Assembly: GCA_035559595.1 (NCBI GenBank)
Contig: DATMBF010000005.1
Coordinates: 100,905 to 164,904, forward strand
Length of the DNA stretch: 64,000 nt
Direction of reading: 5' to 3'
Source: Bacteroidota bacterium
GTDB lineage: Bacteria > Bacteroidota > Ignavibacteria > UBA10030
This document shows, piece after piece, positions 1-64,000 of the stretch. A program made the translations under genes and the position numbers. Each line of letters opens with the position of its first letter. Within the stretch, counting starts at the first letter, position 1. The notes under the pieces are model-generated. The model had not been told where the DNA came from and searched no databases. It worked only from the letters and a program-made list of their open reading frames with translations.

Positions 1-375
1 TGCCACCACATCAAGCACCTTTTCGAGGTGTTCGTGGTGCGCATGTTCAGCCTGGATTTGAGCGATGGAACGTTCCATGAAGAGCTTTGTGGGAAAGCGG
101 ACCATCTGCATGAGCTCAATGTTCGCATACATCGCTTCGCTGAAACGAAAGCCCGGCATCTCCATCCAGCGGAGGATCAACTCCGGATCATCCAGAGCCC
201 ACCGTTGCGTTACCTTGTGCTCAAACACCGCCATACGAGATACCTGAGCAGCGATCTCCGGATTATTCGAGATCGCCTCGATAATGAGAAACTGTAGGTC
301 TTCCGTCTCTTGCTCTTGTGAGTAGATTGTTGTGAATGCACCGAGAATGAGTGCAAGAAAAAGCACACGAATCAT
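1..375 (-). CDS. Outer-membrane efflux protein, TolC/OprM/CzcC family. N-terminal 125 aa only; the gene runs off the window start.
   Basis: The reverse-strand ORF is open from the ATG at 375 to position 1 with no stop. The N-terminus is MIRVLFLALILGAFTTIYSQEQETEDLQFLIIEAISNNPEIAAQV: a signal peptide followed by the 'L..EAI..AL.NNPEL' motif typical of TolC-like N-termini. It is absent from the ORF track because no stop codon lies in the window. Confidence 0.5.
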   Translation of the reverse strand, partial: MIRVLFLALILGAFTTIYSQEQETEDLQFLIIEAISNNPEIAAQVSRMAVFEHKVTQRWALDDPELILRWMEMPGFRFSEAMYANIELMQMVRFPTKLFMERSIAQIQAEHAHHEHLEKVLDVVA

Positions 376-458
376 ACGTGCTCCTTTGAAAGTAAAGTCT
401 GATCGAGGTAAACGATTACACTACTTCAGCGAAGGAAGCTGAGGACAGCAGAGGAATC

Positions 459-854
459 TTAGAGCAGGAGACTGGCGTGGAGAAGGAAGAGTGGTTCAGA
501 CGGTGGTAACGCGGTGACCTGAAGCGAGGTGGTTGAAGCGAAGAAACCGGATAAAAAACTGTAATCGGCGACAATATCAACGATGAGAGTGAGGATTCGC
601 TCGGAATCACCATGGCTGCGATCACTTTTGAGGTAGGGAGTGGTGTTCCGTTCCGCGATGATAATCTTGCCGCAGCAATCTGGTGTTTGCGACGAAACCG
701 CAATGCCGCTTGACGGGGGAGCAGACATCTCGCACGTCGGTTGCTCAGCACTCATCATCGGGCAGAGGTACGTTACAATGGGGAGCCCGACGCTAAAGAG
801 CGTGAGCGACGCGATGAGGGTTGTTGCCGTGAAGAGGTTCAGTTTTGATTGCAT
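459..854 (-). CDS. Hypothetical small protein with a hydrophobic N-terminus and clustered Cys (C..C, CC); possibly the first gene of the efflux operon.
   Basis: A 131-aa ORF on the same strand, immediately upstream of the TolC-like gene. Its hydrophobic N-terminal segment is followed by an S/P-rich low-complexity stretch. No family recognised. Confidence 0.25.
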   Translation of the reverse strand: MQSKLNLFTATTLIASLTLFSVGLPIVTYLCPMMSAEQPTCEMSAPPSSGIAVSSQTPDCCGKIIIAERNTTPYLKSDRSHGDSERILTLIVDIVADYSFLSGFFASTTSLQVTALPPSEPLFLLHASLLL

Positions 855-1107
855 ACGAAAGTTCTAACGTGAAACGGTGCCAGAATGTTTCACCTTCAAC
901 ATTCGGGCCATTCTAATCTTAGGAAAATTGGCATTGATTCGCAAGTCCGGCGGGATTCTTCCCATAAATGGGAAAATAAGGGCCAAGGCAATGCCCAAAA
1001 CTGCGAAAGGGTGTGGTAAGGAAATCTGAAAGAAAGGCTTTTTCGCCCATCTTCATCAGCACAGTTGCATGGTTGATGAATGTCATTCGCAAATTCCATT
1101 AGACCGC

Positions 1108-1866
1108 CTACAACGTCCGTCCCCAGGATTTCGGATAGGGGTCGCGCAGTTGCACGGGAGCTGTTGTCGTTTTTCGAAGGCGCAGATTGAGCATCTCGAC
1201 AAAGACAGAAAAGGCCATGGAGAAATAAATATACCCTTTTGGAATATGTTGGTCGAATCCCTCGGCAACGAGTGTAACGCCGATGAGAAGAAGAAAGGCG
1301 AGCGCGAGCATTTTCACCGTGGGACGTCGATGGACGAAATCGCTGATCGCGCGGGCTGAGAACATCATAAAAACGACGGCAAGAATAACAGCGGCAATCA
1401 TCACGCCAAGCCTGTCGGTCATGCCAATTGCTGTGATGACGGAATCGAGAGAAAACACAATATCGAGGAGAATGATTTGAAGGATAACACTCCCGAAGGA
1501 TGCAACGTTGACAGCCTTTCCTCCCGACTCTTCGCCTTCGAGTTTGTTATGAATTTCGTGTGTGCTCTTGGCGATAAGGAAAAGTCCCCCAATGATGAGG
1601 ATGATATCTCGTCCGGATATGTCGTTGCCGAAGAGCGTGAAGATCGGTTGGGTGAGGCGCATGATCAGCGTGAGAGAAAAGAGGAGAGCAACGCGCGTGA
1701 TCATCGCAAGAGCAAGGCCGATTGTTCTGGCTCGTTGCTGTTGATGCTCTGGAAGTCTACCGGAGAGGATTGAGATAAAAATAATGTTGTCGATTCCGAG
1801 AACGATTTCGAGCGCAGTAAGGGTGGCGAGAGCCACCCACATGCCGGGATCGGTTAACCATGTCAT
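1108..1866 (-). CDS. TerC family integral membrane protein (Alx/YkoY-like)
   Basis: A 252-aa multi-TM protein. The motifs 'LEIVLGIDNIIFISIL' and 'DIVFSLDSVITAIGM' are TerC hallmarks (two DN/DS-containing helices). Confidence 0.8.
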   Translation of the reverse strand: MTWLTDPGMWVALATLTALEIVLGIDNIIFISILSGRLPEHQQQRARTIGLALAMITRVALLFSLTLIMRLTQPIFTLFGNDISGRDIILIIGGLFLIAKSTHEIHNKLEGEESGGKAVNVASFGSVILQIILLDIVFSLDSVITAIGMTDRLGVMIAAVILAVVFMMFSARAISDFVHRRPTVKMLALAFLLLIGVTLVAEGFDQHIPKGYIYFSMAFSVFVEMLNLRLRKTTTAPVQLRDPYPKSWGRTL

Positions 1867-1915
1867 GATTGAGTCCGAATGAATAGAGTGAGGGAAGTTA
1901 TGGTTGGGGTCAGTG

Positions 1916-2719
1916 TTATTCCAGAATAGTTATCTCGTCGCCAATATTGATCCTCCCCATGTTTTCGTGAATCAGATTCTGTCCGAACATCACCTTGCCA
2001 CCGCGATTGCGAAATGTGGCAAGAGTCCTGAGCGGTTCCTCGCTCCTGTTTCCGGTTTCCTGGTCAACCGTCGTAATGCTGCATCGGTCACACAGTTTCG
2101 CCGATCGAAAGCGAACCGCCCCGATCTCGATCGTCTTCCACTCGTCCTCGGCATAGGGTTGAACGCCTTTGACCACAATATTGGGCCGAAAGCGGTTTAT
2201 TGACAGAGGATTGGAGAGACGATTATTGAGGTCGTTAAGAGATTCCTGTGAGATCAGAAGAAAAGGAAAGCCATCGGCAAAGCTGACGACTTCTCCAGAA
2301 TGCTGGAATTCGGGGGGAACAGGACGGCGAGATTCATCCGGCATGTAAACGAGACGACACCGGATCCCCAGGAATTCGTTGAGCAATCGGTCCGCCTCGC
2401 AACTCACCAACGTCGCAGGCACGGTGTTGTGCCAAATCGTGGCGGGAAAAAGGGATTGAGTTTTGGGAGAAAGAGGAACGGATATCGAAAAGGCATTATT
2501 GACTGAGAGGACCAACGATCCGCATTCTATCGCTGTGTGAATCAGTGCCATGCGGGGATGGATGCGTTGAGTGAGAAAAACGTTGTCCTCGTCAACGATC
2601 ATGAACCGGCGATCGTGTTGAAATCCGCGTTCGACGACGTTGCCAGCCAGAATGGAGATCCCCCTGCACGATTTGACGGGATAGATGTAGAGCTGTGCCA
2701 CGGTCATGAGATCGGTCAC
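1916..2719 (-). CDS. MOSC domain-containing protein (YcbX-like; MOSC beta-barrel plus MOSC domain)
   Basis: The 267-aa protein starts 'LYIYPVKSCRG' (MOSC N-terminal beta barrel) and has a conserved Cys near the C-terminus (CDRCSITTVD). Confidence 0.7.
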   Translation of the reverse strand: MTDLMTVAQLYIYPVKSCRGISILAGNVVERGFQHDRRFMIVDEDNVFLTQRIHPRMALIHTAIECGSLVLSVNNAFSISVPLSPKTQSLFPATIWHNTVPATLVSCEADRLLNEFLGIRCRLVYMPDESRRPVPPEFQHSGEVVSFADGFPFLLISQESLNDLNNRLSNPLSINRFRPNIVVKGVQPYAEDEWKTIEIGAVRFRSAKLCDRCSITTVDQETGNRSEEPLRTLATFRNRGGKVMFGQNLIHENMGRINIGDEITILE

Positions 2720-3195
2720 CAGCCCATTTTCTTCCGGAGTTCCGTGATTTGTCCCACGTGATTCTCACCGTGTTTGGAGTACGTGACGAGAAGACTCTGC
2801 AGGGTAATCGGTCCACTTTCGGGGTGAACTCCCCTGCGGTCCCAATCTGCTTCCGACCGTGACCTCAGGAGCGCCGTCATTCTTGCATGCAGGCCCTTGA
2901 GAATCAGGATTGAGCTCTGAATCGGGTGCGATTTCCCGTCCGGCAGATCTGCCCATTTCTCTTGATCGTAAGGTTTGATAGTGGGGTTCTCCTCGGTGAG
3001 GAGCAACTTCATTCTCGTCCAGGCATTCAAATGAGAATCGGCAAGGTGATGGACGACCTGTCGTACCGTCCAGCCGCCATCTCTGTAGGGTGTGTCGAGT
3101 TGACTGTCGGCAAGACCACGAACTGCCTCTTCGACTTGATCGGGAAGTCGTTCGATTTTTACTATCATAGCATCTCGTTCCGCTTTTGTCAGCAT
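2716..3195 (-). CDS. DinB_2/YfiT family metal-dependent hydrolase; bacillithiol S-transferase BstA-like
   Basis: Strong similarity to B. subtilis YfiT across the core: 'LDTPYRDGGWTVRQVVHHLADSHLN', 'PYDQEKWADL' and a C-terminal 'HVGQITELRKKMGW' (the H..H..H metal triad). Confidence 0.8.
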   Translation of the reverse strand: MLTKAERDAMIVKIERLPDQVEEAVRGLADSQLDTPYRDGGWTVRQVVHHLADSHLNAWTRMKLLLTEENPTIKPYDQEKWADLPDGKSHPIQSSILILKGLHARMTALLRSRSEADWDRRGVHPESGPITLQSLLVTYSKHGENHVGQITELRKKMGW

Positions 3196-3380
3196 CGTTC
3201 AATCCTTTCCGGAGAAGACCTCATCGTTCATTTTTTGAAGCGTCAGAACAATGGATGTCATGAAGTAGCTGCAACCTTCAGTTGCGATTTCTCACAAGTT
3301 CGCAGGCTGAAGCCTTCGGCACCGCGCGCTTCAGACGTTCATATTAAAAGGCCTCTTCGTGTATTCTTCCTATTCTCCCT

Positions 3381-4718
3381 TCACTTAACCCTTTTGCCAT
3401 GTTTTATCACCATATCCACGCGCTGCAACAGCGTAATATATCTCAACACATCTCCCTTCAACGCAATGATGTCGGCGTACTTTCCTTCACTCACGGTTCC
3501 GTAGTCTTTATCGACTTTCATCGCAACGGCAGGCCAGTACGTCGCAGCACGGATGGCTTCCATCGGCTCAACGCCAAGCTTGTTGACCCAGATATCGAGC
3601 TCATTCCAAGTGGATTGGCTATGGAATTTCATCGGAATGCCGCTGTCCGTTCCGATCAGGAGAACGACACCGGATTCTTTAAGCTGCTGAAATTTTCGCG
3701 TCAATGTTGGTCGTCGGCTCGGTGTAATCTGGAAGTAGGAAAGGCGGTCGGGATAGGCGATTGATGTCTTGATATCCTGAATGATCGAATCCGGCAGGCC
3801 GAGATGCCATGACGTCTCGTCAAGCTTCTCGGGGTTATCGCGAATGTACTCATAGTTGAAAAGTCCCTCGATCGTCGGCGTCCAGAAAAGGGGTCCAAGA
3901 TTCATCTTGGCGGTACGCTCACGAATCATCTCTATGATGTCCGGTGGATACTCCGGCGCTGTTGCCAATCCCGTATGTTCGAAGCAATCGATGCCGGCCG
4001 CTAAGCCGCGTCGAATTTCCTCGGGACGATGAGAGTGTGCAACTACCGGCAGTTTGTACTTATGCGCTTCATCGACGACGGCATTCACCTCATCCATTGT
4101 CATTTGGTCATGATCGATCAGTTTGATGCAATCGACCCCGGCTTGCGCGAGTCTTCGGACTTTTGCTCGCGCATCCGCGGCTCCGTTCACTCCCCAACGA
4201 AACAACTCTGTCCCGGGATATGGAGCTTTCTGGATGAAGGGGCCTGAAACGTAGAGCGTCGGACCTGGAATCCTTCCTTCTCGAATCGCATTCCGTACAT
4301 TGATACTCGCTTCGAGCGGGGCGCCTAAGTCCCTTGCGCTTGTCACCCCAGCCATCAACAGCTGTCGCGCAGAGGCGGGCATGATGATCGATTCGAAGAC
4401 AGCGGGATACTTCTTGTCCCAATGTGAATAATCGGCATGCCCGTTGATCATTAAATGCACGTGCATATCCCAGAGTCCGGGGAGGATGGTCATCCCTTCT
4501 GTTGAGATAACTTCCGCTCCATCTGGGATCCTCATCCCAACGCGTCCGACAGCCTTTATCCGCTCCCCTTCAATGATAATGACGCTGTTCTGAATCGGTT
4601 TCCCACCGAAACCATCAATGAGCGTTCCACCCACCAATGCTTTGAGGTTTTGAGAAAGGATGGGACAGAGAGGAAGTATGGCAAGAATGAGGACGGCGAG
4701 GATTCTGATCGCATTCAT
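3381..4718 (-). CDS. Secreted amidohydrolase family protein (metal-dependent hydrolase)
   Basis: The start was reassigned to MNAIRILAVLILAIL (signal peptide), which has an AAGGAGG RBS 5 nt upstream. It carries the 'DMHVHLMINGHADY' metal-binding motif and an 'HS...EE' region typical of the amidohydrolase fold. Confidence 0.8.
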   Translation of the reverse strand: MNAIRILAVLILAILPLCPILSQNLKALVGGTLIDGFGGKPIQNSVIIIEGERIKAVGRVGMRIPDGAEVISTEGMTILPGLWDMHVHLMINGHADYSHWDKKYPAVFESIIMPASARQLLMAGVTSARDLGAPLEASINVRNAIREGRIPGPTLYVSGPFIQKAPYPGTELFRWGVNGAADARAKVRRLAQAGVDCIKLIDHDQMTMDEVNAVVDEAHKYKLPVVAHSHRPEEIRRGLAAGIDCFEHTGLATAPEYPPDIIEMIRERTAKMNLGPLFWTPTIEGLFNYEYIRDNPEKLDETSWHLGLPDSIIQDIKTSIAYPDRLSYFQITPSRRPTLTRKFQQLKESGVVLLIGTDSGIPMKFHSQSTWNELDIWVNKLGVEPMEAIRAATYWPAVAMKVDKDYGTVSEGKYADIIALKGDVLRYITLLQRVDMVIKHGKRVK

Positions 4719-4759
4719 AATTTCCTCCTTGAGAAGCGAAATGTCAGGGGAAAAAAGTC

Positions 4760-5203
4760 TCAGTGTATCGAGAAGCTGGGCATAAGCGACGTGGCAACGA
4801 GAAAGAATCGGCCGATGACGCAATCGAACATATCGCCATTATCACGCTGCATCTGATAGGTTCCTTCCATCGTTCCCCATTCGGTTTGAAGCGGACAGAA
4901 GCTGTCATACTCGAACGATTCACCGGGCTCAAGGCGCGGAGTCTTACCCACGACACCAGGGCCTTTCACATCCTCCTGTTTTCCATCGGCATCAATGATG
5001 ATCCAATGGCGTGAGAGGAGGCGGGCCGGTTCCGTTCCCTCGTTGGTAATCGTGATGTGGTAGCCGAACACGTAACGATGACTTTGCGGATCGGAATGTT
5101 CGGCAAGATATCGTGCTTCCGCACGGACGCGAATTCCGTGTGTAACCGCTTCGGAGTGGAGTGGTTGTTTCATGGCATTCGTTGGAGTAAGCAGTGGGTT
5201 CAA
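4760..5203 (-). CDS. apaG: ApaG (DUF525) domain protein
   Basis: 'VRAEARYLAEHSDPQSHRYVFGYHITITNEGTEPARLLSRHWIIIDADGKQEDVKGPGVVGKTPRLEPGESFEYDS...PLQTEWGTMEGTYQM' matches the ApaG fold signature (GxGVVG, TPxG). Confidence 0.75.
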   Translation of the reverse strand: MNPLLTPTNAMKQPLHSEAVTHGIRVRAEARYLAEHSDPQSHRYVFGYHITITNEGTEPARLLSRHWIIIDADGKQEDVKGPGVVGKTPRLEPGESFEYDSFCPLQTEWGTMEGTYQMQRDNGDMFDCVIGRFFLVATSLMPSFSIH

Positions 5204-5246
5204 ATATACTGAGGGAATTCCTTAGTTGCACGACTGTCCGGAGAAC

Positions 5247-6629
5247 TCAAGAATGCCTGTCCGTTTTGATTTTCCGCCGCCAATAGAAGTATGCCGGGAT
5301 CCCCGAGACCATCATCATCGCACCGATGATCGAGTCGCGAGGGTTTTCGACGATTGCGTTCGCAATGAGATAAAAAGAGAACGCGATAAAGAGGCCAGGC
5401 GTGTAAGGATATCCCCACGTCTTGTAGGGGCGATGGACATTCGGCCAACGTTTGCGGAGAAGGAAAACACCGAAGCAGGACATTGCATAAAAGACCCAGG
5501 AAGCGAAAATGACGTAGGTGAAGAGTTGCTCATAGGTACCGGTAAGAACCAGAAAGCATGCCCAGCCCCCTTGAGCGAGAAGCGAAGGGATTGGGGTCTT
5601 GTATTTCGGGTGGACGGTGGCGAGCGATTCAAAGAAGACCCCCTCTTTTGCCATTGCATAGTAAATGCGTGCGCCCGTGAACACGTAGCCATTGTTGGCG
5701 CCAAACGTGGAGAGGATAACAGCGAGGGTGACGAAGGAGGCACCGGCAGGACCCATGATTACGGTCGCGGCGTCTGATGCGACAAGCGTGGATTGAGAAA
5801 GCTGTTCAATCGACAAGACGTAGACATATGCAACGTTGATGAGGAGATAGAGGACAATGATGATGATTGTTGAGAGGATAAGGGATCGATGCACATTGTG
5901 ATCCGGATTCTTCACTTCTCCGGCGACGAAGGTGATTTCAATCCAGCCGTCGTAAGCCCAGAGAACCGCAATCATTGAGATACCGAAGGGACCCAGCATT
6001 GATGTCAATGAATCCGCAGGGAGGAGGGGTTGGAAATTGGTTAGCGATCCACCGCTCAGCATGAAGCTGAAGAGAATCAAGAGGCCCAATGCCGCAATCT
6101 TGGAGAAGGTAAACCCATTCTGAATCCATGCCCCAAGCTTCACGCCAAAACAGTTGATAACAGTCAGAAGAAGAATCGAGGCGATAGCGATTGTTTTGAT
6201 GGCAGTATCATCGAGCGGAATGAAAAAGGCGAGATAGGTGGCAAAAGCAACGGCAATCGCCGAAATCGATCCGGAGATGATCACGACAAAAGCTGACCAG
6301 CCATAGAGGAAACCCCAGAGCGGACTGTAAATTTCGCGGAGGAAAACAAACTGTCCCCCTGCTCTCGGCATCAGCGCGCCAAGCTCCGCAATCGAAAGTG
6401 CTCCGAACAGACTGACCACACCGCCGAGCACCCAGACAAGGAGAATCATCGACGTTGAGGGGAGATGACCTGCAATGGAGGCCGGCACAATGAAGATCGC
6501 AGAGGCGATGATGCTGCCGACATTGATCATCGTGGAGTCGAGAAGGTTGAGCTCACGCCGAAGACCGTTCGACGTATCCGACACGGCCTGCAAACTCTTC
6601 GATTGTGGAGTCAACGACTCAGGAATCAC
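5247..6629 (-). CDS. APC family amino acid permease
   Basis: A 460-aa, roughly 12-TM protein with the N-terminal motif 'LNLLDSTMINVGSIIASAIFIVP' typical of amino acid/polyamine/organocation transporters. Confidence 0.8.
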   Translation of the reverse strand: MIPESLTPQSKSLQAVSDTSNGLRRELNLLDSTMINVGSIIASAIFIVPASIAGHLPSTSMILLVWVLGGVVSLFGALSIAELGALMPRAGGQFVFLREIYSPLWGFLYGWSAFVVIISGSISAIAVAFATYLAFFIPLDDTAIKTIAIASILLLTVINCFGVKLGAWIQNGFTFSKIAALGLLILFSFMLSGGSLTNFQPLLPADSLTSMLGPFGISMIAVLWAYDGWIEITFVAGEVKNPDHNVHRSLILSTIIIIVLYLLINVAYVYVLSIEQLSQSTLVASDAATVIMGPAGASFVTLAVILSTFGANNGYVFTGARIYYAMAKEGVFFESLATVHPKYKTPIPSLLAQGGWACFLVLTGTYEQLFTYVIFASWVFYAMSCFGVFLLRKRWPNVHRPYKTWGYPYTPGLFIAFSFYLIANAIVENPRDSIIGAMMMVSGIPAYFYWRRKIKTDRHS

Positions 6630-7813
6630 GATGCGTTACGTGCGCGTCGGTAGAATTGTTTGAGGAGGGATTGAAAATGATAGACGCCGAGTTCGGTTTC
6701 CGGCGAGAAACGGCCCTTATGGTAGGCAATGGATTCGAGCCCCTTCTGGACCCGTTCACAGATCTCGATGTCTTCAAGCTGAATCTTGTGGCTGTATTCA
6801 ATATCCTGCTCGATCATTCGTAAGGCTTTGGGTGAGCTGATGTCGTCGTAACAATAATCGAAGATGACCCGCGTGTGATTGTGATCCACCGGCAGAACAA
6901 GGTTCGTTTGTAGCCGACCGGGGAGGATATTCAACATGAAGTTCGGAAACACGAAGTAGTAGAATGCTCTCCCATGATCGGCAGAATAGAAATTCTCTCC
7001 TTCGGTAAAAGGGCTGTATTGGAGGGAATAGAAATTGCTCGTCTCCGTCACATAATGGTTATAGTCCAGAAGCTTGGCAAGTTCCGGATGAACGTACGGC
7101 AGGTGGTAGCCTTCAAGATAGTTGTCGATGTAAACCTTCCAGTTGCAGCGAATGTCGTATGTGACTCGTCTGAAGAACGTTTTGGTCTTCAGGTCGAAAG
7201 GCGTGATGCGAGCAGGTATGTCTTTCAGTATTGAGTTGAGCGATGTTGCCGTGCCCGACAAATCCACGAACACCAGACCTTCCCATTCCTCCAATCGAAT
7301 CGGCACCAATCCAAAATCCTTCTTGTCGAAAAGCTCGACACGATTGAATTTCGGGGTGCCACGGAGGCTCCCATCGAGAAGGTACGTCCATCCATGGTAG
7401 TGGCATTGGAGAACTTTTGAGTTGCAATCTTCGATGGCCAGTGGCCCACCTCTATGTCTGCAAACGTTGAAGAATGCCCGGAGCCTATGGTCGTCCCCAC
7501 GAACGACGAGGATCGGATTCCCTGCCGCCTCACCAACAATTTGGTCTCCCGGGTTCTGGAGCTTCGATACATGTCCGACACCTTGCCAAGTTTTGCCAAG
7601 CACGAATCGAAGATCAATCTCATGAAAGCGTGGATCTGTATACCATGTGGATGGAATGGTCTCCGCTTGTTCCAGTGGAGCAAGAGAAAGATCTTCTTCC
7701 GTAAAATCAGGAAGAGATGAACTATGGATTTGCATTTCTTTGGGAGATAGAATAAGCTGGTTGTCGTTGTTCTTCGCGCTGCCCAATGTAGTGACCCGAC
7801 GCAGAAAATGCAA
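6626..7813 (-). CDS. Rieske [2Fe-2S] non-heme iron oxygenase alpha subunit-like (ring-hydroxylating or choline-monooxygenase-like)
   Basis: Rieske motif 'CRHRGGPL...CHYHGWTY' and a downstream mononuclear iron site 'EGYHLPYVHPE'. It overlaps the permease gene by 4 nt. An alternative start is MQIHSSS at 7735. Confidence 0.75.
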   Translation of the reverse strand: MHFLRRVTTLGSAKNNDNQLILSPKEMQIHSSSLPDFTEEDLSLAPLEQAETIPSTWYTDPRFHEIDLRFVLGKTWQGVGHVSKLQNPGDQIVGEAAGNPILVVRGDDHRLRAFFNVCRHRGGPLAIEDCNSKVLQCHYHGWTYLLDGSLRGTPKFNRVELFDKKDFGLVPIRLEEWEGLVFVDLSGTATSLNSILKDIPARITPFDLKTKTFFRRVTYDIRCNWKVYIDNYLEGYHLPYVHPELAKLLDYNHYVTETSNFYSLQYSPFTEGENFYSADHGRAFYYFVFPNFMLNILPGRLQTNLVLPVDHNHTRVIFDYCYDDISSPKALRMIEQDIEYSHKIQLEDIEICERVQKGLESIAYHKGRFSPETELGVYHFQSLLKQFYRRARNAS

Positions 7814-7899
7814 TCGGTCTCGCTTGAATGAAACAACGGTTAGCCGTATAATTGGGGGGGCGGAAACTTCAACGCGTTTTGTTCGTTACAAGAGATCAC

Positions 7900-9420
7900 A
7901 TGCAATTCACGAAGACCATACTGCTTGCAGGTATTGTTGTCCTTGGCTATTCCCCCGCGCACTCTGAGAGTGATGACTGGGCGAAAGTCCATACGCTCAC
8001 GGTTCGCGGCATTGACGAGCTCTACAACCTCGAAATGGAGAAGGCGGATAAGACCTTCGATGAGGTCATTGCCATGGCGCCGAATGATCCACGCGGATAC
8101 TTTTTCAAGGGGATGATTTACTTCTGGACCTACAACCTCAACAAAGATCGGCAGGCGTACGACAAGTTCATGGAGCTCTCTGATCGCGTTATCGTCATCT
8201 GTGAACGTCTTGTAGATCAGAATCCGCACAATGCTTTGGCCAAATTCTACCTCGGCGGCACGTATGGTTATCGCGGACTTGCCTTTCAGCGGAACGGGTC
8301 GTTACTCAAAGCGGCGTGGGACGGCAGGAAGGGTTACTCATACCTGAAGGAGGCGGTCAGCCTCGATTCTACATTGTATGATGCACAGATGGGCTTTGGT
8401 CTCTTCAGCTACCTCGTGGCGAAAGTGCCCAGGTCTTTCCGTTGGATTCTGAATGTGCTTGGCTTCAGCGGCGATCTGGAGGGGGGATTAAATTCACTTC
8501 GATTAGCAGCTGAACGGGGACTCTACACAAAAAGTGAGGCCTCGTTCTTTCTCGCTCAGTTTCTCTTCGTAGAGGAACGATTCGACGAAGCGTACTCTTA
8601 CATGAATGGGCTCCTCAAGAAGCATCCCGAAAACACACTCTTCCTCGTTTTGCATGCGCAATGGGAGTTCCGGCAGGAGCGACTCGAGTCGGCAATGGAA
8701 TCGGCGCGGAAAGCAATTGCGATCAATGAGAGAAAGAAGGTGAAGTTGGGGGATGAGTTCGCCTACAACATTCTCGGCTCGGCCCATTTTGCGCTGAACG
8801 AATACGAGCAGGCAAAAAAGAATTTTGAATCCTACCTCGATCGCGTTGAAAACAAGAGCCAGGTCTTCAACAACACGTACTACCGCCTTGGTCTCTGCTA
8901 TGAAATGCTGGGGCAACGTGAGCGAGCGGTGTGGGCTTATCGGCAGATGCAAAACAGCGACAATCAATGGAATGCCCATTTTTATCGTCGTGGTCAACAG
9001 CGGCTCAAGAGACCGTTGGACGAAATTGACCGTCTGCTCATCCGGGCGGAGAATGCCTCATCGCTCAGGAGATACAAAGAGGCGAATGAGCTCTATGAAC
9101 GCGCCACAAGGTTTCAAAACATCGACTCTGAGCGGCTTGCCCTGGCACTCTACGGCCTGATTCAGGTTTCTTACGAACAGGAACGCTTCGATGATCTTCA
9201 ACGCTATGCGCAGCAACTGTTTGCCTTGAAGGTGCAAGAGGAGCTTTGGGTTGTGCCCCATACGCATTTCCGGTTGGGACAAGCGTATGCCAAGCGCGGA
9301 TTGGTCGCTGAGGCTCGAAGACAGTTTGAAGCTATCGACCGCTACGATAAGTACGATTATCAGATGCGACTGGAAAGCAGAGTGGAGTCAGAACTTGCAA
9401 AATTGGGCGGGGTGAATTAG
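7900..9420 (+). CDS. Secreted TPR repeat protein
   Basis: The start was chosen at MQFTKTILLAGIVVLGYSPAHS (signal peptide); the ORF track start is at 7852. Multiple TPR-like helical repeats follow (e.g. 'YYRLGLCYEMLGQRERAVWAYRQ'). Confidence 0.6.
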   Translation: MQFTKTILLAGIVVLGYSPAHSESDDWAKVHTLTVRGIDELYNLEMEKADKTFDEVIAMAPNDPRGYFFKGMIYFWTYNLNKDRQAYDKFMELSDRVIVICERLVDQNPHNALAKFYLGGTYGYRGLAFQRNGSLLKAAWDGRKGYSYLKEAVSLDSTLYDAQMGFGLFSYLVAKVPRSFRWILNVLGFSGDLEGGLNSLRLAAERGLYTKSEASFFLAQFLFVEERFDEAYSYMNGLLKKHPENTLFLVLHAQWEFRQERLESAMESARKAIAINERKKVKLGDEFAYNILGSAHFALNEYEQAKKNFESYLDRVENKSQVFNNTYYRLGLCYEMLGQRERAVWAYRQMQNSDNQWNAHFYRRGQQRLKRPLDEIDRLLIRAENASSLRRYKEANELYERATRFQNIDSERLALALYGLIQVSYEQERFDDLQRYAQQLFALKVQEELWVVPHTHFRLGQAYAKRGLVAEARRQFEAIDRYDKYDYQMRLESRVESELAKLGGVN

Positions 9421-9582
9421 TGCAGGAGCAAGGAGATTGCCTTCACAGCCATCCCTACTGTGTGCTGAAGGCAACTTCGGCAGACAGGCGATGAATCGGC
9501 TGGCTGCTTTGCTCGAAACCCTTTGGGTGTTGTCGAATAAGGCGTTAACTTTGATGGATGCCGGGGAATTGACAAAACACCA

Positions 9583-10326
9583 GTGAACTGTTCTGATACG
9601 GTGCAGCTTGCACAAATTATCATGGAGCGCTTCGAGCTCTTCGGCTTCTTGCACATCCTTTTTCTCGCCTCTGTTCCTTGTGCTGCCGGTTTTCTCGTAT
9701 TGCTCTCCAAACACTTCCCACATAGGCAGAAAGTTATTCGGTATCTTCTCGCCGCGTCTCTTGCATTCAACGAGCTCCTTTCTTTCGGCTACAAGATTCA
9801 TCAGGGATGGTTGAGTTTCCCGAATACGCTTCCCCTTCATCTCTGTGATCTCACCATCTGGTTGACAGCATTCAGTCTCGTCTCGTTCAATCGAAGAGCG
9901 TTTGAGCTAGTGTATTACTGGGGACTTGCCGGCACCACCATGGCGATTCTCACCCCCGATCCAAACGCTCTTTCGACATCCGTTGCTACGGTTCAGTTCT
10001 TCCTTTCCCATGGGGGTGTCGTCGCGGCTATTCTTTTTGTCGCCTGGTCCGGCCAACTTCTTCCACGGCCAAACTCTTTCTGGAAAGCTTTTCTGATTCT
10101 TAACGCTTACGCTGCAGTCGTGGGAGTCTTCAACTGGGTGTTCGACACGAATTACTTTTACCTCTGCCGTAAACCCGCGGAGGGGACGTTGCTCGACTAC
10201 CTCGGTCCGTGGCCCTGGTATCTTCTTGCAGGCGAAGTTCTGGCGCTTGGGTTGTTTGTTCTGTTGAGCTTGCCACTCAGGAAGAACAGTAATCTGCTCC
10301 CTCGTAATTCTCAACTTCCCAATTAA
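9583..10326 (+). CDS. Integral membrane protein resembling the TIGR02206 (YwaF-like) family
   Basis: A 247-aa polytopic protein. 'LHLCDLTIW' and 'QFFLSHGGVVAAILFVAW' resemble the conserved core of that family. An alternative start is MERFELF at 9622. Confidence 0.45.
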   Translation: MNCSDTVQLAQIIMERFELFGFLHILFLASVPCAAGFLVLLSKHFPHRQKVIRYLLAASLAFNELLSFGYKIHQGWLSFPNTLPLHLCDLTIWLTAFSLVSFNRRAFELVYYWGLAGTTMAILTPDPNALSTSVATVQFFLSHGGVVAAILFVAWSGQLLPRPNSFWKAFLILNAYAAVVGVFNWVFDTNYFYLCRKPAEGTLLDYLGPWPWYLLAGEVLALGLFVLLSLPLRKNSNLLPRNSQLPN

Positions 10327-10327
10327 T

Positions 10328-10762
10328 CTACACTTTAAACTCAGAACTTGAAACCGTTCGGTTGGAAATCACTGACGCGGTCCGCAACCCTCCGATGACA
10401 TGGCACAAGACTCCTCCCACACTCAGGAATGCAGCCACGAGCGTCAACGGTCTCGTCGGACTCGCCATAGGCGGTTCAACGAAGAAAGCGAGGATGAAGA
10501 GAATCGGGGCAAGGAAGAGAATACGAGAACCGAATGTTTGAAGTTTGTTCCTCCACTTCGTAGAGCTTTCGGTGAGATAGAGTCCAAGACAGAGATTGAG
10601 GAGCCCCGAGAAGAGAATGTACACATGGTTAGCCCGATACAGAAAGCGAATGCTTTCGTTACCGGCATGCAGATCCGGAAATCCCGATCGCATGTAGGCC
10701 CCCGTTGCGAGAAAGACAAGACATGTCAAGAATCCGACGATGAGATGGAGTTTCCTGTGCAT
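10328..10762 (-). CDS. Small 4-TM membrane protein, last gene of the cytochrome operon
   Basis: A 144-aa ORF with four hydrophobic helices. Its start overlaps the stop of the upstream octaheme cytochrome gene. Confidence 0.5.
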   Translation of the reverse strand: MHRKLHLIVGFLTCLVFLATGAYMRSGFPDLHAGNESIRFLYRANHVYILFSGLLNLCLGLYLTESSTKWRNKLQTFGSRILFLAPILFILAFFVEPPMASPTRPLTLVAAFLSVGGVLCHVIGGLRTASVISNRTVSSSEFKV

Positions 10763-10764
10763 AG

Positions 10765-13029
10765 CTACTCCTTTCTGAGAGCTTTCAGCAAGTCTCGGCG
10801 CATTTGGTTTGCCGATTCGTTCTGAGCGTCAAAGATGAGTCCTTCATTTACCGCGGCCAGCGCTTTTTCGTATTGCCGTGTCAGGATGTAAGCACGTGCG
10901 AGATAGAAATGGCCGAGTGCCATTCCGAAATCCAAGTCGACGGCTTTTTCGTACAACGGAATTGCCCTCTGCGGTTGATTAGCCTGAAGGTAGACATTTG
11001 CCAGATTGAAATAGGCGAGAGGCTCAAAAGGATTCTGCTCAATCGCCTGCTCGTATGTCACGATAGCGCGGCTCATGTTGCCTTGAGCCGCGTATGCAAT
11101 GCCGAGATTGACCAGTGCTAACGATTGAGCCGGATTGAGATCCAAACTCATTCGGTAATGTCTTATTGCCTCGCCGTAATCTCCAGCAGCCGCATACGCA
11201 TGTGCGAGGTTGAGATGGAGGTCGGCGTCATTGGGCGACACTTCAAGTGATTTCAGATAGAACTCTATTGCGCCGTGGGGATTCTCGCTCTCTCGCTCCC
11301 GATCGCCAAGAAATCCCAGCACCAAACTTATCCGACGGCGTAATGCATCTCTGTCTTGAGCATTGGCTTCCCCAAGGATTGAATTGATTCTTTCTTTGCG
11401 CTCCGCGAGCAGAAGGGCGCTCAGTGCAATTGCACGAACATCAATGTCCGAATGCCGGGCCAATTTCGAGAGCGAATCCAAAACAAAGGCAGACACTTCC
11501 TTGCGATCGGTACTAAGGTAGTTTTCAAGGAAGAAGGAAACTCCGGCAAACTGAGCCATCGGATGACGTGCAGAGGGGAGGAGAACCCTTCGTGCTGCAT
11601 CTTCGAGAGTTTTGCTCTGGTGAGCGGAAAGCAATCCGCGGACGATTTCTGGATGGGGCTTGATTTCACCGTACCATCTGCGCATAATGCCCTCGAGCGA
11701 ATCGGGCTTCATCGAGGAATGACATCGGCTGCAGGCGCTCTCTATCCCAAGCTGTTCGTCGAACACTGGCCGGGGAATCGATATTGTGTGGTCCGAGCGC
11801 GCAAAGCGAATAGATTTGCCCACCTCGGGATGCTGCAGGTAGGGCATATGGCATGCCACACATCGGCTTCCGTCGGACCCCTCCTTGTGAAATGTGTGTC
11901 GCTGGGGTGCTTCAGCCTTGCTGGAGTGGCAGCCTGTACATTGGCGATCGTCAAACCGGTCGGGCAACGGATTTCGATTGATGTCGCGATAGCCCTGACT
12001 GTGCGGGTCGTGACAACTCACACACGTCATGGATCCGTTCAAATAACAGTCGCTAAAAAAATGGCCCTCCTGATAAGCGAACGTTTTGGTCCGTCCGTCG
12101 GGGTGAAGGTGAGACTCACCCAGCAGTGGCAGTTTGAGGGAGTAATACCTCTCGAGCTTTGATCCGGGGAGATATCCTTGCTGAAGAACATCTTTTACCG
12201 CATGACATTGAAAGCAAACAAGAAGTGATTCATCTTTTGACAGTGTGGAGAGGGAACGCAATCCAATATCGTCTGTCATTCTACCGCTGCGGGCAAGCTG
12301 GACGTGTCGCTTTGCCGGGCCATGACACGACTCACAATCTATCGTGAGAGAGGTGACGTGAGTCTCGTATTTCTTTCGGTTCTGATCGAATCGAAGAGAG
12401 ATCTGACTTCCGTGACATTCCTGGCAATGAGAAAACCGACGGTCAGTGCCAAGCACCCGCGTTGGCGGCCAATCGCTGCATTCGGCAAGCCTGAGTTCGT
12501 CGTTGATGGGGACCCACCCTTTGTTCCCTTTTCCGATCGTATTGGCGAACCACATTCGTCCTTGTTTGCTGTAATCGAAGGGAAGAAACCGCAACGTCCC
12601 GTCAGGGAATTGTGTTACGAAACCCTGTGTACCGCCTCCAACCATATGACCGCGTCCGATAACTCCATCGACTCGAAAAACCCTCTCTCTGGCATTCGAT
12701 GGACGGACTGTAAAAACATATTCTCCGTTTTGAGCGACGGATGGAATGACAACTGCATCCTTGAAGCGGATCGGTGTTCCGTCAAATGGTGCTATAAGAG
12801 TTTCGGGGATTGGCAGTCCGCCGGCATTGCCGTGTGTTGAGTGAACCCAGGCATCGTATTGCTCTGCGTGACAATTCTTACAGGTTTCAGCTCCCGCAAA
12901 GTCCGAGAACGAGATCGACTTCGTGGCTGTGAATGACGTTTGAGAGGTACTATCAAAGCGGGATGATTCGAAGGCGAGAAAGAGTCCCAGCCAGCAGGGG
13001 AGCAAGGCGAGGAAGAGTTGCGGCCTCAT
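10765..13029 (-). CDS. Octaheme c-type cytochrome with C-terminal TPR repeat domain
   Basis: Eight CXXCH motifs (CKNCH, CQECH, CESCH, CFQCH, CVSCH, CTGCH, CVACH, CSRCH). The first is followed by 'AEQYDAWVHSTHG' (CXXCH-x6-W-x2-S-x-H, as in the NapC/NrfH/c554-type family). The C-terminal 250 aa or so are TPR repeats (e.g. 'YFNLANVYLQANQPQRAIPLYEKAVDLD'). The start was chosen at M15 (signal-like MRPQLFLALLPCWLGLFLAF), giving an ATGA overlap with the upstream gene. Confidence 0.8.
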   Translation of the reverse strand: MRPQLFLALLPCWLGLFLAFESSRFDSTSQTSFTATKSISFSDFAGAETCKNCHAEQYDAWVHSTHGNAGGLPIPETLIAPFDGTPIRFKDAVVIPSVAQNGEYVFTVRPSNARERVFRVDGVIGRGHMVGGGTQGFVTQFPDGTLRFLPFDYSKQGRMWFANTIGKGNKGWVPINDELRLAECSDWPPTRVLGTDRRFSHCQECHGSQISLRFDQNRKKYETHVTSLTIDCESCHGPAKRHVQLARSGRMTDDIGLRSLSTLSKDESLLVCFQCHAVKDVLQQGYLPGSKLERYYSLKLPLLGESHLHPDGRTKTFAYQEGHFFSDCYLNGSMTCVSCHDPHSQGYRDINRNPLPDRFDDRQCTGCHSSKAEAPQRHTFHKEGSDGSRCVACHMPYLQHPEVGKSIRFARSDHTISIPRPVFDEQLGIESACSRCHSSMKPDSLEGIMRRWYGEIKPHPEIVRGLLSAHQSKTLEDAARRVLLPSARHPMAQFAGVSFFLENYLSTDRKEVSAFVLDSLSKLARHSDIDVRAIALSALLLAERKERINSILGEANAQDRDALRRRISLVLGFLGDRERESENPHGAIEFYLKSLEVSPNDADLHLNLAHAYAAAGDYGEAIRHYRMSLDLNPAQSLALVNLGIAYAAQGNMSRAIVTYEQAIEQNPFEPLAYFNLANVYLQANQPQRAIPLYEKAVDLDFGMALGHFYLARAYILTRQYEKALAAVNEGLIFDAQNESANQMRRDLLKALRKE

Positions 13030-14699
13030 CGGTTTCCTTCTTGCGACCAGGCAGGACCCTCGCAGGTACACAGCGTGCGAATGAATCGAACGAGACTCCA
13101 GATCTGCTCGCGGGTAAGTGTCTTTCCAAAGGCGGGCATAAAATGACTTTTGCCAAGAACTCTACCGCCACCATAAATTCCATCAAAAAGCGTGTCGTCG
13201 CTTCGCACCGACATGACAGAAGGATCCGAGTGTTTTGCGGGTTGCACAGGGAGGTAGCGGGCGTTAAATCCGTCTCCGTTGCCTCGCAGACCATGACACG
13301 GTGAGCAATAATGCGTGTAAAGGCGCCCGGCTTCGGTTGTGTCAGGTCGGCCGGGATTTCCATGATCGATGATGTTGAGTTGTGGAAGATGTTGAGGTTT
13401 CTTGTCGCGCGTTGATAAAAACGTAGCGAGCAATTCGACATCCGACTTCGGCAATGGGAGGGCAGGCATGGCACTCTCATGAACCGTGCCCTGAGGATCC
13501 TTGATTATTCGGTAAACAAAGGTCGGTTGAAGTCTCGGCTTGAGCGAAGAAAGGTCCGGGCCAACCATTCCTCCCTTACCATCGAAGCGGTGGCAGCCGA
13601 AGCAGGGAAGTTGCGTGCGTAAGATGTTCTCTGCTTTGCGTTGAGAGAATGGCGAAAGACGAGTGGGGGTAAACGTCGCGTCGACATCGCTCTTGAGCGA
13701 AGCGAGGTGTGATGTGAGCGTTTCCAGTTCATCGGTTGTGAGGTCATAAGAGGGCATTCTGCTGCCGGTTCCCGGATGAAAACCGAAAGGCCGGATCGTG
13801 TGCGGTTGTGCGAGGTATGACCGAAGCCATGTCTGATGGACACGAGAGCCTTCTGTGCTTAAATCCGGCGCGTTGTGCCGTTGATTCACTCCACGCATTG
13901 CATGACACCCGCCGCAATTCTGAAACTCGAAAATCCTTGCTCCGTCTTCAGCGGTAACGGTCGGGTTCGCACTCCGAACTCTCTGGTATGCGACCTCCAT
14001 TGTTTCACGTTCCTTTGCCCCAAAGCTCATCAGATAGCTAACCATAACCTGAATCTTGCTTCCTGCATCCTGAATCACCTCTTTCAACTCGTTCTTTTCC
14101 TGATCCTTGCTATAAACTTGCGCCGGCATTGGTGATCCGGGATCAAATGCCTGAGGCAACGCGAGGTATTGGACAAGCCAGTTTGCTTTCGCTCTCAAAC
14201 CAACGCTGACCAAATCCAGAGCAATTGGTCCGCCCTGACCTTCGAGCTTGTGACAGAATGTGCATTTCAACTCATCGACGATCATCTTGCGGGCCTCGGC
14301 AGTACGAGGAGACTTGCGGTCCCACGACTGAACAATCGTGGGGAACGCCGGCAGGGGTTGGTCGGTTTTCAACCGTTCCTTCAAATACAACACTAACGCC
14401 AGCCTCTCCCGCTCGGTTAACCGGAAGTTGGGCATTTGTGTCTTACCGATGTGCAAGCGCACTCGTTTGGGATTCCCAAGATAGTCAAAGAGATACGCTT
14501 CTGGATAACGCAGCCCGGCGTAGCTCAACGATGGAGCTTTGGTTTCAATCTCAGCAGCAGGTTCAACCCCCGGATGACAGGCGCCACAGGCAAGCTCAGT
14601 CACAAGTTGGCGTGCAGATTGGGATTGGGCAGAAGGTGTCAATACGAACACAGCAATGAAGGCAATGGCGAAGTGAACAGACTTCACGAGGGGGACCAC
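13026..14699 (-). CDS. Pentaheme protein made of five class-I cytochrome c domains
   Basis: Five CXXCH motifs (CGACH, CTFCH, CGGCH, CFGCH, CSPCH). Each is followed by a 'GG/GP' turn and a distal Met-Pro (MPNF, MPAQ, MPSY, MPAL, MPAF), the usual Met sixth-ligand arrangement. There is an N-terminal signal peptide. Confidence 0.8.
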   Translation of the reverse strand: MVPLVKSVHFAIAFIAVFVLTPSAQSQSARQLVTELACGACHPGVEPAAEIETKAPSLSYAGLRYPEAYLFDYLGNPKRVRLHIGKTQMPNFRLTERERLALVLYLKERLKTDQPLPAFPTIVQSWDRKSPRTAEARKMIVDELKCTFCHKLEGQGGPIALDLVSVGLRAKANWLVQYLALPQAFDPGSPMPAQVYSKDQEKNELKEVIQDAGSKIQVMVSYLMSFGAKERETMEVAYQRVRSANPTVTAEDGARIFEFQNCGGCHAMRGVNQRHNAPDLSTEGSRVHQTWLRSYLAQPHTIRPFGFHPGTGSRMPSYDLTTDELETLTSHLASLKSDVDATFTPTRLSPFSQRKAENILRTQLPCFGCHRFDGKGGMVGPDLSSLKPRLQPTFVYRIIKDPQGTVHESAMPALPLPKSDVELLATFLSTRDKKPQHLPQLNIIDHGNPGRPDTTEAGRLYTHYCSPCHGLRGNGDGFNARYLPVQPAKHSDPSVMSVRSDDTLFDGIYGGGRVLGKSHFMPAFGKTLTREQIWSLVRFIRTLCTCEGPAWSQEGNR

Positions 14700-15256
14700 T
14701 AGAAGGTGAATGTCAGATCGGTATTTCCAAGACTGGAGAGGAAGTCTTGCATCAGTCCCCCATTCCTAATAATGACAATACTGTAGTCGTTGAACCGGCC
14801 GTTGATCCCGTAGGTCCATCGTGTGAAGATGATTTCACCAGTTGACGTGAACTTCTTTGGATACCTGACTGGCTCGAGGCGGAAGTCTGGCTGAAGGTTC
14901 GGGTTTGAATCTACCCAAGCAAGGAGGCCTCGATTTCCAGATCGATCGGCGGGTAAATCCATTCGGAATGTTCTTGTAGCTGTCGTGCCCGAGATCGTTT
15001 TGGTTGAAAGAAAAGCGTAGGGGGGAGAAACGTCGAATGAGTCTACTACTTCAAGTGTATTAAAGACAGCAAAATCCGAGACAAAAGCGAGGATCACATC
15101 CTTTGTGGCAAGTGAGTCCGGAAGTTGAATTGACCCCGAGACAGTTGTGATCTCGGGCTCTTCTGGTTGTTCGTCTTGTTGTAAACAACCGCCGGAGCGA
15201 AGTGCGAGAACGAAAAGAATCAGAAGAAAGATCCTTACATGCCACATAACGACCAC
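14699..15256 (-). CDS. Lipoprotein, first gene of the cytochrome operon
   Basis: Signal peptide with lipobox LALRSGGC. The 185-aa protein is beta-rich and ends in TFTF. No family recognised. Confidence 0.5.
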   Translation of the reverse strand: MVVMWHVRIFLLILFVLALRSGGCLQQDEQPEEPEITTVSGSIQLPDSLATKDVILAFVSDFAVFNTLEVVDSFDVSPPYAFLSTKTISGTTATRTFRMDLPADRSGNRGLLAWVDSNPNLQPDFRLEPVRYPKKFTSTGEIIFTRWTYGINGRFNDYSIVIIRNGGLMQDFLSSLGNTDLTFTF

Positions 15257-15289
15257 TCAGAATGTTTGTCGCCGGTGGTAGAACCAGGA

Positions 15290-16507
15290 CTATTTACAAG
15301 TTTCAGAAATGATCTGACCGTTGATGAGTACGCCGCACACATGGCTTGTATATTCGAACGGGTCTCCGTCAAACAGAACGACATCGGCATCTTTGCCGGC
15401 TTCCAGCGACCCAATACGCTTATCGACCCCAAGAATCTTGGCCGCGTCGATGGTGATCGAGGCGAGTGCGTCCTCGTGCGAAAGTCCGTTTGCTGCAGCA
15501 ATTGCAGCTTCATACAGAATTACCCGGACACGTGGAACGTAGCCTTCAAATCCACTCTGGAGTGCGAAGGGGATTCCTGCAGATTTTAGCTTGGCCGCCG
15601 TTTCGAATGATGCGTTTCTGGTATCCCCTGCCGTTCGCACCATTGTCGGGTGCAGAATCACGGGAACACTGGCGTTTTTGATTTCGTCGAGGATGAGGTA
15701 GCTTTCCGCTGCCCCATCGAGGATGGGTCTGAAGTTAAACTCCTTTGCAAGTCGCAGCACAGCCAGAATGTCGGTGGCACGGTGAGCAGTAAACAAAGCT
15801 TTTACCTCACCGGCGAGAACTTTCGCAAGCATTTCTGATTTCAAATCTCTCGCGGGGCGCTTTTCAGGATCCTTATTCTGCATCTTTTTCGCATAATCTT
15901 GGGCTTTCAGGAACTCGTTTCGGATCATTGCCACGCTTTTGGCCCGTGTTCCGGGTGAGCGGAAGTTGTTGCTGACCGATTCGCCAAGTGTGAACGCAAT
16001 CATTCCAGTGGGATCGACCAGGGCCTCTGAAACCGTATTCCCAACAGTTTTCACGACAATAGTCGAGCCACTCGCAAGTGCACCTGGACCGTGCCCTGTG
16101 TTAACCGTTGTGACGCCTAGATTGCGGACCCAATTCACAAGCTGTTCGCGCGGATTATAGGCGTCGATAGCACGAAGCTCCGGCTGCATTGGATCGGATT
16201 TCTCCAATTGCATCTGGTCGTGGGGCACGTTGTAAATTCCGGCCAGGCCGACTGTTGTATGGGCATCGACGAGACCCGGTGTTACCACTTTTGCTGTTAG
16301 AACTCTGTATTCCGACGGAATCGTAACTTGGGCAGCAGCCCCAACGTGTTCGATCTTGTTTCCGGAAATCAACACAACGCCATTCTGAAGAGGTGCTCCC
16401 GCCATCGTGTAAACAATTTCTCCTCGAATCGCTATTTGAGAATGCAGAATTTCGGAAGAAGGGAGGAGTAGGAGACTGACCATGAATACCATTTGACGGA
16501 TTCTCAT
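15290..16507 (-). CDS. Secreted amidohydrolase family protein
   Basis: A 405-aa protein with a signal peptide and the 'PGLVDAHTTVGLAG' metal-binding region. It is a paralog of the downstream gene and shares an ATGA overlap with it. Confidence 0.75.
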   Translation of the reverse strand: MRIRQMVFMVSLLLLPSSEILHSQIAIRGEIVYTMAGAPLQNGVVLISGNKIEHVGAAAQVTIPSEYRVLTAKVVTPGLVDAHTTVGLAGIYNVPHDQMQLEKSDPMQPELRAIDAYNPREQLVNWVRNLGVTTVNTGHGPGALASGSTIVVKTVGNTVSEALVDPTGMIAFTLGESVSNNFRSPGTRAKSVAMIRNEFLKAQDYAKKMQNKDPEKRPARDLKSEMLAKVLAGEVKALFTAHRATDILAVLRLAKEFNFRPILDGAAESYLILDEIKNASVPVILHPTMVRTAGDTRNASFETAAKLKSAGIPFALQSGFEGYVPRVRVILYEAAIAAANGLSHEDALASITIDAAKILGVDKRIGSLEAGKDADVVLFDGDPFEYTSHVCGVLINGQIISETCK

Positions 16508-17805
16508 TGGTCACCTCCTTCGCAAGCATCGCCAAGAAAGCCATCACGAAACACTTCATAGCCACCGGTCGAATACTTTCTGTCGTCTGGATTCAACCGG
16601 TCGTAGACCTTCTTTCCTTCAACCCATGTTTGCTCAACATGCGTGTATGTGCTGAGAGGATCGCCGGAGAGAATGATGAAGTCGGCATCCTTGCCCGGTT
16701 TCAGCGATCCGATTCGTTTGTCGAGATCCATCATTTTTGCACCGGCGAGTGTAAGCGCTTCGAGGGCTTTCTCTCGCGACATTCCCGCTCTCACACCAAA
16801 TGCGGCAGCTCGAAGAAAAAGCCGTGAATCCGTAACTCCATCGTCAGTATGGTATCCCACGAGTGCTCCGGCCTTCTCGAGTGCGGCGCCGTTTTCGTAA
16901 CTGATATCCACCGCTTCGAGTTTTCCCCCCGGAGAATCCAGAACGATAATGGAAGAAGGAACTCCGGCAGCAGCAATCTCTTTTGCCACCTTCCATGCCT
17001 CACTGACGTGGTGCAACACCACGCGGAACCCAAACTCCTGCTTTAACCGAAGGACTGTGAGAATATCCTCCTGCTTGTGCGTATGATGATGCACAATGCG
17101 TTTTCCATCGAGGACCTGAACAAGTGCCTCCATGTCAAGCTCACGCTTCGGCATCTTTTCCGGATTTCCTTTGGCGGCCTGGACTCTCGCTCGATACTCT
17201 TGTGCTTTCACAAAAAGCTGTCGAATCATCGCGGCAGATTTTGCTCGTGTTCCCGGAAACGGTTTTTCGCGAATAGAGTTCGTGCCGTTTGCCATTTTCA
17301 TCCCGCCGCAGATGTCGTTGAGAGGATCGGTACAAAACAACATGTCGTTGATCGTGTTCGCACCTGCGCGGAGCTTGAGATAAACCGTCTGACCACTCAT
17401 CAAGTGTCCCGACCCGGGCATGACATTCACGCTGGTAATTCCACCGGCCAGAGCTTTCTTAAAATAGTCGTGTCGTGGATCGACAGCATCGAGAATCCTC
17501 ACATCGGGATGGGTTGCTGCGGATTGATCGCCACCGGATCCTCCACCGATGTGGGAGTGGGTGTCGACAAGTCCGGGCATAATGACTTTGCCTGTCACGT
17601 CCCGTACTTCGGCGTCTGACGGAATACTCACACCGCCGGATTTTCCAACAGCAGTGATGATCCCGCCTTTGAGGATAAGGATTCCGTTTTCAATCGCTGG
17701 TCCTTCGATGGGATAAACCGTAGCTCCGCGAAATGCTATTGGTTTGTCTTGAGCGAAGCACAGGATGGAGATGAAAAGCAAAGGAGCAAGGAATCTCAAG
17801 CTCAT
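16504..17805 (-). CDS. Secreted amidohydrolase family protein
   Basis: The start was reassigned to MSLRFLAPLLFISILCFAQD (signal peptide), which has an AAGGAG RBS. It carries 'PGLVDTHSHIGGGSGGD' and is a paralog of 15290-16507. Confidence 0.75.
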   Translation of the reverse strand: MSLRFLAPLLFISILCFAQDKPIAFRGATVYPIEGPAIENGILILKGGIITAVGKSGGVSIPSDAEVRDVTGKVIMPGLVDTHSHIGGGSGGDQSAATHPDVRILDAVDPRHDYFKKALAGGITSVNVMPGSGHLMSGQTVYLKLRAGANTINDMLFCTDPLNDICGGMKMANGTNSIREKPFPGTRAKSAAMIRQLFVKAQEYRARVQAAKGNPEKMPKRELDMEALVQVLDGKRIVHHHTHKQEDILTVLRLKQEFGFRVVLHHVSEAWKVAKEIAAAGVPSSIIVLDSPGGKLEAVDISYENGAALEKAGALVGYHTDDGVTDSRLFLRAAAFGVRAGMSREKALEALTLAGAKMMDLDKRIGSLKPGKDADFIILSGDPLSTYTHVEQTWVEGKKVYDRLNPDDRKYSTGGYEVFRDGFLGDACEGGDQ

Positions 17806-18007
17806 GAAGAGTCTCCTTCTTTTGGTGGGCATTTCAGGGCAAGTTTGCGTCGAAGAAAGTAACGACAATCAACTGATGAGTCAAGAGGGAAATCGCAAAC
17901 GCATTGAGCCAATGAGAGTCGGAAGAATTAAGTCTGTGATCACTTTGTTCGCACGCCTTCCGGGCATCTGACGGTTTGATTTCACCACAGAGAGACAACG
18001 AGCAGGG

Positions 18008-19165
18008 TCAGGTCCTGCCAGCATGAATGACATCTTTTCCAAACTTCTTTCGTAGTTCATCCACTGCGACAAGAGCTTGCGATCGCTTGGATTCCGCAGG
18101 GAAAAGTGAAGGTTCGGTGAAGTTTTGATCCACGAAATGGGAAAGCCGTACCCCCACCAGCCGAAGCGGCAGCTTTCGGGTGTAGCCTTCGGCAAGCAAT
18201 TCTCGAACTGTCCGAAAGATTCGTGGATCGTCGTTGGTGGGGGAAATGGTCCTTGCTCTGCTGATCGTCTTGAAGTCGGAGTATCTCAACTTCACCGTAA
18301 CAGTTCGGGCTTTCCATTGCTTTGCTCGGATGCTTGAACAGAGATGTTCTACCATTGCGAAGAGCCGCTCCTCCAGATCCGCTCGGTCTCTTGTGTCACT
18401 CGCAAATGTTTCCTCATGGCTGATGCTTTTCCGAATGTGGTCTGCATGTACGGTCTGACTTCCCCCACCTTGGACCACTCGATGAAGCCAGATTCCTCGT
18501 GAACCAAGAAGGTTTTCGAGGCGCTCCAATGAAACGGCTTGCAGATCAGCCACTGTTTGGAATCCCTTCTTCTTGAGATAGGCCTCCGTCTTTTTGCCTA
18601 CGCCGGGAATAACTTCAATCGGCAGCGGAGCGAGGAAGGAGCGCTCTTGTCCGGCAGGAATTATGCAGAGTCCGTTGGGTTTGACTGTTCCTGCAGCGAT
18701 CTTGGCTATGGTCTTGTTCGCCGCCAGCGAAAACGTGCAGGGAAGTTGAAACTCATCCCACACGAGCTTTTTGAGTTTTGCCATCAATCCCGGCAAATCA
18801 TGGTTATACATTGACTCGCAGCCGGTCAAATCCATGTACATCTCGTCGATTGACGCACGTTCAACAATGGGTGCAAAGTCGAGCATTCGTTTGTAGAGTC
18901 TCTGCGAGTAATCTGAATATGCGTTGTAATCTCCACGAACTACGATAAGCGAGGGGCAGAGTCGCAGTGCCTGTCCCGTCGGCATCGCAGAGCGAACACC
19001 GAAGGCACGAGCTTCGTAGGAGGCCGAGGCTACAACGCCGCGTCCGGAGGGAGTGCCGCCGACAACAACAGGTTTTCCGATGAGGTCGGGATTCTTGATG
19101 CGCTCAACAGAGACAAAGAAGCAATCGAGATCGAGATGGGCAATATGCGTCTGGGGGTGGGACAT
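18008..19165 (-). CDS. dinB: DNA polymerase IV (Y-family translesion polymerase)
   Basis: N-terminal 'IAHLDLDCFFVSVE' followed by 'VVVGG' is the catalytic Asp-containing motif. It also has the DinB-type little-finger region. Confidence 0.85.
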   Translation of the reverse strand: MSHPQTHIAHLDLDCFFVSVERIKNPDLIGKPVVVGGTPSGRGVVASASYEARAFGVRSAMPTGQALRLCPSLIVVRGDYNAYSDYSQRLYKRMLDFAPIVERASIDEMYMDLTGCESMYNHDLPGLMAKLKKLVWDEFQLPCTFSLAANKTIAKIAAGTVKPNGLCIIPAGQERSFLAPLPIEVIPGVGKKTEAYLKKKGFQTVADLQAVSLERLENLLGSRGIWLHRVVQGGGSQTVHADHIRKSISHEETFASDTRDRADLEERLFAMVEHLCSSIRAKQWKARTVTVKLRYSDFKTISRARTISPTNDDPRIFRTVRELLAEGYTRKLPLRLVGVRLSHFVDQNFTEPSLFPAESKRSQALVAVDELRKKFGKDVIHAGRT

Positions 19166-19399
19166 CGAAGGGTTGGGCTAACGTACGAGATTGTTGGGTT
19201 GCCCGCAAGAGTTGGCTGACTCCTCATGCGAAGGCCCCCCGGCCGAAGGAATCACAAGCGGCGGAAGGCCTTTGAGAAACCGCATTTCTATCCAGAGGAC
19301 TTCTCAAAAACAGCTAATCCGAAAAGGTCCCCCCCTGACGGCGATCGCCGAGGATCCCATCTGAGACACGATGTTAGTTTTTGAGAACACTCCGAAGTT

Positions 19400-20089
19400 T
19401 CATTGAATCGAAATCAACTCAACCTCGAAGATCAATGTTGAATTCGGGGGAATCACCTGTCCAGCACCCCGTTCGCCAAAGCCCAGTTCAGCAGGAATGA
19501 ATATCTGCCATTTTGAGCCAACCGGCATCAATTGCAAGGCCTCTGACCAGCCCGGGATAACACTGTTGACTTCAAAAGTCGCCGGCGAACCTTTCTTGTA
19601 CGAGTTATCAAACTCGATCCCGTCAATGAACGTCCCCTTGTAATGGACCGTGACGGTTTGCGTTGCCGTTGGCTTCTTTCCCTTTCCTGCAACGATAATC
19701 TTGTATTGCAATCCGCTCGGTAATGTGACAATTCCTTGTTTCTTCTTGTTCTCCGCAAGAAAAGCATCTCCGTCTTTCTTGTTCTTCTCACCCATGGTAC
19801 GAATGGACTCGTCTCGTTTTGCCGCGAGTTCCTGTTGCAGCGAAACGAGCAAAGCATGCGCGGTCTCATCGGAGATCATCTGTGTTGAATCCTCCAAAAA
19901 ATCTCTGAACGCCTGCCCGAGAACCGCTGCGTCGACGTCAAAACCCTGTTGCTTCAGGGTCTTGGCAATGTCGAGACCGAGACTGTAGCTAAGGCTATCT
20001 TTCCGTGTTTTAAGTTCGGTCTTGTTTTGAGTTTGGGTTTGACAGGCAAAGAGGAGAGTGCAGAATACTGCACCAACAATGGCTTTCAT
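19400..20089 (-). CDS. FKBP-type peptidyl-prolyl cis-trans isomerase lipoprotein (FkpA/FklB-like)
   Basis: C-terminal FKBP domain 'VTVHYKGTFIDGIEFDNSYKKGSPATFEVNSVIPGWSEALQLMPVGSKW...PPNSTLIFEVELISI'. The start was chosen at MKAIVGAVFCTLLFAC (lipobox), 6 nt from an AAAGGG RBS. The ORF track start at 20170 would run across a terminator hairpin. Confidence 0.8.
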   Translation of the reverse strand: MKAIVGAVFCTLLFACQTQTQNKTELKTRKDSLSYSLGLDIAKTLKQQGFDVDAAVLGQAFRDFLEDSTQMISDETAHALLVSLQQELAAKRDESIRTMGEKNKKDGDAFLAENKKKQGIVTLPSGLQYKIIVAGKGKKPTATQTVTVHYKGTFIDGIEFDNSYKKGSPATFEVNSVIPGWSEALQLMPVGSKWQIFIPAELGFGERGAGQVIPPNSTLIFEVELISIQ

Positions 20090-20103
20090 GTGCATCCCTT
20101 TTT

Positions 20104-20140
20104 GAAAATGAAAAACCGAGCCGGGCCCTTCCCGACTCGG
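20104..20140 (-). terminator. Rho-independent terminator downstream of the DUF2238 gene and upstream of the FKBP gene
   Basis: On the minus strand, CCGAGTCGGG-AAGGG-CCCGGCTCGG (10-bp stem, one mismatch) is followed by TTTTT. Confidence 0.5.
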
Positions 20141-20187
20141 TTGATTCAAAGTACTTCTATTTCTGCTCAAATCAAAGGACGGACAAC

Positions 20188-20883
20188 CTATGCAGCCGGT
20201 CCGAAGGGAGTCGAATACTCCGGAACATGCGGTTTCTTCCGAAGCGTTCGAACCACTCCCGTTGCTACCATGCAGAGGATGGCTCCCAATGCTGCGAGGG
20301 CCATATCTTTCTGAGCGTCCCAGATATCTCCTTGGGTCCCCAGATATGCATCTCCTGCTTCCGGACTGACGATGACCGCAACGATCATCTCAATGACTTC
20401 ATAACCGCCGCTGAACGCAAGGGTCACATCAAAAGGAAGATAATAAGCGAAGAATCCTTTCGTGCGGGCTACTCGAAGGAAGATCTCACGAATCGGATAA
20501 GCCATCAGAAGGCCAAAGCTGAAGTGGACGACTCGATCGAAATGATTCCGATCAAAGCCGAACCAATCCTGCATCCAGAATCCGATCGGTGTTTCGGCGT
20601 AGGTGTAGTGTGCTCCGATAGCGTGGAGGGTCATGAAGATTGTGATCAGGGTGTACGAAAGATCGGAGAGAGGGAATTGACGGTACGTGAGGATGAGTGC
20701 AGGGAGGAAGAGAATCACCAAGATATTCTCCAGCATCCAATCGATTGGATAGACGGGATTGATTGCAGTGACAATCCAGACCAACACATAGAGGACGAGC
20801 AGAACTTGCTGCAGTCGGTTCTGACGAAAGTTTGCCGTGATGCGCATGGTGGAAGTCGTAAACATCTGATGATCCTCGTGCAA
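20188..20883 (-). CDS. DUF2238 (YjdF-like) inner membrane protein
   Basis: A 231-aa polytopic membrane protein. 'HFSFGLLMAYPIREI' and 'YYLPFDVTLAFSGGYEVIEMIVAVIVSPEAGDAYLGTQGDIWDAQKDM' resemble the YjdF family. Confidence 0.5.
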   Translation of the reverse strand: MHEDHQMFTTSTMRITANFRQNRLQQVLLVLYVLVWIVTAINPVYPIDWMLENILVILFLPALILTYRQFPLSDLSYTLITIFMTLHAIGAHYTYAETPIGFWMQDWFGFDRNHFDRVVHFSFGLLMAYPIREIFLRVARTKGFFAYYLPFDVTLAFSGGYEVIEMIVAVIVSPEAGDAYLGTQGDIWDAQKDMALAALGAILCMVATGVVRTLRKKPHVPEYSTPFGPAA

Positions 20884-20966
20884 AAAATTGTTTGTTTTGT
20901 TATTTTGAAAGAGCCAATCTAATGATCGGCGTGGAGTGAATCAACTTAATCTGAGGAGGAGCATGT

Positions 20967-21527
20967 ATGGCCGTCGAATCGATAGAGATCCCATTAAAAA
21001 CCAAGATGCCGTCGTTCGAGCTACCTGACCCGGATGGAACAATGTATCGTGGAAAAGATCTGTACGGTCCAAAAGGATTGCTGGTCATCTTCTCGTGCAA
21101 CCATTGTCCGTACGCGCGAGCCGTTTGGCCTCGGACAATCAAGCTTGCGTCCTACGCCAAAGGGCTTGGCATCAACACCGTGGCGATCAACCCGAACATT
21201 CATCCGGACTATCCGGAGGACAGGCCGGAAGTAATGAAACAGAAGATTAAGGAATGGGGGATTCCGTTTCCGTATCTCGTAGATGAGTCACAGCAGATTG
21301 CTGCCGCTTTCAAAGCCCAGTGCACGCCAGATATCTACCTGTTCAATAGCAATCAAGAGCTTGTCTATCACGGCAGGGTGGATGATAACTGGCAGGATGA
21401 GGCGAAGGTTACCCGCGAGGAGCTGAAGGATGCAATCACGAGTCTCGCACAGGGGAAACCGATACCGGAACAGCAATATCCCTCTCTTGGCTGTTCAATT
21501 AAATGGAGAGAGAATCCGTATACCTAA
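20967..21527 (+). CDS. Thioredoxin-fold protein (redoxin/AhpC-TSA-like) with CXXC
   Basis: 'LLVIFSCNHCPYA' is a CXXC active site set in a thioredoxin-fold context, and it sits in a 'VAINPN' TlpA/redoxin-like layout. Confidence 0.6.
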   Translation: MAVESIEIPLKTKMPSFELPDPDGTMYRGKDLYGPKGLLVIFSCNHCPYARAVWPRTIKLASYAKGLGINTVAINPNIHPDYPEDRPEVMKQKIKEWGIPFPYLVDESQQIAAAFKAQCTPDIYLFNSNQELVYHGRVDDNWQDEAKVTREELKDAITSLAQGKPIPEQQYPSLGCSIKWRENPYT

Positions 21528-21570
21528 GGAAAAGGGAAGGTGAGATGTGATAGGCGAACGATGATGGGGT

Positions 21571-23247
21571 TTAACGAAGCCTCTCGAGTGCCCTCAGTTT
21601 TTCTTCAGCTCGCCGCTTATATTCGAGCGTGGCTGTGTGTTGCGGATCGATCAGAAGGACTTTGTTCCACTCATCGAGTGCCGCTTTATACTCTTCTTTG
21701 ATGTAGAGCTGAACTCCAGCTCTGAAGATTTTGTCGATCTCAGTTTTTAGTGCTTCTCGCGCACGCTCGAGGTACGTCCTGGCATCACGATGTTTCTCGT
21801 CCCGCTGTAACACTTCGACCATTGTGTTTACAGCAACCCAATAATTCGATTCATCGAAGGCGGCTTTTCCACGCTCAAAGATTTCTTGCACTCTCTTCCC
21901 CCGCACGCTTTCGAGACCCTTTCGCGCGTCGGCATTGCGAGGCTCCATGGCGAGCACTCGCTCGAACTCTCTTTGTGCTTCGTCCAGCTGGTTGCGGCTC
22001 AACAGCGTGCGTGCGCGATTCAAGATCGTCTGGACGTTCTCCTTCATCATTCCCTCTAATTCGGTAAGCTTTACCATGATGCTATCATTCAGAGGGTCGA
22101 GTTCAAGCACCTGCTCATACGAACGCCGCGCACGCTCGAAATCTCGCCGCGCTCGAAGACTGTCACCAACCGAGAGCAGCCTTCGCACATTCGATTCGAG
22201 AATTGGTCTAACTGCCTCCAGCCGCTTTTCAACCTCGGAGTGATTCGGTTGCATTTTCAGAATTGTCTGATATCGTTTGATTGCCTCAACATAGTTCTTT
22301 CGTTCTTCAAGTTTCGATGCTTCGTCAAACAGGGCAGAAACGTTACTATCGAGCTCCGCTTGCGTTTGTTCAATCATTGCATGCGCATTGTGAAAATATT
22401 CATCGTACTCGAGAGCCAGAATGAATTGGTCACGGGCGTCCGACAGCCGTTTTTCTTCATATGCTTCCATCGCTGCTTCAAAATGCTTTGAACGTAAGTC
22501 TTTTGCAGCTTCGCTGAATCTGAAACTTACCGAGAAGACAATGCCGGCTTTGCCGGCCGCGAGCTCAAGTTTCGCAAAGTTGGATTGAAGACTGACCCCA
22601 CCGCGGATTTCCTTAAATGCACGAGATCCAACTTGGAGGCCCAACCAATCTGCAGCCAAGAGTTCGGAACCGACAACGAGTTCACCCCGCTCTGCTTTTT
22701 GCCATCCCGCCTGAACTCTCCAAGTGTCACGCAGGAGCCAAAACCCGACACCTGCTTGCAAACCCATCGGCGAACCGAAAGGCTGCTTCGGCAGATCGTT
22801 GACACTCACGCCGAAATGAAAGCCGGAATTCGCAGAAACGGAGTCCGGAAAATGGAGTGCAGATCCGACCGAGAAAGAAAACGTTTCCTTCGCATTTCGA
22901 AAAAGGTTCAGCACCGCTCCGATCGTGTGTACGTCGCCGATAAGTCCGCCATAGCCGACGGTGTATTGTGTTGCTTGACCGAGTTGCGCAATTCCGGCCC
23001 CAAACGTACCTACAAAGGGGAAAAAATGCGCAGCACTCATAGAAGAGAAATTTGAAAAGCGATTTGTACTGAGGAGAAACTCCGATTGATGGAGGCGAGC
23101 CATCTCAGCCGGATTAGAAAACAAGGCTGACGGACGGGGGAGCCACATACTTGAACTTCCGCCAAGTGCATAATCGTTACCCCCTGTTGTTTGTGCAGCG
23201 AGAGGAGAAATAATGAAAACAAGAAGAAGGTGGGGGAGGTATTTCAT
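21571..23247 (-). CDS. Secreted protein with an N-terminal beta-rich (possibly PorP/SprF-like barrel) domain and C-terminal TPR repeats
   Basis: A signal peptide and 250 aa or so of alternating-hydrophobic beta-like sequence containing an 'FSNPAEMARL' (NPA) motif. The rest is TPR-like repeats (e.g. 'YEQVLELDPLNDSIMVKL'). The gene overlaps the upstream cyclase gene by 4 nt. Confidence 0.55.
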   Translation of the reverse strand: MKYLPHLLLVFIISPLAAQTTGGNDYALGGSSSMWLPRPSALFSNPAEMARLHQSEFLLSTNRFSNFSSMSAAHFFPFVGTFGAGIAQLGQATQYTVGYGGLIGDVHTIGAVLNLFRNAKETFSFSVGSALHFPDSVSANSGFHFGVSVNDLPKQPFGSPMGLQAGVGFWLLRDTWRVQAGWQKAERGELVVGSELLAADWLGLQVGSRAFKEIRGGVSLQSNFAKLELAAGKAGIVFSVSFRFSEAAKDLRSKHFEAAMEAYEEKRLSDARDQFILALEYDEYFHNAHAMIEQTQAELDSNVSALFDEASKLEERKNYVEAIKRYQTILKMQPNHSEVEKRLEAVRPILESNVRRLLSVGDSLRARRDFERARRSYEQVLELDPLNDSIMVKLTELEGMMKENVQTILNRARTLLSRNQLDEAQREFERVLAMEPRNADARKGLESVRGKRVQEIFERGKAAFDESNYWVAVNTMVEVLQRDEKHRDARTYLERAREALKTEIDKIFRAGVQLYIKEEYKAALDEWNKVLLIDPQHTATLEYKRRAEEKLRALERLR

Positions 23248-24869
23248 TCTACTGGTGCGTAATCAATGCGGTGGACGGGGACTCGCTCCTGTTTTCCTTT
23301 GATAGCGACCTTCCCTTCCGATCGTGTCTTGTAATTGCCGTTGAGTCTCGCAACGACGGTATCGCCAACGAGAATCTGGTCAGCCTCTGCGATGGCGCAC
23401 AATCGAGCAGCGAGATTGACCGTATCACCGATGGCGGTGTAGTCCATTCTGTCTTGTGACCCGATGCTTCCCATCACGGCTACTCCTGTCGCAATACCGA
23501 TGCCAACCTTGAGTGTTATGTCGCCGCTGGCCCCCCGTTCCTTGTTGAGTTTTGCCACCGCACATTGGATGTCCACTGCCGCCTTAACGGCCTGCTGCAC
23601 CATCTTCTCGCCTGTGAAGATGCTCATAATCCCGTCGCCCAAGAATTTATCAACTACTCCGCCGTTCTGATGAATGATGGTTGTTTGCAGGTCGAGGTAG
23701 TGGTTCAACACGACGACAACCTCTTCAGGCCACTTACTTTCGGAAACAGAAGTGAAGTTTCGGATGTCTGTGAACATGGCGGTAATGACTCGCCGGCTTC
23801 CGCCCAATGTCACCTCTTTTCCCTGGGCGATCATTTGAGCTGTCGCTCTGGAAACAAACTTCTGCATCTCCGTCTTTTCCCGAATCTGCAAGACCATCAT
23901 GTTGAATTCATGGGCGAGGCTGCCTAACTCGTCTTTGACACGAGTGGCTACCGAGACTTTGAGGTCTCCCATCCCCACACGTCTTGCAGCATCGGCAAGA
24001 ACGATAATGATATGGACGGCCTTCTTCGAGAAGATCGCCACGAGAGCAATTACAATTATAGAGACAATCGAGGCCGTGAGAATGATAGTGTTTTTGAGCT
24101 CTTCGATTGGAGCAAGCAGGATGGCTTTCGAAAAGCCAACGGAAGCGGCCCCAATAAGGATCTGCTTGGTTTCATTTCCCTCTCTCTTTGACACAGTAAC
24201 CGCCTTGATAAATCTGAACGACTCGGGAGACTCGATCGCCCGTGCAGAATCAGTCCTTGCAAGGAGGTCCCACTCCGCCAACGAAATCAGCTTGTTCATG
24301 CTGTCAGGTACCACATGTGCAACAATCGTTCCCGTCCGATCGACGACGAACAAATGATCGAGCCCCGGAATGTTCTGCTTGGTGATATTCTTCACGTAGT
24401 CCTGCAAGACGATGTAAGAGCCCAGGAGAAGATTATCCTCGGCGACAGCGGCAAGACTCTGCACGATGTTCGTGCCCAACACTTGTGTTTGTACGCGAAG
24501 CTCCCGCTCCTGGATCTGCAGCGCAATGGTGCTAATGATGATCGTAACCACAATTACTGAACCGCCGACGATGAGGCTCAGCTTAATCCGAATCTTTAAT
24601 CGGAGGAAGGTCTCAACAGCATAACCCCACGCGGCCTGGAGGTTCTCTTTGATCGTGCGAGCAATGCGCCGAATAGCAGGTCTGGCTTTCGTTGTCTGTT
24701 GTTGAACGGAGTCCTGAAGAAGGAGCGTGAGTCGCGTGATTTCTTTCCCGAAACGTTTGGCGAGTGGTATGGTGTGATGAAACGCCTCTTCAACGTACTG
24801 TCGCGCGGCCGCGATCAGTTTCGACGCTGATGCGAGGATCCGTTTCGGGTCAAAGGAAGGAGTGGACAT
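23244..24869 (-). CDS. Membrane-anchored class III adenylate/guanylate cyclase with HAMP domain
   Basis: TM segments, a HAMP-like linker, then CYCc motifs 'VTAMFTDIRNFTSVSE', 'VDKFLGDGIMSIF' and 'GIATGVAVMGSIGS...DYTAIGDTVNLAARL'. Confidence 0.8.
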   Translation of the reverse strand: MSTPSFDPKRILASASKLIAAARQYVEEAFHHTIPLAKRFGKEITRLTLLLQDSVQQQTTKARPAIRRIARTIKENLQAAWGYAVETFLRLKIRIKLSLIVGGSVIVVTIIISTIALQIQERELRVQTQVLGTNIVQSLAAVAEDNLLLGSYIVLQDYVKNITKQNIPGLDHLFVVDRTGTIVAHVVPDSMNKLISLAEWDLLARTDSARAIESPESFRFIKAVTVSKREGNETKQILIGAASVGFSKAILLAPIEELKNTIILTASIVSIIVIALVAIFSKKAVHIIIVLADAARRVGMGDLKVSVATRVKDELGSLAHEFNMMVLQIREKTEMQKFVSRATAQMIAQGKEVTLGGSRRVITAMFTDIRNFTSVSESKWPEEVVVVLNHYLDLQTTIIHQNGGVVDKFLGDGIMSIFTGEKMVQQAVKAAVDIQCAVAKLNKERGASGDITLKVGIGIATGVAVMGSIGSQDRMDYTAIGDTVNLAARLCAIAEADQILVGDTVVARLNGNYKTRSEGKVAIKGKQERVPVHRIDYAPVE

Positions 24870-24955
24870 CGGTCTCCCTGCAATCCATCAAAGAAGCTTT
24901 TGAAGGCCACACACTCTACGAGATAAAAGTGAAAAAAGCAATGCAAGCCGAAAGC

Positions 24956-25480
24956 CTAGATTCCCTGCATGCGCTTCAAGAGTTGGATTTGTCCTGCATG
25001 GTAAATGTCGTGTGCGGCAATCCCATAGATCAGTCTTGCAACCGTATGTTTGCTGCCGGGTGACTTTCGGTAAAGATCGCGCGGCTTTAACGCTGTGATT
25101 GCACGTCGAAGGCTGCGATGCATGTTGTCCACTAAGTGCAGATGTTCAGCCCACAGCCGTTCGGCGGATTTATCGATGGTCCGCGGACTGTAGCTGACAG
25201 GGAACCAGTTGCTTCCTTTCACTGGAAACGAGCCACGGTTCTCGTTCGTCAGTCTTCTTCTCACCGCATACTTCCAATAGGCTGTGTGAATCGCTATCTC
25301 CCAGATGCTGTGACGTTTTGGCGATGGTCTCCAGCTCGCTTGCCGAGCGGTTAATCCTCTGAGGGAGCCCTTCAGGTTTGGTCCGTGCCAGGCCTGTTTC
25401 TCATACGCCTCCTCAATCAATCGCAGAAGCAGGTGAAGCTCGTTCCGATTCTTCATCACAGAATCGCTCATCCTTTCCAT
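24956..25480 (-). CDS. DinB/YfiT-like superfamily protein (DUF664/DinB_2-type four-helix bundle)
   Basis: 'WHGPNL...IWEIAIHTAYWKY' and a C-terminal 'AAHDIYHAGQIQLL' give the His triad of DinB-like metalloenzymes. It overlaps the 3' end of bshB1 by 13 bp and is likely co-transcribed with it. Confidence 0.55.
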   Translation of the reverse strand: MERMSDSVMKNRNELHLLLRLIEEAYEKQAWHGPNLKGSLRGLTARQASWRPSPKRHSIWEIAIHTAYWKYAVRRRLTNENRGSFPVKGSNWFPVSYSPRTIDKSAERLWAEHLHLVDNMHRSLRRAITALKPRDLYRKSPGSKHTVARLIYGIAAHDIYHAGQIQLLKRMQGI

Positions 25481-26196
25481 TGGACGAGGTGGAAGAGATC
25501 ACTCACGCCAAGTGGGAAGAGTGAGTAGAACGGTTCGCCATACTGAACTCCAATCCTCCGTCCGTAGTACCGTGCCCGGTTCTCTACTGAGTCAAGAAAA
25601 TCGGGACGGCTCAAAACGGTTTCGGGATCTTTGCTCTCTGGATCGTGAAATTGAGAGCGATGTGCCCGTATGGCATTCATCTTTACATCCATCACATCGC
25701 TAATGTCCACAATGAATGTTGGAGTCACTTGATGCCATTGCATATATTCATAGTACCGGTCGGGACGGTAGGCGTGTTGAGTCTGACCGTTGAGTGTTGT
25801 TCGAATCTTTTGAAGTCCGGCGTAGAACCACGACTCTTTGCACAGGAGATGTGCTCGTCCGTGGTCTGGATGCCGGTCGACTGAATAAGGGATCAGCATC
25901 ACCTTCGGCTGAAGCTCCCGGATGAGCTGGATCAATTTCAAACGATTGTCTTGATTGACCTCAATGTTGCCATCAGGGATCTTCAAATTCCTTCGAGTGA
26001 CGGCTCCGAGAATCTTTGCCGCTTCCTCTGCCTCTTTCTGTCGCATCTCCTTTGTCCCACGTGTTCCAAGTTCTCCCTCAGTGATATCGATGAGTGCAAT
26101 CGAACGACCGAGCTTCTTGAGTTTTGCGAGAGTTCCGCCACAGGAGAGTTCGATATCATCCGGATGTGCACCAAGTGCGAGAATATCAACGGACAT
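25468..26196 (-). CDS. bshB1: PIG-L/LmbE family N-acetylglucosaminyl-malate deacetylase (bacillithiol biosynthesis BshB1-like)
   Basis: 'ILALGAHPDDIELSCGGTLAKL' is the PIG-L motif, and 'HPDH' lies downstream. The start was chosen at MSVDILAL, which has a GGAG RBS. Confidence 0.7.
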   Translation of the reverse strand: MSVDILALGAHPDDIELSCGGTLAKLKKLGRSIALIDITEGELGTRGTKEMRQKEAEEAAKILGAVTRRNLKIPDGNIEVNQDNRLKLIQLIRELQPKVMLIPYSVDRHPDHGRAHLLCKESWFYAGLQKIRTTLNGQTQHAYRPDRYYEYMQWHQVTPTFIVDISDVMDVKMNAIRAHRSQFHDPESKDPETVLSRPDFLDSVENRARYYGRRIGVQYGEPFYSLFPLGVSDLFHLVQWKG

Positions 26197-26459
26197 AGTT
26201 GGGACTCCAGGTTGATCGGCTGGCAATATAGCGAGCACAAACCTGAAAGACAAGAAACTGATCATGGTAATCCCGCAAATCTTGAATGACGTGATGGACC
26301 GCGTTTCGATGTTGTTTGGAGATCGACTCCCTAAGGGCTAAATATCGTGAAGTTCTGTGTCGGAAGTAACGGAACAGAAGGAATTCTGCTTGAATATCGT
26401 CCACCAACTGGCTACCTTGAGGAACACGTCAACGCAAATAGTCAAAGAAAGTTTCGACG

Positions 26460-27656
26460 ATGGACCAACGAGGGAGGAAGATTCTCAGCGTCAGTGAGTT
26501 GACCCAGCTCATCAAGTATTCACTGGAGAATGCTTTTCCGCATGTGTGGTTGCAAGGGGAGATCTCCAACGCCAAGCTTCACACATCGGGCCATTTCTAT
26601 TTTACCCTGAAAGACGAGAAGTCTCAAATATCTGCCGTCATGTGGCGATCCAACCTCACCACCCTTCCTTTTGTGCCGGAGGATGGAATGAAAGTGTTGG
26701 CACTTGGGTCGATCACGGTGTATCCTCCCCGTGGAAACTATCAGATAGATGTCGTTGAGCTTCAGCCCGTTGGCATCGGTGAACTTCAACTCGCTTTTGA
26801 TCGCCTCAAAAGGAAACTCGCTGCTGAAGGATTGTTCGACGCGGCCCACAAGAAGCCTCTGCCGGAGTTCCCGGAGCGGATTGGCATCATTACATCGCTC
26901 ACCGGCGCGGCATTGCAAGATATTCGTACCGTTCTTCAAAAGCGATTTCCGGCTGTTGAGGTCGTTGTGTCCCCGGTTCGAGTGCAAGGTTTCGGCGCGG
27001 CTGAGGAGATCGCCCAAGCCATTGAGGAGATGAATCGATTTGGAGAGGTCGATGTGCTGATTGTTGGACGCGGCGGCGGGTCGCTCGAAGATCTCTGGGC
27101 ATTCAACGAAGAACGCGTCGCGCGGGCAATCTATGCCTCGAGGATTCCCGTGGTGAGCGCAGTAGGGCATGAAATTGATTTCAGCATCTCCGACTTTGTG
27201 GCGGATTTGAGGGCCCCAACCCCCTCGGCAGCAGCAGCGATGGTCGTGCGAGACCGCAGAGAACTCCTTGAAGTTCTCTCGAACATTTCCTATACTATGC
27301 GGCAAGCCATTGCAGATCGGATTCAACACCTGCGCGATCGGATTCGCCACGCCGTGGGGAGCTATTCCTTCAATCGACCCAGAGACCTTGCAAGAGAATA
27401 CGCTCAGCGACTCGATGAGCTGGGGCGCGGCTTAGTGAGCGCAATGAATCACCGCTATGCAATGAAGAAACACGAGAGCGCCGCACTCCATCATAGACTT
27501 GAAGGATTGAGCCCGCTCCGCGTACTGCATCGGGGTTATGCCATCGTGAGGAAGAACGGAGCAGTCGTGGCACGGGCAAGCGATCTCAAACAAGGGGATC
27601 AAACCAAATTGCAGTTTTACGATGGAACCGTAGGGGCACGCATAGACGAAGAATGA
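26460..27656 (+). CDS. xseA: Exodeoxyribonuclease VII large subunit
   Basis: N-terminal OB-fold 'LSVSELTQLIKYSLENAFPHVWLQGEISNAKLHTSGHFYFTLKDE' and the catalytic region 'VGHEIDFSISDFVADLRAPTPSAAAA'. Confidence 0.85.
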   Translation: MDQRGRKILSVSELTQLIKYSLENAFPHVWLQGEISNAKLHTSGHFYFTLKDEKSQISAVMWRSNLTTLPFVPEDGMKVLALGSITVYPPRGNYQIDVVELQPVGIGELQLAFDRLKRKLAAEGLFDAAHKKPLPEFPERIGIITSLTGAALQDIRTVLQKRFPAVEVVVSPVRVQGFGAAEEIAQAIEEMNRFGEVDVLIVGRGGGSLEDLWAFNEERVARAIYASRIPVVSAVGHEIDFSISDFVADLRAPTPSAAAAMVVRDRRELLEVLSNISYTMRQAIADRIQHLRDRIRHAVGSYSFNRPRDLAREYAQRLDELGRGLVSAMNHRYAMKKHESAALHHRLEGLSPLRVLHRGYAIVRKNGAVVARASDLKQGDQTKLQFYDGTVGARIDEE

Positions 27657-27892
27657 GTGCAAAGAAGAATCCGAAGCAAACCTTCGAAGAGTCCTTGAAG
27701 CGGCTCGAGAAGATTGTCGAAATTCTTGAACAGGGTGAGATTTCGCTCGATGAGGCGATTGAGCTTTATGAGGAGGGAATCGAGCTTTCGAAGTTCTGCG
27801 GCGAAAAACTGAAAACGGTCGAGTTAAAACTGAAGAAACTTTCCAAGAACCTCAACGGCGAGTTTGAGATTACCGACTTAGAAACGGAATAA
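27653..27892 (+). CDS. xseB: Exodeoxyribonuclease VII small subunit
   Basis: A 79-aa protein, 'FEESLKRLEKIVEILEQGEISLDEAIELYEEG', overlapping the xseA stop. Confidence 0.8.
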   Translation: MSAKKNPKQTFEESLKRLEKIVEILEQGEISLDEAIELYEEGIELSKFCGEKLKTVELKLKKLSKNLNGEFEITDLETE

Positions 27893-27896
27893 CAAC

Positions 27897-29834
27897 ATGA
27901 GCGAACTTGAATTCAAGTTCTTTGATAAGATTAACGATCCTGCAGATTTGCGAAAGCTTGATGTGAAGGATCTCAGGACCGTCTGCACAGAACTCCGCGA
28001 GTTTCTTGTCGATTCCGTTTCGAAAACCGGCGGACATCTTGGCGCCGGGCTCGGTTCTGTTGAGCTTGCTGTTGCGCTTCATTATGCGTTTAACACACCA
28101 CACGATAAGCTCGTCTGGGACACCGGCCATCAGGCCTATCCGCACAAACTCCTTACCGGAAGAAAAGATCGATTCCACACATTGCGGCAACTTCACGGGA
28201 TCAGTGGATTCCTGAGAAGAGTGGAGAGCGAGTACGACGTGTTTGGCGCGGGTCATGCCAGCACGGCAATCTCTGCAGCCCTGGGCATGGCGGCAGCAAG
28301 AGACTTCCTCAAGGAGAACTACAAGGTCGTTGCAATCGTCGGTGATGGCTCGCTCACCGGCGGCATGGCGTATGAGGGATTGAACAACGCGGGCCTTCTG
28401 AAGAAAGATCTGATTGTTGTCTTGAATGACAATCAGATGATCTCCCTTTCTTCCCTTCAACCGACACTCTGGTCGCTGCACAGCTATTTTGCGGAGGTCC
28501 TCACACATCCAACGTACAATAAGTTCAAGGCAAATGTCTGGGATTTGACGGGAAAGCTCGATTCGTTCGGGGATAGGCTCCGTATAGCAGCCCAGAAAGT
28601 TGAAAAGGGTGTAAAGTCGATTATCACACCCGGGATGCTCTTCGAGGCTCTCGGTTTTCGATACTTTGGTCCGTTTAACGGACATAACGTGGTGAAACTT
28701 GTGGAGATCTTTCAGCACGTGAAAGATCTGCATGGGCCCATTCTTGTTCATGCGATTACGGAAAAAGGGAAGGGGTACGCTCCCGCGGAGAAGGAGGCGA
28801 CACGACTCCATGGTGTAACTCCGTTCGACAAAATCACGGGAGTAGCCCCGAAGAGCAGCGGCCCACCGTCATACACCGATATTTTCGGGAAGGCGCTGGT
28901 CGAGGTTTGCAAGAACAATCCGCGCGTTATCGGTATAACAGCCGCCATGCCGGATGGAACGGGTTTGAAGGCACTGCAAAAAGAACTTCCCGAAAGATTT
29001 TTTGATGTTGGCATTGCCGAGCAACATGCCGTGACGTTTGCAGCCGGTATGGCAACACAGGGATACATTCCTGTGGCTGCAATCTATTCAACATTTTTGC
29101 AGCGAGCGTACGACCAGATTATCCATGATGTTGCGCTACAGAATCTCCATGTGGTCTTTGTGATGGATCGTGGTGGGCTTGTCGGAGCAGACGGCCCAAC
29201 GCACCATGGCGTGTTCGACCTGAGCTATCTGCGGTGCATTCCCGGAATGGTTGTCATGGCCCCCAAGGATGAGCAGGAGTTGAGGGACATGCTCTACACG
29301 GCCATCGAGTACAGGAAGGGGCCTATTGCACTACGCTACCCGCGCGCCAATGCACAGGGTATTGCTGTGAGGGACGGTTTCCAAAAGATTGAGATCGGTA
29401 AAGCGGAACGAGTGCGGCAGGGGAAGGATGTTGCGATTCTCGCCATTGGAAACATGGTTCCAAACTCATTGAAAGCTGCAGAAATTCTTGCGAAAGAAGG
29501 GATCGAGGCTGAAGTCGTAAACATGCGTTTCGTGAAACCGCTTGATGAAGAGATGATCGAGTCGATTGTGGGGCGTTTCGAGAATGTCGTTACGGTGGAA
29601 GACAACGTCATTCAGGGTGGCTTCGGATCGGCAGTTCTTGAAGCCGTCCACAAACTGGGTGCAGCCAACACGCTGGTGAAACTCCATGGAATTCCTGATT
29701 CCTTCATTGACCATGGCACGCCGGCCGAGCTTCACCAAATGCTCAAGATGGACGCACAGGGGATTGCTGAAGTCGTGAAGGATTTCTTGATCTCTCGGAC
29801 CGGCAAGACCGCCATGGCACTCATCGAAACGTAA
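27897..29834 (+). CDS. dxs: 1-deoxy-D-xylulose-5-phosphate synthase
   Basis: 'GGHLGAGLG...DTGHQAYPHK' is the TPP-binding region, with 'GDGSLTGGMAYEGLN' and a transketolase-like C-terminus. The protein is 645 aa. Confidence 0.9.
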   Translation: MSELEFKFFDKINDPADLRKLDVKDLRTVCTELREFLVDSVSKTGGHLGAGLGSVELAVALHYAFNTPHDKLVWDTGHQAYPHKLLTGRKDRFHTLRQLHGISGFLRRVESEYDVFGAGHASTAISAALGMAAARDFLKENYKVVAIVGDGSLTGGMAYEGLNNAGLLKKDLIVVLNDNQMISLSSLQPTLWSLHSYFAEVLTHPTYNKFKANVWDLTGKLDSFGDRLRIAAQKVEKGVKSIITPGMLFEALGFRYFGPFNGHNVVKLVEIFQHVKDLHGPILVHAITEKGKGYAPAEKEATRLHGVTPFDKITGVAPKSSGPPSYTDIFGKALVEVCKNNPRVIGITAAMPDGTGLKALQKELPERFFDVGIAEQHAVTFAAGMATQGYIPVAAIYSTFLQRAYDQIIHDVALQNLHVVFVMDRGGLVGADGPTHHGVFDLSYLRCIPGMVVMAPKDEQELRDMLYTAIEYRKGPIALRYPRANAQGIAVRDGFQKIEIGKAERVRQGKDVAILAIGNMVPNSLKAAEILAKEGIEAEVVNMRFVKPLDEEMIESIVGRFENVVTVEDNVIQGGFGSAVLEAVHKLGAANTLVKLHGIPDSFIDHGTPAELHQMLKMDAQGIAEVVKDFLISRTGKTAMALIET

Positions 29835-29849
29835 AGATCATCCTCGCGA

Positions 29850-30857
29850 ATGGAAAAAGTCCGCATTGGCGTCATAGGCCTCGGCAATATCGCACAAACC
29901 ATCCACATTCCTATCCTTGCCAAACTTCCCGACGCAGAAGTAGTAGCTGTCTGTGATCTTGATATCGGCAAAGCGCGCACCGTAGCGCAAAAGTTCGGTA
30001 TTCCCCGAAGCTATTCAAACTACGAAAAGATGCTCGAGGCCGAGGATGATATTGTCGGAATCGACGTCTGTGCTTCGACATTTGCTCATAAAGAGATTGC
30101 TGTTGCCGCCCTCCAGGCAAAGAAGCACGTTCTCGTCGAAAAGCCGCTTGCGAGAACACAGAAAGAGGCAATAGAAATCGTTTCGGTCGCTAAAAAGCAT
30201 CAGCGACAGGTGATGGTGGGGATGAATAGCCGCTTCAGACCCGATGCGATGATTCTCCGAAGTTTCATTGAGGGGAAAGAATTGGGAAAGATTTACTACG
30301 CAAAGGCAGGATGGTTCAAACGATTGAGTGTCGAGACCCCATGGTTTACCCGAAAGGCGCAGTCGGGGGGAGGCGTTGTGCTCGACCTCGGCATCGTGAT
30401 GTTCGACCTGGCCTTTTGGATGATGGGATATCCTGCTGTGAAAGAGGTTATCGCTTCGACGTATTCCCACAATACGAAGGAAGTGGAAGATTCAGCCATC
30501 GTCTTTATCAGAATGAAGAACGGTTCGACAATGACTCTGGAGGCAAGCTGGTCGTTTGAGTCGACGCACGATTTCTTTTACTGCGATGTGTTCGGAACGG
30601 ATGGAAGCGGCTCGTTGAACCCGTTCCGCATCCTCAAGAAGATGCACGGCAATCTCGTCAACGTTACACCCGTTTCTCACGAAACACCCCAGTCGCTCTA
30701 CCGAAAATCGTACGAGAATGAATTGAAGCACTGGATTGGCTCGCTGCGCGGATTGCATACGTTCGTCTCGACGGGCGAGGATGCTGTTCATCGCATGAAA
30801 GTCGTCGATGCCATCTACAAATCCGCAAAAAGCGGAAAGAGTGCAAGCTTAGCATAG
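29850..30857 (+). CDS. Gfo/Idh/MocA family NAD(P)-dependent oxidoreductase
   Basis: 'VRIGVIGLGNIAQTIHIPIL' is the Rossmann GxGxxA motif, followed by 'EKPLA'. Confidence 0.8.
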   Translation: MEKVRIGVIGLGNIAQTIHIPILAKLPDAEVVAVCDLDIGKARTVAQKFGIPRSYSNYEKMLEAEDDIVGIDVCASTFAHKEIAVAALQAKKHVLVEKPLARTQKEAIEIVSVAKKHQRQVMVGMNSRFRPDAMILRSFIEGKELGKIYYAKAGWFKRLSVETPWFTRKAQSGGGVVLDLGIVMFDLAFWMMGYPAVKEVIASTYSHNTKEVEDSAIVFIRMKNGSTMTLEASWSFESTHDFFYCDVFGTDGSGSLNPFRILKKMHGNLVNVTPVSHETPQSLYRKSYENELKHWIGSLRGLHTFVSTGEDAVHRMKVVDAIYKSAKSGKSASLA

Positions 30858-30889
30858 CCACGGCGTTTTTCCTTCCTCATGGTGGTTTC

Positions 30890-31693
30890 ATGTCCCTCAT
30901 CGCGTTGTTGACCGACTTTGGATTGAGCGATCATTATGTTGGAACGATGAAGGGTGTCATTGTTTCGGCAAATCCCGGCGCGCGAATTATCGACCTCTCG
31001 CACGATGTCCGCCCGCAACAAGTCCATGAGGCCGGCTATCTCCTCTGGGCAGCTTACACATATTTCCCCAAAGGCACGATTTTCGTTTGTGTTGTTGACC
31101 CGGGTGTCGGCTCAACGAGGAGGATCCTCGCCGTGGAGACCGAACATTATCGATTCCTAACTCCCGACAACGGATTGCTTGACTATGTCCTGGCGGAAGA
31201 GCGAATCATTGCCGCCCGCGAAGTTGTCGTTACAGCCAATGGTGTGAAGGGGCTCCCAAGGGTTCGCATCGAACGAATCTCGTCAACATTCCATGGGCGT
31301 GATATCTTCGCGCCAGTTGCCGCAGCACTCTCTCGTGGAGATCAATGGACAGGCGAAGCCCCACTCCTCTCGTTAAAGACGCCGGATTCAGTTTTTGTCG
31401 ATTCACATCGAGGGAAGGTCCAACCCCGCATACTCCATATCGATAGATTCGGGAATCTCATAACCAACATTCGATCTTCGAATTTCTACGAGGCAAAAAC
31501 CCTCGCACCCGCACTCCGCGTGGGGAAAAAGAGAGTTCGTCGTTGGATCTCCAATTATTCAGAGGGCTCTCTCCGGGAACCGTCGCTAATCCTCGGAAGC
31601 AGCAGTCTCATTGAGGTTGTGTTAAGGGAAGGAAGCGCCGCCCGCCACCTCAGAGCGTCGTTAGCCACAAAGCTTGCCATTGTTCGTTCATGA
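30890..31693 (+). CDS. SAM hydroxide adenosyltransferase family protein (DUF62; fluorinase/chlorinase-like fold)
   Basis: 'IALLTDFGLSDHYVGTMKGVI' and 'FVCVVDPGVGS' match the DUF62 N-terminal domain. The gene overlaps ribD by 4 nt. Confidence 0.7.
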   Translation: MSLIALLTDFGLSDHYVGTMKGVIVSANPGARIIDLSHDVRPQQVHEAGYLLWAAYTYFPKGTIFVCVVDPGVGSTRRILAVETEHYRFLTPDNGLLDYVLAEERIIAAREVVVTANGVKGLPRVRIERISSTFHGRDIFAPVAAALSRGDQWTGEAPLLSLKTPDSVFVDSHRGKVQPRILHIDRFGNLITNIRSSNFYEAKTLAPALRVGKKRVRRWISNYSEGSLREPSLILGSSSLIEVVLREGSAARHLRASLATKLAIVRS

Positions 31694-32787
31694 ATTCCTC
31701 CTATCTCCATCCTGAATTCATTCGACGCTGTTTTGAGCTTGCGAAAAAAGGAGAGCTTCATGTTACCCCGAACCCGCAGGTTGGTTGTGTTATTGTCAAA
31801 GACGGCAGAATCATTGCAGAGGGGTATCACAAACAATTCGGCAAAGCACACGCAGAGATAGAGGCGTTGAGGATTGCCGGTGAGAGGGGGCGAGGGGCAA
31901 CAATGTATGTCAATCTCGAGCCTTGCTCGCATTTCGGCAAAACGCCCCCCTGCGCAGATGCGATTATCAAGGCCGGGATTTCAAAAGTTGTGGCTTCAAT
32001 CGCCGATCCCAATCCGCAAATCTCGGGGAGGGGTTTTCAGAGACTCCGGAAGGCCGGGATCGCTGTCGAAACGGGAATTCTTGCTGAAGAGGCAACGAGA
32101 CTCAATGAGCGATTTGTGTATTACATGAAGAAACGAAAGCCATTCGTCGGTATCAAAGTCGCTCAGACTCTCGACGGATTAATTGCCGATGTCCGAAGGA
32201 GATCACAGTGGATTACTTCGCCTGGAGCAAGACAGGAGGCTCATCGCTTACGCGCAATATATGAATCGGTGCTTATCGGGGCGGGGACGGCCATCAAGGA
32301 TAATCCCGAGCTCACCGTCAGGTTGGTAAAAGGGCGTAATCCTACCCGGATAGTTGTTGATGGACGCTTGCGTTGTCCGCCGAATCTAAAACTTTTCGAT
32401 ACTCGTCACGCTAAGACAATCGTTCTGACATCGCGATCGGCATTTCATCGAAAGAAGGCGTTGGTTCAGCAATTGGAAAGAAAAGGCGTAAGCGTGATCA
32501 CAGCCGGCGCAAGTCCGCAGTTGTCGGTCACCGCCATTCAAACGAAACTCTCAACACTTGGCATTTCATCCGTTTTAATTGAAGGGGGTGGAGAAACGGT
32601 GAGTCGGTTTCTTGAAAAACCAGTTGCCAACAAGATTCACGTTTTTGTTGCTCCAAAAATTCTCGGCGGTGGGTTGACATCATTTTCTTTGCGGAATCCT
32701 CGTATCTTAACAAAAGCGCTGACGTTGAACGGAGTCGAAGTGCGGTGTGTGGGCGACGACGTTCTTGTCGAGGGCTACTTCCGCTAA
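31690..32787 (+). CDS. ribD: Bifunctional riboflavin biosynthesis deaminase/reductase
   Basis: The deaminase zinc motif is 'HAEIEAL...PCSHFGKTPPC' and the reductase part is 'LIGAGTAIKDNPELTVR'. Confidence 0.85.
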   Translation: MNSSYLHPEFIRRCFELAKKGELHVTPNPQVGCVIVKDGRIIAEGYHKQFGKAHAEIEALRIAGERGRGATMYVNLEPCSHFGKTPPCADAIIKAGISKVVASIADPNPQISGRGFQRLRKAGIAVETGILAEEATRLNERFVYYMKKRKPFVGIKVAQTLDGLIADVRRRSQWITSPGARQEAHRLRAIYESVLIGAGTAIKDNPELTVRLVKGRNPTRIVVDGRLRCPPNLKLFDTRHAKTIVLTSRSAFHRKKALVQQLERKGVSVITAGASPQLSVTAIQTKLSTLGISSVLIEGGGETVSRFLEKPVANKIHVFVAPKILGGGLTSFSLRNPRILTKALTLNGVEVRCVGDDVLVEGYFR

Positions 32788-32811
32788 CGATAACGGAGTG
32801 TAGGAAGAACA

Positions 32812-33402
32812 ATGTTCACCGGCATCGTCGAAGAGATTGGCAGAGTTTCGAAGCTCAAACGCAACGGCACAAGCATCGCGTTGACCGTGCGGGCTCGAAC
32901 TGTATTGCGGGGATTGCGGAAGGGGGATAGTATTTCCGTCAACGGTGTGTGCCTTACCGTTACGGAAAAGGGAGCGGGTCGTTTTGCCGTTCAAGCAGTT
33001 GAGGAAACACTGCGGAAGACGAACTTAGGAACCTTGCGTGAAGGAAGCGCTGTTAATCTGGAGCGCTCGATTCTTCCGAATTCACGCATGGGAGGTCATT
33101 TCGTGCTTGGACATGTGGATACGACCGGCAGAATCGAATCAATCAAGAATCTCAAAAGTAGCCGACTGATGTGGATCAGCGTTTCGAAGAGATTCGCGAA
33201 GCTTCTCATCCCGGTCGGTTCTGTAGCTATTGATGGTGTGAGTCTCACCGTTGCCCGACTCGAGACGACCCGGTTTGCTGTGTCGCTGATTCCATATACC
33301 CTGAAGGTGACAACACTCGGAAGATCCCGCATTGGTGATCGCGTGAATATCGAATTCGACGTGCTCGGCAAGTATGTTCAACGAATGATCGGAAGGAAGT
33401 AA
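32812..33402 (+). CDS. ribE: Riboflavin synthase alpha subunit
   Basis: 'MFTGIVEEIG', 'NGVCLTV' and the duplicated lumazine-binding repeat 'IDGVSLTV'. Confidence 0.85.
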   Translation: MFTGIVEEIGRVSKLKRNGTSIALTVRARTVLRGLRKGDSISVNGVCLTVTEKGAGRFAVQAVEETLRKTNLGTLREGSAVNLERSILPNSRMGGHFVLGHVDTTGRIESIKNLKSSRLMWISVSKRFAKLLIPVGSVAIDGVSLTVARLETTRFAVSLIPYTLKVTTLGRSRIGDRVNIEFDVLGKYVQRMIGRK

Positions 33403-34161
33403 GTGGGCAGAAGAATCATCTATAAGATTGAGGATAATTCGCAAAACTCGTTCACGGAAGACCAGTGGCAAGAAGTACAGCGCCTTCAACATTGGTACAA
33501 CAGCGAGTTCACCTGGACGGCAGGAAAAATCGCCTTTAAGAGATATGTTCTCTTTCCGAATGTCGAAGAGTTCTCCAATCTTGATCTCTCCATTTGGGAG
33601 ATCATCGCACAGCGCTACGAGTCGCTCGCAGCACAGGGGCTCTCGGAACGTGACGTTATTACGCAACTCGAAAAGGACAGGCTTGTCTTCGTGAAATGGG
33701 GCGGGTATTTCGATGATTGTTTGGGGAGCGGGTTTACGCGGGTTGCCGACAACGAGTGGAATGCTTTTCTGGTGTGCGACTTTTTGCTCAAAGCATCAAC
33801 GCTCCTCACGGATGCAACCATCCAAGTGATCGATGAGGGGAGATTTATTAAGATGGGATCAATCGGCCTTCGAAACGGCAAAGTTCTCTTGAGTCGAAGG
33901 AAGCAACAAAAAGAAAGAGGGGAAAGCCCGCGAGGACATGTCTTTTCTATTGTCGATCCGGAGAAATACGACAAGCACCCGAAGTTCAAGAATACGATTC
34001 CTGATTTCAATTCTCTGGCGAAGAAGGAGCGGCTGGCGTGGATTCAGAATTGGAATTGGCTCGGCTACGGCGACAGCTATGACGCCGATGGCGACGACGA
34101 AAAAGGATTCGACTTGAATAAAAAGATTCGAAATATCGAATACCTGGATGACCAACAATGA
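33403..34161 (+). CDS. Hypothetical Trp-rich protein encoded directly after ribE (GTG start)
   Basis: A 252-aa ORF beginning at a GTG immediately after the ribE stop. It has no recognisable family, and a terminator follows at 34276-34301. Confidence 0.4.
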   Translation: MGRRIIYKIEDNSQNSFTEDQWQEVQRLQHWYNSEFTWTAGKIAFKRYVLFPNVEEFSNLDLSIWEIIAQRYESLAAQGLSERDVITQLEKDRLVFVKWGGYFDDCLGSGFTRVADNEWNAFLVCDFLLKASTLLTDATIQVIDEGRFIKMGSIGLRNGKVLLSRRKQQKERGESPRGHVFSIVDPEKYDKHPKFKNTIPDFNSLAKKERLAWIQNWNWLGYGDSYDADGDDEKGFDLNKKIRNIEYLDDQQ

Positions 34162-34275
34162 CATGTTTTGGTAGTGATTAACTGTTGGGATCTTCCATCT
34201 GTGGGTATGGACTCTTTCCGGCCATCTTCAAAACTCCTTGCATTTCAAGCGCATGATGAATATATTTGATGAGCC

Positions 34276-34301
34276 AACCCCATGAAGAGTGGGGTTTTTT
34301 A
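34276..34301 (+). terminator. Rho-independent terminator after the rib operon
   Basis: AACCCCA-TGAAGAG-TGGGGTT hairpin followed by TTTTTT. Confidence 0.5.
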
Positions 34302-34318
34302 TCTTAAGGAGTGTCGTC

Positions 34319-34669
34319 ATGTACAAAGTTCTCATGGTTGTTGAGATTTTCATTAGCATTTTCCTGATCATTGTTGTTCTCATGCAGGCGAGCAAGGGGG
34401 GCGGGTTAGCGGGTTCTTTTGGCGGATCGAATATCGGAACGGTGTTCGGAGTGCGCCGTGCATCCGACTTCCTCAGCAAATCCACCACAGTTCTGGCAAC
34501 GATTTTTGTTCTTCTGGCGATGGTGATTAATTTCATGCTTCCTACACGCGAAGGAGAGACCCGGAAGAGCGTTATTGAGATCGATCAGCCTCGAGCGACC
34601 GTGCCCACCACACCGCAACCGTCTGTACCTCCTCAGCAACAGACCCCTCCGGCCCAACAGAATCCATAG
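34319..34669 (+). CDS. secG: Preprotein translocase subunit SecG (with Pro/Gln-rich C-terminal tail)
   Basis: 'MYKVLMVVEIFISIFLIIVVLMQASKGGGLAGSFGG' is the canonical SecG N-terminus, with an AAGGAG RBS 8 nt upstream. The last 40 aa or so are P/Q/T-rich. Confidence 0.7.
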   Translation: MYKVLMVVEIFISIFLIIVVLMQASKGGGLAGSFGGSNIGTVFGVRRASDFLSKSTTVLATIFVLLAMVINFMLPTREGETRKSVIEIDQPRATVPTTPQPSVPPQQQTPPAQQNP

Positions 34670-34687
34670 GTTGTCTTCTGGTGTGTT

Positions 34688-34760
<73 letters not shown>

Positions 34761-34795
34761 CTGCGTGAATTCGGATTGGGGAGGAGACTTTATTT

Positions 34796-34881
34796 GCCGA
34801 AGTGGCGGAATTGGTAGACGCGCTGGACTCAAAATCCAGTCCGGCTTACCCCGGGTGAGAGTTCGAGTCTCTCCTTCGGCA
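34796..34881 (+). tRNA. tRNA-Leu (anticodon CAA), long variable arm
   Basis: Acceptor GCCGAAG/CTTCGGC, anticodon stem CTGGA/TCCAG with loop CTCAAAA (CAA), a 14-nt variable arm, T-arm GAGAG-TTCGAGT-CTCTC. Total 86 nt. Confidence 0.85.
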
Positions 34882-34882
34882 C

Positions 34883-35080
34883 ATGTGTACGGTGTATCTA
34901 CTCCGGTCGTGGGAGGATTTCAGGTTGTATGGGAGATTTACGCGGAACCTGCCGAAGAGACTCAAGGAACACAGAGTTGGTGGTGTTGCGTCGACGAAGT
35001 TTCGCGTTCGAAGAAATACATCGGCGGTGAAGTCGGCCATTGGAACGACAACAGAAGTATTTACCAGCCGGTTGAAATAG
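34883..35080 (+). CDS. GIY-YIG nuclease family-like small protein, probably C-terminally degenerate
   Basis: The 65-aa ORF starts 2 nt after tRNA-Leu. 'TVYLLRS...LYGRFTRNLPKRLKEHRVGGVASTKFRVRR' resembles the small GIY-YIG consensus (YVYILKS...YIGYTNNLERRLKEHN.G.GAKYTRGRRP), but the ORF ends early. Confidence 0.35.
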   Translation: MCTVYLLRSWEDFRLYGRFTRNLPKRLKEHRVGGVASTKFRVRRNTSAVKSAIGTTTEVFTSRLK

Positions 35081-35221
35081 ACAAAACGCTCCCTGCGATC
35101 CTCCTTGCCTTCCCGTCAATACTTCCCTACATTTAAACCATCGAAAGCATTCTTCATTCTTCGGAGTTCATGATGGCGTAAGGATACTGTGTTGTAGAAA
35201 CCCCATCTCATCGTATCCTTC

Positions 35222-38200
35222 ATGAACGTTCTTCTTCGTTTTCTTTCTCTTCTGCTTGCAGTCAGTCCGCTTCTCGTTCAACGGTCTTTTTCACAAACAG
35301 GCTTCAAGGGTAAGGATCTTGATCACCCTATCTTCTTGGCACGGGTGAGTCCGAACGATTCGCTTGTCCAGCTTCCCCATCATTTCCTCATCTCTTCGAG
35401 TGTTACCGTCCATCTTGATACGCTAAACCTTGTCGATGGGCAAGACTATTCGCTAAATGCCCGATATGGACAGCTGAGATTACTCGCTGCTTTTAAATCT
35501 CGAATCCAACCTGATTCAACGGTTCAACTGTTGATCCGCTATCGAGCTCTTCCTCTGAACTTCAAGCCGGAATACCGACGCAACGAACTTATGATGCGAG
35601 GCATAGAGGGGGACACGACCTCTCGACGGATTGTGTCGAGCGCGGCAGCCTCTTCGTTCGGCGATTTGTTTGGGCCAAATCTTCAGAAAAGTGGATCGAT
35701 CTTTCGCGGGTTTACGTTTGGGTCGAATCGAGATCTCTCCCTGAGCTCTGGCTTTCGAATGCAATTGAGCGGAAAGCTTTCCGAGGATGTCGAGCTTGTT
35801 GCAGCGTTGACAGATGAGAATTCCCCCATTCAGCCCGAGGGATCGACACAAACTCTTCAGGAGGTCGACAAGGTGTTCGTTGAGCTTCAGCACCCTACCT
35901 ACGGTGCAACGCTTGGTGACTTTATGATCGAGCAAAGCAAGACGGAAGGGGGCGAGTTCGGGAGGTTCGCCAGAAAAGTTCAGGGAGCAAGGGGTGTGGC
36001 TCGCGCATCGTCCCTGGGAAGTGTTCTTGGCGTTGCCTCATTCTCCATTGCCGCAGCGACGAATCGTGGGAAATTTCACAATAATCAGTTTCAGGGAATT
36101 GAGGGTGCGCAGGGTCCATATCGGTTGAGCGGTCGAAACGGCGAGCGTCGCATCATTGTGATTGCAGGCAGCGAGCGCGTGTATCTTAACGGGGAGCTTA
36201 TGACGCGGGGAGAAACGAACGATTACGTCATCGACTATGCCGCTGCCGAAGTTACCTTCAGCAGCAAACGACTCATCACCAACGCTTCACGAATTAGTAT
36301 CGATTTTGAATATTCGGACCGTAACTATACCCGGAACCTCTTTGCTTCGACAACAAGCGTGCAGTCTGAAGACAAATCATTTTCCCTCAATGCTTCAGTT
36401 CTTCAGGAAGCGGATGACCCCGATTCTCCGATTGACGTCGCCCTTGACGAAACCAGCAAGTTCATCCTTCAGCGGAGCGGGGATGATCGGCTGAAGTCAA
36501 GCATCAGCGGTATCCGTTTTGTTGGGAATGACTCAGCCAGCGGCCTCCCCCTTGGTCAATACCTTCTGCAAGACACCGTCATCGCCGGCAGGTCATATTC
36601 CATCTTGGTGTATGCACCGGGGGATCCAGAGGCGCTCTATTCGGCTAATTTCTCGATTGTCGATCGCATGCCGGCCGATTCGGCCGGATACGAGCGCGTT
36701 GGCGTTGGGCACTTTCGCTTTGCGGGAATCGGCAAGGGGAATTACCTCCCGCTTCAATTCATTCCTCTTCCGCAGCGTCACCGGTTTTTGAACCTGAACG
36801 GTGGTGGAGTCGTGATGAAGGGACTTTCGATCAACGCGGAATATGCCGTTAGCGAGTTTGACGCGAATCGCCTCTCGATGCTCGATGCGCAGGATCAAAG
36901 AGGGACGGCCTCGAAAGTGACCGCTCAATACGAGGAAAAAGACGTCAGAATCGGCAGTGCAAATCTCGGTTCGCTTCGTTTTTCGTTCGGGCGTAGATAT
37001 GTCGATCGGCGCTTCGTTGCGCCGGACCGATTCAATGAAGTGGAATTCGGTCGCAAATGGGATGTTGACTTGAGAACAAAAACACACGAGGAGCTGCGGG
37101 AGGCGAGTGTTGCGTACTCACCATTTGCCGCCCTCAGTGTTGATGCAACGTATGGATCGTTCGAGCGACAAGGTGCGGAGCGGTCCACTCGCCTCGAGGC
37201 AGGTGTGAAGGTTGACCGGAGCGATGTGCCCCGGCTTTCGTATCGAGCAGAAAATATTCGTTCAGAGAATCATCTTCAACACACATCTTCTTCCTGGCTG
37301 CGCCAACGGGCTGCGGTGGATTATTCTTACGGTATGTTTGCTCCCGGATTGCGGGCAGAGGCGGAAAATCGGCTGGTCACTTCACGATTTTCGGATTCGG
37401 CGCTGGCCGGCAGTTTCAAGATTCTTGAGATAGCGCCCCGAATGGCAATAACGCAATGGGGACCCATGAATGCTTCCGTGGAATTTCAGATTCGCTCTGA
37501 GGACAGTGCCTCAGGCGGCCGCGTTCAAAGAGCCCTCGAATCGTTTTCTCAGCTTTACTCCTGGCAGCTCCGTGAGTGGAATTCTCTTTCCAGTCATCTT
37601 AATCTCAGTATCCGCACCGTTCGGTTCTCTGATGCATTCATAGCACGTGGCAATACCAATTCTGAAGTCATCCTTGTGAGGTCACTCTCGCGCTACATCC
37701 CCCTTCAGCGTGCTGTGGAGGCTGAAATCTTCTATGAGTTTTCCAGCCAGCGTTCGGCGCACCTTGAGCGTGTGTTCGTGCGTGTGCCGAGAGGAAGCGG
37801 AAACTATCGCTATCTTGGCGATCGTAATAATAACGGGATTGCAGATGAGGAGGAGTTTGAGTTGACCAGATTTGATGGGGACTACATTGTCGTTATGGTC
37901 CCAAGTGATCAATTATTCCCGATTGTAGAGCTCAAAGCAAGTTCGCGGTTGCGACTTTATGGAGAGCGTCTCGTGGGGGGGAACGGTCTCCTTGCGTCGA
38001 TTGCGCGGAGCCTTTCAACGGAAACGTATCTCCGCGTAGACGAAAGAAGCAATGAATCCGACACAAAACAAATCTATTTGCTCAACCTCAGCAGATTCCA
38101 GAATCCGGCAACAACCATCTCCGGTTCAAATCTGATCCAGCAAGATTTGCATGTTTTCGAGAACAAACCGGATCTCTCCTTTCGGTTCCGGTTCCAGCAA

Positions 38201-38779
38201 CGGAAAGGACTCGTTCAGCTTCTTTCTGTGACGGAACAAAACTCCATGCGTGAGCGGTCAGTTCGCATTCGGAGTCAGCTTGTCCGCGAGATTGGGAATA
38301 CCACGGAATTCGTGAATAAAACTGACCGCGTGGTGGCATCAGGGACAAGTCTACGCGAACGTGACATCTTTTCAAACGCATTGAGCTCGGACTTTTCGTA
38401 TCGACCGTTTGCACAATGGGAGATCGGCTTTCGTTTTGATGTGTCGGAGATTGAGGATCGATGGCCAGGTGTTGAGGCGAAGGCCGCAATTAATGAGCAG
38501 AGTGTCAGGGTAGTCTATGCAGTGTTCGGCCTTGGACAATTCAGGATAGAAGGGGAGAGGGAGGAGGTGATAGTGTTACAGGGATCGTCATCGACGAATC
38601 GACCGTTTGTCTTTGAGTTCACCGGCGGGAGAGTGATCGGGAAGACTTTGCTTTGGCAGGTTGCTTTTGATTATAGAATTGGTCAAAATGTACAGGTCAC
38701 CCTGCAATACAACGGTCGAACGGAAGGCGGGAGATCACCTCTTCACTTTGCTCGGGCCGAAGCAAGAGCATTTTTCTAA
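35222..38779 (+). CDS. Large (1185 aa) predicted outer-membrane beta-barrel protein, uncharacterised
   Basis: Signal peptide MNVLLRFLSLLLAVSPLLVQRSFSQ, beta-strand-like alternating patterns over its length, and a C-terminal aromatic residue (...RAEARAFF) typical of OMP beta-barrel signature. No family assigned. Confidence 0.55.
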   Translation: MNVLLRFLSLLLAVSPLLVQRSFSQTGFKGKDLDHPIFLARVSPNDSLVQLPHHFLISSSVTVHLDTLNLVDGQDYSLNARYGQLRLLAAFKSRIQPDSTVQLLIRYRALPLNFKPEYRRNELMMRGIEGDTTSRRIVSSAAASSFGDLFGPNLQKSGSIFRGFTFGSNRDLSLSSGFRMQLSGKLSEDVELVAALTDENSPIQPEGSTQTLQEVDKVFVELQHPTYGATLGDFMIEQSKTEGGEFGRFARKVQGARGVARASSLGSVLGVASFSIAAATNRGKFHNNQFQGIEGAQGPYRLSGRNGERRIIVIAGSERVYLNGELMTRGETNDYVIDYAAAEVTFSSKRLITNASRISIDFEYSDRNYTRNLFASTTSVQSEDKSFSLNASVLQEADDPDSPIDVALDETSKFILQRSGDDRLKSSISGIRFVGNDSASGLPLGQYLLQDTVIAGRSYSILVYAPGDPEALYSANFSIVDRMPADSAGYERVGVGHFRFAGIGKGNYLPLQFIPLPQRHRFLNLNGGGVVMKGLSINAEYAVSEFDANRLSMLDAQDQRGTASKVTAQYEEKDVRIGSANLGSLRFSFGRRYVDRRFVAPDRFNEVEFGRKWDVDLRTKTHEELREASVAYSPFAALSVDATYGSFERQGAERSTRLEAGVKVDRSDVPRLSYRAENIRSENHLQHTSSSWLRQRAAVDYSYGMFAPGLRAEAENRLVTSRFSDSALAGSFKILEIAPRMAITQWGPMNASVEFQIRSEDSASGGRVQRALESFSQLYSWQLREWNSLSSHLNLSIRTVRFSDAFIARGNTNSEVILVRSLSRYIPLQRAVEAEIFYEFSSQRSAHLERVFVRVPRGSGNYRYLGDRNNNGIADEEEFELTRFDGDYIVVMVPSDQLFPIVELKASSRLRLYGERLVGGNGLLASIARSLSTETYLRVDERSNESDTKQIYLLNLSRFQNPATTISGSNLIQQDLHVFENKPDLSFRFRFQQRKGLVQLLSVTEQNSMRERSVRIRSQLVREIGNTTEFVNKTDRVVASGTSLRERDIFSNALSSDFSYRPFAQWEIGFRFDVSEIEDRWPGVEAKAAINEQSVRVVYAVFGLGQFRIEGEREEVIVLQGSSSTNRPFVFEFTGGRVIGKTLLWQVAFDYRIGQNVQVTLQYNGRTEGGRSPLHFARAEARAFF

Positions 38780-38802
38780 ATCATTCGTACGGAGGAACGC
38801 TG

Positions 38803-39210
38803 ATGCAAAGAAGGAATCTTCTCATGCTGATGATGGTTTTTGTGATTGGCGGAATTGGATGTGATCAGCTTGTTAATGAATACACCATAGACGAGGCAGT
38901 GTATGCGCGGGTTACCACGTTTGAGGCAGTATCTGACTCCTCTGCACAATCTTCGATAGGGTTAAGGATTTCAGGATCGCTTGGCAACACGACCGCCTAT
39001 TCGCTCGAAGCCATTCAATGGGAACGAGTGGACACGCTCTTTCGCGTTGCTGTCGTCGCACGGCATCGCGAGAACAGCAATGGGCAATATACACCAAAGG
39101 ATATTCGGCTGGATACCGTGATGATCTTCCAATCACCGAAGCTTGGATGGCACTACTTTCTCCTTCATCCACTCAACGGAGGGACTCGCGACTCGACGTT
39201 TGTGCGTTAG
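38803..39210 (+). CDS. Small lipoprotein downstream of the giant OMP
   Basis: N-terminus MQRRNLLMLMMVFVIGGIGCDQ (lipobox GC). The 135-aa protein starts 21 nt after the OMP stop. Confidence 0.45.
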   Translation: MQRRNLLMLMMVFVIGGIGCDQLVNEYTIDEAVYARVTTFEAVSDSSAQSSIGLRISGSLGNTTAYSLEAIQWERVDTLFRVAVVARHRENSNGQYTPKDIRLDTVMIFQSPKLGWHYFLLHPLNGGTRDSTFVR

Positions 39211-39366
39211 TCGAAATCACTTTTCCTTCTTTCTGTCAAGAATTTTTTTTCAGACGGCCTTCCCTTCAACAGAGAGAGACCTTGCCTCAAGCTTAAAAAA
39301 ACGCTACCATAAGCCCGCAGTGAGGCTGTTTAAGACCTCTCGCGTTACCCTTCGTTCCACGTTTTC

Positions 39367-41595
39367 ATGAAACTTCTTCAAGACCTCAATCCCGTCCAGC
39401 AGGAGGCGGTCAAGGCTGCAAACGGTCCCGTCATGATTGTCGCGGGAGCCGGAAGCGGCAAGACGCGCGTTCTCACCTACCGCATTGCCTACCTCGTGGC
39501 GTGCGGCGTTCCACCATATCAAATTCTTGCTCTCACGTTCACAAACAAAGCTGCAGATGAGATGAAGAGCCGCATCATCAAGCTCGTCGGCGATCAGGCC
39601 AGCCAGCTCTGGATGGGAACGTTCCATTCAATGTTTGCACGGGTGTTGCGCAAAGAAGCTGAAAAGATCGGCTACACCAGGACATTCTCTATTTATGATT
39701 CGGATGATTCGCTCGCTCTGGTCCGGCGGTGTATGGAGGAGCTGGGAATCTCCGCCCAACTCATCCAGCCAACCGTAATTCGATCCAGAATCAGTGCCGC
39801 AAAAAACCAGCTCATCGACCCGAAGACTTATGAGTCCATGGTGCGCGATATGGTTGACGAGAAAACAGGACAAGTGTACTACAAGTACGATGAGCGACTT
39901 CGAAAATCGAACGCCATGGATTTTGACGATCTGCTGATCAGACCGATCGAGCTGTTCGAAAAGCATCCGAATGTGCTCGAGAAATACCAAGAGCGCTTCA
40001 AATTTGTTCTTGTGGACGAGTTTCAGGATACGAACCGGGCCCAATATCAAATGACAAAACTCCTGGGGGCTCGCTATAAGAATATCTGCGTTGTGGGGGA
40101 TGATGCACAGAGCATTTACTCATTCCGTGGGGCGGATATCCGGAATATCCTCGACTTCGCAAAGGATTATCCCGAATGTCAGACGTTTCGGTTGGAGCAG
40201 AACTACCGCTCGACAAAAAGTATCCTCAAAGCTGCAGGGCAGTTAATAAAAAACAACGTTGAGCAAATCCCAAAGAATCTTTGGACTCAAAACTCGGAAG
40301 GAGATCCGATCGTCTTGTTTGAATGTGCAGATGACCGGGAGGAGGGTCTCCGGATCACGCAGTTTATTCAGGAAGAGATTCACAGAAACAAGCGGAATCT
40401 TCGGGACTTTGCGGCTCTCTACCGGACCAACTCTCAATCGCGTTCGCTTGAAGATGCGTTCAGGCGTGCGGCCATCCCTTATGTGATTGTCGGTGGCATC
40501 CGGTTCTATGAACGAAAGGAAATCAAAGACGTTCTCGCATATTTGCGTCTGCTGGTGAACCCTCAGGACGAGGAAAGCCTTCTACGGGTAATTAACTATC
40601 CGGTGAGAGGAATAGGGGAGACCACCATACAACGATTGCGCGAATTCGCGGTGGTCAAGAATCTCTCCCTCACTCAAGCATTGGCAAAGATCGACGAGAT
40701 CCCTGAAATTGGCGAACGAATGCGAACCGGCGTGAAATCCTTTTCTAATCTGATTACCAAGTACAGTGCCCTTCGGCAGAAGATGTCCCTCAGCGAGCTG
40801 ACTCGCGCCCTTGTCGATGAGCTGGGGATTCTCAAGGAGTTCAAAGAAGAGGGAACCATCGAGGCGATGAATCGGTGGGAAAACGTTCAGGAACTGCTCT
40901 CGGCGATTACAGAGTTCTCCGACGAACGTCCTGAGGCGGGGTTGGAGGATTTTCTCCAGGAGGTCTCCCTTGTTTCGGATATCGACACGTGGGAGGGGAG
41001 TCGAAATGCCGTAACACTCATGACACTTCATGCCTCAAAAGGCTTGGAGTTCCCTGTTGTGTTCGTTGCCGGATTGGAGGAGGGACTGCTGCCGTTTTAT
41101 TCAAATACGATCGACAGACAGGATTTGGAAGAAGAGAGACGGCTCTTTTATGTTGGAATGACAAGGGCGCAAGTGCGGCTCGTGCTGAGCTATGCCCGCG
41201 TTCGCTATCGGTTTGGTGATTTGACCTATACAACGGCATCGCGCTTTTTGTCCGAGATTGGGCCTGAGTCCCTCGAAGGACATGCTGCCGCGCGTGAGAT
41301 GCCTGTTGCGAGCAGAACTTTTGGGCACCGAAATGGGAGAGGTCGCACCTCTAACCGGAATCGTTCTCTGGCCGATACCGAAAGTTATTTTGAAGATGCC
41401 ACGCCCAACTACGAATCCGAGGCTCAAGAGACCCTGGAGGTCAAAAAGGGCCAACTGGTACTCCACGAGACATTTGGGCGTGGCAAGGTGATTGAAGTGA
41501 GGGGAAAAGGGGATTTGCGAAAAGCAACCGTCCAGTTCGATGACTATGGCCTGAAGAACCTCATTCTCAAGTTTGCCAATCTCAAGAAGGTCTGA
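39367..41595 (+). CDS. uvrD: ATP-dependent DNA helicase UvrD/PcrA
   Basis: Walker A 'AGAGSGKT', 'VLVDEFQDTN', 'TLHASKGLEFPVVF' and the 'LFYVGMTRA' helicase motifs. The protein is 742 aa. Confidence 0.85.
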   Translation: MKLLQDLNPVQQEAVKAANGPVMIVAGAGSGKTRVLTYRIAYLVACGVPPYQILALTFTNKAADEMKSRIIKLVGDQASQLWMGTFHSMFARVLRKEAEKIGYTRTFSIYDSDDSLALVRRCMEELGISAQLIQPTVIRSRISAAKNQLIDPKTYESMVRDMVDEKTGQVYYKYDERLRKSNAMDFDDLLIRPIELFEKHPNVLEKYQERFKFVLVDEFQDTNRAQYQMTKLLGARYKNICVVGDDAQSIYSFRGADIRNILDFAKDYPECQTFRLEQNYRSTKSILKAAGQLIKNNVEQIPKNLWTQNSEGDPIVLFECADDREEGLRITQFIQEEIHRNKRNLRDFAALYRTNSQSRSLEDAFRRAAIPYVIVGGIRFYERKEIKDVLAYLRLLVNPQDEESLLRVINYPVRGIGETTIQRLREFAVVKNLSLTQALAKIDEIPEIGERMRTGVKSFSNLITKYSALRQKMSLSELTRALVDELGILKEFKEEGTIEAMNRWENVQELLSAITEFSDERPEAGLEDFLQEVSLVSDIDTWEGSRNAVTLMTLHASKGLEFPVVFVAGLEEGLLPFYSNTIDRQDLEEERRLFYVGMTRAQVRLVLSYARVRYRFGDLTYTTASRFLSEIGPESLEGHAAAREMPVASRTFGHRNGRGRTSNRNRSLADTESYFEDATPNYESEAQETLEVKKGQLVLHETFGRGKVIEVRGKGDLRKATVQFDDYGLKNLILKFANLKKV

Positions 41596-42030
41596 CTAAG
41601 GCTGCTTGCTTGAACTGACGAGAACGATGTTTCCCCAGTAGTCTGGATGAATGTAGTGGGTGATCAGACTGTTGAATTCAGGAACTCGGGAGGAAGGGAG
41701 GATAATGTAGAGAACTGCTTGAGAGCGATTGGATGAGTGAAATTGGTCGAGGAAGACGTTGTATTGTGTGAGCGCGTGCTCTGTTTCTAAGTCTGCCACC
41801 CCGGTTTTTGCCTCCCCTATAACGTATCGCTTGCGAACAGGGTCAAAAGCATAGATGTCCGGTGCTTTATCCTCCTGATCCCCGTAGCCATCATTGTGCA
41901 ACGGTTCGGGTTGCGGTAGACCCTCCAATCCCTCAACGGCCAGGATCTTGAAATTCTCTTGCTTGAAAATTTCAAGAAGCTCGATAACCAACGCATGATG
42001 TTTTTCCAGATCCTCCTGAGGACGCGCCAT
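41596..42030 (-). CDS. Hypothetical 144-aa protein translationally coupled to bshA
   Basis: Its start lies 3 nt after the bshA stop. 'DIYAFDP...YVIGEAKT' resembles a D...(E/D)xK nuclease-like core, but family assignment is uncertain. Its stop abuts the uvrD stop on the opposite strand. Confidence 0.4.
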   Translation of the reverse strand: MARPQEDLEKHHALVIELLEIFKQENFKILAVEGLEGLPQPEPLHNDGYGDQEDKAPDIYAFDPVRKRYVIGEAKTGVADLETEHALTQYNVFLDQFHSSNRSQAVLYIILPSSRVPEFNSLITHYIHPDYWGNIVLVSSSKQP

Positions 42031-42033
42031 TGC

Positions 42034-43170
42034 TTATTTCACAGCTACTTCCGATCCGTAGAGAATTCTCTCGTAGTGCCGCTCATACATCTTCACGATT
42101 TTCGAAGACTCGAATTGCATTGCCCGTGACCGGGCGGCTTTGGCAAACATCTGTTGCTTTGATGGGTTCGCAAGGAGATCGATTGCGTACCGTGCCATCC
42201 GATCGATGTCCCCGATCTCGGCAATATAACCGCACTCGCCATGAACAACGAGCTCGGGCAAACCGCCGACGCTTGAAGAGACAACCGGCACTTCGCATGC
42301 CATCGCTTCTAACGCAGAGAGGCCAAAACTCTCGGATTGGCTTGGCAGCAGGAAGAGATCGGCTGCCGAGAGGAGATCCACAATTTCCGTTTGCTTTCCG
42401 AGGAACTTCACAAGATGCTGAATACCGAGCTCGCGGCAGAGATGTTCACAGGCCGATCGGTCGGGACCATCACCGATCAGGAGCAGTTTCGACTTGATCT
42501 GTTTTTGGACAATGTCAAAAATTCTGATCACATCCTGCACACGTTTGACGGGACGGAAGTTTGACGTGTGGACGAGGATCTTCTCACTATTTGGCGCACA
42601 AATCTTTCGGACTTCCTCGGAAGGAATTCTACGGTATTTTGTCGTATCGATGAAGTTCGGAATCACTTCGATCTCTTTTTCGATCCCGTAGTTTGTTAAG
42701 GTTTTCTCCTTCAGGAATCGTGAAACGGCGGTAACGCCATCACTCTGTTCTATACTGAATTTCATCACCGGGAGAAAACTCGGCTCCAGTCCGACCAGGG
42801 TGATGTCTGTCCCATGAAGAGTCGTAATAACTTTCGCATTCGTCGGCGAGAGCATCTGCTTTGCGAGGTAAGCGCTTGTTGCGTGAGGGATGGCATAATG
42901 GCAATGAAAGAGATCGATCTTTTCGTAACGTGCAACTTCAACCATCTTGCTGGCAAGGGCGAGCGTGTAAAGAGGGAACTCAAAGAGCGGATAGCTTGTC
43001 ATTTCGACTTCATGGTAGGTAATATTCCCCTTGAAGCCAGTGAGCCGGATAGGCATGGCGTAGGTAATGAAATGGATGGAATGGCCGCGCTCTGCGAGAG
43101 CTTTACCTAGCTCGGTGGCCACCACGCCGCTCCCTCCGTACGTGGGATAACATGTAATCCCGATGTTCAT
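42034..43170 (-). CDS. bshA: N-acetyl-alpha-D-glucosaminyl L-malate synthase (bacillithiol biosynthesis glycosyltransferase, GT4)
   Basis: The N-terminus 'MNIGITCYPTYGGSGVVATELGKALAERGHSIHFIT' and 'HCHYAIPHATSAYLAKQML...TTLHGTDITLVG' closely parallel B. subtilis BshA ([39 protein letters not shown]...). Confidence 0.85.
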   Translation of the reverse strand: MNIGITCYPTYGGSGVVATELGKALAERGHSIHFITYAMPIRLTGFKGNITYHEVEMTSYPLFEFPLYTLALASKMVEVARYEKIDLFHCHYAIPHATSAYLAKQMLSPTNAKVITTLHGTDITLVGLEPSFLPVMKFSIEQSDGVTAVSRFLKEKTLTNYGIEKEIEVIPNFIDTTKYRRIPSEEVRKICAPNSEKILVHTSNFRPVKRVQDVIRIFDIVQKQIKSKLLLIGDGPDRSACEHLCRELGIQHLVKFLGKQTEIVDLLSAADLFLLPSQSESFGLSALEAMACEVPVVSSSVGGLPELVVHGECGYIAEIGDIDRMARYAIDLLANPSKQQMFAKAARSRAMQFESSKIVKMYERHYERILYGSEVAVK

Positions 43171-43467
43171 TGTGCAGAATTCCTCACGAGTATGTTAAAG
43201 AGAATTGGGTGGAGATACAAGCAAACGGCCGAAACTCTAACGCTAAAAAGAACTTACACTGAAAAGAAGTGTGCGCTATCTCGTTTGACGATATGATAAC
43301 ATGGATTGAACGACGTTCAGTTCAGAAAAGAAGTGGGAATTATTCCTATTTTTCCCGCTTGATTTAAGGAGTAAGAAAAGTTATATTGAGAGTGTCTGAA
43401 ATGATCATCAAGCGCCTAATTGCTTGATTTTTTAATACGCATATATTGGACTGAAGAAGTCGGATTT

Positions 43468-43872
43468 ATGTTGCAGCTTTCGAAACGTGTCGAATACGGT
43501 CTGATAGCACTTCGCCATATGGCGATGCATCCAATGGGAAAGGTCTTCACGGCCAAGGAACTGGCTCGGGAGTATGATATTCCCTATGAGCTCCTTGCCA
43601 AGGTGCTTCAGAAGTTATCACGTGCGCGTGTGGTCAATTCTCTGCACGGCGTGAAAGGCGGATACGCGCTCGCCCGAAATCCGTCAGACCTTACCATATC
43701 GCAGATCATTCGAATCATCGATGAAGAGAAACCGATGGTTGCGGAATGTTATGTTGACGGTCCGGATAGCTGTTATCTATTCGGCAATTGTACGATACGG
43801 CGCCCTCTTGGAAAGTTGCAGCGCAGCTTGAATGTGGTTTTTGATAGAATGACAGTTCAGGAAATCATTTGA
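43468..43872 (+). CDS. Rrf2 family transcriptional regulator (IscR/SufR-like, Fe-S sensing)
   Basis: 'MLQLSKRVEYGLIALRHMA' is the Rrf2 wHTH N-terminus. Three clustered Cys (CYVDGPDSCYLFGNC) form an IscR-type cluster ligand set. It sits directly upstream of the suf operon. The ORF track start at 43420 is a TTG start. Confidence 0.75.
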   Translation: MLQLSKRVEYGLIALRHMAMHPMGKVFTAKELAREYDIPYELLAKVLQKLSRARVVNSLHGVKGGYALARNPSDLTISQIIRIIDEEKPMVAECYVDGPDSCYLFGNCTIRRPLGKLQRSLNVVFDRMTVQEII

Positions 43873-43890
43873 CCATTTGATGGAATCTCT

Positions 43891-44268
43891 ATGAGCGACC
43901 TCTTGAAACTTTTTACCGACAAGCGAAAGGAATTTCTCAACTTCCTTAAGTCGCGATATCACCTCTATCACCTCTCTAATGTATTCTTCCGTGACATGCA
44001 TTATGGCGTCATGGCCTTTCTGGCGATGAACGGCACGAAAGTGAAATACACTCAGGCAGAGGAACTGACAAAAAAGGTGATCGAATCTCTTGAGCAGGCG
44101 AACATTTTAGTGAAGGCCGATCGGCTGGCATGGGTGTTAACCTATCCTGACTTTAAGAAGCCACCCGTGAAACCTGCTGCTCCGGCAAAACCCTCAACGC
44201 CGGCGAAGCCGGCAGCTGCTCCGGCGAAACCACAGCCTACATCGGAAGCAACGCCTGCTTCTGCATAG
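43891..44268 (+). CDS. Hypothetical protein between the regulator and sufB, with a Pro/Ala/Lys-rich (PAKP-repeat) C-terminal tail
   Basis: A 125-aa ORF in the same orientation, tightly packed between the Rrf2 gene and sufB. The tail reads 'KKPPVKPAAPAKPSTPAKPAAAPAKPQPT'. No family recognised. Confidence 0.45.
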   Translation: MSDLLKLFTDKRKEFLNFLKSRYHLYHLSNVFFRDMHYGVMAFLAMNGTKVKYTQAEELTKKVIESLEQANILVKADRLAWVLTYPDFKKPPVKPAAPAKPSTPAKPAAAPAKPQPTSEATPASA

Positions 44269-44298
44269 CGACATGAAGTCTTTACACAGGGTAAGATC

Positions 44299-45756
44299 AT
44301 GAGCACTGAGACCAACACTGTTGAACAATTAGCAATTCAAGAGTACAAGTACGGATTCGAAACCGCGGTCGAGTATGATGTCGTTCCGAAGGGGCTGAAT
44401 GAAGACATCATCAAGCTCATATGGGAGAAGAAGGGCGAACCCGACTGGATGCTCGAGTGGCGGCTGAAGGCCTTCCGTCATTGGGAGAAACTCTACAAGG
44501 ACGGAAAGGAACCCAAGTGGGCCAACATCAAATATGGCCCGATCGACTACCAGAGTATTCGCTACTACTCAGCACCGAAGAAGAGACCGAAACTCAATAG
44601 TCTCGATGAGGTAGACCCCGAGATCCGCAAGACGTTCGAGAAGCTTGGGATTCCGCTCGAGGAGCAAAAGCTCCTTGCCGGAGTTGCCGTCGACGCTGTC
44701 TTTGACAGTGTCTCCGTTGCAACTACGTTCAAGGCAAAACTGGAGGAGCTTGGTATCATTTTCTGTTCGATGACCGAAGCAATTCGCAATCATCCCGATC
44801 TCGTCAAGAAGTACCTTGGCTCGGTTGTTCCGTACTCCGACAACTTCTTCGCAGCCTTGAATTCCGCAGTCTTTAGTGACGGCTCGTTTGCATACATCCC
44901 CAAAGGTGTGCACTGCCCGATGGAGCTCTCAACGTACTTTCGCATCAACGCACGAGAGACAGGCCAGTTCGAGCGAACGCTCATTGTCGCCGACGAAGGC
45001 GCTTCCGTGAGCTACCTTGAAGGATGCACCGCTCCAATGCGTGATGAGAATCAGCTCCATGCAGCGGTTGTTGAGCTCGTTGCCCTCGATAATGCCACCA
45101 TTAAGTATTCAACGATCCAGAACTGGTATCCGGGGGACAAAGAGGGTCGTGGGGGGATCTATAACTTCGTGACCAAGCGAGGAAAAGCGCTCGGCAGGAA
45201 TTCGAAGATCACCTGGACACAGGTGGAGACCGGCGCCGCCATTACGTGGAAATACCCAAGCTGTTTGCTGATCGGCGAGAATTCCGTCGGCGAGTTTTAT
45301 TCCGTTGCGGTAACAAACAACTACCAGCAGGCAGATACAGGGACAAAGATGATTCACATCGGGAAGAACACACGGAGCACTATCGTTTCAAAAGGGATTT
45401 CTGCTGGATTCGGTCAAAACTCGTATCGCGGCCTTGTTCGTATTCAGAAAAGTGCGACTGGAGCGAGGAATTTCTCTCAGTGTGATTCATTGCTGATCGG
45501 AGATAAATGCGGTGCTCACACCTTCCCCTACATGGAGGTGCAGAACACCACTTCGAGCATTGAGCACGAGGCAACGACATCAAAGATCGGCGAGGATCAG
45601 ATTTTCTACTGCAAACAGCGCGGACTCTCAACAGAAGATGCAGTGAACATGATTGTCAACGGCTTCTGCAAAGAGGTCTTTCGCGAACTGCCGATGGAGT
45701 TTGCTGTCGAAGCGCAAAAACTTCTCAGTATTAGTCTGGAAGGCAGTGTCGGGTAA
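44299..45756 (+). CDS. sufB: Fe-S cluster assembly protein SufB
   Basis: A 485-aa protein. '[33 protein letters not shown]' is the SufB core, and the C-terminal 'IVNGF' region is present. Confidence 0.9.
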
Positions 45757-45789
45757 ACACTCAGGAACACATTCAACAAAGGAAAAGCA

Positions 45790-46548
45790 ATGCTGGAAAT
45801 CATAAATCTGCACGCTGGAATAGACGGAAAAGAAATTCTTAAGGGAATCGACCTTAAGGTGGGGAAAGGTGAAGTTCACGCCATTATGGGTCCGAACGGA
45901 TCGGGCAAAAGCACGCTCGCTCAAGTTCTTGCGGGACGAGACTCGTACGAGGTTACCGAAGGGAGCGTCATTTATGAGGGAAAAGATCTCCTCGAGCTCG
46001 ACCCGGAAGAGAGAGCTCGGGCGGGTGTGTTTATGGCGTTCCAGTATCCGGTCGAAATCCCGGGCGTGAGCAATACGTATTTCCTCAAGTCTGCACTGAA
46101 CGCAATCAGAAAACATCGTGGCCAGGAGGAGCTTGATGCGGTTGAGTTCCTTTCTCTGGTGAAACAACGAGCCAAGATGGTTGATATGGATGAAGAGCTT
46201 TTGAGCCGGCCGGTGAACCACGGCTTTTCTGGCGGCGAGAAGAAGCGAAACGAGATTTTTCAAATGGCGGTTCTGGAGCCTAAGCTCGCGATTTTGGACG
46301 AAACGGATTCCGGACTGGATATTGATGCCCTTCGGACCGTCGCTGCAGGCGTGAACAAGCTTCGGTCAAAAGACAACGCCGTGATCGTTGTGACACACTA
46401 TCAGCGGTTGCTGAACTACATCATCCCCGATTACGTCCACGTACTGCTTGATGGCCGTATCGTCAGGTCTGGCGGCAAGGAGCTTGCCCTCGAGCTTGAA
46501 CAAAAGGGGTACGATTGGCTTCGGGAGACGGCTGAAGTAACGGCGTAA
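45790..46548 (+). CDS. sufC: Fe-S cluster assembly ATPase SufC
   Basis: Walker A 'GPNGSGKST', the ABC signature 'FSGGEKKR' and Walker B 'LAILDETDSGLD'. Confidence 0.9.
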   Translation: MLEIINLHAGIDGKEILKGIDLKVGKGEVHAIMGPNGSGKSTLAQVLAGRDSYEVTEGSVIYEGKDLLELDPEERARAGVFMAFQYPVEIPGVSNTYFLKSALNAIRKHRGQEELDAVEFLSLVKQRAKMVDMDEELLSRPVNHGFSGGEKKRNEIFQMAVLEPKLAILDETDSGLDIDALRTVAAGVNKLRSKDNAVIVVTHYQRLLNYIIPDYVHVLLDGRIVRSGGKELALELEQKGYDWLRETAEVTA

Positions 46549-46562
46549 GGAGTGGACTGAGA

Positions 46563-47900
46563 ATGTCAACGACAGAAAAGCAAAACTTGTGGTACGTCTC
46601 TAACTTCGAGGCGCTGGAACGAAGTCTTAATGGTGAAGCGGCATCGTACGTGCATGCACTGCGGAAGGCTGCGTTCGACAAGCTTTCACAAACGGGGTTT
46701 CCGACAACGAAAGACGAAGAGTGGAAGTACACAGATGTATCCTCACTTGCGAAGACGGCATTTAAGCCGATTCTCTCTCCCAAAAAACCTTCCCTTGCGA
46801 TTGAACCGTATCTGTTGGGGCATCCTGAATGGAATCGCCTGGTGTTCGTCAATGGTCACTTCTTGATGGAGCTTTCGGATCTCCGCTCGCTTCCGAAGTC
46901 CGTGATCATGGGAAGTCTCGCTGAGGCGATGAAGTCGCACCCAAAGCTGATTGAGGAATATCTCACGGCGTGTTCTCGCTATGAACAAAACGCTTTTACC
47001 GCTTTGAATACGGCTTTTATTCAAGATGGTGCATTTGTCTATGTTCCAAAAGGAACCATCATCGAGCAGCCGCTTCATCTTCTCTTCATTTCTAGTCTGG
47101 AGGAGGGGGAATTCGTCTCTCATCCTCGCAACGTCATCATCGTTGGTGAAAGCAGTCAGGTTGCCATTCTGGAAAGTTACGTGAGCCCCCGAGAGCATCT
47201 CTCGTACTTCACGAATGCCGTAACCGAAATTTCTGTCGGTGAAAATGCGGTGGTGGAGTATGACAAGTTCCAGAATGAGAGCATGGCGGCCTACCACATT
47301 GCCTCGACATACGTGCGACAGCAGAGGAACAGCAATTACGCATCGAATCTCGTGACGTTCGGTGCCAAACTTTCGCGCAATAATGTCTTCGCTGTCCTTG
47401 ATGGTGAAGGAATCGAGTGCACGCTCAATGGCCTCTATCTTGGCACCGCAAACCAGCATATCGACAACCATACCACTATCGATCACGCGAAGCCGCATTG
47501 CAACAGCTTCGAGGTGTACAAGGGAATCCTTGACGGCAAGTCGAAGGGAGTTTTCAACGGAAAAATTATTGTCCGGAAGGATGCGCAAAAGACCGATGCG
47601 AAGCAGACAAACAAGAATCTTGTTCTTTCTGACGAAGCATCGATCGACACGAAGCCGCAATTAGAGATCTTTGCAAACGATGTGAAATGTACTCATGGAG
47701 CCACGATCGGGCAACTTGACCGTGAAGCCATTTTTTATTTGCAGTCCAGGGGCTTGAGCAAGGAAGACGCGCGCGATATGTTAATCCATGCTTTCGCGAA
47801 GGACTTGATCGATCGGATTAAAAGCGAAGGGGTTCGGACCAATCTGGAGCAGCTTATTTATGAGAGGCTCCGGGCCGGGAGAGTCAACACGAGGACGTAA
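46563..47900 (+). CDS. sufD: Fe-S cluster assembly protein SufD
   Basis: A 445-aa SufB/SufD-fold protein with the 'RNVIIVGESSQVAILESY' beta-helix region, positioned between sufC and sufS. Confidence 0.85.
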   Translation: MSTTEKQNLWYVSNFEALERSLNGEAASYVHALRKAAFDKLSQTGFPTTKDEEWKYTDVSSLAKTAFKPILSPKKPSLAIEPYLLGHPEWNRLVFVNGHFLMELSDLRSLPKSVIMGSLAEAMKSHPKLIEEYLTACSRYEQNAFTALNTAFIQDGAFVYVPKGTIIEQPLHLLFISSLEEGEFVSHPRNVIIVGESSQVAILESYVSPREHLSYFTNAVTEISVGENAVVEYDKFQNESMAAYHIASTYVRQQRNSNYASNLVTFGAKLSRNNVFAVLDGEGIECTLNGLYLGTANQHIDNHTTIDHAKPHCNSFEVYKGILDGKSKGVFNGKIIVRKDAQKTDAKQTNKNLVLSDEASIDTKPQLEIFANDVKCTHGATIGQLDREAIFYLQSRGLSKEDARDMLIHAFAKDLIDRIKSEGVRTNLEQLIYERLRAGRVNTRT

Positions 47901-49157
47901 ATGCATCTTGTCCACCCGATAGATACGCGCAAGGAAGAGGTGTTCAATGTGGAGAAGTTCAGGGAAGACTTCCCGATTCTCCAAAGGAAAGTGCACGGCA
48001 AGCCACTCGTCTACCTGGACAATGCGGCAACGACCCAAAAGCCGTATGTCGTGATCTACGCAGTCCAGAATTACTACTTAGAAACGAATTCCAACGTTCA
48101 CCGTGGCGTTCATTACTTGAGTGAGCTTGCAACGTACGAGTACGAAAAGGCGCGAGGAAAGATCAAACTGTTCCTCAACGCCGCAAGCGAGAAGGAGGTT
48201 ATCTTCACGCGGGGGACAACTGAAGGCATCAATCTTGTTGCCTCAAGTTACGGGCGACGGCATGTGAAGAAAGGGGATGAAGTTCTGATTTCCGCCATGG
48301 AACACCACTCGAATATTGTTCCGTGGCAACTTCTTTGCGAAGAGGTGGGTGCCCAGCTCACGGTCGTGCCGATCAATGACCGCGGTGAGCTTATCATTGA
48401 AGAGTATGAACGGCTCTTGAGTCCGAAGACGAAGATCGTCGCGATCACTCATGTGTCAAACTCGCTCGGTACGGTAAACGCGATCAAAGACATCATTCAA
48501 ATGGCACACCAACATGGAGTGCCAGTTCTCGTCGATGGGGCGCAGGCGGTTCAGCACATGAAAGTCGATGTTCGTGATTTGGATTGTGATTTTTATGTTT
48601 TTTCCGGACACAAAGCGTATGGGCCGACGGGAATCGGTGTGCTCTACGGAAAGCTACCGCTCCTCGAGGCAATGCCGCCGTATCAGGGCGGGGGTGACAT
48701 GATCAAGTCTGTGACGTTCGAGAAGACGACGTTCAACGATCTTCCCTACAAATTTGAAGCCGGTACGCCGAATATTGCCGGCGCGATCGGTCTCGGTATG
48801 GCGGTCGAATACCTCAAGTACGTGGGCGTGGAAAACATCGCAGCGTATGAGCACAAGTTGCTGGAGTATGCAACATCGGCCTTGTCGGAAATCAAGAACC
48901 TTCGGTTGATCGGGACTGCGCAGAACAAGACATCGGTTCTCTCGTTTGTCATGGATGGTGTCCACCCCCACGATATCGGAACAATTGTCGACCGTGAAGG
49001 TGTTGCAATACGGACAGGGCATCACTGCGCACAGCCGGTGATGGAGCGATTCGGAGTTCCGGCGACAGCCCGCGCCTCACTTGCTCTGTACAACACACGA
49101 GAGGAGATCGATGCACTTGTGCGCGCTCTGGAGAAAGTGAACGAGGTCTTTGCATAA
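47901..49157 (+). CDS. sufS: Cysteine desulfurase SufS (class V aminotransferase)
   Basis: 'YLDNAATTQKP', the PLP-lysine region 'FSGHKAYGPTGIGVLYG' and the active-site Cys loop 'RTGHHCAQP'. Confidence 0.9.
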   Translation: MHLVHPIDTRKEEVFNVEKFREDFPILQRKVHGKPLVYLDNAATTQKPYVVIYAVQNYYLETNSNVHRGVHYLSELATYEYEKARGKIKLFLNAASEKEVIFTRGTTEGINLVASSYGRRHVKKGDEVLISAMEHHSNIVPWQLLCEEVGAQLTVVPINDRGELIIEEYERLLSPKTKIVAITHVSNSLGTVNAIKDIIQMAHQHGVPVLVDGAQAVQHMKVDVRDLDCDFYVFSGHKAYGPTGIGVLYGKLPLLEAMPPYQGGGDMIKSVTFEKTTFNDLPYKFEAGTPNIAGAIGLGMAVEYLKYVGVENIAAYEHKLLEYATSALSEIKNLRLIGTAQNKTSVLSFVMDGVHPHDIGTIVDREGVAIRTGHHCAQPVMERFGVPATARASLALYNTREEIDALVRALEKVNEVFA

Positions 49158-49609
49158 TGTCGGAGCTCAAAGCGCTGTATCAGGATTTGATTCTGGATCA
49201 TAACAAGAGCCCGCGAAACTTCAGAGTTATCAACGACGCAGACCTGAAGGCCGAAGGCTTCAATCCGCTTTGCGGCGACCGCTACACGGTGTATGTGAAG
49301 ATGGGAAACGGGACGATTCAGGATGTTGCCTTCCACGGCTCAGGATGCGCAATCTCCAAAGCTTCTGCTTCAGTGATGACAACAGCGGTGAAGGGGAAGA
49401 CGAAGGAGGAAGCAGAACAACTGTTCGAGCGATTTCACAAGCTGGTGAAAGGTGAGTTGAACTCTGATGAGGAAATTCCTACCTTAGGAAAGCTTGCGGT
49501 GTTTGCCGGAGTTTCCGAATTCCCGGCGCGCGTCAAGTGTGCAAGTCTGGCATGGCACACGCTTCACGCAGCGCTGCATCAAGAACAAGAACCCGTTTCT
49601 ACTGAGTAG
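49157..49609 (+). CDS. sufU: SufU-type (IscU-like) sulfur acceptor / Fe-S scaffold-like protein
   Basis: 'NPLCGDRYTVYV...AFHGSGCAISKASASVMT' shows the three-Cys pattern with the SufU-type insertion. Confidence 0.8.
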   Translation: MSELKALYQDLILDHNKSPRNFRVINDADLKAEGFNPLCGDRYTVYVKMGNGTIQDVAFHGSGCAISKASASVMTTAVKGKTKEEAEQLFERFHKLVKGELNSDEEIPTLGKLAVFAGVSEFPARVKCASLAWHTLHAALHQEQEPVSTE

Positions 49610-49615
49610 GTAAAT

Positions 49616-49999
49616 GTGAAAGGAGAGAGTATGAACGAAATCACAATTCAAGAACGACCAGCCGTTTCCGAGGATATTGTTATTACTCCCCGGGCGGCCG
49701 AAGAGGTCAGAAAGATCAAGGCGGACAACAAGATTCCGGAGGCCTACGGGTTGCGGCTTGGAGTAAAAGGTGGAGGATGCTCGGGAATGTCATACGTTCT
49801 CGCCTTTGATGAAAAGCCGCGGGAAAGCGATAAGGTGCTCGAAATTGAAGGTTTGACGGTATACGTGGATCCGAAGAGCCTGTTCTATCTCTCAGGCACA
49901 ACGCTCGATTTCAACGACGGATTGAACGGTCGCGGCTTTGTGTTCAACAATCCCAATGCATCCCGCACGTGCGGTTGCGGACATTCGTTCGGAGTTTAG
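49616..49999 (+). CDS. sufA: HesB/IscA/SufA family Fe-S cluster insertion protein
   Basis: 'LRLGVKGGGCSGMSY' and a C-terminal 'CGCGHSFGV' are canonical A-type carrier motifs. An alternative start is MNEITIQ at 49631. Confidence 0.8.
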   Translation: MKGESMNEITIQERPAVSEDIVITPRAAEEVRKIKADNKIPEAYGLRLGVKGGGCSGMSYVLAFDEKPRESDKVLEIEGLTVYVDPKSLFYLSGTTLDFNDGLNGRGFVFNNPNASRTCGCGHSFGV

Positions 50000-50017
50000 G
50001 GAAGAGAGGAGTTTCCG

Positions 50018-50419
50018 ATGTCCGAGGAAGTGAAAAACAACAACGTTCACACCAAAGAAGTCAATTCACCAGGTGGTGCGACTGCGACAGGTGAAGCGGA
50101 TCAGCTACCGCTTGAGCAGAGAGTCTGGGCGGCGCTAAGGGAGTGTTATGATCCGGAGATCCCCGTGAATCTCGTCGATCTCGGATTGATCTACGAAATG
50201 AAAGTTGACGATTCTCTCCCCGGTGAGGCCGGAGTTTTCGTCAAAATGACGCTCACTGCTCCGGGTTGCGGTATGGGACCCATGATTGCCAACGACGTCA
50301 AGCGGCGTCTCCAGCTCGTTCAAGGGGTCAAGAATGTGTTCGTAGAGTTAACGTTCGATCCGCCCTGGAATCCAAGCATGATGACTGAAGCGGCCAAGCT
50401 CCAGTTGAACATGTTCTAG
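50018..50419 (+). CDS. sufT: DUF59 (MIP18/SufT-like) Fe-S cluster assembly accessory protein
   Basis: 'VWAALRECYDPEIPVNLVDLGLIYEMKV' and 'VKMTLTAPGCGMG' match the DUF59 domain found in SufT/PaaD. Confidence 0.7.
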   Translation: MSEEVKNNNVHTKEVNSPGGATATGEADQLPLEQRVWAALRECYDPEIPVNLVDLGLIYEMKVDDSLPGEAGVFVKMTLTAPGCGMGPMIANDVKRRLQLVQGVKNVFVELTFDPPWNPSMMTEAAKLQLNMF

Positions 50420-50466
50420 TTTTTCCCGCGTGCTCCTGCTTTTTCCTCGCGAGTTCGCTTTCAAAA

Positions 50467-50502
50467 CAGTCCGACGATTGAATGGTCGGACTTTTGTTTT
50501 TG
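50467..50502 (+). terminator. Rho-independent terminator ending the suf operon
   Basis: AGTCCGAC-GATTGAATG-GTCGGACT hairpin followed by TTTGTTTTTG. Confidence 0.6.
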
Positions 50503-50596
50503 CCTCTTGAGAATCCCGTCAAAAATTGTTATCCTTGTGCCGGTTCGTTGTTATTTCCGGGTCGTATCCACACTAACCTACTGAAGGAGGAACCCC

Positions 50597-51361
50597 ATGC
50601 AGACGACCGAATACCTTAGTGTACTTTTTCGCTGGATTCACATCGTTGCAGGAATCATTTGGATCGGATTGCTCTATTGGTTCAACTTTGTGAACATCCC
50701 CTTCGCAGGACTAATGGATGGCGATACCAAAAAGAAGGTTGTTCCCGAACTGATGCCGAGATCGCTCTTTTGGTTTCGTTGGGGAGCGATGTGGACGTGG
50801 GTCACCGGTGTCCTCTTGCTGTTGCTGGTGTTCTACCATGGCGGATTGATGTTCGAAGAAGGAAAGGGTGGATGGGGAATGCCGACATTTGTCATTCTTG
50901 CCCTGGTCTTTCTTATGTTCTTTATTTATGACCAGCTTGCGAAGTCCATTGGCAAGGATATCCGCGTCATGGGAGCGGTCGGTTTTGTCCTGTTGGTTGC
51001 TTTCACGTACGCAATGATGAGTTGGGCCGAGTTCAGCTACCGCGCGTATGTGATCCACATCGGTGCCACGTTCGGCACGCTGATGATGATGAATGTCTGG
51101 ATGCGGATCTGGCCCTCGCAGAAGAAGATCATTGCTGCCATCAAAGAGGGTCAGGCCCCGGACGCGGGCATCGTTGCGCTTGCCGGACAGCGATCGCGTC
51201 ATAACACGTACATGTCGGTGCCGCTTGTCTGGACGATGATCAATCAGCACACCGTTGTCCCCGCTGCAAATTCGCCAATGTATCTGTTTGCGGTAACGCT
51301 TCTTGCGTGGCTTGTCGTTTCGTGGCTTTATGACAAGTCTGCAAAGGTGAAGGGAATGTAA
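50597..51361 (+). CDS. Polytopic membrane protein resembling the N-terminal membrane domain of urate hydroxylase PuuD (Urate_ox_N-like), without a cytochrome c domain
   Basis: 'FRWIHIVAGIIWIGLLYWFNFVNIP' resembles the RW(L/I)HxxAGxxWIGxSFYF helix of that family. The protein is 254 aa and has about 6 TM segments. This is a low-certainty call. Confidence 0.4.
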   Translation: MQTTEYLSVLFRWIHIVAGIIWIGLLYWFNFVNIPFAGLMDGDTKKKVVPELMPRSLFWFRWGAMWTWVTGVLLLLLVFYHGGLMFEEGKGGWGMPTFVILALVFLMFFIYDQLAKSIGKDIRVMGAVGFVLLVAFTYAMMSWAEFSYRAYVIHIGATFGTLMMMNVWMRIWPSQKKIIAAIKEGQAPDAGIVALAGQRSRHNTYMSVPLVWTMINQHTVVPAANSPMYLFAVTLLAWLVVSWLYDKSAKVKGM

Positions 51362-51382
51362 TCGTTCTTCGGTTGAGACGAG

Positions 51383-51415
51383 AAGGTCGGGCTTATCACC
51401 CGACCTTTTTTGTTT
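51383..51415 (+). terminator. Rho-independent terminator
   Basis: AAGGTCGGG-CTTATCA-CCCGACCTT hairpin followed by TTTTTGTTT. Confidence 0.6.
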
Positions 51416-51482
51416 GCGCGAAGAACGACATTTGTGTATACTCTCCCTTCGTAATCTTTCATCAACTCGACATATCGCAGAA

Positions 51483-52910
51483 ATGAAACGATTCCTTCCG
51501 GTCGTTGTTCTGTCTGTTGTTGGTTCCCTCCTCCTTTTCGCTCAATCGCGTGAAGAGAAGAAATTCGCATCCCGTGTCTCGCAGAAGAATCTTACACAGA
51601 CCGTCCGCGATCTCGTCGGCTTGGGCAACAGAATGGGAGGGACAGCCTCTGGAGACCGTGCGGCGCGATACCTTCAACAGCGTTTCAAATCGTTTGGACT
51701 GGCTGTCCAACAACTCAAAGAGTCTCCAAAATTGACCTACACCCACACATCGTGGTCTCTGCAGGTTACTCGCCCACGCAGACTGCGTGGTTTGATTCGC
51801 AACGAGTGGTTGGCCGGTTTTTCACCCAGCACCAAGCCGACAACGGGAAGGCTAATTTTCTACGATCCAGAAATCCCAAAGGATTCTCTTTCCAAAAAAG
51901 TCGTCTTAACGGACAGGAACGTGGGGCCGGAGTTCTACAAAGAACTTGTTGAGGCCGGCGTTATCTGCATTCTCACATATGCTCCGAACATCGAGACGGC
52001 TTATTCTCGTTGGGCAATGATTTCGAGTCTTCCTGCATCGAAATCGCATCCGATTCCTGTTTATAATATTTCCCGCTCGAACGGAGAGGTTTTACGGAAC
52101 GAGATCGCCAAAGAGGTTACCGTCGACATCCGGTTTGCAGCAAAAACAATAATCCGGGAGGGCAGTCCGAAAACGGTTGTGGCAACCCTCCGCGGGAAAA
52201 GCGATGAGTACTACATTGTTTGTGCGCATGGTGACTCCGATTCCGGTGGACCAGGAGCTGATGACAACGCTTCAGGGGAAGCCGGCGTGTTGGAGATTGC
52301 GCGCATTCTCTCCTCAATGGTCGGAAGCGGCGAGCTCCCGCGGCCTCAAAAAACGATTAAGTTCGTTATTTGGGGATCGGAGTACTCCTCTGCCGAAGAG
52401 TTTGTGAAACGGGAGAAGGACAGCCTGGAGAAGATCTTGGGAGTGATGAACTATGACGAGATAGGCACGGGTGCAGAAAGAAACTGCATCTATTTTGAAT
52501 CGAATGATGTCCCTCATAATGAGAAACTTCTCAGAACACTTGAAGCCGTCGGTGAGGAGTATGTGGGAAAGAAAGGATTCTGGCAGGAAGCGACTACCAA
52601 CCCCTCACAAGGGGGGACAGACTCCTACGTTTTTCTGCCGGACTACCTGGAAAGGCTCGATCTCCCTTCTGTGGAAATCCCTTCCTCCACAATTTACACT
52701 GCAGCTTGGAATGCTCCTCGAACCCTTCCGCAGACGAAAGGATGGAGCGCCCGTTCATGGAAAGGACATCCTGATTCCGTTATTGTGGATTATTCCGCCT
52801 ACTACCATTCCTCTCTCGACCTTCCTCAATACACGACCGAGCGGGAACCCTTCAACATGGTCTGGGCGGTAAAGGCCGTAGGGATTGCTCTGCTCCGTTT
52901 GGCGTGGTAA
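51483..52910 (+). CDS. Secreted M28 family zinc aminopeptidase with PA domain
   Basis: Signal peptide MKRFLPVVVLSVVGSLLLFAQS. 'VCAHGDSDSGGPGADDNASG' is the M28 His/Asp zinc site, and 'EYSSAEEF' lies downstream. Confidence 0.8.
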   Translation: MKRFLPVVVLSVVGSLLLFAQSREEKKFASRVSQKNLTQTVRDLVGLGNRMGGTASGDRAARYLQQRFKSFGLAVQQLKESPKLTYTHTSWSLQVTRPRRLRGLIRNEWLAGFSPSTKPTTGRLIFYDPEIPKDSLSKKVVLTDRNVGPEFYKELVEAGVICILTYAPNIETAYSRWAMISSLPASKSHPIPVYNISRSNGEVLRNEIAKEVTVDIRFAAKTIIREGSPKTVVATLRGKSDEYYIVCAHGDSDSGGPGADDNASGEAGVLEIARILSSMVGSGELPRPQKTIKFVIWGSEYSSAEEFVKREKDSLEKILGVMNYDEIGTGAERNCIYFESNDVPHNEKLLRTLEAVGEEYVGKKGFWQEATTNPSQGGTDSYVFLPDYLERLDLPSVEIPSSTIYTAAWNAPRTLPQTKGWSARSWKGHPDSVIVDYSAYYHSSLDLPQYTTEREPFNMVWAVKAVGIALLRLAW

Positions 52911-52961
52911 GAGAGTGCACCTTGACCTTCCCTGAACTTCTCCCTAACTTTCGATGAGATC

Positions 52962-53120
52962 ATGGAGAAACAAGACGAAGCGCCTTTGTCAAACCCTCCG
53001 GTTGAAAGCGAACATCACTACTGGCAGTACTGCGTCAATTGCGGTACCTTGTTGGAAGGATGGCGCTGTAAACTCATCTGCCCTAAATGCGGGTTCTATC
53101 ATTCCTGTAGTGAGCCCTAG
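52962..53120 (+). CDS. 52-aa zinc-ribbon mini-protein (CxxC...CxxC), not in the ORF track because it is under 60 aa
   Basis: Translates as MEKQDEAPLSNPPVESEHHYWQYCVNCGTLLEGWRCKLICPKCGFYHSCSEP, with two CxxC pairs (CVNC and CPKC). It lies in the gap between the M28 peptidase and folP on the same strand. Confidence 0.35.
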   Translation: MEKQDEAPLSNPPVESEHHYWQYCVNCGTLLEGWRCKLICPKCGFYHSCSEP

Positions 53121-53185
53121 TTTTTTCTGGCCTGGCGAATCGGTAGCTCTCCCTCACGACGAAGTGTTCAACTCGTGCTGTCCCT

Positions 53186-54046
53186 ATGTCAATTTCCTCC
53201 ATTAACGCCGCCACACAAAAGTATCGGATTGGATCGCGCGAGTATGATTTCGCAGCGCGATCTTTCATCATGGGCGTGCTCAATGTGACTCCCGATTCCT
53301 TTTCCGATGGGGGACGATACTTCGATGTCGGCAAAGCTGTTGATCGTGCTTTGGAAATGATCGATGAGGGCGCAGATTTCATAGACATTGGGGGTGAATC
53401 GTCGAGGCCTGGGTCGGACCCCATTCCTGCCGATGAGGAGATCAAACGAACGATCCCGGTCATCGAGCGGTTGGTGGGAAAAGGAAGGGTACCGATTTCG
53501 ATCGACACCTCTAAGGCAGCGGTGGCACGTGTGGCGCTTGAAGCCGGCGCGACGATCGTTAACGACATCAGTGCGATGACATTTGATGAGGAGATGGCAG
53601 ATGTCGTGAGCTCACACAAGGCGACGGTCGTCCTCATGCATATGAAGGGAACACCCAAGACAATGCAGGTAAACCCATCCTACACCGATGTTGTGGCAGA
53701 GGTAGTTGAGTTCCTGAGAAAACGGATTGAGTTTGCGAGAGCGCGCGGAATTGATCAGGTTATTGTGGATCCAGGGATTGGCTTTGGCAAGACGCTCGAG
53801 CATAACCTTCGGCTGATAAAAGAGCTGGATGCATTGAGGAGTCTTGATGTCCCGATTCTCGTCGGCACATCCCGCAAATCGTTTATCGGGACAATTCTGG
53901 GCTTGCCTGTGGAAGAGCGCCTTGAGGGTACTGCTGCTGCTGTTGCGGCCTCTATTCTGAACGGTGCCCATATCGTTCGTGTTCATGATGTGAAGGCAAT
54001 GAAGCGTGTCGCCGCCGTTGCGGATGCCATTTGCAGGGTAAGCTAA
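53186..54046 (+). CDS. folP: Dihydropteroate synthase
   Basis: 'IMGVLNVTPDSFSDGG', 'DIGGESSRPG' and 'SIDT' are pterin-binding TIM-barrel motifs. Confidence 0.85.
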   Translation: MSISSINAATQKYRIGSREYDFAARSFIMGVLNVTPDSFSDGGRYFDVGKAVDRALEMIDEGADFIDIGGESSRPGSDPIPADEEIKRTIPVIERLVGKGRVPISIDTSKAAVARVALEAGATIVNDISAMTFDEEMADVVSSHKATVVLMHMKGTPKTMQVNPSYTDVVAEVVEFLRKRIEFARARGIDQVIVDPGIGFGKTLEHNLRLIKELDALRSLDVPILVGTSRKSFIGTILGLPVEERLEGTAAAVAASILNGAHIVRVHDVKAMKRVAAVADAICRVS

Positions 54047-54714
54047 TGGATTCGATTCTTGCCATTGTGCCGGCGTTCAATGCTGAGTCAACGCTCGGTG
54101 AGCTCCTCACAAGACTCCGGCAGTACCCCGAACTGCAGGAGGTCGTAGTGATCAACGACGGCTCAACCGATGCAACCGGAGAGATCGCGAAGCAATCTGG
54201 TGCACTTCTCTTGGAGCACACGCGGAACAAAGGAAAAGGTGCAGCTTTACAGACCGGTTTTGACTATGCACTGACGAGGTCTGGTTGGGATGCTGTTGTG
54301 ACCATTGATGCGGATCTTCAGCATATGCCGGAGGAACTGCCGAAATTTTTCAGGACTCGCCGTGAAACTGGGGCGGATATTGTGATTGGATACCGAGGCA
54401 GGCTCGGAACCCGGATGCCTTTGCCGCGTATGGCATCAAATACACTTACCTCGATGCTCGTCTCGGCCCGAACAGGGTTGAAGATCAAAGACAGTCAGTG
54501 TGGTTATCGACTCATCGGCAGCGAGGTTCTGGAGGTTGTCCGGCTTGAGTCTGAAGGCTACGAAGCGGAAACGGAGTTTCTGCTTAAGGCAGCACGAAAT
54601 GGCTTTCGCGTGGAGTTTATTCCCATCATGACAATCTACAACAACGAACGAAGTTTCATGACGCATTGGGAAACAACGAAGCGCTTTATTCAAGTGCTTA
54701 TGAAAGAGTACTGA
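54046..54714 (+). CDS. Family 2 glycosyltransferase (DPM1-like)
   Basis: 'ILAIVPAFNAE' and 'VVVINDGSTDAT' form the GT2 DxD context, and the (Q/R)xxRW equivalent 'SQCGYRL' follows. The start is taken at MDSILAIV, overlapping the folP stop (TAATG). Confidence 0.75.
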   Translation: MDSILAIVPAFNAESTLGELLTRLRQYPELQEVVVINDGSTDATGEIAKQSGALLLEHTRNKGKGAALQTGFDYALTRSGWDAVVTIDADLQHMPEELPKFFRTRRETGADIVIGYRGRLGTRMPLPRMASNTLTSMLVSARTGLKIKDSQCGYRLIGSEVLEVVRLESEGYEAETEFLLKAARNGFRVEFIPIMTIYNNERSFMTHWETTKRFIQVLMKEY

Positions 54715-55362
54715 ATGGGAAGATTAGAAGACGACAGAAAAGAAATGCTTGCGTTGCTGAGAGAGAGGGGAATCAACGAACCGATGGTGCTTGATGCCAT
54801 GGCAAAGGTGGAACGACACCTTTTTGTGCCGGCCGCCTTTGTGTCCCGTGCCTACGACGACACTGCACTTCCGATTGCGAAGAGTCAGACGATTTCTCAA
54901 CCGTACACCGTTGCATTCATGACGCAGGAGCTCGCTCCAAAGAAAGAGGCCAAGGTGTTGGAGATCGGAACTGGTTCCGGCTATCAGGCGGCGGTCTTGG
55001 CGACGATGGGATGCAAAGTGTTCACGATTGAGCGTCATCTGGAGCTATTGCTCGAGGCGCGGAAGCGGTTCGAAAAGCTGGGACTGAGAATCGCCTCGAA
55101 GCTCGGTGACGGGACGGTCGGTTGGAGCGAGTTCGCGCCGTACGATGGGATTATCGTTACCGCAGCGGCCCCCAGCGTCCCTGAGCCTTTGGTGAAACAA
55201 CTAGCGGATGGGGGGAGACTCGTCATTCCCGTGGGCGATCTCGATATGCAGAAGCTTCGCGTGGTGACAAGAAAGGGGGAAGAACTGGAGACGAGGGAGG
55301 TTCACGGCTTCAAGTTTGTTCCGTTGATAGGAAAAGAGGGGTGGGGGGATAAGTCGGATTGA
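54715..55362 (+). CDS. pcm: Protein-L-isoaspartate O-methyltransferase
   Basis: 'VLEIGTGSGYQAAVLA' is the SAM-binding motif I, and 'VPRHLFVP', 'TISQPY' and 'IVTAAAP' are conserved Pcm motifs. Confidence 0.85.
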   Translation: MGRLEDDRKEMLALLRERGINEPMVLDAMAKVERHLFVPAAFVSRAYDDTALPIAKSQTISQPYTVAFMTQELAPKKEAKVLEIGTGSGYQAAVLATMGCKVFTIERHLELLLEARKRFEKLGLRIASKLGDGTVGWSEFAPYDGIIVTAAAPSVPEPLVKQLADGGRLVIPVGDLDMQKLRVVTRKGEELETREVHGFKFVPLIGKEGWGDKSD

Positions 55363-55450
55363 GGAAATGTCGAAATCGTGAAATGAAGCGTTCGTCCTTT
55401 CTTCAGTATCGCTGGGCACTCTCCACTCCGCATTTTGCCGTTCACGCTCG

Positions 55451-56380
55451 ATGCCTCCTCCACTGGTTCCCGTTATAGTTGGTCCGACCGCTTCGGGTAA
55501 AACACCAGTCTCGATCCTTCTTGCCGAGCGGTTAAATGGAGAGATCGTTTCAGCCGATTCGCGGCAGATCTACAAGCGGCTCACGATAGGCACGGCAAAG
55601 CCTACAATAGAGGAGCTGTCTCGCGTAAAACATCATTTTGTTGATCTTTTGGAGCCTGACCGGGATTACAGTGCCGGGGAATACGGCAAGGATGCTAGAA
55701 GCGTCATAGGGGAGGTTCTTGAGCGGGGGAGAATTCCGATTCTCGTCGGTGGCTCGGGGTTGTACATCAAAGCTGTTGTTGACGGCCTGTTTGAAGGTCC
55801 GGGGAAAGATCCTGAGATGCGGGAAATTCTGGAAAGCAGAATGCAGAGAGAAGGAGCGGCAAGCCTTCTCGCGGAGCTGAGAAAGGTTGATCCGATTGCT
55901 GCCGCAAAAATGGATTCGACGAAGAAACGAAGGATTCTGCGCGCACTTGAAGTCTATTACATTACCGGTAAGCCGTTGTCTGAGTTCCATGCCGAACAGT
56001 CTCAGGATTCCCGATATCGTTTCGTTCTATTTGGTTTGCTCTGGTCGCGTAATGCGTTGTATGATCGGATCAACAGCCGTGTTGAGGGGATGATCGAGAG
56101 AGGGTTAAGAGAAGAAGTTGAAGGATTGAGGCGCGACGGTTTTTCGTCGCGGCTCAACGCTCTCAATACCGTCGGCTACAAGGAGACCTTTGAATTCCTT
56201 GACGGCATGCGAGGCTGGGTTGAGACTGTGGAGTTGATCAAGCGAAACACACGTCGATTTGCAAAACGGCAGATGACGTGGTTCAGGGCTGACAAAAGGA
56301 TTCGATGGATCGATATGACGGACACGACCTTGAATGAAGTAGCTGAGTTCATGGAAAAGGAGTGGAGACTGAGTTTTTGA
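55451..56380 (+). CDS. miaA: tRNA dimethylallyltransferase
   Basis: P-loop 'VIVGPTASGKT', 'SADSRQIYK', 'GGSGLY' and a C-terminal 'RRFAKRQMTWFR'. Confidence 0.85.
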   Translation: MPPPLVPVIVGPTASGKTPVSILLAERLNGEIVSADSRQIYKRLTIGTAKPTIEELSRVKHHFVDLLEPDRDYSAGEYGKDARSVIGEVLERGRIPILVGGSGLYIKAVVDGLFEGPGKDPEMREILESRMQREGAASLLAELRKVDPIAAAKMDSTKKRRILRALEVYYITGKPLSEFHAEQSQDSRYRFVLFGLLWSRNALYDRINSRVEGMIERGLREEVEGLRRDGFSSRLNALNTVGYKETFEFLDGMRGWVETVELIKRNTRRFAKRQMTWFRADKRIRWIDMTDTTLNEVAEFMEKEWRLSF

Positions 56381-56413
56381 TTTGACCAAAATCTTCTTTA
56401 TCTTTTTGACGAA

Positions 56414-56488
56414 CGGGGCGTGGCGCAGCCTGGCTAGCGCGCTTGGTTCGGGACCAAGAGGTCGCGAGTTCGAATCTCGCCGCCCCGA
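56414..56488 (+). tRNA. tRNA-Pro (anticodon CGG)
   Basis: Acceptor CGGGGCG/CGCCCCG, D-arm GCGC/GCGC, anticodon stem CTTGG/CCAAG with loop TTCGGGA (CGG), T-arm GCGAG-TTCGAAT-CTCGC, discriminator A. Confidence 0.85.
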
Positions 56489-56496
56489 CAAGATAA

Positions 56497-56547
56497 GGTC
56501 CGCTATCTTCATGAAATGATGAAGAGAGGCGGACGTAGTTTTTTAGG
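56497..56547 (+). terminator. Rho-independent terminator after miaA and tRNA-Pro
   Basis: GGTCCGC ... GCGGAC outer stem with an inner TCTTCAT/ATGAAGA stem, followed by GTAGTTTTTT. Confidence 0.45.
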
Positions 56548-56558
56548 GGGGAGCAAAC

Positions 56559-56590
56559 AAAAAAATGCCCCACTTCTCTGAAGTGAAAGG
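56559..56590 (-). terminator. Candidate terminator for the convergent CHASE2-cyclase gene
   Basis: On the minus strand, a CACTTC-AGA-GAAGTG hairpin with flanking G/C pairs is followed by TTTTTTT. Confidence 0.35.
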
Positions 56591-56633
56591 GGGGGAGAAA
56601 CGGACTTTCATTTTTGGAGTAGCTGCTTATGAC

Positions 56634-58832
56634 CTACTTCTGTTGCAACACAAACACGCCGCTCCAATTTGCGTCTGGGGGATTAAGCTTGTACAATTGC
56701 ATGCGGTCGATATAGAGCTGGCAGACAGGATCCTCGGGCTTATACTGCATGGCGTGCTCCATATAGGCAATCCCTTCATCCCACTGCCTCTTGTGATAGC
56801 ATGTAATTCCTTCCCGGTAGCTATCCAGAAAATACTTCATGTTATCAGAAAGTGGTCGATCGGCGGCGGCGATCAGTTCATAAATCCGAACCGGCTCGGT
56901 TTTTCCGACCACAATGACTTTGTCGATCTCGCGGGCAACCACCTTTTTCGCAACCTTGAGATAGGTCATTTCACTGATGAGGATATATGTGCCGTACTGC
57001 TTGTTGACGCCTTCAAGCCGGCTCGCAAGATTCACGCTATCGCCCATCGCCGTGTAGTTGAATTTCTGATCGGATCCCATATTCCCCACAACGCAGAGTC
57101 CGGTGTTTATTCCTACCCTTTGCTTAATTGTTACATCCCCGAATTTCCTCCATCGAGGCGCGAGCGAATCAAGCTTCGCTTGCATTTCCAATGCCGCAAG
57201 GCACGCATGAAACGGCGCATCTGGATCCGGCAATGGTGCCCCCCAGAAGGCCATAATGGCATCTCCAATAAACTTATCCACCGATCCCCGATTCCTCATA
57301 ATGATATTGGTCATTTCCGTCAAATAAACATTCAAAAGTTTTACGAGGTTTTCGGGACCAAGCGTTTCGGAGATCGTTGTGAACCCCTTGACGTCTGAAA
57401 AAAGCAGTGTCACTTCGCGCATCTCGCCGCCAAGCTTCATCTTCGTCGGATCATTGATTAACTCCCGCACAACGGCGCGATCAACGTACTTCTCAAACAT
57501 ATTTGTGATCATCCGCTTCTGCTTACCTTCGGTCGCGGCCCTGTAGGCAACGGTTCCCAAGAAGCATGTGAACATCGCAAACACGGGTTCGATAACGTTA
57601 TACCAGGTATTCCCCTGAGCAAATGCAAAGTAAGCAAACGTAAAGTAGACAACGGTAAGAATCACCAGCGCTATCGTTCCAGTTTTCATTGGCCGGTGGT
57701 TGGCCACGAAGGAGATGCCAATGGTAATCAACAGGAGAATAACGAACTGCACCGCACCGGTAGCCGGATAGATGAAGTTGTTCGTCACAATCATGTCATA
57801 GACGTTTGCGTGCGCAACGTACCCTGGGGCGCGTTCGGAAAACGGCATGGGATAATAGTCGCCGACGGCTCGTGCCGTGGGCCCGATGATGCACACCTTG
57901 TTCTTGAACTGCTCAAAGAACTGCATGTCTTGATCCCGAAAGGCCTGGAGAACATCATAAAACGAGACCGAGGGAAGATTCTCGTAGGGTCCGATGTAAT
58001 TGATCAGGACATCGCCCTGGTGATCTGTGTCGAACGTAATCGGACCGGCCTTGACGGTCGTTCCGTCCTCCGTCGTTGTGAAGGAAATTTGATTTGGTCT
58101 AATCTTGAGGGTGTGGAGGGCGAGGGCAAGACCGAGGGTGGGGTAAAGCCGTCCAGCGTACTCCACAAAGGCGGGAACAGAGCGAATACTCCCATCTGGC
58201 GAGGGATGGAGAGTGGCATCACCGACGCCAGTTGAGACATCTGCCAATTCCTTGAACGGAAAGTCATTGATCAAGGGAGCTCGAAAGAAGGAATGCGTCG
58301 GAGGTGCAGGAATTCCAAATCTTCCAATGACGTGGTGTGCGGTGCTGTCGACATCTCGTGCGGAGATTGCTTCTCGTGACGTTTGGGCTGGAATAAACGG
58401 ACCGATAATTTGGAACGTCCCCTGCGTTGCTCGAAGCATCTCCACCATTTTTTGTGCTTCTTCAATCTCTTTCTCCGTCGGCTCAGCCGAGAAGATATCG
58501 AGCGCCACGGCTTTAGCTCCTCCGATATCAGGACGGCTCAGCAACGTCATTACCGCTCCAATCTGGTCGCGTGGAATCGGGTAGTTCATCTGCTGGATGG
58601 TGTATTCGTCGATCCGAATCATGACAACATCGCCGGCATGGGGACGCTCTCCGCGCACACGCATGAGCGCATCATACCCCTTCTGCTCGATGTTTCTGAA
58701 GATGTCGGTCCCGAGCGTATCGAGAAGGAGCGTGGTGTTAAAGAGAATATAGGTGAGAATGACCGTGCCAAGGGCAAAACCCAAGGCGACTCCGGATTTC
58801 TTAAGGTCAAGGTTCAGTTTGATGGTAGCCAT
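56634..58832 (-). CDS. CHASE2 sensor domain-containing class III adenylate/guanylate cyclase
   Basis: The N-terminal periplasmic CHASE2-like region lies between TM helices. Cyclase motifs are 'VTLLFSDVKGFTTISE', 'VDKFIGDAIMAFWGAP' and 'GINTGLCVVGNMGSDQKFNYTAMGDSVNLASRLE', and the C-terminal extension is typical of CHASE2-cyclase proteins. The start was chosen at MATIKLNLDLKK (58832); the ORF track start at 59144 adds 104 aa with no obvious features. Confidence 0.75.
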   Translation of the reverse strand: MATIKLNLDLKKSGVALGFALGTVILTYILFNTTLLLDTLGTDIFRNIEQKGYDALMRVRGERPHAGDVVMIRIDEYTIQQMNYPIPRDQIGAVMTLLSRPDIGGAKAVALDIFSAEPTEKEIEEAQKMVEMLRATQGTFQIIGPFIPAQTSREAISARDVDSTAHHVIGRFGIPAPPTHSFFRAPLINDFPFKELADVSTGVGDATLHPSPDGSIRSVPAFVEYAGRLYPTLGLALALHTLKIRPNQISFTTTEDGTTVKAGPITFDTDHQGDVLINYIGPYENLPSVSFYDVLQAFRDQDMQFFEQFKNKVCIIGPTARAVGDYYPMPFSERAPGYVAHANVYDMIVTNNFIYPATGAVQFVILLLITIGISFVANHRPMKTGTIALVILTVVYFTFAYFAFAQGNTWYNVIEPVFAMFTCFLGTVAYRAATEGKQKRMITNMFEKYVDRAVVRELINDPTKMKLGGEMREVTLLFSDVKGFTTISETLGPENLVKLLNVYLTEMTNIIMRNRGSVDKFIGDAIMAFWGAPLPDPDAPFHACLAALEMQAKLDSLAPRWRKFGDVTIKQRVGINTGLCVVGNMGSDQKFNYTAMGDSVNLASRLEGVNKQYGTYILISEMTYLKVAKKVVAREIDKVIVVGKTEPVRIYELIAAADRPLSDNMKYFLDSYREGITCYHKRQWDEGIAYMEHAMQYKPEDPVCQLYIDRMQLYKLNPPDANWSGVFVLQQK

Positions 58833-59349
58833 GGCGACCCAATTCGTGGTGTGAAAATGCTCGAAAAAACCGCCGTAATGTAAGAATGGACTCAGCCAAA
58901 AGCAACAGAAGGAGATGGCGAAGCAATTTGAGAAGAATCTGCGCTTGTCAAATCCCTCCCTGCTAAATGCCATGAACGACAGGCTCTTCCAGCATTCATC
59001 ATGTATTACTGTATCCGTCGATCCGGTCATTCGATTGGCTTCCTTGACATGCATACCCTCTTTTGATATATTGGCTCTACGTTTGGCAGGTCGGTTGTTA
59101 AACCATCCACTATAGTTTGCGACAGTTTGCGCAAGAAAGCGCACCGCTTCCTTCGTCTGGTACCCATTTCCACCACAATGGTTTGGCGTTCCTTCGATTC
59201 AGTCTTCGGTTGTTGCGTTTGCTCTCCGGTGATCATCCTCACATATTCTTCCGCTGAAAAACGGGTATTTTGTGTAGTTGACGATCAGCGGGGCGGGAGA
59301 ACCGTTTGCAGTGCACAGTTAACTACTCTCAACATTTCCGGTCAACACT

Positions 59350-59955
59350 ATGCACACTAAAGCCCCATCAAACCTCCCCTTGTTGGTCGCCATTGCAGCT
59401 TGTTTGAACTTTGCATTATCCACGGACGCTTCGGCGCAACGGAGAGGAGATACTCTCTCCGTTGGGGACGAGGCCCCAAAATTCTTGCTCCGCGAGGCGA
59501 TGACGAACGAGCCGACGTATCTGAGCGATTACTGCGGAAAAGTTCTTCGTCAACCGTGGAAAAAGCGAGAGCGGAATGCCGTCGTGATCAGCTTCTGGGC
59601 TTCGTGGTGTGAACCCTGTAAGATCGAAATCCCACTCCTCATGCGGATGGCTGAGGAGTTTAAAGACAAACCGGTGAAAATTTTCCTCGTCAACACGAGG
59701 GAGACAAAAGACATGACGGAAGATTCCATTCGGGCTGTGATGAAGCGGCGGGGTTACACGCTTCCGTGTCTCCTTGACGTGACGGGGACAGTTGCCGATC
59801 GGTACACGGTTCGTGGTCTCCCGATGATTGTTGTCGTCGATAAGTTCGGGGTGGTACGGAAGATCAACCGCGGCTATCATGAGAACTTCCATACCGAAAT
59901 TGCGGAATTGCTCCGGGAGCTCATTCAGGAAGATGAGGCGGCGGTGAGCAAATGA
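59350..59955 (+). CDS. Secreted TlpA/ResA-like thiol-disulfide oxidoreductase
   Basis: A signal peptide, with 'VVISFWASWCEPCKIEIP' as the thioredoxin-fold WCxxC active site. Confidence 0.75.
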   Translation: MHTKAPSNLPLLVAIAACLNFALSTDASAQRRGDTLSVGDEAPKFLLREAMTNEPTYLSDYCGKVLRQPWKKRERNAVVISFWASWCEPCKIEIPLLMRMAEEFKDKPVKIFLVNTRETKDMTEDSIRAVMKRRGYTLPCLLDVTGTVADRYTVRGLPMIVVVDKFGVVRKINRGYHENFHTEIAELLRELIQEDEAAVSK

Positions 59956-60479
59956 TCTTCGTTCCCACTAATCCCCAAGGACTTTCCATGAACCGCATAC
60001 TCCTTCTTGCAACTATCCTTACTCTCTTCATTGTCTCATGCACCCCCTCAAAGAAAGCCGCTTCTGGACCTAAGTTCACAGTGGCTGTTCTGGATTTCGA
60101 GGCGCGGGCTGGTGTGAAACCGGAAGAGGCGCTGACCATGCGGGATGCCTTCTCCACGTTGCTGCAGCAAACAGGACGGTTTACGGTTGTCGACCGGAGT
60201 CAGACCGAGAAAGTTCTCACCGAGCAACAGTTCCAGGCAATGCAATCGGGAGACGTCTCCGCGATGGGGAAGATGCTCGCCGTGAGAAAATTCGTTGCCG
60301 GTTCAGTGGGTAAGCTGGGTGAAGACTATATTTTCAATATCAAGATGACCGACGTTGAGACGGCGGGAATCGATTTTGCGATTTCGAAACGCTTCAACGG
60401 GGATATCGAAGATGTCGTTGAAGATCTCTTCCCGGAAATGGTGCAAGAGATTCTTAAAGCTGTCGATCAGAAGAAATAA
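59952..60479 (+). CDS. Lipoprotein with LpoB/CsgG/TolB-N-like fold (paralog 1)
   Basis: Lipobox FIVSC. 'FTVAVLDFEARAGV...EALTMRDAFSTLLQQTGRFTVVDRSQ...L.EQ' and 'LAVRKFVAGSVGKLGEDYIFNIKMTDVETAGI' parallel the conserved core of E. coli LpoB and the CsgG N-terminal domain. An alternative start is MNRILLL at 59988. Confidence 0.5.
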   Translation: MIFVPTNPQGLSMNRILLLATILTLFIVSCTPSKKAASGPKFTVAVLDFEARAGVKPEEALTMRDAFSTLLQQTGRFTVVDRSQTEKVLTEQQFQAMQSGDVSAMGKMLAVRKFVAGSVGKLGEDYIFNIKMTDVETAGIDFAISKRFNGDIEDVVEDLFPEMVQEILKAVDQKK

Positions 60480-60535
60480 GTAGAGTCAGAGCTTACGGGG
60501 AAGCTCTACACCACTCCAAAACCCAGGGAGGCTTT

Positions 60536-61243
60536 ATGGTATTCCGCTTTGCTTCGATGCGCTTCATGCGCATAGTTGTTCCACCGCTCCTTGTTGTTTT
60601 TCTTACGACGCCCCTTTGGACACAGACTCGCCAGGCACAACAGCGGCCGCAAAAGCTCAATGTCGCCGTGCTCGATTTCGATGCTCGAGCTGGCATATCC
60701 GCTGCAGAAGCGGCTACACTCTCTGACGCCTTTTCCGCCCAATTGGTGGAGACGGGCGAGTTCACGGTCGTGGATCGTAATCGTATCAAAGCTGTGCTGC
60801 AGGAACAGGGTTTCCAGCAAACAGAGGCATGCTCTCAGGTCGAGTGCGTCGTAGAAGCCGGTCGTATCTTGAACGTGCAGAGGATGTTTGCCGGAACGAT
60901 CGGCAAGATCGGTCGGACGTTTAACGTTACGGTGCAGGTCATAGACGTTGAGACGGCTCAGATCAGCATCAGCAAGAGCCGTCAGCATAGCGGTGCCATT
61001 GAGGAACTGCTTTCGGATGTCATTCCCGACATTGCGGCGGAGATGTCCAGCGAGCTAACTGGCAAGCGGGTGAGGACGAGCGTCGCGACAACGAGTACCG
61101 GTACGAGCTGGCTCTGGTATGCGCTTGGGACAGCTGTGATCGCAGGAGGCGGGGTTGCAGCCTATGTGCTGCTGGCGAAAAAAGAGGATAAGGTTGAGCC
61201 ATCGGAGCCGCTTCCGTCGCCACCGCCTTTTCCGGGAAACTGA
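60536..61243 (+). CDS. LpoB/CsgG-like fold protein (paralog 2) with a Cys pair, C-terminal TM helix and Pro-rich tail
   Basis: Signal peptide. 'LNVAVLDFDARAGISAAEAATLSDAFSAQLVETGEFTVVDRNR' and 'RMFAGTIGKIGRTFNVTVQVIDVETAQI' have the same architecture as paralog 1. It also has CSQVEC and a C-terminal hydrophobic helix (WLWYALGTAVIAGGGVAAYVLLA) followed by PSEPLPSPPPFP. Confidence 0.5.
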   Translation: MVFRFASMRFMRIVVPPLLVVFLTTPLWTQTRQAQQRPQKLNVAVLDFDARAGISAAEAATLSDAFSAQLVETGEFTVVDRNRIKAVLQEQGFQQTEACSQVECVVEAGRILNVQRMFAGTIGKIGRTFNVTVQVIDVETAQISISKSRQHSGAIEELLSDVIPDIAAEMSSELTGKRVRTSVATTSTGTSWLWYALGTAVIAGGGVAAYVLLAKKEDKVEPSEPLPSPPPFPGN

Positions 61244-61291
61244 GTATCACTGCAAGTTAAACGAGTTGTTCCTAATCGGAGGCTTCTGCTT

Positions 61292-64000
61292 ATGGGACTT
61301 TTCTTACGACTTCTACCACTGTTGATGATTCCGGCCCTCCTCCCCAGCCAGGATATCCTCAATTATCGATTCGTTACGAAAAGCGTTACCTACACACAGG
61401 TTAATGGATCGGCAGGTTCCACCGTTCCCGCGCTTTCCGGTGGGGACCTTGATGATGGATTCTACAATACAATCCCAATCGGTTTTACTTTCAAATACCT
61501 CGGGGCAAATTACACAACGATTTCGGCAGCTACAAATGGTTGGATAACATTTGGGCAACTCATTAGTGATGCATGGTTGAATAACAATCTAGAAACAGGA
61601 GGCATACGGCCGGTTGTCGCGCCGCTTTGGGACGATCTGGGACTTGGAATCGTAGGCGCTGCGTTTTCTTACAAGACTGAAGGGGTGGCTCCCAATCGCG
61701 TCTTCACAGCCGAATGGCTAAATGTTGCCTGGAATTTTTCTTCGTCCACGGCTGCAATATCATTTCAGCTAAAATTGTACGAAACTTCCAATGCCATTGA
61801 ATTCATCTACCGCCAGGAAGCCGGCGCCATTACTTCTGGCTCCGCCTCTATTGGGATCACTGCAACAGGTACAGGTTCTGGCGGCACGTATCTTTCTCTC
61901 TCGAATACAAGTACTTCTCCTTCTGTAAGTTCAACGATATCCACGAACACGATAGCGACTAAACCCGCTACAGGTCAAGTCTACCGCTTTGAACCTTCCG
62001 AGCCACAAATCACTTCGGTTTCTTCTTTCTCCGGTTCTGCTGGAGCAAGCATTACGATCAATGGCAGCGGATTTGCAACGGCGACAGTGAGTAATGCCGT
62101 CTATTTCGGAGGCGTGAAGGCTACCGTTACAAACGCAAGCCTCTCGTCATTGACAGTTACTGTACCCGCAGGAGCCGACTACGGTCCAATACGTGTTACT
62201 AACCTGATCACTGGTCTCACAGGGTCCACTGCTCAATTCTTCATGCCAACGTATTCCGGCGGCGGCAACATTACAACTGGTGCTTTTGCAGCAAAGGCCG
62301 ATTCTATCACAGGCGGCTCACCAGAAGGAGTTGCCGTGGGCGATATCGACGGCGATGGAAAACCAGACGTTGTTGTGGCCAACTTTGGCAGCAACACAGT
62401 TTCTGTTTTCCGTAATACGACGGCTTCTGGGTCGTTGACATTTGCATCGAAGGTAGACCTGACAGTTGGCAGTGGTCCGTATGACGTTGCGTTGGGAGAC
62501 ATCGATGGCGACGGGAAACTCGATATTGTGACCGGGAACTACTCGGCAGGCACAATTTCTGTGCTGAGGAACCAGAGCCCTGTGGGCGGCATTTCATTTG
62601 CGCCGAAAGTTGACTCCTTAGCGGGGAGTGAACCGTACAGTGTAGCGATCGCTGACTTTAACAGAGACGGTAAGCTCGATATTGTCGCTGCAAACTACAG
62701 CACCCTCACTGTCTCCGTATTACGCAATCAGAGTTCTCCAGGATCGATTTCTTTGCAGTCGAGGGTGCCATTCGCAAGTGGGAATGGTCTCTATCCAGTG
62801 GCTGTAGGGGATATTGATGGAGATGGGGCGGCGGATATCGTTGTCACCAACCAAAGCGACAACAATGTTTCGGTGCTGAGAAATACGAGTACTCCCAGCA
62901 CGATTTCCTTTGCCGCAAGGGTAAACTTTGTGACTGGGACGACGCCTGGTGGAATTGGAATAGGTGACCTGGACGCAGACGGAAAACTGGATCTCGTTAT
63001 TGCTAATCGGAATAGCAATACCATTTCATTGCTCAGGAATACAAGCAGCATCGGTGCTCCGAGCTTCGCGCCAAAGGCTGACTCAACGACTGGTTCATAC
63101 CCGGCCAGTGTCGCACTTGGTGACATCAATGGGGACGGCAAGTTAGACGTAGTTGTCACCAACGCTTCCTCATACACGCTTTCAGTCTTCCGAAACACCA
63201 GCAGTGGTTCCATTTCGCTCTCAAGCAGAGTGGATTTTGCGACGGGCATTTATCCGTGGGGTGTTATTGTAGCAGATCTCACCGAGGATGGGAAACCGGA
63301 TATTGGAGTTGCCAGCTCAGGTTCAAATCAACTCTCACTCTATCGTAATACGATCTTTGTTCCGTCGACGCTCACCTTTCAGGTTGATGCCCGGCCGGCG
63401 ATGGCGTGGGGAAGATTCAATCCCATCCGAGGGGATTCTCTCATTGTGCGTGGAGACAAATCTCCGTTAACGTTTTCGACAAACAGCTATGTTCTGACAG
63501 ATTCACTACCCGCTGATTCGCTCTATACGGTTACTGTTACCTTCGATACATTAGGGTCCTTGAACTTCAAATACGCTATTCGTCACGACGGATTTGATAT
63601 CTGGGAATTTGACAGTGCGGGGGCTGGAGGTAACCGACTCGCGACCCTGAGCTCGGGGAGTTTCAATCTCGCGCCTGTTTCATTCTCTGGCCTTCCTGGA
63701 TACCAGAGAAATGTTGGTGAATACCCTCGCAGTACCAATACCGTGGCATTGATTCGGTTGAATGAAAATCTCTCGAATGAGCAATATCATGTTGCCAACA
63801 GCGGACAGATCATGTTTGATTATAGTGGGAGAGGCAATCACGGGTATTTGCGAGGAACAACGCTTCAGCCAGGGAGATTCGGCAACTCCCGAGGATTCGC
63901 CGGCCCGTCGGATTACGTTGAGGTGTTACACCATCCATCGCTGAACGTGGGGACAGGTGATTTTACCGTAGAATCGTGGGTCAAGTTTACAAATACGAAT
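61292..64000 (+). CDS. Giant secreted surface protein (partial; runs off the window end): N-terminal unknown domain, IPT/TIG domain, 8 or more FG-GAP/VCBS beta-propeller repeats, start of a LamG/ConA-like domain
   Basis: Signal peptide MGLFLRLLPLLMIPALLPSQ preceded by a GGAGG RBS. The IPT-like segment is 'PQITSVSSFSGSAGASITINGSGF...VYFGGVKATV'. Repeats follow of the form 'VAVGDIDGDGKPDVVVANFGSNTVSVFRNT'. The in-window end 'GDFTVESWVKF' is typical of LamG domain starts. It is open to position 64000 (903 codons), so it is absent from the ORF track. Confidence 0.7.
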   Translation, partial: MGLFLRLLPLLMIPALLPSQDILNYRFVTKSVTYTQVNGSAGSTVPALSGGDLDDGFYNTIPIGFTFKYLGANYTTISAATNGWITFGQLISDAWLNNNLETGGIRPVVAPLWDDLGLGIVGAAFSYKTEGVAPNRVFTAEWLNVAWNFSSSTAAISFQLKLYETSNAIEFIYRQEAGAITSGSASIGITATGTGSGGTYLSLSNTSTSPSVSSTISTNTIATKPATGQVYRFEPSEPQITSVSSFSGSAGASITINGSGFATATVSNAVYFGGVKATVTNASLSSLTVTVPAGADYGPIRVTNLITGLTGSTAQFFMPTYSGGGNITTGAFAAKADSITGGSPEGVAVGDIDGDGKPDVVVANFGSNTVSVFRNTTASGSLTFASKVDLTVGSGPYDVALGDIDGDGKLDIVTGNYSAGTISVLRNQSPVGGISFAPKVDSLAGSEPYSVAIADFNRDGKLDIVAANYSTLTVSVLRNQSSPGSISLQSRVPFASGNGLYPVAVGDIDGDGAADIVVTNQSDNNVSVLRNTSTPSTISFAARVNFVTGTTPGGIGIGDLDADGKLDLVIANRNSNTISLLRNTSSIGAPSFAPKADSTTGSYPASVALGDINGDGKLDVVVTNASSYTLSVFRNTSSGSISLSSRVDFATGIYPWGVIVADLTEDGKPDIGVASSGSNQLSLYRNTIFVPSTLTFQVDARPAMAWGRFNPIRGDSLIVRGDKSPLTFSTNSYVLTDSLPADSLYTVTVTFDTLGSLNFKYAIRHDGFDIWEFDSAGAGGNRLATLSSGSFNLAPVSFSGLPGYQRNVGEYPRSTNTVALIRLNENLSNEQYHVANSGQIMFDYSGRGNHGYLRGTTLQPGRFGNSRGFAGPSDYVEVLHHPSLNVGTGDFTVESWVKFTNTN

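What the first reader, a model, noticed from the sequence alone, without database searches (positions are those of the whole stretch)
35222..39210. 1185-aa predicted outer-membrane beta-barrel protein with trailing lipoprotein, of no assigned family
The protein has a signal peptide, length-spanning beta-strand periodicity and a terminal aromatic (…RAEARAFF), which is the classic BAM-recognition signature. An OMP of about 1200 aa is much larger than porins or TonB-dependent receptors and has no POTRA-like N-terminus. The gene is followed 21 nt later by a small lipoprotein (lipobox GIGC). Large barrels paired with lipoproteins in this phylum include T9SS (SprA-like), LptD/LptE-like and Sus-like systems, and none is recognisable here.
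Basis: seen in the sequence. Interest (0 to 1): 0.5.

Follow-up and report, generated by a model that had tools for sequence, protein, structure and literature searches.

The report
Giant uncharacterised outer-membrane barrel of Ignavibacteria
This gene encodes a very large outer-membrane barrel protein (about 38 strands, which would slightly exceed the largest barrel solved so far) that is found across the bacterial class Ignavibacteria, belongs to no named family, and most resembles the pore of the type 9 protein-secretion system; the small lipoprotein gene behind it is a local add-on, not a regular partner.

Summary
ORF 35222-38779 (+) encodes a 1185-aa secreted protein ending in Phe, and a 135-aa lipoprotein gene follows 23 nt later. 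AlphaFold2 on a diverse alignment (pLDDT 86, pTM 0.74) gives about 38 long antiparallel strands (range 36-40), with nearly all long loops on one side. Fold searches return only outer-membrane barrels, and the 36-strand T9SS translocon SprA is the top hit with both models.

No Pfam or NCBIfam family claims the protein, and every database name is "hypothetical". It is nevertheless a large, full-length family (over 3,700 clusters at 50% identity; 341 species genomes), seen only in Ignavibacteria.

Two homologous small beta-domains, one N-terminal and one in loop 4, match one region of the SprA model. The protein fails SprA membership, and cultured Ignavibacteria are reported to have a separate SprA.

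The lipoprotein follows the gene in only 6 of 84 related loci, and no other neighbour is conserved across the class.

Best reading: a new, cap-less, SprA-like giant barrel that probably acts as a partner-gated large conduit. The fold is well supported. The function is inferred. I did not see model coordinates, so strand count and barrel closure are unverified.

The parts
35222..38779 (+). Gene for the 1185-aa giant outer-membrane beta-barrel protein (HWP81218.1), stop codon included
   Evidence: ORF. More than 1,165 full-length homologues. AF2 model with pLDDT 86.4 and pTM 0.74. Fold searches return only OM barrels, with SprA on top. Accession.
35222..35293 (+). Sec signal peptide (about aa 1-24; cleavage before Gln20 or Gln25)
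   Evidence: Hydrophobic helix at residues 2-22. Family consensus A|Q with Gln in 76% of sequences. Q-rule in I. album (PMC5837995). The exact cleavage site was not predicted with a dedicated tool.
35330..35551 (+). N-terminal small all-beta domain (aa 37-110), copy 1 of the SprA-type domain; periplasmic or plug position is inferred
   Evidence: Seven short strands in DSSP, pLDDT 75-90. Consensus matches TIGR04189 positions 597-640, E=9e-5. Homologous to the loop-4 domain by hhalign, probability 98.1%, E=1.3e-13.
35681..36094 (+). Barrel strands 1-7 (aa 154-291), among the most conserved parts of the protein
   Evidence: DSSP strands. Blocks 151-180 and 191-220 are among the most conserved.
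35801..35875 (+). Loop 2 motif AALTDENSPIQPEGSTQTLQEVDKV (aa 194-218), the most conserved stretch of the family yet low-confidence in both models
   Evidence: P202 99%, P205 100%, G207 100%, T209 99%, D198 and D216 98% over 360 sequences. pLDDT below 50 at residues 200-216 in both models.
36107..36319 (+). Loop 4 insert (aa about 296-366), copy 2 of the SprA-type small beta-domain (GSERVYLNG...DY.IDY..GEVTF...RI.VDFEY)
   Evidence: Window protein aa 313-366 matches TIGR04189 positions 604-655, E=9e-4. Consensus E=4.7e-7 for the segment alone and 3.2e-10 for the whole protein. 19 of 41 members hit at E<=0.01. Also a weak match to DUF2460/TIGR02217, the phage distal tail protein family. pLDDT 85-92 in model 2.
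36431..36775 (+). Loop 5 insert (aa 404-518), a 115-residue mixed alpha/beta domain with no detectable relatives
   Evidence: DSSP and pLDDT 80-92. No family hit. Not related to the other two domains.
36776..38773 (+). Barrel strands 10-38 (aa 519-1184), a continuous run of long beta-hairpins
   Evidence: pLDDT mostly 85-97. Short turns alternate with longer loops.
37820..37855 (+). Calcium-binding-type loop D-x-N-x-N-G-I-x-D-x-x-E (aa 867-878) inside loop 13
   Evidence: D867 92%, N869 84%, N871 76%, G872 79%, E878 80% (+16% D), F879 91% over 360 sequences. Calcium binding is inferred from the motif only.
38747..38776 (+). C-terminal strand with BAM beta-signal (…HFARAEARAFF)
   Evidence: F1185 99%, A1183 95%, H1175 91%, E1180 90%. 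230 of 235 full-length members end in Phe.
38803..39210 (+). 135-aa lipoprotein gene (HWP81219.1); a lineage-specific accessory, not a family-wide partner
   Evidence: ORF. Homologues lie directly downstream of the barrel gene in only 6 of 84 loci. The 7-sequence alignment shows a conserved Cys and DTLF/NG/DS motifs. Only its own cluster was found in the 5.8-billion-protein search. No Pfam or NCBIfam family.

Best explanation
The gene encodes a Sec-exported, BAM-inserted, single-chain giant outer-membrane beta-barrel of about 38 strands (range 36-40). It is a stand-alone gene seen once per locus examined, and it is found across the class Ignavibacteria.

Anatomy of the mature protein:
- An N-terminal small beta-domain on a flexible linker.
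- The barrel itself.
- A homologous second copy of that small domain in extracellular loop 4.
- A 115-residue insert in loop 5.
- A nearly invariant but flexible loop 2.
- A calcium-type loop in loop 13.

Conservation is concentrated in strands 1-8, loops 2 and 4, and the last strand. These would lie around the seam where the first and last strands meet.

Only about 380 residues lie in the putative extracellular loops, compared with SprA, which is about twice as long. So the barrel cannot cap its own lumen the way SprA does. I infer that it works like SprA: a large-bore conduit for folded proteins or other bulky cargo across the outer membrane, kept sealed and gated by separate partner proteins encoded elsewhere. 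The N-terminal domain may serve as a docking or plug element.

The trailing lipoprotein is an accessory acquired in one sub-clade.

Shown: the gene, the family, the barrel fold, the domain duplication, the local SprA similarity, and the lack of conserved neighbours. Inferred: the strand count from secondary structure only, barrel closure, the sidedness of loops, and the whole functional mechanism.

My confidence that it is a giant OM barrel of an unnamed family is about 0.9. My confidence that it acts as a SprA-like gated translocon is about 0.3-0.35. The single confidence value given for this explanation (0.45) is for the statement as a whole.
For: Fold:
- AF2 with the diverse alignment A3 gives pLDDT 86.4 and pTM 0.74, with 38 long strands.
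- Foldseek puts four SprA entries on top with both models (E 1.8e-11 and 2.4e-12), about 4 orders of magnitude ahead of SusC, BtuB, SlpA and LptD.
- Loop asymmetry is 377 versus 90 residues, and every insert of 20 or more residues is on the same side.
- The C-terminal Phe is 99% conserved. The signal peptide has A|Q cleavage.

SprA link:
- TIGR04189 is the only recurrent family hit (window protein E=9e-4; family consensus E=3.2e-10 with two stretches; 19 of 41 members, best 7.6e-8).
- The two matching domains are homologous to each other.

Family:
- 3,716 clusters at 50% identity, with full-length matches among the 150 listed.
- 341 species genomes.
- Members down to 27% identity are still all Ignavibacteria, including the cultured Rosettibacter firmus.

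Biological context:
- Ignavibacteria carry T9SS-type C-terminal sorting domains on many secreted enzymes (PMC3534657).
- They are reported to have SprA, PorV and Plug but no other T9SS protein (PMC11705866). Their outer-membrane protein export is therefore atypical and leaves room for an additional conduit.
Against: - No coordinates were available to me. Strand count, closure between the first and last strands, lumen size and the position of the N-terminal domain are unverified.
- My coevolution test of closure was uninformative.
- Neither the domain profile nor the consensus hits the F. johnsoniae SprA sequence in the PDB.
- The shared small domain also weakly matches phage distal-tail proteins. 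It may be a mobile beta-sandwich rather than a sign of common descent of the barrels.
- No T9SS gene or any other functional partner is conserved next to the gene. Function therefore rests on resemblance alone.
Confidence: 0.45

Rival explanations
1. It is a structural or major outer-membrane protein, or a general diffusion pore, comparable to the 30-strand SlpA of Deinococcus. In this reading it is an abundant giant barrel that shapes the envelope and lets nutrients through, and is not a dedicated translocon.
Against: There is no SLH or other peptidoglycan-binding domain. The strongest conservation is in two loops and a SprA-type domain rather than in the barrel wall. That pattern points to a specific interaction. 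An unplugged pore of this width would be hard to tolerate.
Confidence: 0.2
2. It is the Ignavibacterial orthologue of SprA itself, a compact version of the T9SS translocon that exports the proteins carrying C-terminal sorting domains.
For: SprA is the best structural and the only recurrent sequence hit. Ignavibacteria have T9SS-tailed substrates. In one divergent relative, a T9SS-tailed arylsulfotransferase lies 27 nt downstream.
Against: The protein scores 16.5 bits against a 200-bit equivalog cut-off, and only about 80 of 2,319 model positions match. There is no SprA_N Pfam hit. It is half the length of SprA. A BLAST survey reports SprA, PorV and Plug in Ignavibacterium and Melioribacter. 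That SprA can hardly be this protein, because this family is undetectable against F. johnsoniae SprA by sequence.
Confidence: 0.1
3. It is a sheath for another envelope component. The barrel would permanently surround a protein that spans the outer membrane, as the 26-strand MtrB surrounds the cytochrome MtrA, or it would surround an appendage.
Against: No cytochrome or appendage gene is linked to the barrel gene in any lineage examined. The MtrB match is no better than those of dozens of other barrels.
Confidence: 0.08
4. It is an LptD/LptE-like pair: the barrel inserts lipopolysaccharide or another lipid into the outer leaflet, with the downstream lipoprotein acting as its plug.
For: A lipoprotein gene lies 23 nt downstream in the window. 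LptD chains appear among the structural hits. Conservation clusters near the putative first-last strand seam, which is where LptD opens (inference).
Against: No LptD, OstA or LptE family hit even at E<=10. About 38 strands against 26 in LptD. The N-terminal domain is not a beta-jellyroll of the Lpt type by sequence. The lipoprotein is absent from 78 of 84 related loci and its family is tiny.
Confidence: 0.06
5. It is not one closed barrel. The chain would form two or more smaller barrels, or an open or soluble beta structure, and the giant barrel would be a modelling artefact.
For: Multi-barrel chains exist (PMC8346858). I could not inspect coordinates, and my coevolution test did not show first-last strand pairing.
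Confidence: 0.05

Closest known systems
SprA/Sov, the type 9 secretion system translocon (36-strand barrel; PDB 6H3I, 8GL8; NCBIfam TIGR04189)
   Same: Both are single-chain giant outer-membrane barrels of the Bacteroidota/FCB lineage. SprA is the best Foldseek hit with both models. Two small beta-domains here match positions about 597-684 of the SprA model. Like SprA, the barrel would need separate proteins to seal it (inference; SprA uses PorV and Plug, PMC10994853).
   Different: It is half the length (1185 aa against more than 2,100 residues in the solved SprA chains). It is far below the family cut-off (16.5 against 200 bits) and has no SprA_N domain. It has no large extracellular cap: only about 380 residues lie in the putative outer loops. 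It is undetectable against F. johnsoniae SprA by sequence. Global superposition is poor (TM about 0.26-0.30). Ignavibacteria are reported to have a separate SprA.
Predicted superfamily of 38- and 40-strand barrels (families 003 and 002 of Solan et al., PNAS 2021, PMC8346858)
   Same: These are single-chain barrels predicted from sequence and contact maps to exceed the 36 strands of SprA. My strand count for this protein is about 38.
   Different: The paper's main text gives no taxon, accession or length for these families, and its supplements are not held. Identity with this family could not be tested. The word 'Ignavibacter' does not occur in the text.
SlpA of Deinococcus radiodurans (30-strand barrel; PDB 8AE1, 7ZGX, 8AGD)
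   Same: It is a very large single-chain barrel and a core envelope protein. It is among the better structural matches.
   Different: SlpA is described as a trimeric 30-strand barrel that is part of an S-layer complex (entry names). From my own knowledge it also has an SLH domain and a coiled-coil stalk. None of these features is detectable here.
LptD-LptE lipopolysaccharide insertase (26-strand barrel plugged by a lipoprotein)
   Same: It is a large barrel, and in this window a lipoprotein gene follows. LptD chains appear among the structural hits.
   Different: There is no sequence similarity to the LptD, OstA or LptE families. It has about 12 more strands. The lipoprotein is confined to one sub-clade.

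Membership tests
SprA/Sov T9SS translocon (TIGR04189, PF14349) | Scores at or above the curated equivalog cut-off of TIGR04189 (200 bits) over most of the 2,319-position model | tested here: not met
   The window protein scores 16.5 bits and the family consensus 37.9 bits. Only model positions about 597-684 are matched.
SprA/Sov T9SS translocon (TIGR04189, PF14349) | SprA N-terminal Pfam domain (PF14349; accession from my own knowledge) present | tested here: not met
   No Pfam hit for the protein or for the consensus, even at E<=10.
SprA/Sov T9SS translocon (TIGR04189, PF14349) | A protein of well over 2,000 residues whose 36-strand barrel carries a large extracellular cap with a lateral opening | tested here: not met
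   1185 aa, about 38 strands, and about 380 residues in the putative outer loops. Presence of a lateral opening could not be assessed without coordinates.
SprA/Sov T9SS translocon (TIGR04189, PF14349) | Forms complexes with PorV, Plug and PPI, and is required for export of proteins with T9SS C-terminal domains | not testable with these tools
   This needs biochemistry or genetics. No such genes are linked to the barrel gene.
SprA/Sov T9SS translocon (TIGR04189, PF14349) | Shares recognisable sequence or fold elements with SprA | tested here: met
   Two domains match the SprA model, and 19 of 41 members do so on their own. SprA is the top Foldseek hit with both models. This shows resemblance, not membership.
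Outer-membrane beta-barrel proteins inserted by BAM | Signal peptide, meander of antiparallel strands with short turns on one side and long loops on the other, and a C-terminal aromatic beta-signal | tested here: met
LptD (LPS-assembly protein) with LptE | LptD/OstA family domains and an N-terminal Lpt beta-jellyroll | tested here: not met
   No LptD or OstA family hit in Pfam or NCBIfam at E<=10. The jellyroll was tested by sequence only.
LptD (LPS-assembly protein) with LptE | A conserved plug lipoprotein partner | tested here: not met
   The lipoprotein follows the gene in 6 of 84 related loci only. It has no LptE family hit.
SusC/TonB-dependent transporters | Plug domain, TonB box and 22-strand barrel family domains | tested here: not met
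   No TonB-dependent receptor, Plug or SusC family hit. Structural fits to 22-strand barrels are partial and poor. No SusD-like gene lies adjacent.
Omp85/BamA/TamA | POTRA domains followed by a 16-strand Omp85 barrel | tested here: not met
   No POTRA or Omp85 family hit. The N-terminal domain is all-beta.
38/40-strand barrel superfamily of Solan et al. 2021 | Sequence membership in their families 002 or 003 | not testable with these tools
   No accessions or sequences are in the held text, and the supplements are not held.

The most novel reading that the evidence does not exclude
This is a new class of outer-membrane conduit. It would be a cap-less single-chain barrel of 38-40 strands, wider than the 36-strand SprA that is still cited as the largest known (preprint of March 2026). 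It would be universal in Ignavibacteria and would work with as yet unknown plug or carrier proteins, independently of or alongside the reduced type 9 system these bacteria are reported to have.
Probability: 0.3. Interest if true: 0.8.

Novelty: new variant of a known kind. Interest (0 to 1): 0.58.

Why it matters
If the model is right, a whole bacterial class builds a barrel at least as wide as the largest one ever solved from half as much protein and with no cap of its own. That raises three direct questions: what seals a pore several nanometres wide, what passes through it, and how BAM folds it.

Ignavibacteria carry many enzymes with type 9 sorting tails. Yet they are reported to lack the type 9 motor and ring proteins. 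An extra SprA-like conduit is therefore a concrete candidate for the missing part of their secretion route.

The family also fills an annotation gap. Thousands of sequences in soils, sediments and groundwater are labelled only 'hypothetical'. Cultured species that carry the gene (Rosettibacter firmus, and probably Ignavibacterium album, seen here only as a MAG assigned to that species) make it experimentally approachable.

Tried and rejected
- **PDB sequence searches.** I queried with the protein, the family profile, the loop-4 consensus and a loop-4 profile. None gave a meaningful hit, and none hit F. johnsoniae SprA.
- **Obtaining SprA sequences for a profile-profile test.** I found no route. 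No SprA gene lies in the 1.17 Mb of loci I held; the only ORF of 1,300 aa or more, in L018, is TafC-like. A paper on the SprA C-terminal domain prints no sequence.
- **AFDB fold library.** It was not available.
- **Coevolution test of barrel closure.** I ran mean-field direct-coupling analysis on 360 sequences (Meff 283, reduced alphabet). Hairpin controls barely exceeded the null, and the top pairs were indel artefacts at strand ends. The test neither supports nor refutes first-last strand pairing.
- **Hydrophobic alternation in the strands.** It did not distinguish barrel strands from strands of the soluble domains.
- **Guilt by association.** The secG-tRNA-barrel-(ogt)-uvrD-144aa-GT4 order is conserved in one large sub-group. 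It dissolves in divergent lineages and contains no envelope-related partner.
- **Leader region 34883-35221.** It contains no known RNA family and no convincing sigma-70 promoter.
- **Plasmid homologues.** None found.
- **Solan et al. 38/40-strand families.** Whether either is this family could not be resolved.

Full report
**Observation.** The window holds an ATG-initiated ORF at 35222-38779 (+) of 1185 codons ending ...RAEARAFF. A second ORF at 38803-39210 (+) encodes 135 residues starting MQRRNLLMLMMVFVIGGIGC. The spacer is 23 nt, not 21, and contains GGAGGA six bases before the second ATG. Both are deposited as hypothetical proteins HWP81218.1 and HWP81219.1 of a Bacteroidota MAG. Upstream lie riboflavin synthase, a 252-aa protein of no family, SecG, tRNA-Lys and tRNA-Leu. 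Downstream lie UvrD/PcrA, a 144-aa gene on the other strand and a GT4 glycosyltransferase. Composition is uniform across the window. Nothing suggests a mobile element, and no plasmid carries a relative.

**The gene is real and belongs to a large unnamed family.** A word-indexed search found more than 1,165 homologues. The 120 listed are nearly all full-length (about 1,175-1,190 aa, about 50% identical), have no Pfam domain and are named only 'hypothetical'. An exhaustive profile search found 3,716 representative clusters at 50% identity, of which 2,173 scored below E=1e-30. A scan of one genome per species found relatives in 341 genomes. The 80 kept are MAGs labelled Ignavibacteria, Ignavibacteriota or 'Bacteroidota', including an Ignavibacterium album MAG. 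Members down to 27% identity still align end to end. A search seeded with the most divergent member again returned only Ignavibacteria. These included Melioribacteraceae and the cultured Rosettibacter firmus, whose RefSeq entry is also 'hypothetical protein'. Pfam gives nothing, even at E<=10. NCBIfam gives only a sub-threshold local hit.

**Fold.** AlphaFold2 on 46 fairly similar sequences gave a mediocre model (pLDDT 71.7, pTM 0.51). On 41 sequences spanning 25-60% identity it gave pLDDT 86.4 and pTM 0.74. Low confidence remained only in the signal-peptide end, a linker (residues 118-146) and loop 200-216.

From the secondary structure I count the following:
- a seven-strand N-terminal beta-domain (aa 37-110);
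- a poorly defined hairpin (aa 123-138);
- 38 long strands from aa 154 to aa 1184.

The barrel is interrupted by inserts of 65 residues (loop 4) and 115 residues (loop 5). Connections from odd to even strands total 377 residues, and those from even to odd total 90. Every insert of 20 or more residues is on the same side. This is the classic pattern of short periplasmic turns and long surface loops. I could not see coordinates, so the count (36-40) and the closure of the barrel are inferences.

The last residue is Phe in 99% of 360 sequences. The family signal peptide ends A|Q, which matches the Q-rule reported for I. album (PMC5837995).

**Link to SprA.** The window protein hits NCBIfam TIGR04189 (SprA/Sov) at aa 313-366, E=9e-4. 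The family consensus hits it at E=3.2e-10 with two stretches. The loop-4 insert maps to model positions 604-674 and the N-terminal domain to 597-640. Scanned individually, 19 of 41 diverse members hit the model at E<=0.01 (best 7.6e-8). It is the only recurrent hit apart from a phage distal-tail model matched by 11 members. The two domains are homologous to each other (hhalign probability 98.1%, E=1.3e-13).

The similarity stops there:
- 16.5 bits against a 200-bit cut-off;
- no SprA_N Pfam domain;
- no hit to the F. johnsoniae SprA sequence from any query;
- half the length of SprA.

A BLAST survey reports SprA, PorV and Plug, but no other T9SS protein, in Ignavibacterium and Melioribacter (PMC11705866). 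Since this family is invisible to F. johnsoniae SprA by sequence, that SprA is presumably a different gene. I therefore do not file the protein as SprA. I describe it as a SprA-like giant barrel that shares a small domain with it.

**The lipoprotein.** tblastn of the 135-aa protein against 84 related loci found homologues (30-38% identity) in six: L005, L007, L008, L009, L012 and L027. Each lies directly behind the barrel gene. All seven sequences have a Cys at the end of the hydrophobic segment and share DTLF, NG and DS motifs, so the gene is real. Elsewhere the downstream gene is most often a 167-169-aa Ogt-type methyltransferase followed by UvrD, or UvrD directly. The large protein search found only the lipoprotein's own cluster. 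It is a sub-clade accessory, not the family's partner. The LptD/LptE analogy therefore loses its main support.

**Neighbourhood.** The order secG-(tRNAs)-barrel-(ogt)-uvrD-144aa-GT4 recurs in many relatives. In divergent lineages the neighbours are unrelated. Rosettibacter has MacB-type ABC exporters and a NUDIX gene. The P0267 lineage has TrmE/GidA and a T9SS-tailed arylsulfotransferase. The P0274 lineage has an Fe-S oxidoreductase. The gene is effectively stand-alone, so context gives no function.

**Conserved features.**
- The most conserved stretch is loop 2, AALTDENSPIQPEG(T/N)TQTL.E.DKV, with P205 and G207 invariant. Both models leave it disordered.
- Next in conservation come the loop-4 domain, strands 1-2 and the C-terminal strand. 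In a closed barrel these would surround the seam between the first and last strands.
- Loop 13 carries D-x-N-x-N-G-I-x-D-x-x-E-F, conserved at 76-92% per key position. This is a calcium-binding-type loop by motif only.

**Mechanism.** A barrel of about 38 strands should have a lumen comparable to that of SprA. This protein has only about 380 residues in its surface loops and an N-terminal domain of about 75 residues, too little to cap or fill such a lumen (inference). The options are sealing by partner proteins, as PorV and Plug seal SprA (PMC10994853), permanent occupation by a passenger, or an abundant structural pore. I favour a partner-gated large conduit because of three points: the SprA resemblance, the conservation of loops rather than wall, and the atypical secretion inventory of Ignavibacteria. 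I rate this at about one in three. The structural-pore reading is about one in five. The others are lower.

**Prior art and novelty.** SprA (36 strands) was still called the largest known barrel in a March 2026 preprint. Solan et al. 2021 predicted a 'superfamily of large OMBBs' with 38- and 40-strand barrels from contact maps (PMC8346858). I could not establish whether this family is among them, because the text gives no identifiers and the supplements are not held. I found no paper that names or studies this Ignavibacterial family. I class it as a new variant of a known kind.

**Limits.**
- No coordinates were available to me.
- I could not run a SprA profile-profile test.
- The AFDB library was not available.
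- The coevolution and amphipathicity tests were uninformative.
- I did not check directly whether the same genomes also hold a full SprA or an LptD.

Noticed in passing
window 34688-34761 and 34796-34882 (+); ORF 34765-35136: tRNA-Lys(CTT) and tRNA-Leu(CAA) sit between secG and the barrel gene. The 123-aa ORF listed at 34765-35136 overlaps tRNA-Leu and is almost certainly spurious. The 340-nt leader that follows has no known RNA family; there is only a chance-level TrxA-thermometer match at E=0.18.
   Followed up: yes
window 41596-42030 (-): A 144-aa gene of no Pfam family lies tail-to-tail with uvrD. Genes of the same size and position occur in relatives L001-L004, and tblastn finds it in 18 of 84 loci. 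It is a conserved unknown.
   Followed up: partly
window 33403-34161 (+): A 252-aa protein with no Pfam or NCBIfam family lies directly upstream of secG. A 257-aa gene with no Pfam hit holds the same position in L003/L004, and tblastn finds it in 10 of 84 loci.
   Followed up: partly
window 10765-14699 (-): Two adjacent large cytochrome genes. One is a 768-aa protein combining multihaem cytochrome motifs (including MtrC/MtrF-like) with C-terminal TPR repeats. The other is a 557-aa protein with five cytochrome c domains and FixO-like matches. This is a possible extracellular or periplasmic electron-transfer module.
   Followed up: no
window 56634-59144 (-) and 23244-24869 (-): Two sensor adenylate/guanylate cyclases: one CHASE2-cyclase-TPR (836 aa) and one sCache-HAMP-cyclase (541 aa).
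   Followed up: no
L086 12483-14135 (+): In the most divergent relative examined (P0267), the gene 27 nt downstream of the barrel gene is an arylsulfotransferase with a weak T9SS C-terminal sorting domain (Por_Secre_tail). This is a single case that could be chance, or a hint at cargo.
   Followed up: no
window 38780-38802: A GGAGGA Shine-Dalgarno-like motif lies six bases before the lipoprotein start codon. No such motif precedes the barrel gene. Other gene calls for the lipoprotein start at Met8 (128 aa).
   Followed up: partly
L018 2-4783 (-): An ORF of at least 1,594 aa, cut by the locus end, lies near the barrel gene of a fen Ignavibacteria MAG. It has a weak TafC-family fimbrial match in its C-terminal part and is not SprA.
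   Followed up: partly
window 35801-35875 (aa 194-218 of the barrel protein): The most conserved segment of the whole family is predicted as disordered by both AlphaFold2 runs. That is unusual and suggests a partner-binding or gating loop.
   Followed up: partly

Follow-up and report, generated by a model that had tools for sequence, protein, structure and literature searches.

We analysed a window of 64,000 nucleotides (the whole stretch of DNA considered here) from a bacterium of the Ignavibacteria lineage of Bacteroidota. A small ORF of 144 codons lies in it between a bacillithiol biosynthesis gene and a helicase gene, and the locus is made up of the following features.

39367-41595, plus strand: PcrA/UvrD-family SF1 helicase with UvrD-helicase, UvrD_C and PcrA_UvrD_tudor domains, convergent with the ORF
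41596-42030, minus strand: 144-aa ORF for a stand-alone protein with the PD-(D/E)xK (restriction-endonuclease) fold, from an unnamed family
41647-41661, minus strand: codons of T124-H-Y-I-H128, a C-terminal motif specific to the subfamily and followed by xxYW
41806-41814, minus strand: codons of E73-A74-K75, the (D/E)xK motif, where strand b3 ends, invariant in loci L001-L053 and in distant branch A3
41857-41862, minus strand: codons of P57-D58, the PD motif just before strand b2, invariant in alignment A1
41875-41895, minus strand: codons of N46-D-G-Y-G-D-Q52, the family-specific loop preceding the PD motif
42031-42033, minus strand: 3-nt spacer GCA separating the bshA TAA from the ORF ATG
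42034-43170, minus strand: bshA (N-acetyl-alpha-D-glucosaminyl L-malate synthase), upstream of and co-oriented with the ORF, with TIGR03999 and GT4 Pfam domains

The ORF starts with the ATG at 42028-42030 and ends with the TAG at 41596-41598. The bshA stop codon is at 42034-42036 and the helicase TGA occupies 41593-41595, contiguous with the ORF stop. Both the start three nucleotides past bshA and the zero gap between the opposing stop codons (41596 and 41595), as given in a preliminary description of this DNA, are borne out by the coordinates; the span 41595-42033 used there is the ORF extended by the final base of the helicase stop at one end and by the spacer at the other. No Shine-Dalgarno-like sequence was seen when the region upstream of the ATG was inspected. 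BshA scores 559 bits against TIGR03999 (cut-off 273.7), and the helicase scores best with the PcrA model (854 bits, compared with 656 bits for the UvrD model), albeit below the equivalog cut-off of both. The bshA gene is transcribed divergently from an rrf2-suf operon for Fe-S assembly, and an Rfam search of the window returned three tRNAs only, none of them near the ORF.

The ORF is a real gene and not a chance reading frame, since it has 306 homologues at E<=1e-3, nearly all of 140-149 aa and 57-70% identical, and a 40-sequence alignment of the family (A1) contains 37 invariant columns. Recent horizontal acquisition was ruled out, as the GC and GC3 of the ORF match those of the neighbouring genes. 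The family is small and unnamed, with just 90 clusters in a set of 1.84 billion representatives, and it is confined to the Ignavibacteria-type lineage of Bacteroidota.

The single-domain protein adopts the core alpha-beta-beta-beta-alpha-beta fold of the PD-(D/E)xK superfamily. It also carries the superfamily's catalytic signature, with P57-D58 as the Asp expected where strand 2 starts and E73-A74-K75 as the (D/E)xK of strand 3; strand b2 covers residues 59-63. Together with the acidic E17 of helix 1 and Q89 of helix 2 the signature is complete in this genome. The stretch 'DIYAFDP...YVIGEAKT', quoted in the preliminary description for its likeness to a restriction-endonuclease-fold D-(D/E)xK motif, is present and holds both elements, and this likeness is upheld by fold and motif alike; the 'small redox or regulatory partner' offered there as an equal alternative finds no support. 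E17, D58, E73 and K75 are kept without exception in all 53 loci of the clade to which the window protein belongs (the window clade), at an overall identity of 51-70%, and D58 is retained in 78 of the 80 genome loci. The QxxxY motif of RecB/Cas4-type nucleases is partly present as Q89-x-x-x-F93, with Tyr at the last position in a minority of members.

At the level of sequence libraries, the window protein has no match in Pfam and NCBIfam at E<=1, in PADLOC, or among PDB sequences searched with the single sequence and with a profile, and PHROGs returned one match at E 0.13. Foldseek against the PDB gave nothing below E 0.001, and its top matches were again restriction-endonuclease-fold proteins. 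Because no sequence library recognises the protein and the structural matches lie above E 0.001, the restriction-endonuclease assignment is at the fold level only. Distant members of the family give sub-threshold Pfam matches to BsuBI_PstI_RE, AHJR-like REase and TnsA-like N, a weak corroboration of the assignment. The family is acidic (median pI ~5.1), which is atypical for small non-specific DNA-binding nucleases and counts against the reading as a nuclease.

The position of the ORF directly behind bshA had suggested co-translation with BshA and a redox or regulatory role in bacillithiol synthesis, in which the protein would regulate or chaperone BshA or would be an enzyme with a bacillithiol-related substrate. 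Its same-strand placement 3 nt after bshA in the window, its co-oriented position immediately 3' of bshA in 42 of the 46 evaluable loci of the window clade, and the redox/Fe-S flavour that the rrf2-suf operon lends to the region are all in line with such a role. The spacing between the two genes, however, ranges from -11 to about 230 nt across relatives, so it is the co-orientation that is conserved and not a stop-start coupling; of the proposed co-translation, the co-oriented placement holds within the clade and the tight coupling does not. When 80 metagenomic bshA loci were screened with a family HMM, the ORF turned up in 6, where BshA identity is 74-79%. None of the 63 loci with a BshA identity of 54-60% has it, and at least seven of those at 70-79% lack it too; co-occurrence with bshA outside a single lineage was not seen among these metagenomic loci. 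The bshA-linked homologue for which the preliminary description would check other bacillithiol-producing FCB genomes is kept in the window clade and missing from the 63 distant loci. In a close relative (L092), bshA is directly convergent with pcrA without the ORF; in a sister clade an Rce1-like gene of opposite orientation lies between bshA and the ORF; and in the most divergent members bshA is not nearby. The protein has no Pfam or NCBIfam match to bacillithiol or thiol-redox families (BshB, BshC, bacilliredoxins), no Cys motif and indeed zero cysteines in its translation; the idea of a redox partner was rejected for this lack of Cys. Its fold and relatives also point to nucleic-acid enzymes rather than to thiol chemistry, and literature searches brought up no small protein linked to bshA in Ignavibacteria. 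Considering the 63 distant loci and L092, all without the ORF, and the lack of Cys, the bacillithiol link is positional only, and we regard an accessory function in bacillithiol synthesis as very improbable. Co-transcription of the ORF with bshA is likely, and would reflect a gene order specific to the lineage and not bacillithiol chemistry.

The opposite flank is the more persistent one. The ORF lies tail-to-tail with pcrA in 47 of 49 loci of the window clade and 14 of 27 loci of the sister clade, and this adjacency survives where the direct adjacency to bshA is broken. The gap between the two genes is exactly 0 in 14 of 68 measurable related loci, with overlap in 3 more, and the genes lie within 13 nt of each other or overlap in 42 of the 68. 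Gaps of <=1 nt are also found in two of the five convergent gene pairs of the window, and the zero-gap junction is therefore real yet common in both the genome and the ORF family. A search of the junction for a terminator-like hairpin or inverted repeat found none. The preliminary description had raised possible transcriptional interference between the two transcripts; junctions just as tight are, however, common in this genome and in the ORF family. The persistent adjacency and the short gaps, together with the position of distant homologues 6 nt upstream of an SNF2 helicase, would be expected if the protein were a functional partner of the PcrA/UvrD helicase in a helicase-nuclease pair for repair or recombination. 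Yet the two genes are convergent, which makes co-transcription impossible, L092 keeps the bshA/pcrA junction without the ORF, and divergent members lie beside other genes, such as those for an SLT-LysM lipoprotein or an NHL-repeat protein. Moreover, the same loci share the general synteny suf-rrf2...bshA...pcrA, and the adjacency to pcrA may be merely inherited. A partnership with the helicase, drawn by analogy, thus seems quite unlikely.

Distant branches of the family sit in defence or mobile cassettes. Branch A3, which aligns with the ORF family at an hhalign probability of 99.7% (E 4e-26), has invariant E3, H7, P-D, E-A-K, D and Q. Its members lie upstream of an SNF2 helicase that resembles the ZorD/DpdE helicase module, and the cassette also encodes a ParB_N-like protein, a DndB/DpdB-like protein, a GHKL-type ATPase and an N6/N4 methyltransferase. 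PADLOC gave only partial matches for this cassette, to ZorD, DpdE, HmaA and DpdB, and no named system with the DndB/GHKL/ParB_N/SNF2 combination was found in the literature. An intermediate branch adjoins S24 repressor-like genes, plus either HTH_17 and two methyltransferases or Dcm-HNH-Vsr.

Two motifs are particular to the ORF family. In the NDGYGDQ loop, which is absent from branch A3, N46, G48, Y/F49 and G50 are retained across the 80 loci apart from two that have G48R, and in the C-terminal motif, which is missing from the distant branches, T124, H125, Y126 and H128 are invariant in 80 of 80 loci, residue 127 being I, L or V. Four long repeat proteins (P0142, P0149, P0166 and P0176) gave many matches to the family profile over positions 80-137 and were rejected as repeat-amplified chance similarity ('ITHLVSRGLW' compared with 'ITHYIHRDYW'). 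In the sister clade (L054-L080, 27 of the 80 species-level loci), E73 is replaced by L, I or V and K75 sometimes by R, V or I, while D58, D63, D95, the NxG[YF]G loop and THYIHxxYW are retained almost unchanged. Because this clade loses E73 yet keeps the other motifs, the function conserved across the subfamily may be independent of the classical site.

Several readings of the protein were weighed against these data. With moderate confidence, we favour a single-domain PD-(D/E)xK protein, likely a nuclease, that is an offshoot of defence-cassette subunits and whose placement beside bshA is a matter of lineage gene order. Its most likely activity would be divalent-metal-dependent cleavage of a nucleic-acid phosphodiester bond, proposed because the full catalytic signature is intact in this genome, and the substrate would presumably be DNA. 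The loss of E73 in the sister clade could instead mean that the family is a non-catalytic restriction-endonuclease-fold module with a binding, scaffolding or regulatory role, or that it is an enzyme with a remodelled site of Asp and His residues (D58, D63, D95, H125 and H128) together with the NDGYGDQ loop, the ExK of the window clade being a relic. We find this rather doubtful, since the conservation of the four classical residues in 53 of 53 window-clade loci indicates selection on the classical site, which the outgroups keep too. Catalytic acidic residues are known to relocate within the PD-(D/E)xK superfamily, and the loss of E73 alone is therefore no proof of inactivity.

Within the favoured reading of a predicted nuclease, the family would have branched off from small nuclease subunits of mobile cassettes of the defence or restriction-modification type and would now be chromosomal and inherited vertically, domestication being the step that we infer. 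A further elaboration, unlikely in our estimate, is that the domesticated subunit became a vertically inherited core gene in which a new surface (NDGYGDQ and THYIHxxYW) is conserved above the catalytic Glu and forms a new Asp/His site or a partner interface. If this were true, a possible partner would be the adjacent PcrA/UvrD helicase, and the two would form a helicase-nuclease repair pair not recognised before.

The ORF represents a new family within a known superfamily and is probably a nuclease. The analysis provides a fold and a probable, predicted activity for a conserved 'hypothetical protein' family of ~300 sequences without a Pfam, NCBIfam or PADLOC model, and removes a tempting yet unsupported link to bacillithiol biosynthesis. 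It also offers a concise illustration of how a nuclease module of mobile defence systems appears to have become fixed, presumably by domestication, in a housekeeping neighbourhood. With a sub-clade that has lost the catalytic Glu and kept the new motifs, the family is a usable test case for repurposing of the restriction-endonuclease fold. The find is a modest one and opens no long-standing question.

Among known systems, the likeness to MmcB-like proteins (Pfam MmcB-like/DUF1052; Caulobacter MmcB) is at the fold level only, with 11-15% identity in the structural superpositions; PDB 3dnx (SPO1766) is probably a member of the MmcB-like family. The window protein has no Pfam match at E<=1, no MmcB-like match was obtained among 51 family members at E<=10, and the NDGYGDQ and THYIHxxYW motifs are specific to the ORF family. 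NucS/EndoMS, whose C-terminal nuclease domain is represented by PDB 2vld, has ~250 aa in two domains, the N-terminal one serving DNA binding and dimerisation, whereas the window protein corresponds to the nuclease-like domain alone and has no Pfam or NCBIfam NucS match. Unlike Cas4 and AddB among the RecB/Cas4-type nucleases, it cannot hold a four-Cys Fe-S cluster. XisH-like proteins (PDB 2okf, FdxN element excision controlling factor) differ in that the window protein has no Pfam XisH match and its gene has neither an XisI partner nor an excision element nearby. In contrast to type II restriction-modification systems, the gene adjoins bshA and the pcrA/uvrD helicase gene instead of a methyltransferase gene, which only the distant branches have. 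The nuclease modules of type IIS and nicking enzymes (N.BspD6I, SdaI, FokI) and of defence helicase-nucleases (ZorD, HamA) are among the closest comparisons. However, the window gene is accompanied by neither a methyltransferase nor a helicase operon partner nor defence-island genes, and is negative in PADLOC; unlike these defence modules, it lies in a housekeeping neighbourhood and is conserved by vertical descent.

The 144-aa ORF between bshA and the PcrA/UvrD-family helicase gene is a real gene of a small, lineage-restricted family. With slightly better than even confidence, we read its product as a stand-alone metal-dependent PD-(D/E)xK nuclease, whose ancestor would have been a nuclease subunit of defence cassettes; the gene would have become fixed between bshA and pcrA in the Ignavibacteria-type lineage and would be co-transcribed with bshA by position only. 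The three genes are arranged as follows.

39367-41595, plus strand: SF1 helicase, 742 aa, with UvrD-helicase, UvrD_C and PcrA/UvrD tudor domains; TGA at 41593-41595
41596-42030, minus strand: the ORF, 144 aa, with ATG at 42028-42030 and TAG stop at 41596-41598 by direct sequence reading
42034-43170, minus strand: bshA, upstream of the ORF (NCBIfam equivalog TIGR03999, 559 bits versus a cut-off of 273.7)

Direct reading of the region bore out every positional statement of the preliminary description: the bshA TAA (42034-42036) is followed by GCA and the ORF ATG, placing the start 3 nt past the bshA stop, and the ORF and helicase stop codons are contiguous, the helicase TGA ending at 41595 and the ORF TAG occupying 41596-41598. 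PcrA is the best-scoring model for the helicase, yet neither its equivalog cut-off nor that of UvrD is reached. GC and GC3 of the ORF are like those of neighbouring genes. A search of 5.8 billion proteins returned 306 homologs, nearly all 140-149 aa and 57-70% identical, all annotated 'hypothetical', and with all named sources being Ignavibacteria, Ignavibacteriales or Bacteroidota MAGs. The family is narrow: scanning all of 1.84 billion cluster representatives with its HMM gave just 90 clusters; a 40-sequence family alignment has 37 invariant columns. The ORF protein had no match in Pfam, NCBIfam, PADLOC, PHROGs or PDB sequences.

The AlphaFold2 model from the family alignment is confident (pLDDT 92, pTM 0.88), and its element order, a1(5-24), b1(28-32), b2(59-63), b3(68-74), a2(84-94), b4(106-111), a3(113-126) and b5(135-139), predicts the alpha-beta-beta-beta-alpha-beta core of the restriction-endonuclease fold. 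In this model, P57-D58 stands directly ahead of strand b2, strand b3 is closed by E73-A74-K75, helix a1 carries E17, and helix a2 carries Q89 along with F/Y93. Residues placed as E17, P57-D58, E73-A74-K75 and Q89 are here form the textbook pattern of PD-(D/E)xK nucleases. Foldseek against PDB found nothing significant, though the best matches were of the same kind (restriction-endonuclease fold), and against viral models MmcB-like DNA repair proteins ranked top (TM 0.52-0.56). Distant family members gave weak, sub-threshold Pfam matches to BsuBI_PstI_RE, AHJR-like REase and TnsA-like N. Taken together, model topology, motif placement, top Foldseek matches and weak Pfam matches show that the earlier guess of a restriction-endonuclease fold was right at the superfamily level, albeit at no finer one. 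The ORF family is a new one within a known superfamily.

Across the 80 species-level loci of the window-type family, N46, G48, Y/F49, G50, D58, D63, G72, D95, P112, T124-H-Y-I-H128, Y131 and W132 (almost) never change. Two features, the NDGYGDQ loop and a THYIHxxYW motif, are missing from the distant branch A3 and are innovations of the window-type subfamily. The family is acidic (median pI ~5.1). In the sister clade (L054-L080), E73 is replaced by L, I or V in 27/27 loci, and some also have R, V or I in place of K75. What is conserved subfamily-wide therefore differs from the classical site; it may be a second site or an interface with a partner. This pattern would also fit a non-catalytic or remodelled-site protein of the same fold, the weightiest of three rivals but an unlikely one; against it, the classical site is intact in 53/53 loci of the window's clade (L001-L053) and, being kept in all of them, apparently under selection.

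The other two rivals concern the neighbours, for which BshA, helicase and suf genes were placed by tblastn in the 80 species-level genomes. In the window's clade, the ORF directly follows a co-oriented bshA in 42/46 evaluable loci, with a spacing of -11 to ~230 nt (mostly 5-55 nt). Thus, of the proposed coupling to bshA, the co-orientation is conserved but not the 3-nt stop-start arrangement. In no sister-clade locus is bshA directly upstream of the ORF; in 13/24 the two are separated by a gene for an Rce1-like (CPBP) membrane protein that runs in the opposite direction, so that the ORF must have its own promoter there. In L054-L070, which lack E73, the inserted gene codes for an Rce1-like/CPBP intramembrane protease of 251 aa (in L065, for example, at 5180-5935 on the minus strand). 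The helicase is adjacent and convergent in 47/49 loci of the window's clade and still adjacent in 14/27 of the sister clade, whose most divergent members have neither neighbour and instead converge on a gene for an SLT-LysM lipoprotein or an NHL-repeat protein. That the ORF encodes a partner nuclease of PcrA/UvrD seems improbable; rrf2-orf125-sufB on the far side of bshA is kept in the same loci, so local gene order in general is inherited in this lineage. Least probable, with only a slight chance, is a bacillithiol accessory. In a reverse test, the family HMM found the ORF in 6/80 metagenomic bshA loci, all with 74-79% BshA identity, and in 0/63 with 54-60%. It is also missing from at least seven loci at 70-79% that have sufficient downstream sequence. 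Because the ORF is missing from most bshA loci and its translation contains no cysteine, the results do not support a specific function of the protein in making bacillithiol or in thiol redox chemistry, nor the suggestion of a small redox or regulatory partner. The close relative L092 (4300-4460; BshA 79% identical) lacks the ORF: its bshA and pcrA converge directly, their ends ~30 nt apart, which represents either clean loss of the gene or the ancestral condition.

Divergent from bshA, rrf2, a 125-aa protein gene (no significant Pfam match) and sufB-sufC-sufD-sufS-sufU(NifU_N) occupy 43420-49609 (plus strand), an order kept in most related genomes. BSH reportedly has a role in Fe-S metabolism, which this placement beside an Fe-S assembly operon and an Rrf2 regulator may reflect.

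The zero-gap convergent arrangement is real and recurrent. Among 68 loci with a measurable distance between the ORF and helicase stops, that distance is 0 in 14 and negative in 3; counting overlaps, it does not exceed 13 nt in 42. Gaps of ≤1 nt occur in 2/5 convergent pairs of the 64-kb window, the second being at 10326-10328 (ORFs 9583-10326, plus, and 10328-10762, minus; 1-nt gap). Abutting convergent stops are thus a habit of this genome, and the junction looks like ordinary genome compaction in this lineage. A search of 41450-41750 found no terminator-like hairpin or inverted repeat, and Rfam gave no match at the junction. Upstream of the helicase (35222-39210, plus strand) lie genes for a 1185-aa secreted-looking protein and a 135-aa lipoprotein-like protein, neither with a Pfam match at E≤0.001.

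The profile search also brought up two more distant branches. Branch A3 proteins are 136-145 aa long, with E3, H7, P-D, G-E-A-K, D and Q invariant. They are homologs of the window family by hhalign (probability 99.7%, E 4e-26), and on long contigs their genes lie in an identical cassette every time.

Divergently transcribed arm: GHKL-type ATPase (HATPase_c_3), 541-aa protein, DndB/DpdB-like protein
Other arm, in order: ~338-aa protein (ParB_N-like in one member), small REase-fold protein, SNF2 helicase (starting 6 nt downstream of the REase-fold gene), 336-aa protein

An N6/N4 DNA methyltransferase is often nearby. In L085 (1-10411), L088, L089 and L091, where the REase-fold protein is 136-141 aa, this apparently unnamed conserved defence-type cassette gave only partial PADLOC matches. 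The intermediate branch (P0137, P0138, P0152) shares an NDG-x-GD loop with the window family. Its genes adjoin one for an S24 (LexA/CI-like) peptidase and are either followed by genes for HTH_17 and two N6_N4 methyltransferases or found close to Dcm-HNH-Vsr. The peptidase gene is divergent in L172 (2514-6650), L173, L174 and L175 (4056-5423), and upstream on the same strand in L082. This module is prophage- or R-M-like, and the 140-aa protein could be its endonuclease. From these contexts, the family outside the Ignavibacteria-type lineage acts like the nuclease part of mobile modules of defence or R-M type. Four long repeat proteins (P0142, P0149, P0166, P0176; 446-1332 aa) match profile positions 80-137 six to twelve times each ('ITHLVSRGLW...'); with a repeat unit of ~60 aa, judged from P0142 and P0166, these are probably repeat-amplified chance similarity.

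Among known systems, the top viral-model structural match of the ORF protein is to MmcB-like proteins. MmcB, a PD-(D/E)XK endonuclease, belongs to the SOS regulon in Caulobacter (PMC9578287). The A3-cassette SNF2 helicase matches ZorD ('SNF2 helicase, Mrr-like nuclease') and DpdE, a likeness limited to the helicase portion of each.

What the first reader, a model, noticed from the sequence alone, without database searches (positions are those of the whole stretch)
43891..44268. Unannotated gene with a PAKP-repeat tail inserted between the Rrf2 regulator and sufB
The suf locus is otherwise textbook: Rrf2 regulator, sufB, sufC, sufD, sufS, sufU, sufA and sufT, in the same orientation and ending at a terminator. 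It contains a 125-aa ORF of no recognisable family that ends in a lysine/proline/alanine repeat (KPAAPAKPSTPAKPAAAPAKPQPT). Such a tail is typical of surface-anchoring or nucleic-acid-binding modules. Its position immediately after the Fe-S-sensing regulator suggests a co-regulated accessory factor, for example a regulator partner or chaperone.
Basis: seen in the sequence. Interest (0 to 1): 0.55.

Follow-up and report, generated by a model that had tools for sequence, protein, structure and literature searches.

The report
Orphan winged-helix gene in Fe-S operons
The ORF is a real gene for a small, cysteine-free, basic winged-helix protein from an undescribed family that almost always sits inside iron-sulfur-cluster assembly operons of uncultured Ignavibacteria-like Bacteroidota, so it is probably a new accessory factor of that pathway, although its exact job is unproven.

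The parts
43407..43434 (+). Terminator-like hairpin (ATCAAGC-N8-GCTTGAT followed by a T-run) upstream of the Rrf2 operator. Its role is unexplained.
   Evidence: Present at the same position in 34 of 80 loci (3.1 expected from shuffles), with 21 different complementary arm sequences; 25 of the 34 are followed by a T-run. No Rfam family matches.
43442..43467 (+). Predicted Rrf2 operator, an IscR type-1-like palindrome (core GGACTgaagaAGTC at 43448-43461), immediately upstream of the Rrf2 start.
   Evidence: It is the only exact GGACT-N5-AGTC site in the 64 kb window. Across the fetched loci, 33 of 34 exact GACT-N5-AGTC sites lie 80 nt or less upstream of an Rrf2 start. The consensus resembles the published IscR type-1 motif.
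43468..43872 (+). Rrf2-family regulator with three clustered Cys (C-X7-C-X5-C), IscR/SufR-like; first gene of the operon.
   Evidence: Pfam Rrf2 8.4e-31. NCBIfam rrf2_super passes its cutoff; suf_reg_Xantho scores 78.7 bits, below its cutoff. Three Cys.
43891..44166 (+). Gene X, residues 1-92: the conserved winged-helix domain (helices 2-10, 12-23, 33-46, 53-69; strands 30-32, 73-75, 80-83).
43969..44007 (+). Family signature H27-L-S29-N30-V-F32-F-R34-D35-M-H-Y38-G39 at the strand-1/helix junction. E57 (44059-44061) is also near-invariant.
   Evidence: In 130 representatives below 60% identity: S 128, N 126, F 130, R 123, D 130, E57 118.
44167..44268 (+). Gene X, residues 93-125 plus stop: a disordered Ala/Pro/Lys tail (PAKP-type) that is not conserved in sequence or presence.
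   Evidence: pLDDT below 50. Tail statistics. No DNA tandem repeat.
44299..45756 (+). sufB
   Evidence: Pfam SUFBD_core 8.3e-78.
45790..46548 (+). sufC (ABC ATPase)
   Evidence: Pfam ABC_tran, plus its position between sufB and sufD.
46563..47900 (+). sufD
   Evidence: Pfam SUFBD_core 7.9e-90 and SufBD_N.
47901..49157 (+). sufS (class-V cysteine desulfurase)
   Evidence: Pfam Aminotran_5 7e-154.
49157..49609 (+). sufU
   Evidence: Pfam NifU_N 6e-22.
49616..49999 (+). sufA (A-type carrier). The start is either GTG 49616 or ATG 49631; this was not resolved.
   Evidence: Pfam Fe-S_biosyn 7.5e-23.
50018..50419 (+). sufT (DUF59/FeS_assembly_P)
   Evidence: Pfam FeS_assembly_P 1.7e-15.
50468..50501 (+). 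Intrinsic terminator closing the operon (AGTCCGAC-N9-GTCGGACT followed by TTTTGTTTTT).
   Evidence: Sequence. Fold of -14.9 kcal/mol, z = -3.8.

Best explanation
X is a real cytoplasmic protein. It is co-transcribed with sufBCDSUAT from a promoter controlled by the Fe-S-sensing Rrf2 (IscR-like) repressor. It belongs to an undescribed, lineage-restricted family found in Ignavibacteria/Chlorobiota-type Bacteroidota MAGs. The family's conserved unit is an ~90-residue, Cys-free, mostly basic winged-helix domain. The Ala/Pro/Lys tail is a variable, disordered, weakly cationic appendage. I propose that X is a non-catalytic adaptor or modulator of Fe-S cluster biogenesis. In this model it uses the invariant S-N-x-F-x-R-D / E57 patch to dock onto an acidic component shared by SUF, ISC and A-type-carrier modules (a scaffold or carrier protein, or a desulfurase-scaffold complex), and the tail acts as a flexible spacer or electrostatic tether. 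Functionally this would resemble IscX in the ISC system, without being related to it. Shown: gene reality, fold class, conservation pattern, operon linkage and the Rrf2 operator. Inferred: protein-binding rather than DNA-reading, and the identity of the partner.
For: The gene is real and conserved. The winged-helix model is confident and has only generic winged-helix neighbours, many of which are protein-protein interaction domains such as MukF-N, JetB, cullin WHB, Cdt1 and STN1. Across 91 non-redundant loci the gene immediately downstream is sufB (78), sufA (6), sufC (3), IscU (1) or SOD (1); the upstream gene is Rrf2 (46) or a class-V desulfurase (at least 30). The family crosses machineries: an ISC operon Rrf2-IscS-X-IscU-IscA-HscB-HscA-SOD-Fdx-IscX, IscS-X-IscU-IscA, Rrf2-X-A-type carrier-SOD, X-A-type carrier(-SOD) without Rrf2, and Rrf2-desulfurase-X-SOD. 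Linkage to several alternative Fe-S modules, including some without a neighbouring regulator, points to the assembly or delivery process rather than to one promoter. The near-invariant residues cluster at the strand-1/helix-2 junction. The exposed face of the would-be recognition helix (positions 55, 58, 62, 65, 69) is variable and mostly acidic. Only one conserved sequence motif, the IscR-type operator, was found in the promoter regions. X is basic (pI 9.7; 78% of family domains have pI above 8), whereas every Suf protein of the operon is acidic to neutral (pI 4.6-6.3). IscX is a precedent for a small operon-encoded modulator that binds IscS and IscU (PMC8593673).
Against: There is no direct evidence of any protein partner, and complex prediction could not be run. 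The fold, the basic pI, the net-positive tails (89% of tails, acquired in at least three unrelated forms) and the promoter-proximal position are equally what a nucleic-acid-binding protein would show. R34 at the N-terminus of the first HTH helix could be a phosphate contact. No single Fe-S component is present in every context, so the common-partner argument is soft. The surface-exposure argument rests on helical periodicity, not on model coordinates.
Confidence: 0.42

Rival explanations
1. X is a nucleic-acid-binding winged-helix protein. It could be a co-regulator acting with (or, in operons lacking Rrf2, instead of) the Rrf2 repressor. Alternatively it could be a stress-induced nucleoid- or RNA-binding protein with a WH domain plus cationic tail, loosely like a linker histone, expressed together with Fe-S repair genes and SOD.
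For: Winged-helix fold. The domain is basic in 78% of members and the tails are net positive in 89%. Different subfamilies acquired different basic tails. The gene sits immediately after the regulator, or first in the operon where no Rrf2 is adjacent. A conserved hairpin of unknown function lies in the operon's upstream region and could be a structured target.
Against: No transcription-factor or linker-histone HMM is matched by any of 172 members scanned. The exposed face of the putative recognition helix is variable and acidic, with an invariant Glu, and the wing loop has no conserved basic residue. Apart from the IscR-type operator, no second conserved sequence motif was found upstream of the operons, and none was found upstream of X in the loci without Rrf2. 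Tail K+R is only about 11%. About a quarter of members have no tail.
Confidence: 0.3
2. X is a metal (iron) chaperone or donor for cluster assembly. It would use the conserved His27, Asp35, His/Gln37, Tyr38 and Glu57 as a labile Fe(II) site and serve any scaffold (SufBCD, IscU or an A-type carrier).
For: The conserved polar residues are of the His/Asp/Glu/Tyr type, with no Cys. The family is independent of machinery type. The iron source for bacterial Fe-S assembly is still unknown (PMC8593673).
Against: His27 is replaced by Tyr, Phe or Asp in about 20% of representatives and position 37 is mostly Gln. The protein is basic, unlike the acidic iron-binding proteins CyaY and IscX. Winged-helix domains are not a known iron-chaperone fold.
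Confidence: 0.1
3. X is a secreted or surface-anchored protein whose Pro/Ala/Lys tail is a cell-envelope spacer. This was one of the first reader's suggestions.
For: Pro/Ala-rich spacers occur in envelope proteins such as TonB (general knowledge).
Against: There is no signal peptide or hydrophobic segment (maximum 19-aa hydropathy 0.87). The N-terminus is part of the folded helical domain. The tail is dispensable in a quarter of the family. The operon context is entirely cytoplasmic.
Confidence: 0.02
4. The ORF is spurious: a non-coding spacer between Rrf2 and sufB that happens to be open.
For: No family annotation; the tail is low-complexity.
Against: Frame-specific codon usage. 183 homologue clusters with invariant residues at 20-70% identity. 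A confident fold. Independent public gene calls match exactly.
Confidence: 0.01

Closest known systems
IscX (YfhJ, Pfam PF04384), the small accessory protein of the ISC operon
   Same: A small, non-catalytic, Cys-free protein encoded inside an Fe-S assembly operon. Its helix-strand-helix-helix core is of winged-helix type (from my knowledge of the YfhJ structure). IscX modulates IscS/IscU (PMC8593673), which is the kind of role proposed here.
   Different: No detectable homology: hhalign probability 0.7-0.9%, and no member hits PF04384. X is basic and about 90 aa with a beta-hairpin wing and an extra N-terminal helix, whereas IscX is acidic and 66 aa. X sits upstream of the scaffold gene rather than at the operon end. 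X coexists with a true IscX in one ISC operon, so it is not a substitute.
Rrf2/IscR and other winged-HTH transcription factors
   Same: Winged-helix fold; similar size; basic; encoded at the promoter-proximal end of the same operon.
   Different: No HMM match to any transcription-factor family. The signature lies at the strand-1/helix-2 junction rather than on the recognition helix. The exposed face of the recognition helix is acidic and variable. There are no sensing Cys and no identifiable operator of its own.
Linker histone H1/H5 and bacterial H1-like proteins (winged-helix globular domain and/or Lys/Ala/Pro tail, e.g. AlgP, Hc1; from general knowledge)
   Same: The architecture: a winged-helix domain followed by a disordered Ala/Pro/Lys-rich C-terminal tail with net positive charge.
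   Different: The tail has only 9-12% Lys, against roughly 40% in H1 tails. The tail is absent in about 25% of members. No member matched Pfam's linker-histone model among the families listed. The strict Fe-S operon context is unlike nucleoid proteins.
Established SUF accessory proteins (SufE, SufU, SufA, SufT)
   Same: Small proteins co-transcribed with sufBCD and sufS.
   Different: These all carry conserved Cys or defined folds and HMMs. X has no conserved Cys and matches none of them. SufU, SufA and SufT are separately present in the same operon.

Membership tests
IscX (PF04384) | Sequence match to the family HMM or profile | tested here: not met
   None of 116 + 56 members hits PF04384 at E up to 10 or 1. 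hhalign of the X profile (240 sequences) against an IscX profile gives probability 0.7%, P = 0.077, over 31 columns.
IscX (PF04384) | Small acidic protein | tested here: not met
   X has pI 9.7 and the family domain has median pI 9.0. IscX acidity is taken from its sequence and general knowledge.
IscX (PF04384) | Sole occupant of this role in its operon | tested here: not met
   An ISC operon carries both X and a PF04384 protein.
Winged-HTH transcription factors (Rrf2, MarR, ArsR, GntR and similar) | Winged-helix fold | tested here: met
Winged-HTH transcription factors (Rrf2, MarR, ArsR, GntR and similar) | Match to a curated transcription-factor family model | tested here: not met
   Only sub-threshold WH_RGF3 (17.5 bits against a cutoff of 27). 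No transcription-factor family appears in Pfam or NCBIfam.
Winged-HTH transcription factors (Rrf2, MarR, ArsR, GntR and similar) | Conserved polar or basic DNA-reading residues on the recognition helix and wing | tested here: inconclusive
   The exposed positions of helix 53-69 are variable and acidic, and the wing loop is not conserved. Exposure was inferred from periodicity, not from coordinates.
Winged-HTH transcription factors (Rrf2, MarR, ArsR, GntR and similar) | A cognate conserved operator | tested here: inconclusive
   Only the IscR-type palindrome is conserved upstream. Nothing comparable lies upstream of X in the loci without Rrf2, but only three such loci were available.
Winged-HTH transcription factors (Rrf2, MarR, ArsR, GntR and similar) | DNA binding | not testable with these tools
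   Needs EMSA or ChIP.
Linker-histone-like (winged helix + Lys-rich tail) | Strongly Lys-rich C-terminal tail present throughout the family | tested here: not met
   Tails are K 8.9%, A 28%, P 20%, with median K+R of 11%. 64 of 256 members have a tail of 15 aa or less.
Known SUF sulfur-relay and carrier proteins (SufE, SufU, SufA, SufT) | Family HMM match and conserved Cys ligand or persulfide site | tested here: not met
   No HMM hits. 107 of 130 representatives have no Cys and none is conserved.
Secreted or surface-anchored proteins | Signal peptide or membrane anchor | tested here: not met
   Maximum 19-residue Kyte-Doolittle hydropathy is 0.87, and the N-terminus is an amphipathic helix of the folded domain.
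Rrf2(IscR)-controlled Fe-S regulon member | Same transcription unit as Fe-S assembly genes, downstream of an IscR-type operator | tested here: met
   Gaps of 18 and 30 nt with no internal terminator. Operator at 43448-43461, conserved in 33 of 80 loci as an exact core. Transcription itself was not measured.

The most novel reading that the evidence does not exclude
X is a machinery-independent Fe-S biogenesis factor: a new class of adaptor that serves SUF, ISC and stand-alone A-type carriers alike. It might deliver iron, or couple scaffold to carrier under oxidative stress. No dedicated protein is established for such a role in bacteria.
Probability: 0.12. Interest if true: 0.8.

Novelty: new variant of a known kind. 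Interest (0 to 1): 0.55.

Why it matters
Fe-S cluster assembly is one of the most studied essential pathways, yet its accessory layer is incomplete. The iron source is still unknown, and the roles of small modulators such as IscX and CyaY are debated (PMC8593673). X is an orphan protein family that is essentially never found outside Fe-S operons and that follows SUF, ISC and A-type-carrier modules alike. That makes it a concrete, testable candidate for a missing accessory function in a whole bacterial lineage. At minimum, the result allows more than 180 clusters of 'hypothetical proteins' to be annotated as one Fe-S-operon-associated winged-helix family with a defined signature (SNxFxRD). It also defines the IscR-like operator of these uncultured organisms.

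Tried and rejected
1. Homology to IscX. It was prompted by a suggestive local alignment (VRFTDMH against VFFRDMH). I verified my recalled IscX sequence, built profiles and ran hhalign. The result was probability 0.7%. I rejected homology and kept IscX as a functional analogy. The coexistence of X with a true IscX also rules out substitution.

2. Known-family searches, all negative: Pfam, NCBIfam and PHROGS on the window protein; Pfam on 116 close and 56 distant members; PDB sequence profiles.

4. Tail as a DNA repeat. TRF finds none.

5. Known RNA element around the gene or leader. Rfam finds none.

6. The upstream inverted repeat as the Rrf2 operator. Rejected because its arms vary between lineages. 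The real operator is the GACT-N5-AGTC palindrome next to it.

7. Search for a cultured host. None was found among named sources.

8. Domain fusions as functional clues. Only one apparent chimera with FolD-like sequence (P0196) and some mis-called N-terminal extensions, judged to be artefacts.

9. A read-through 'fusion' AlphaFold run of Rrf2-X or X-SufB. I considered it and did not run it, because the tool returns no inter-domain error map and the result could not be interpreted.

10. The metatranscriptome paper on Ignavibacteria (PMC8510549) contains nothing on this gene.

Full report
**1. Observation**

The ORF is exactly where the finding places it: ATG 43891 to TAG 44268 on the + strand, 125 aa. 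Its translation ends in KKPPVKPAAPAKPSTPAKPAAAPAKPQPTSEATPASA. Pfam confirms the neighbours as Rrf2 (43468-43872), sufB, sufC, sufD, sufS, sufU, sufA and sufT.

Intergenic gaps are short: 18 nt from Rrf2 to X and 30 nt from X to sufB. No terminator-like site lies between these genes. The operon ends in a strong hairpin plus T-run at 50468-50501.

The ORF is coding. Its codon-usage log-odds against the other operon genes is +0.175 in frame, similar to 0.186 for Rrf2, and negative in the other five frames. GC by codon position matches the operon. The identical protein is already in GenBank as HWP81224.1, 'hypothetical protein VNN76_01060 [Bacteroidota bacterium]'. It is therefore unnamed rather than unannotated.

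**2. The family**

A word-seeded search found 116 homologues (E from 1e-46 to 1e-13). All are labelled 'hypothetical', none has a Pfam domain, and every named source is an Ignavibacteria, Ignavibacteriota or unclassified Bacteroidota MAG. An exhaustive HMM search of 1.84 billion representative proteins found only 183 clusters. A scan of one genome per GTDB species found relatives in 128 species, and all 80 listed records are MAGs. One distant subfamily is labelled Chlorobiota. No cultured host was identified.

Alignment shows that only about the first 90 residues are conserved. In 130 representatives below 60% identity, the near-universal residues are:

- S29 (128 of 130)
- N30 (126)
- F32 (130)
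- R34 (123)
- D35 (130)
- E57 (118)
- an aromatic residue at position 81 (130)
- H27 (104)
- Y38 (104 Tyr, 22 Phe)

No Cys is conserved; 107 of 130 representatives have none. The domain is basic in most members, with median pI 9.0 and 78% above pI 8.

**3. The tail**

- Of 256 members with a complete domain end, 64 have 15 or fewer residues after the domain, 147 have 16-60 and 45 have more than 60.
- Composition is A 28%, P 20%, K 9%. Median K+R is 11%, and 89% of tails are net positive.
- Other subfamilies carry unrelated tails: repeats of G-L-P-P-L-K-S-S ending in PLPPLKSSTPAGKK, or helical KLAELQAKMAAAKAAREG repeats.
- Among close relatives, the first ~15 tail residues (FKKPxVKPAAPAKP) are conserved.
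- AlphaFold gives pLDDT below 50 for the tail.
- There is no DNA-level tandem repeat.
- There is no signal peptide or hydrophobic segment.

**4. Fold**

With the 116-sequence alignment, AlphaFold2 models residues 1-90 at pLDDT 80-91. The helices are 2-10, 12-23, 33-46 and 53-69, and the strands are 30-32, 73-75 and 80-83. This is the canonical winged-helix order (a1-b1-a2-a3-b2-b3) with one extra N-terminal helix.

Sequence profiles of both close and distant members find nothing in the PDB. No member reaches any Pfam or NCBIfam threshold. The best hit is WH_RGF3 at 17.5 bits against a cutoff of 27.

**5. Genomic context (the decisive evidence)**

I used the window's own Suf proteins as tblastn probes on 91 non-redundant loci.

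| Position relative to X | Gene | Number of loci |
|---|---|---|
| Immediately downstream | sufB | 78 |
| Immediately downstream | sufA | 6 |
| Immediately downstream | sufC | 3 |
| Immediately downstream | IscU | 1 |
| Immediately downstream | SOD | 1 |
| Immediately downstream | contig end | 2 |
| Immediately upstream | Rrf2 | 46 |
| Immediately upstream | second class-V desulfurase, itself preceded by Rrf2 | 30, plus several only partly aligned |

The linkage survives deep divergence and a change of machinery:

- Rrf2-X-sufCBD-Rieske-sufS-sufU-sufA/T-SOD
- Rrf2-IscS-like-X-sufCBD...
- A full ISC operon, Rrf2-IscS-X-IscU-IscA-HscB-SIS-HscA-SOD-Fdx-IscX
- IscS-X-IscU-IscA without Rrf2
- Rrf2-X-A-type carrier-SOD
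- X-A-type carrier(-SOD) without an adjacent Rrf2
- Rrf2-desulfurase-X-SOD

X is therefore a constant companion of Fe-S biogenesis genes in general. It is not an insertion peculiar to this genome, and it is not SUF-specific.

**6. Regulation**

Directly upstream of the Rrf2 start lies a palindrome with consensus AATAtAGGACT-N5-AGTCGGATTT. The exact core GACT-N5-AGTC occurs 34 times in about 1 Mb of fetched loci. Of these, 33 are within 80 nt upstream of an Rrf2 start, with the mode at -19.

In the window, the only exact GGACT-N5-AGTC site in 64 kb is at 43448-43461. The motif closely resembles the published IscR type-1 site ATASYYGACTRWWWYAGTCRRSTAT (PMC3899308, PMC6599224). The window's Rrf2 has three clustered Cys.

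The operon, X included, is thus most likely autorepressed by a cluster-sensing IscR-like protein. This is an inference from the motif and from family knowledge (PMC8593673). I found no second conserved sequence motif that could be an operator for X. I also found none upstream of X in the three loci without Rrf2.

**7. Mechanism**

X has no Cys, so it cannot be a persulfide relay or a classical cluster ligand. Two readings remain.

(a) A protein-binding adaptor or modulator of assembly or delivery. The arguments for it are:

- The invariant residues lie at the strand-1/helix-2 junction, not on the recognition helix.
- The solvent-facing positions of helix 53-69 are variable and mostly acidic.
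- The family follows alternative Fe-S modules even where no regulator is adjacent.
- X is basic, while all Suf proteins of the operon are acidic or neutral.
- Many of its structural neighbours are interaction-type winged-helix domains.
- IscX provides a precedent.

(b) A nucleic-acid-binding co-regulator or nucleoid protein. The arguments for it are the fold, the basic charge, the repeated independent acquisition of cationic tails, and the promoter-proximal position.

I put (a) at about 0.4 and (b) at about 0.3. An iron-chaperone variant of (a) gets about 0.1. The surface-anchor and spurious-ORF readings are effectively excluded.

**8. The IscX test**

A local alignment (IscX VRFTDMHQWI against X VFFRDMHYGV) suggested a remote relationship. 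I verified the IscX sequence and compared profiles. The hhalign probability was 0.7-0.9% with P = 0.077 over 31 columns. No member hits PF04384. The charge is opposite, and one operon encodes both proteins. Homology is not supported. The resemblance is at most one of role.

**9. Novelty and verdict**

It is partly wrong: the tail is not the functional core, surface anchoring is unlikely, and the gene is not a local insertion.

X defines an undescribed winged-helix family with essentially obligate linkage to Fe-S biogenesis operons in a lineage known only from MAGs. It is a new variant within a known kind of system, namely small operon-encoded Fe-S accessory proteins. Interest is moderate to good at 0.55. 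The association is unusually clean and crosses machineries. However, the function is unproven, and the lineage has no cultured representative among the sources found here.

Noticed in passing
window 43407-43434 (and about -55 to -70 nt from the Rrf2 start in L001-L094): A terminator-like hairpin plus T-run lies just upstream of the Rrf2 operator, in a divergent intergenic region. It is conserved in position in 34 of 80 loci (3.1 expected by shuffling, 4.8% in random windows). It has 21 different but complementary arm sequences, and 25 of 34 are followed by a T-run. There is no Rfam match. It could be a leader attenuator, an insulator terminator or a promoter-embedded structure; this is unresolved.
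   Followed up: partly
window 43442-43467; loci L001-L094 upstream of Rrf2: An IscR type-1-like operator (AATAtAGGACT-N5-AGTCGGATTT) defines the likely binding site of the Rrf2 regulator in these uncultured Bacteroidota. There is only one exact core site in the 64 kb window, so no further regulon members are visible here.
   Followed up: yes
L001 14405-15730; L088 13668-15079; L094 7664-10534; ISC contig; L078 6279-6905: An Fe/Mn superoxide dismutase gene, often followed by a gene for a stand-alone LON substrate-binding domain protein (PF02190), recurs at the downstream end of these Fe-S operons. This suggests a combined Fe-S/oxidative-stress unit. The window's operon lacks both.
   Followed up: no
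P0063, P0092, P0099, P0117, P0128 (long-tail homologues); P0203, P0210: Some homologues have 100-160 residue tails. One type has repeated G-L-P-P-L-K-S-S motifs and a conserved C-terminal PLPPLKSSTPAGKK peptide. Another has three KLAELQAKMAAAKAAREG helical repeats. These look like short linear motifs for an unknown partner.
   Followed up: no
window 41596-42030 (-) and 42034-43170 (-): A 144-aa ORF with no Pfam hit lies next to a GT4 glycosyltransferase upstream of the operon. A pair of the same sizes (144 aa and 378 aa) occupies the same position in L004/L005 and L006, so it is a second conserved 'hypothetical' gene in this neighbourhood.
   Followed up: no
about 35 of the loci L001-L092 (e.g. 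L003 4803-5975, L092 5823-6989): Many related operons carry a second, IscS/NifS-like class-V desulfurase between Rrf2 and X, in addition to sufS. The head of those operons (Rrf2-IscS-X) has the same gene order as the ISC operon, followed by a SUF body.
   Followed up: partly
window 47900/47901, 49157 and 49616-49631: sufD and sufS abut with no gap, and sufS and sufU overlap by 1 nt, which suggests translational coupling. The sufA start is ambiguous (GTG 49616 or ATG 49631).
   Followed up: no
P0196 (245 aa): One database protein joins the first ~65 residues of X to a FolD-like sequence. This is probably an assembly or frameshift chimera rather than a real fusion.
   Followed up: no
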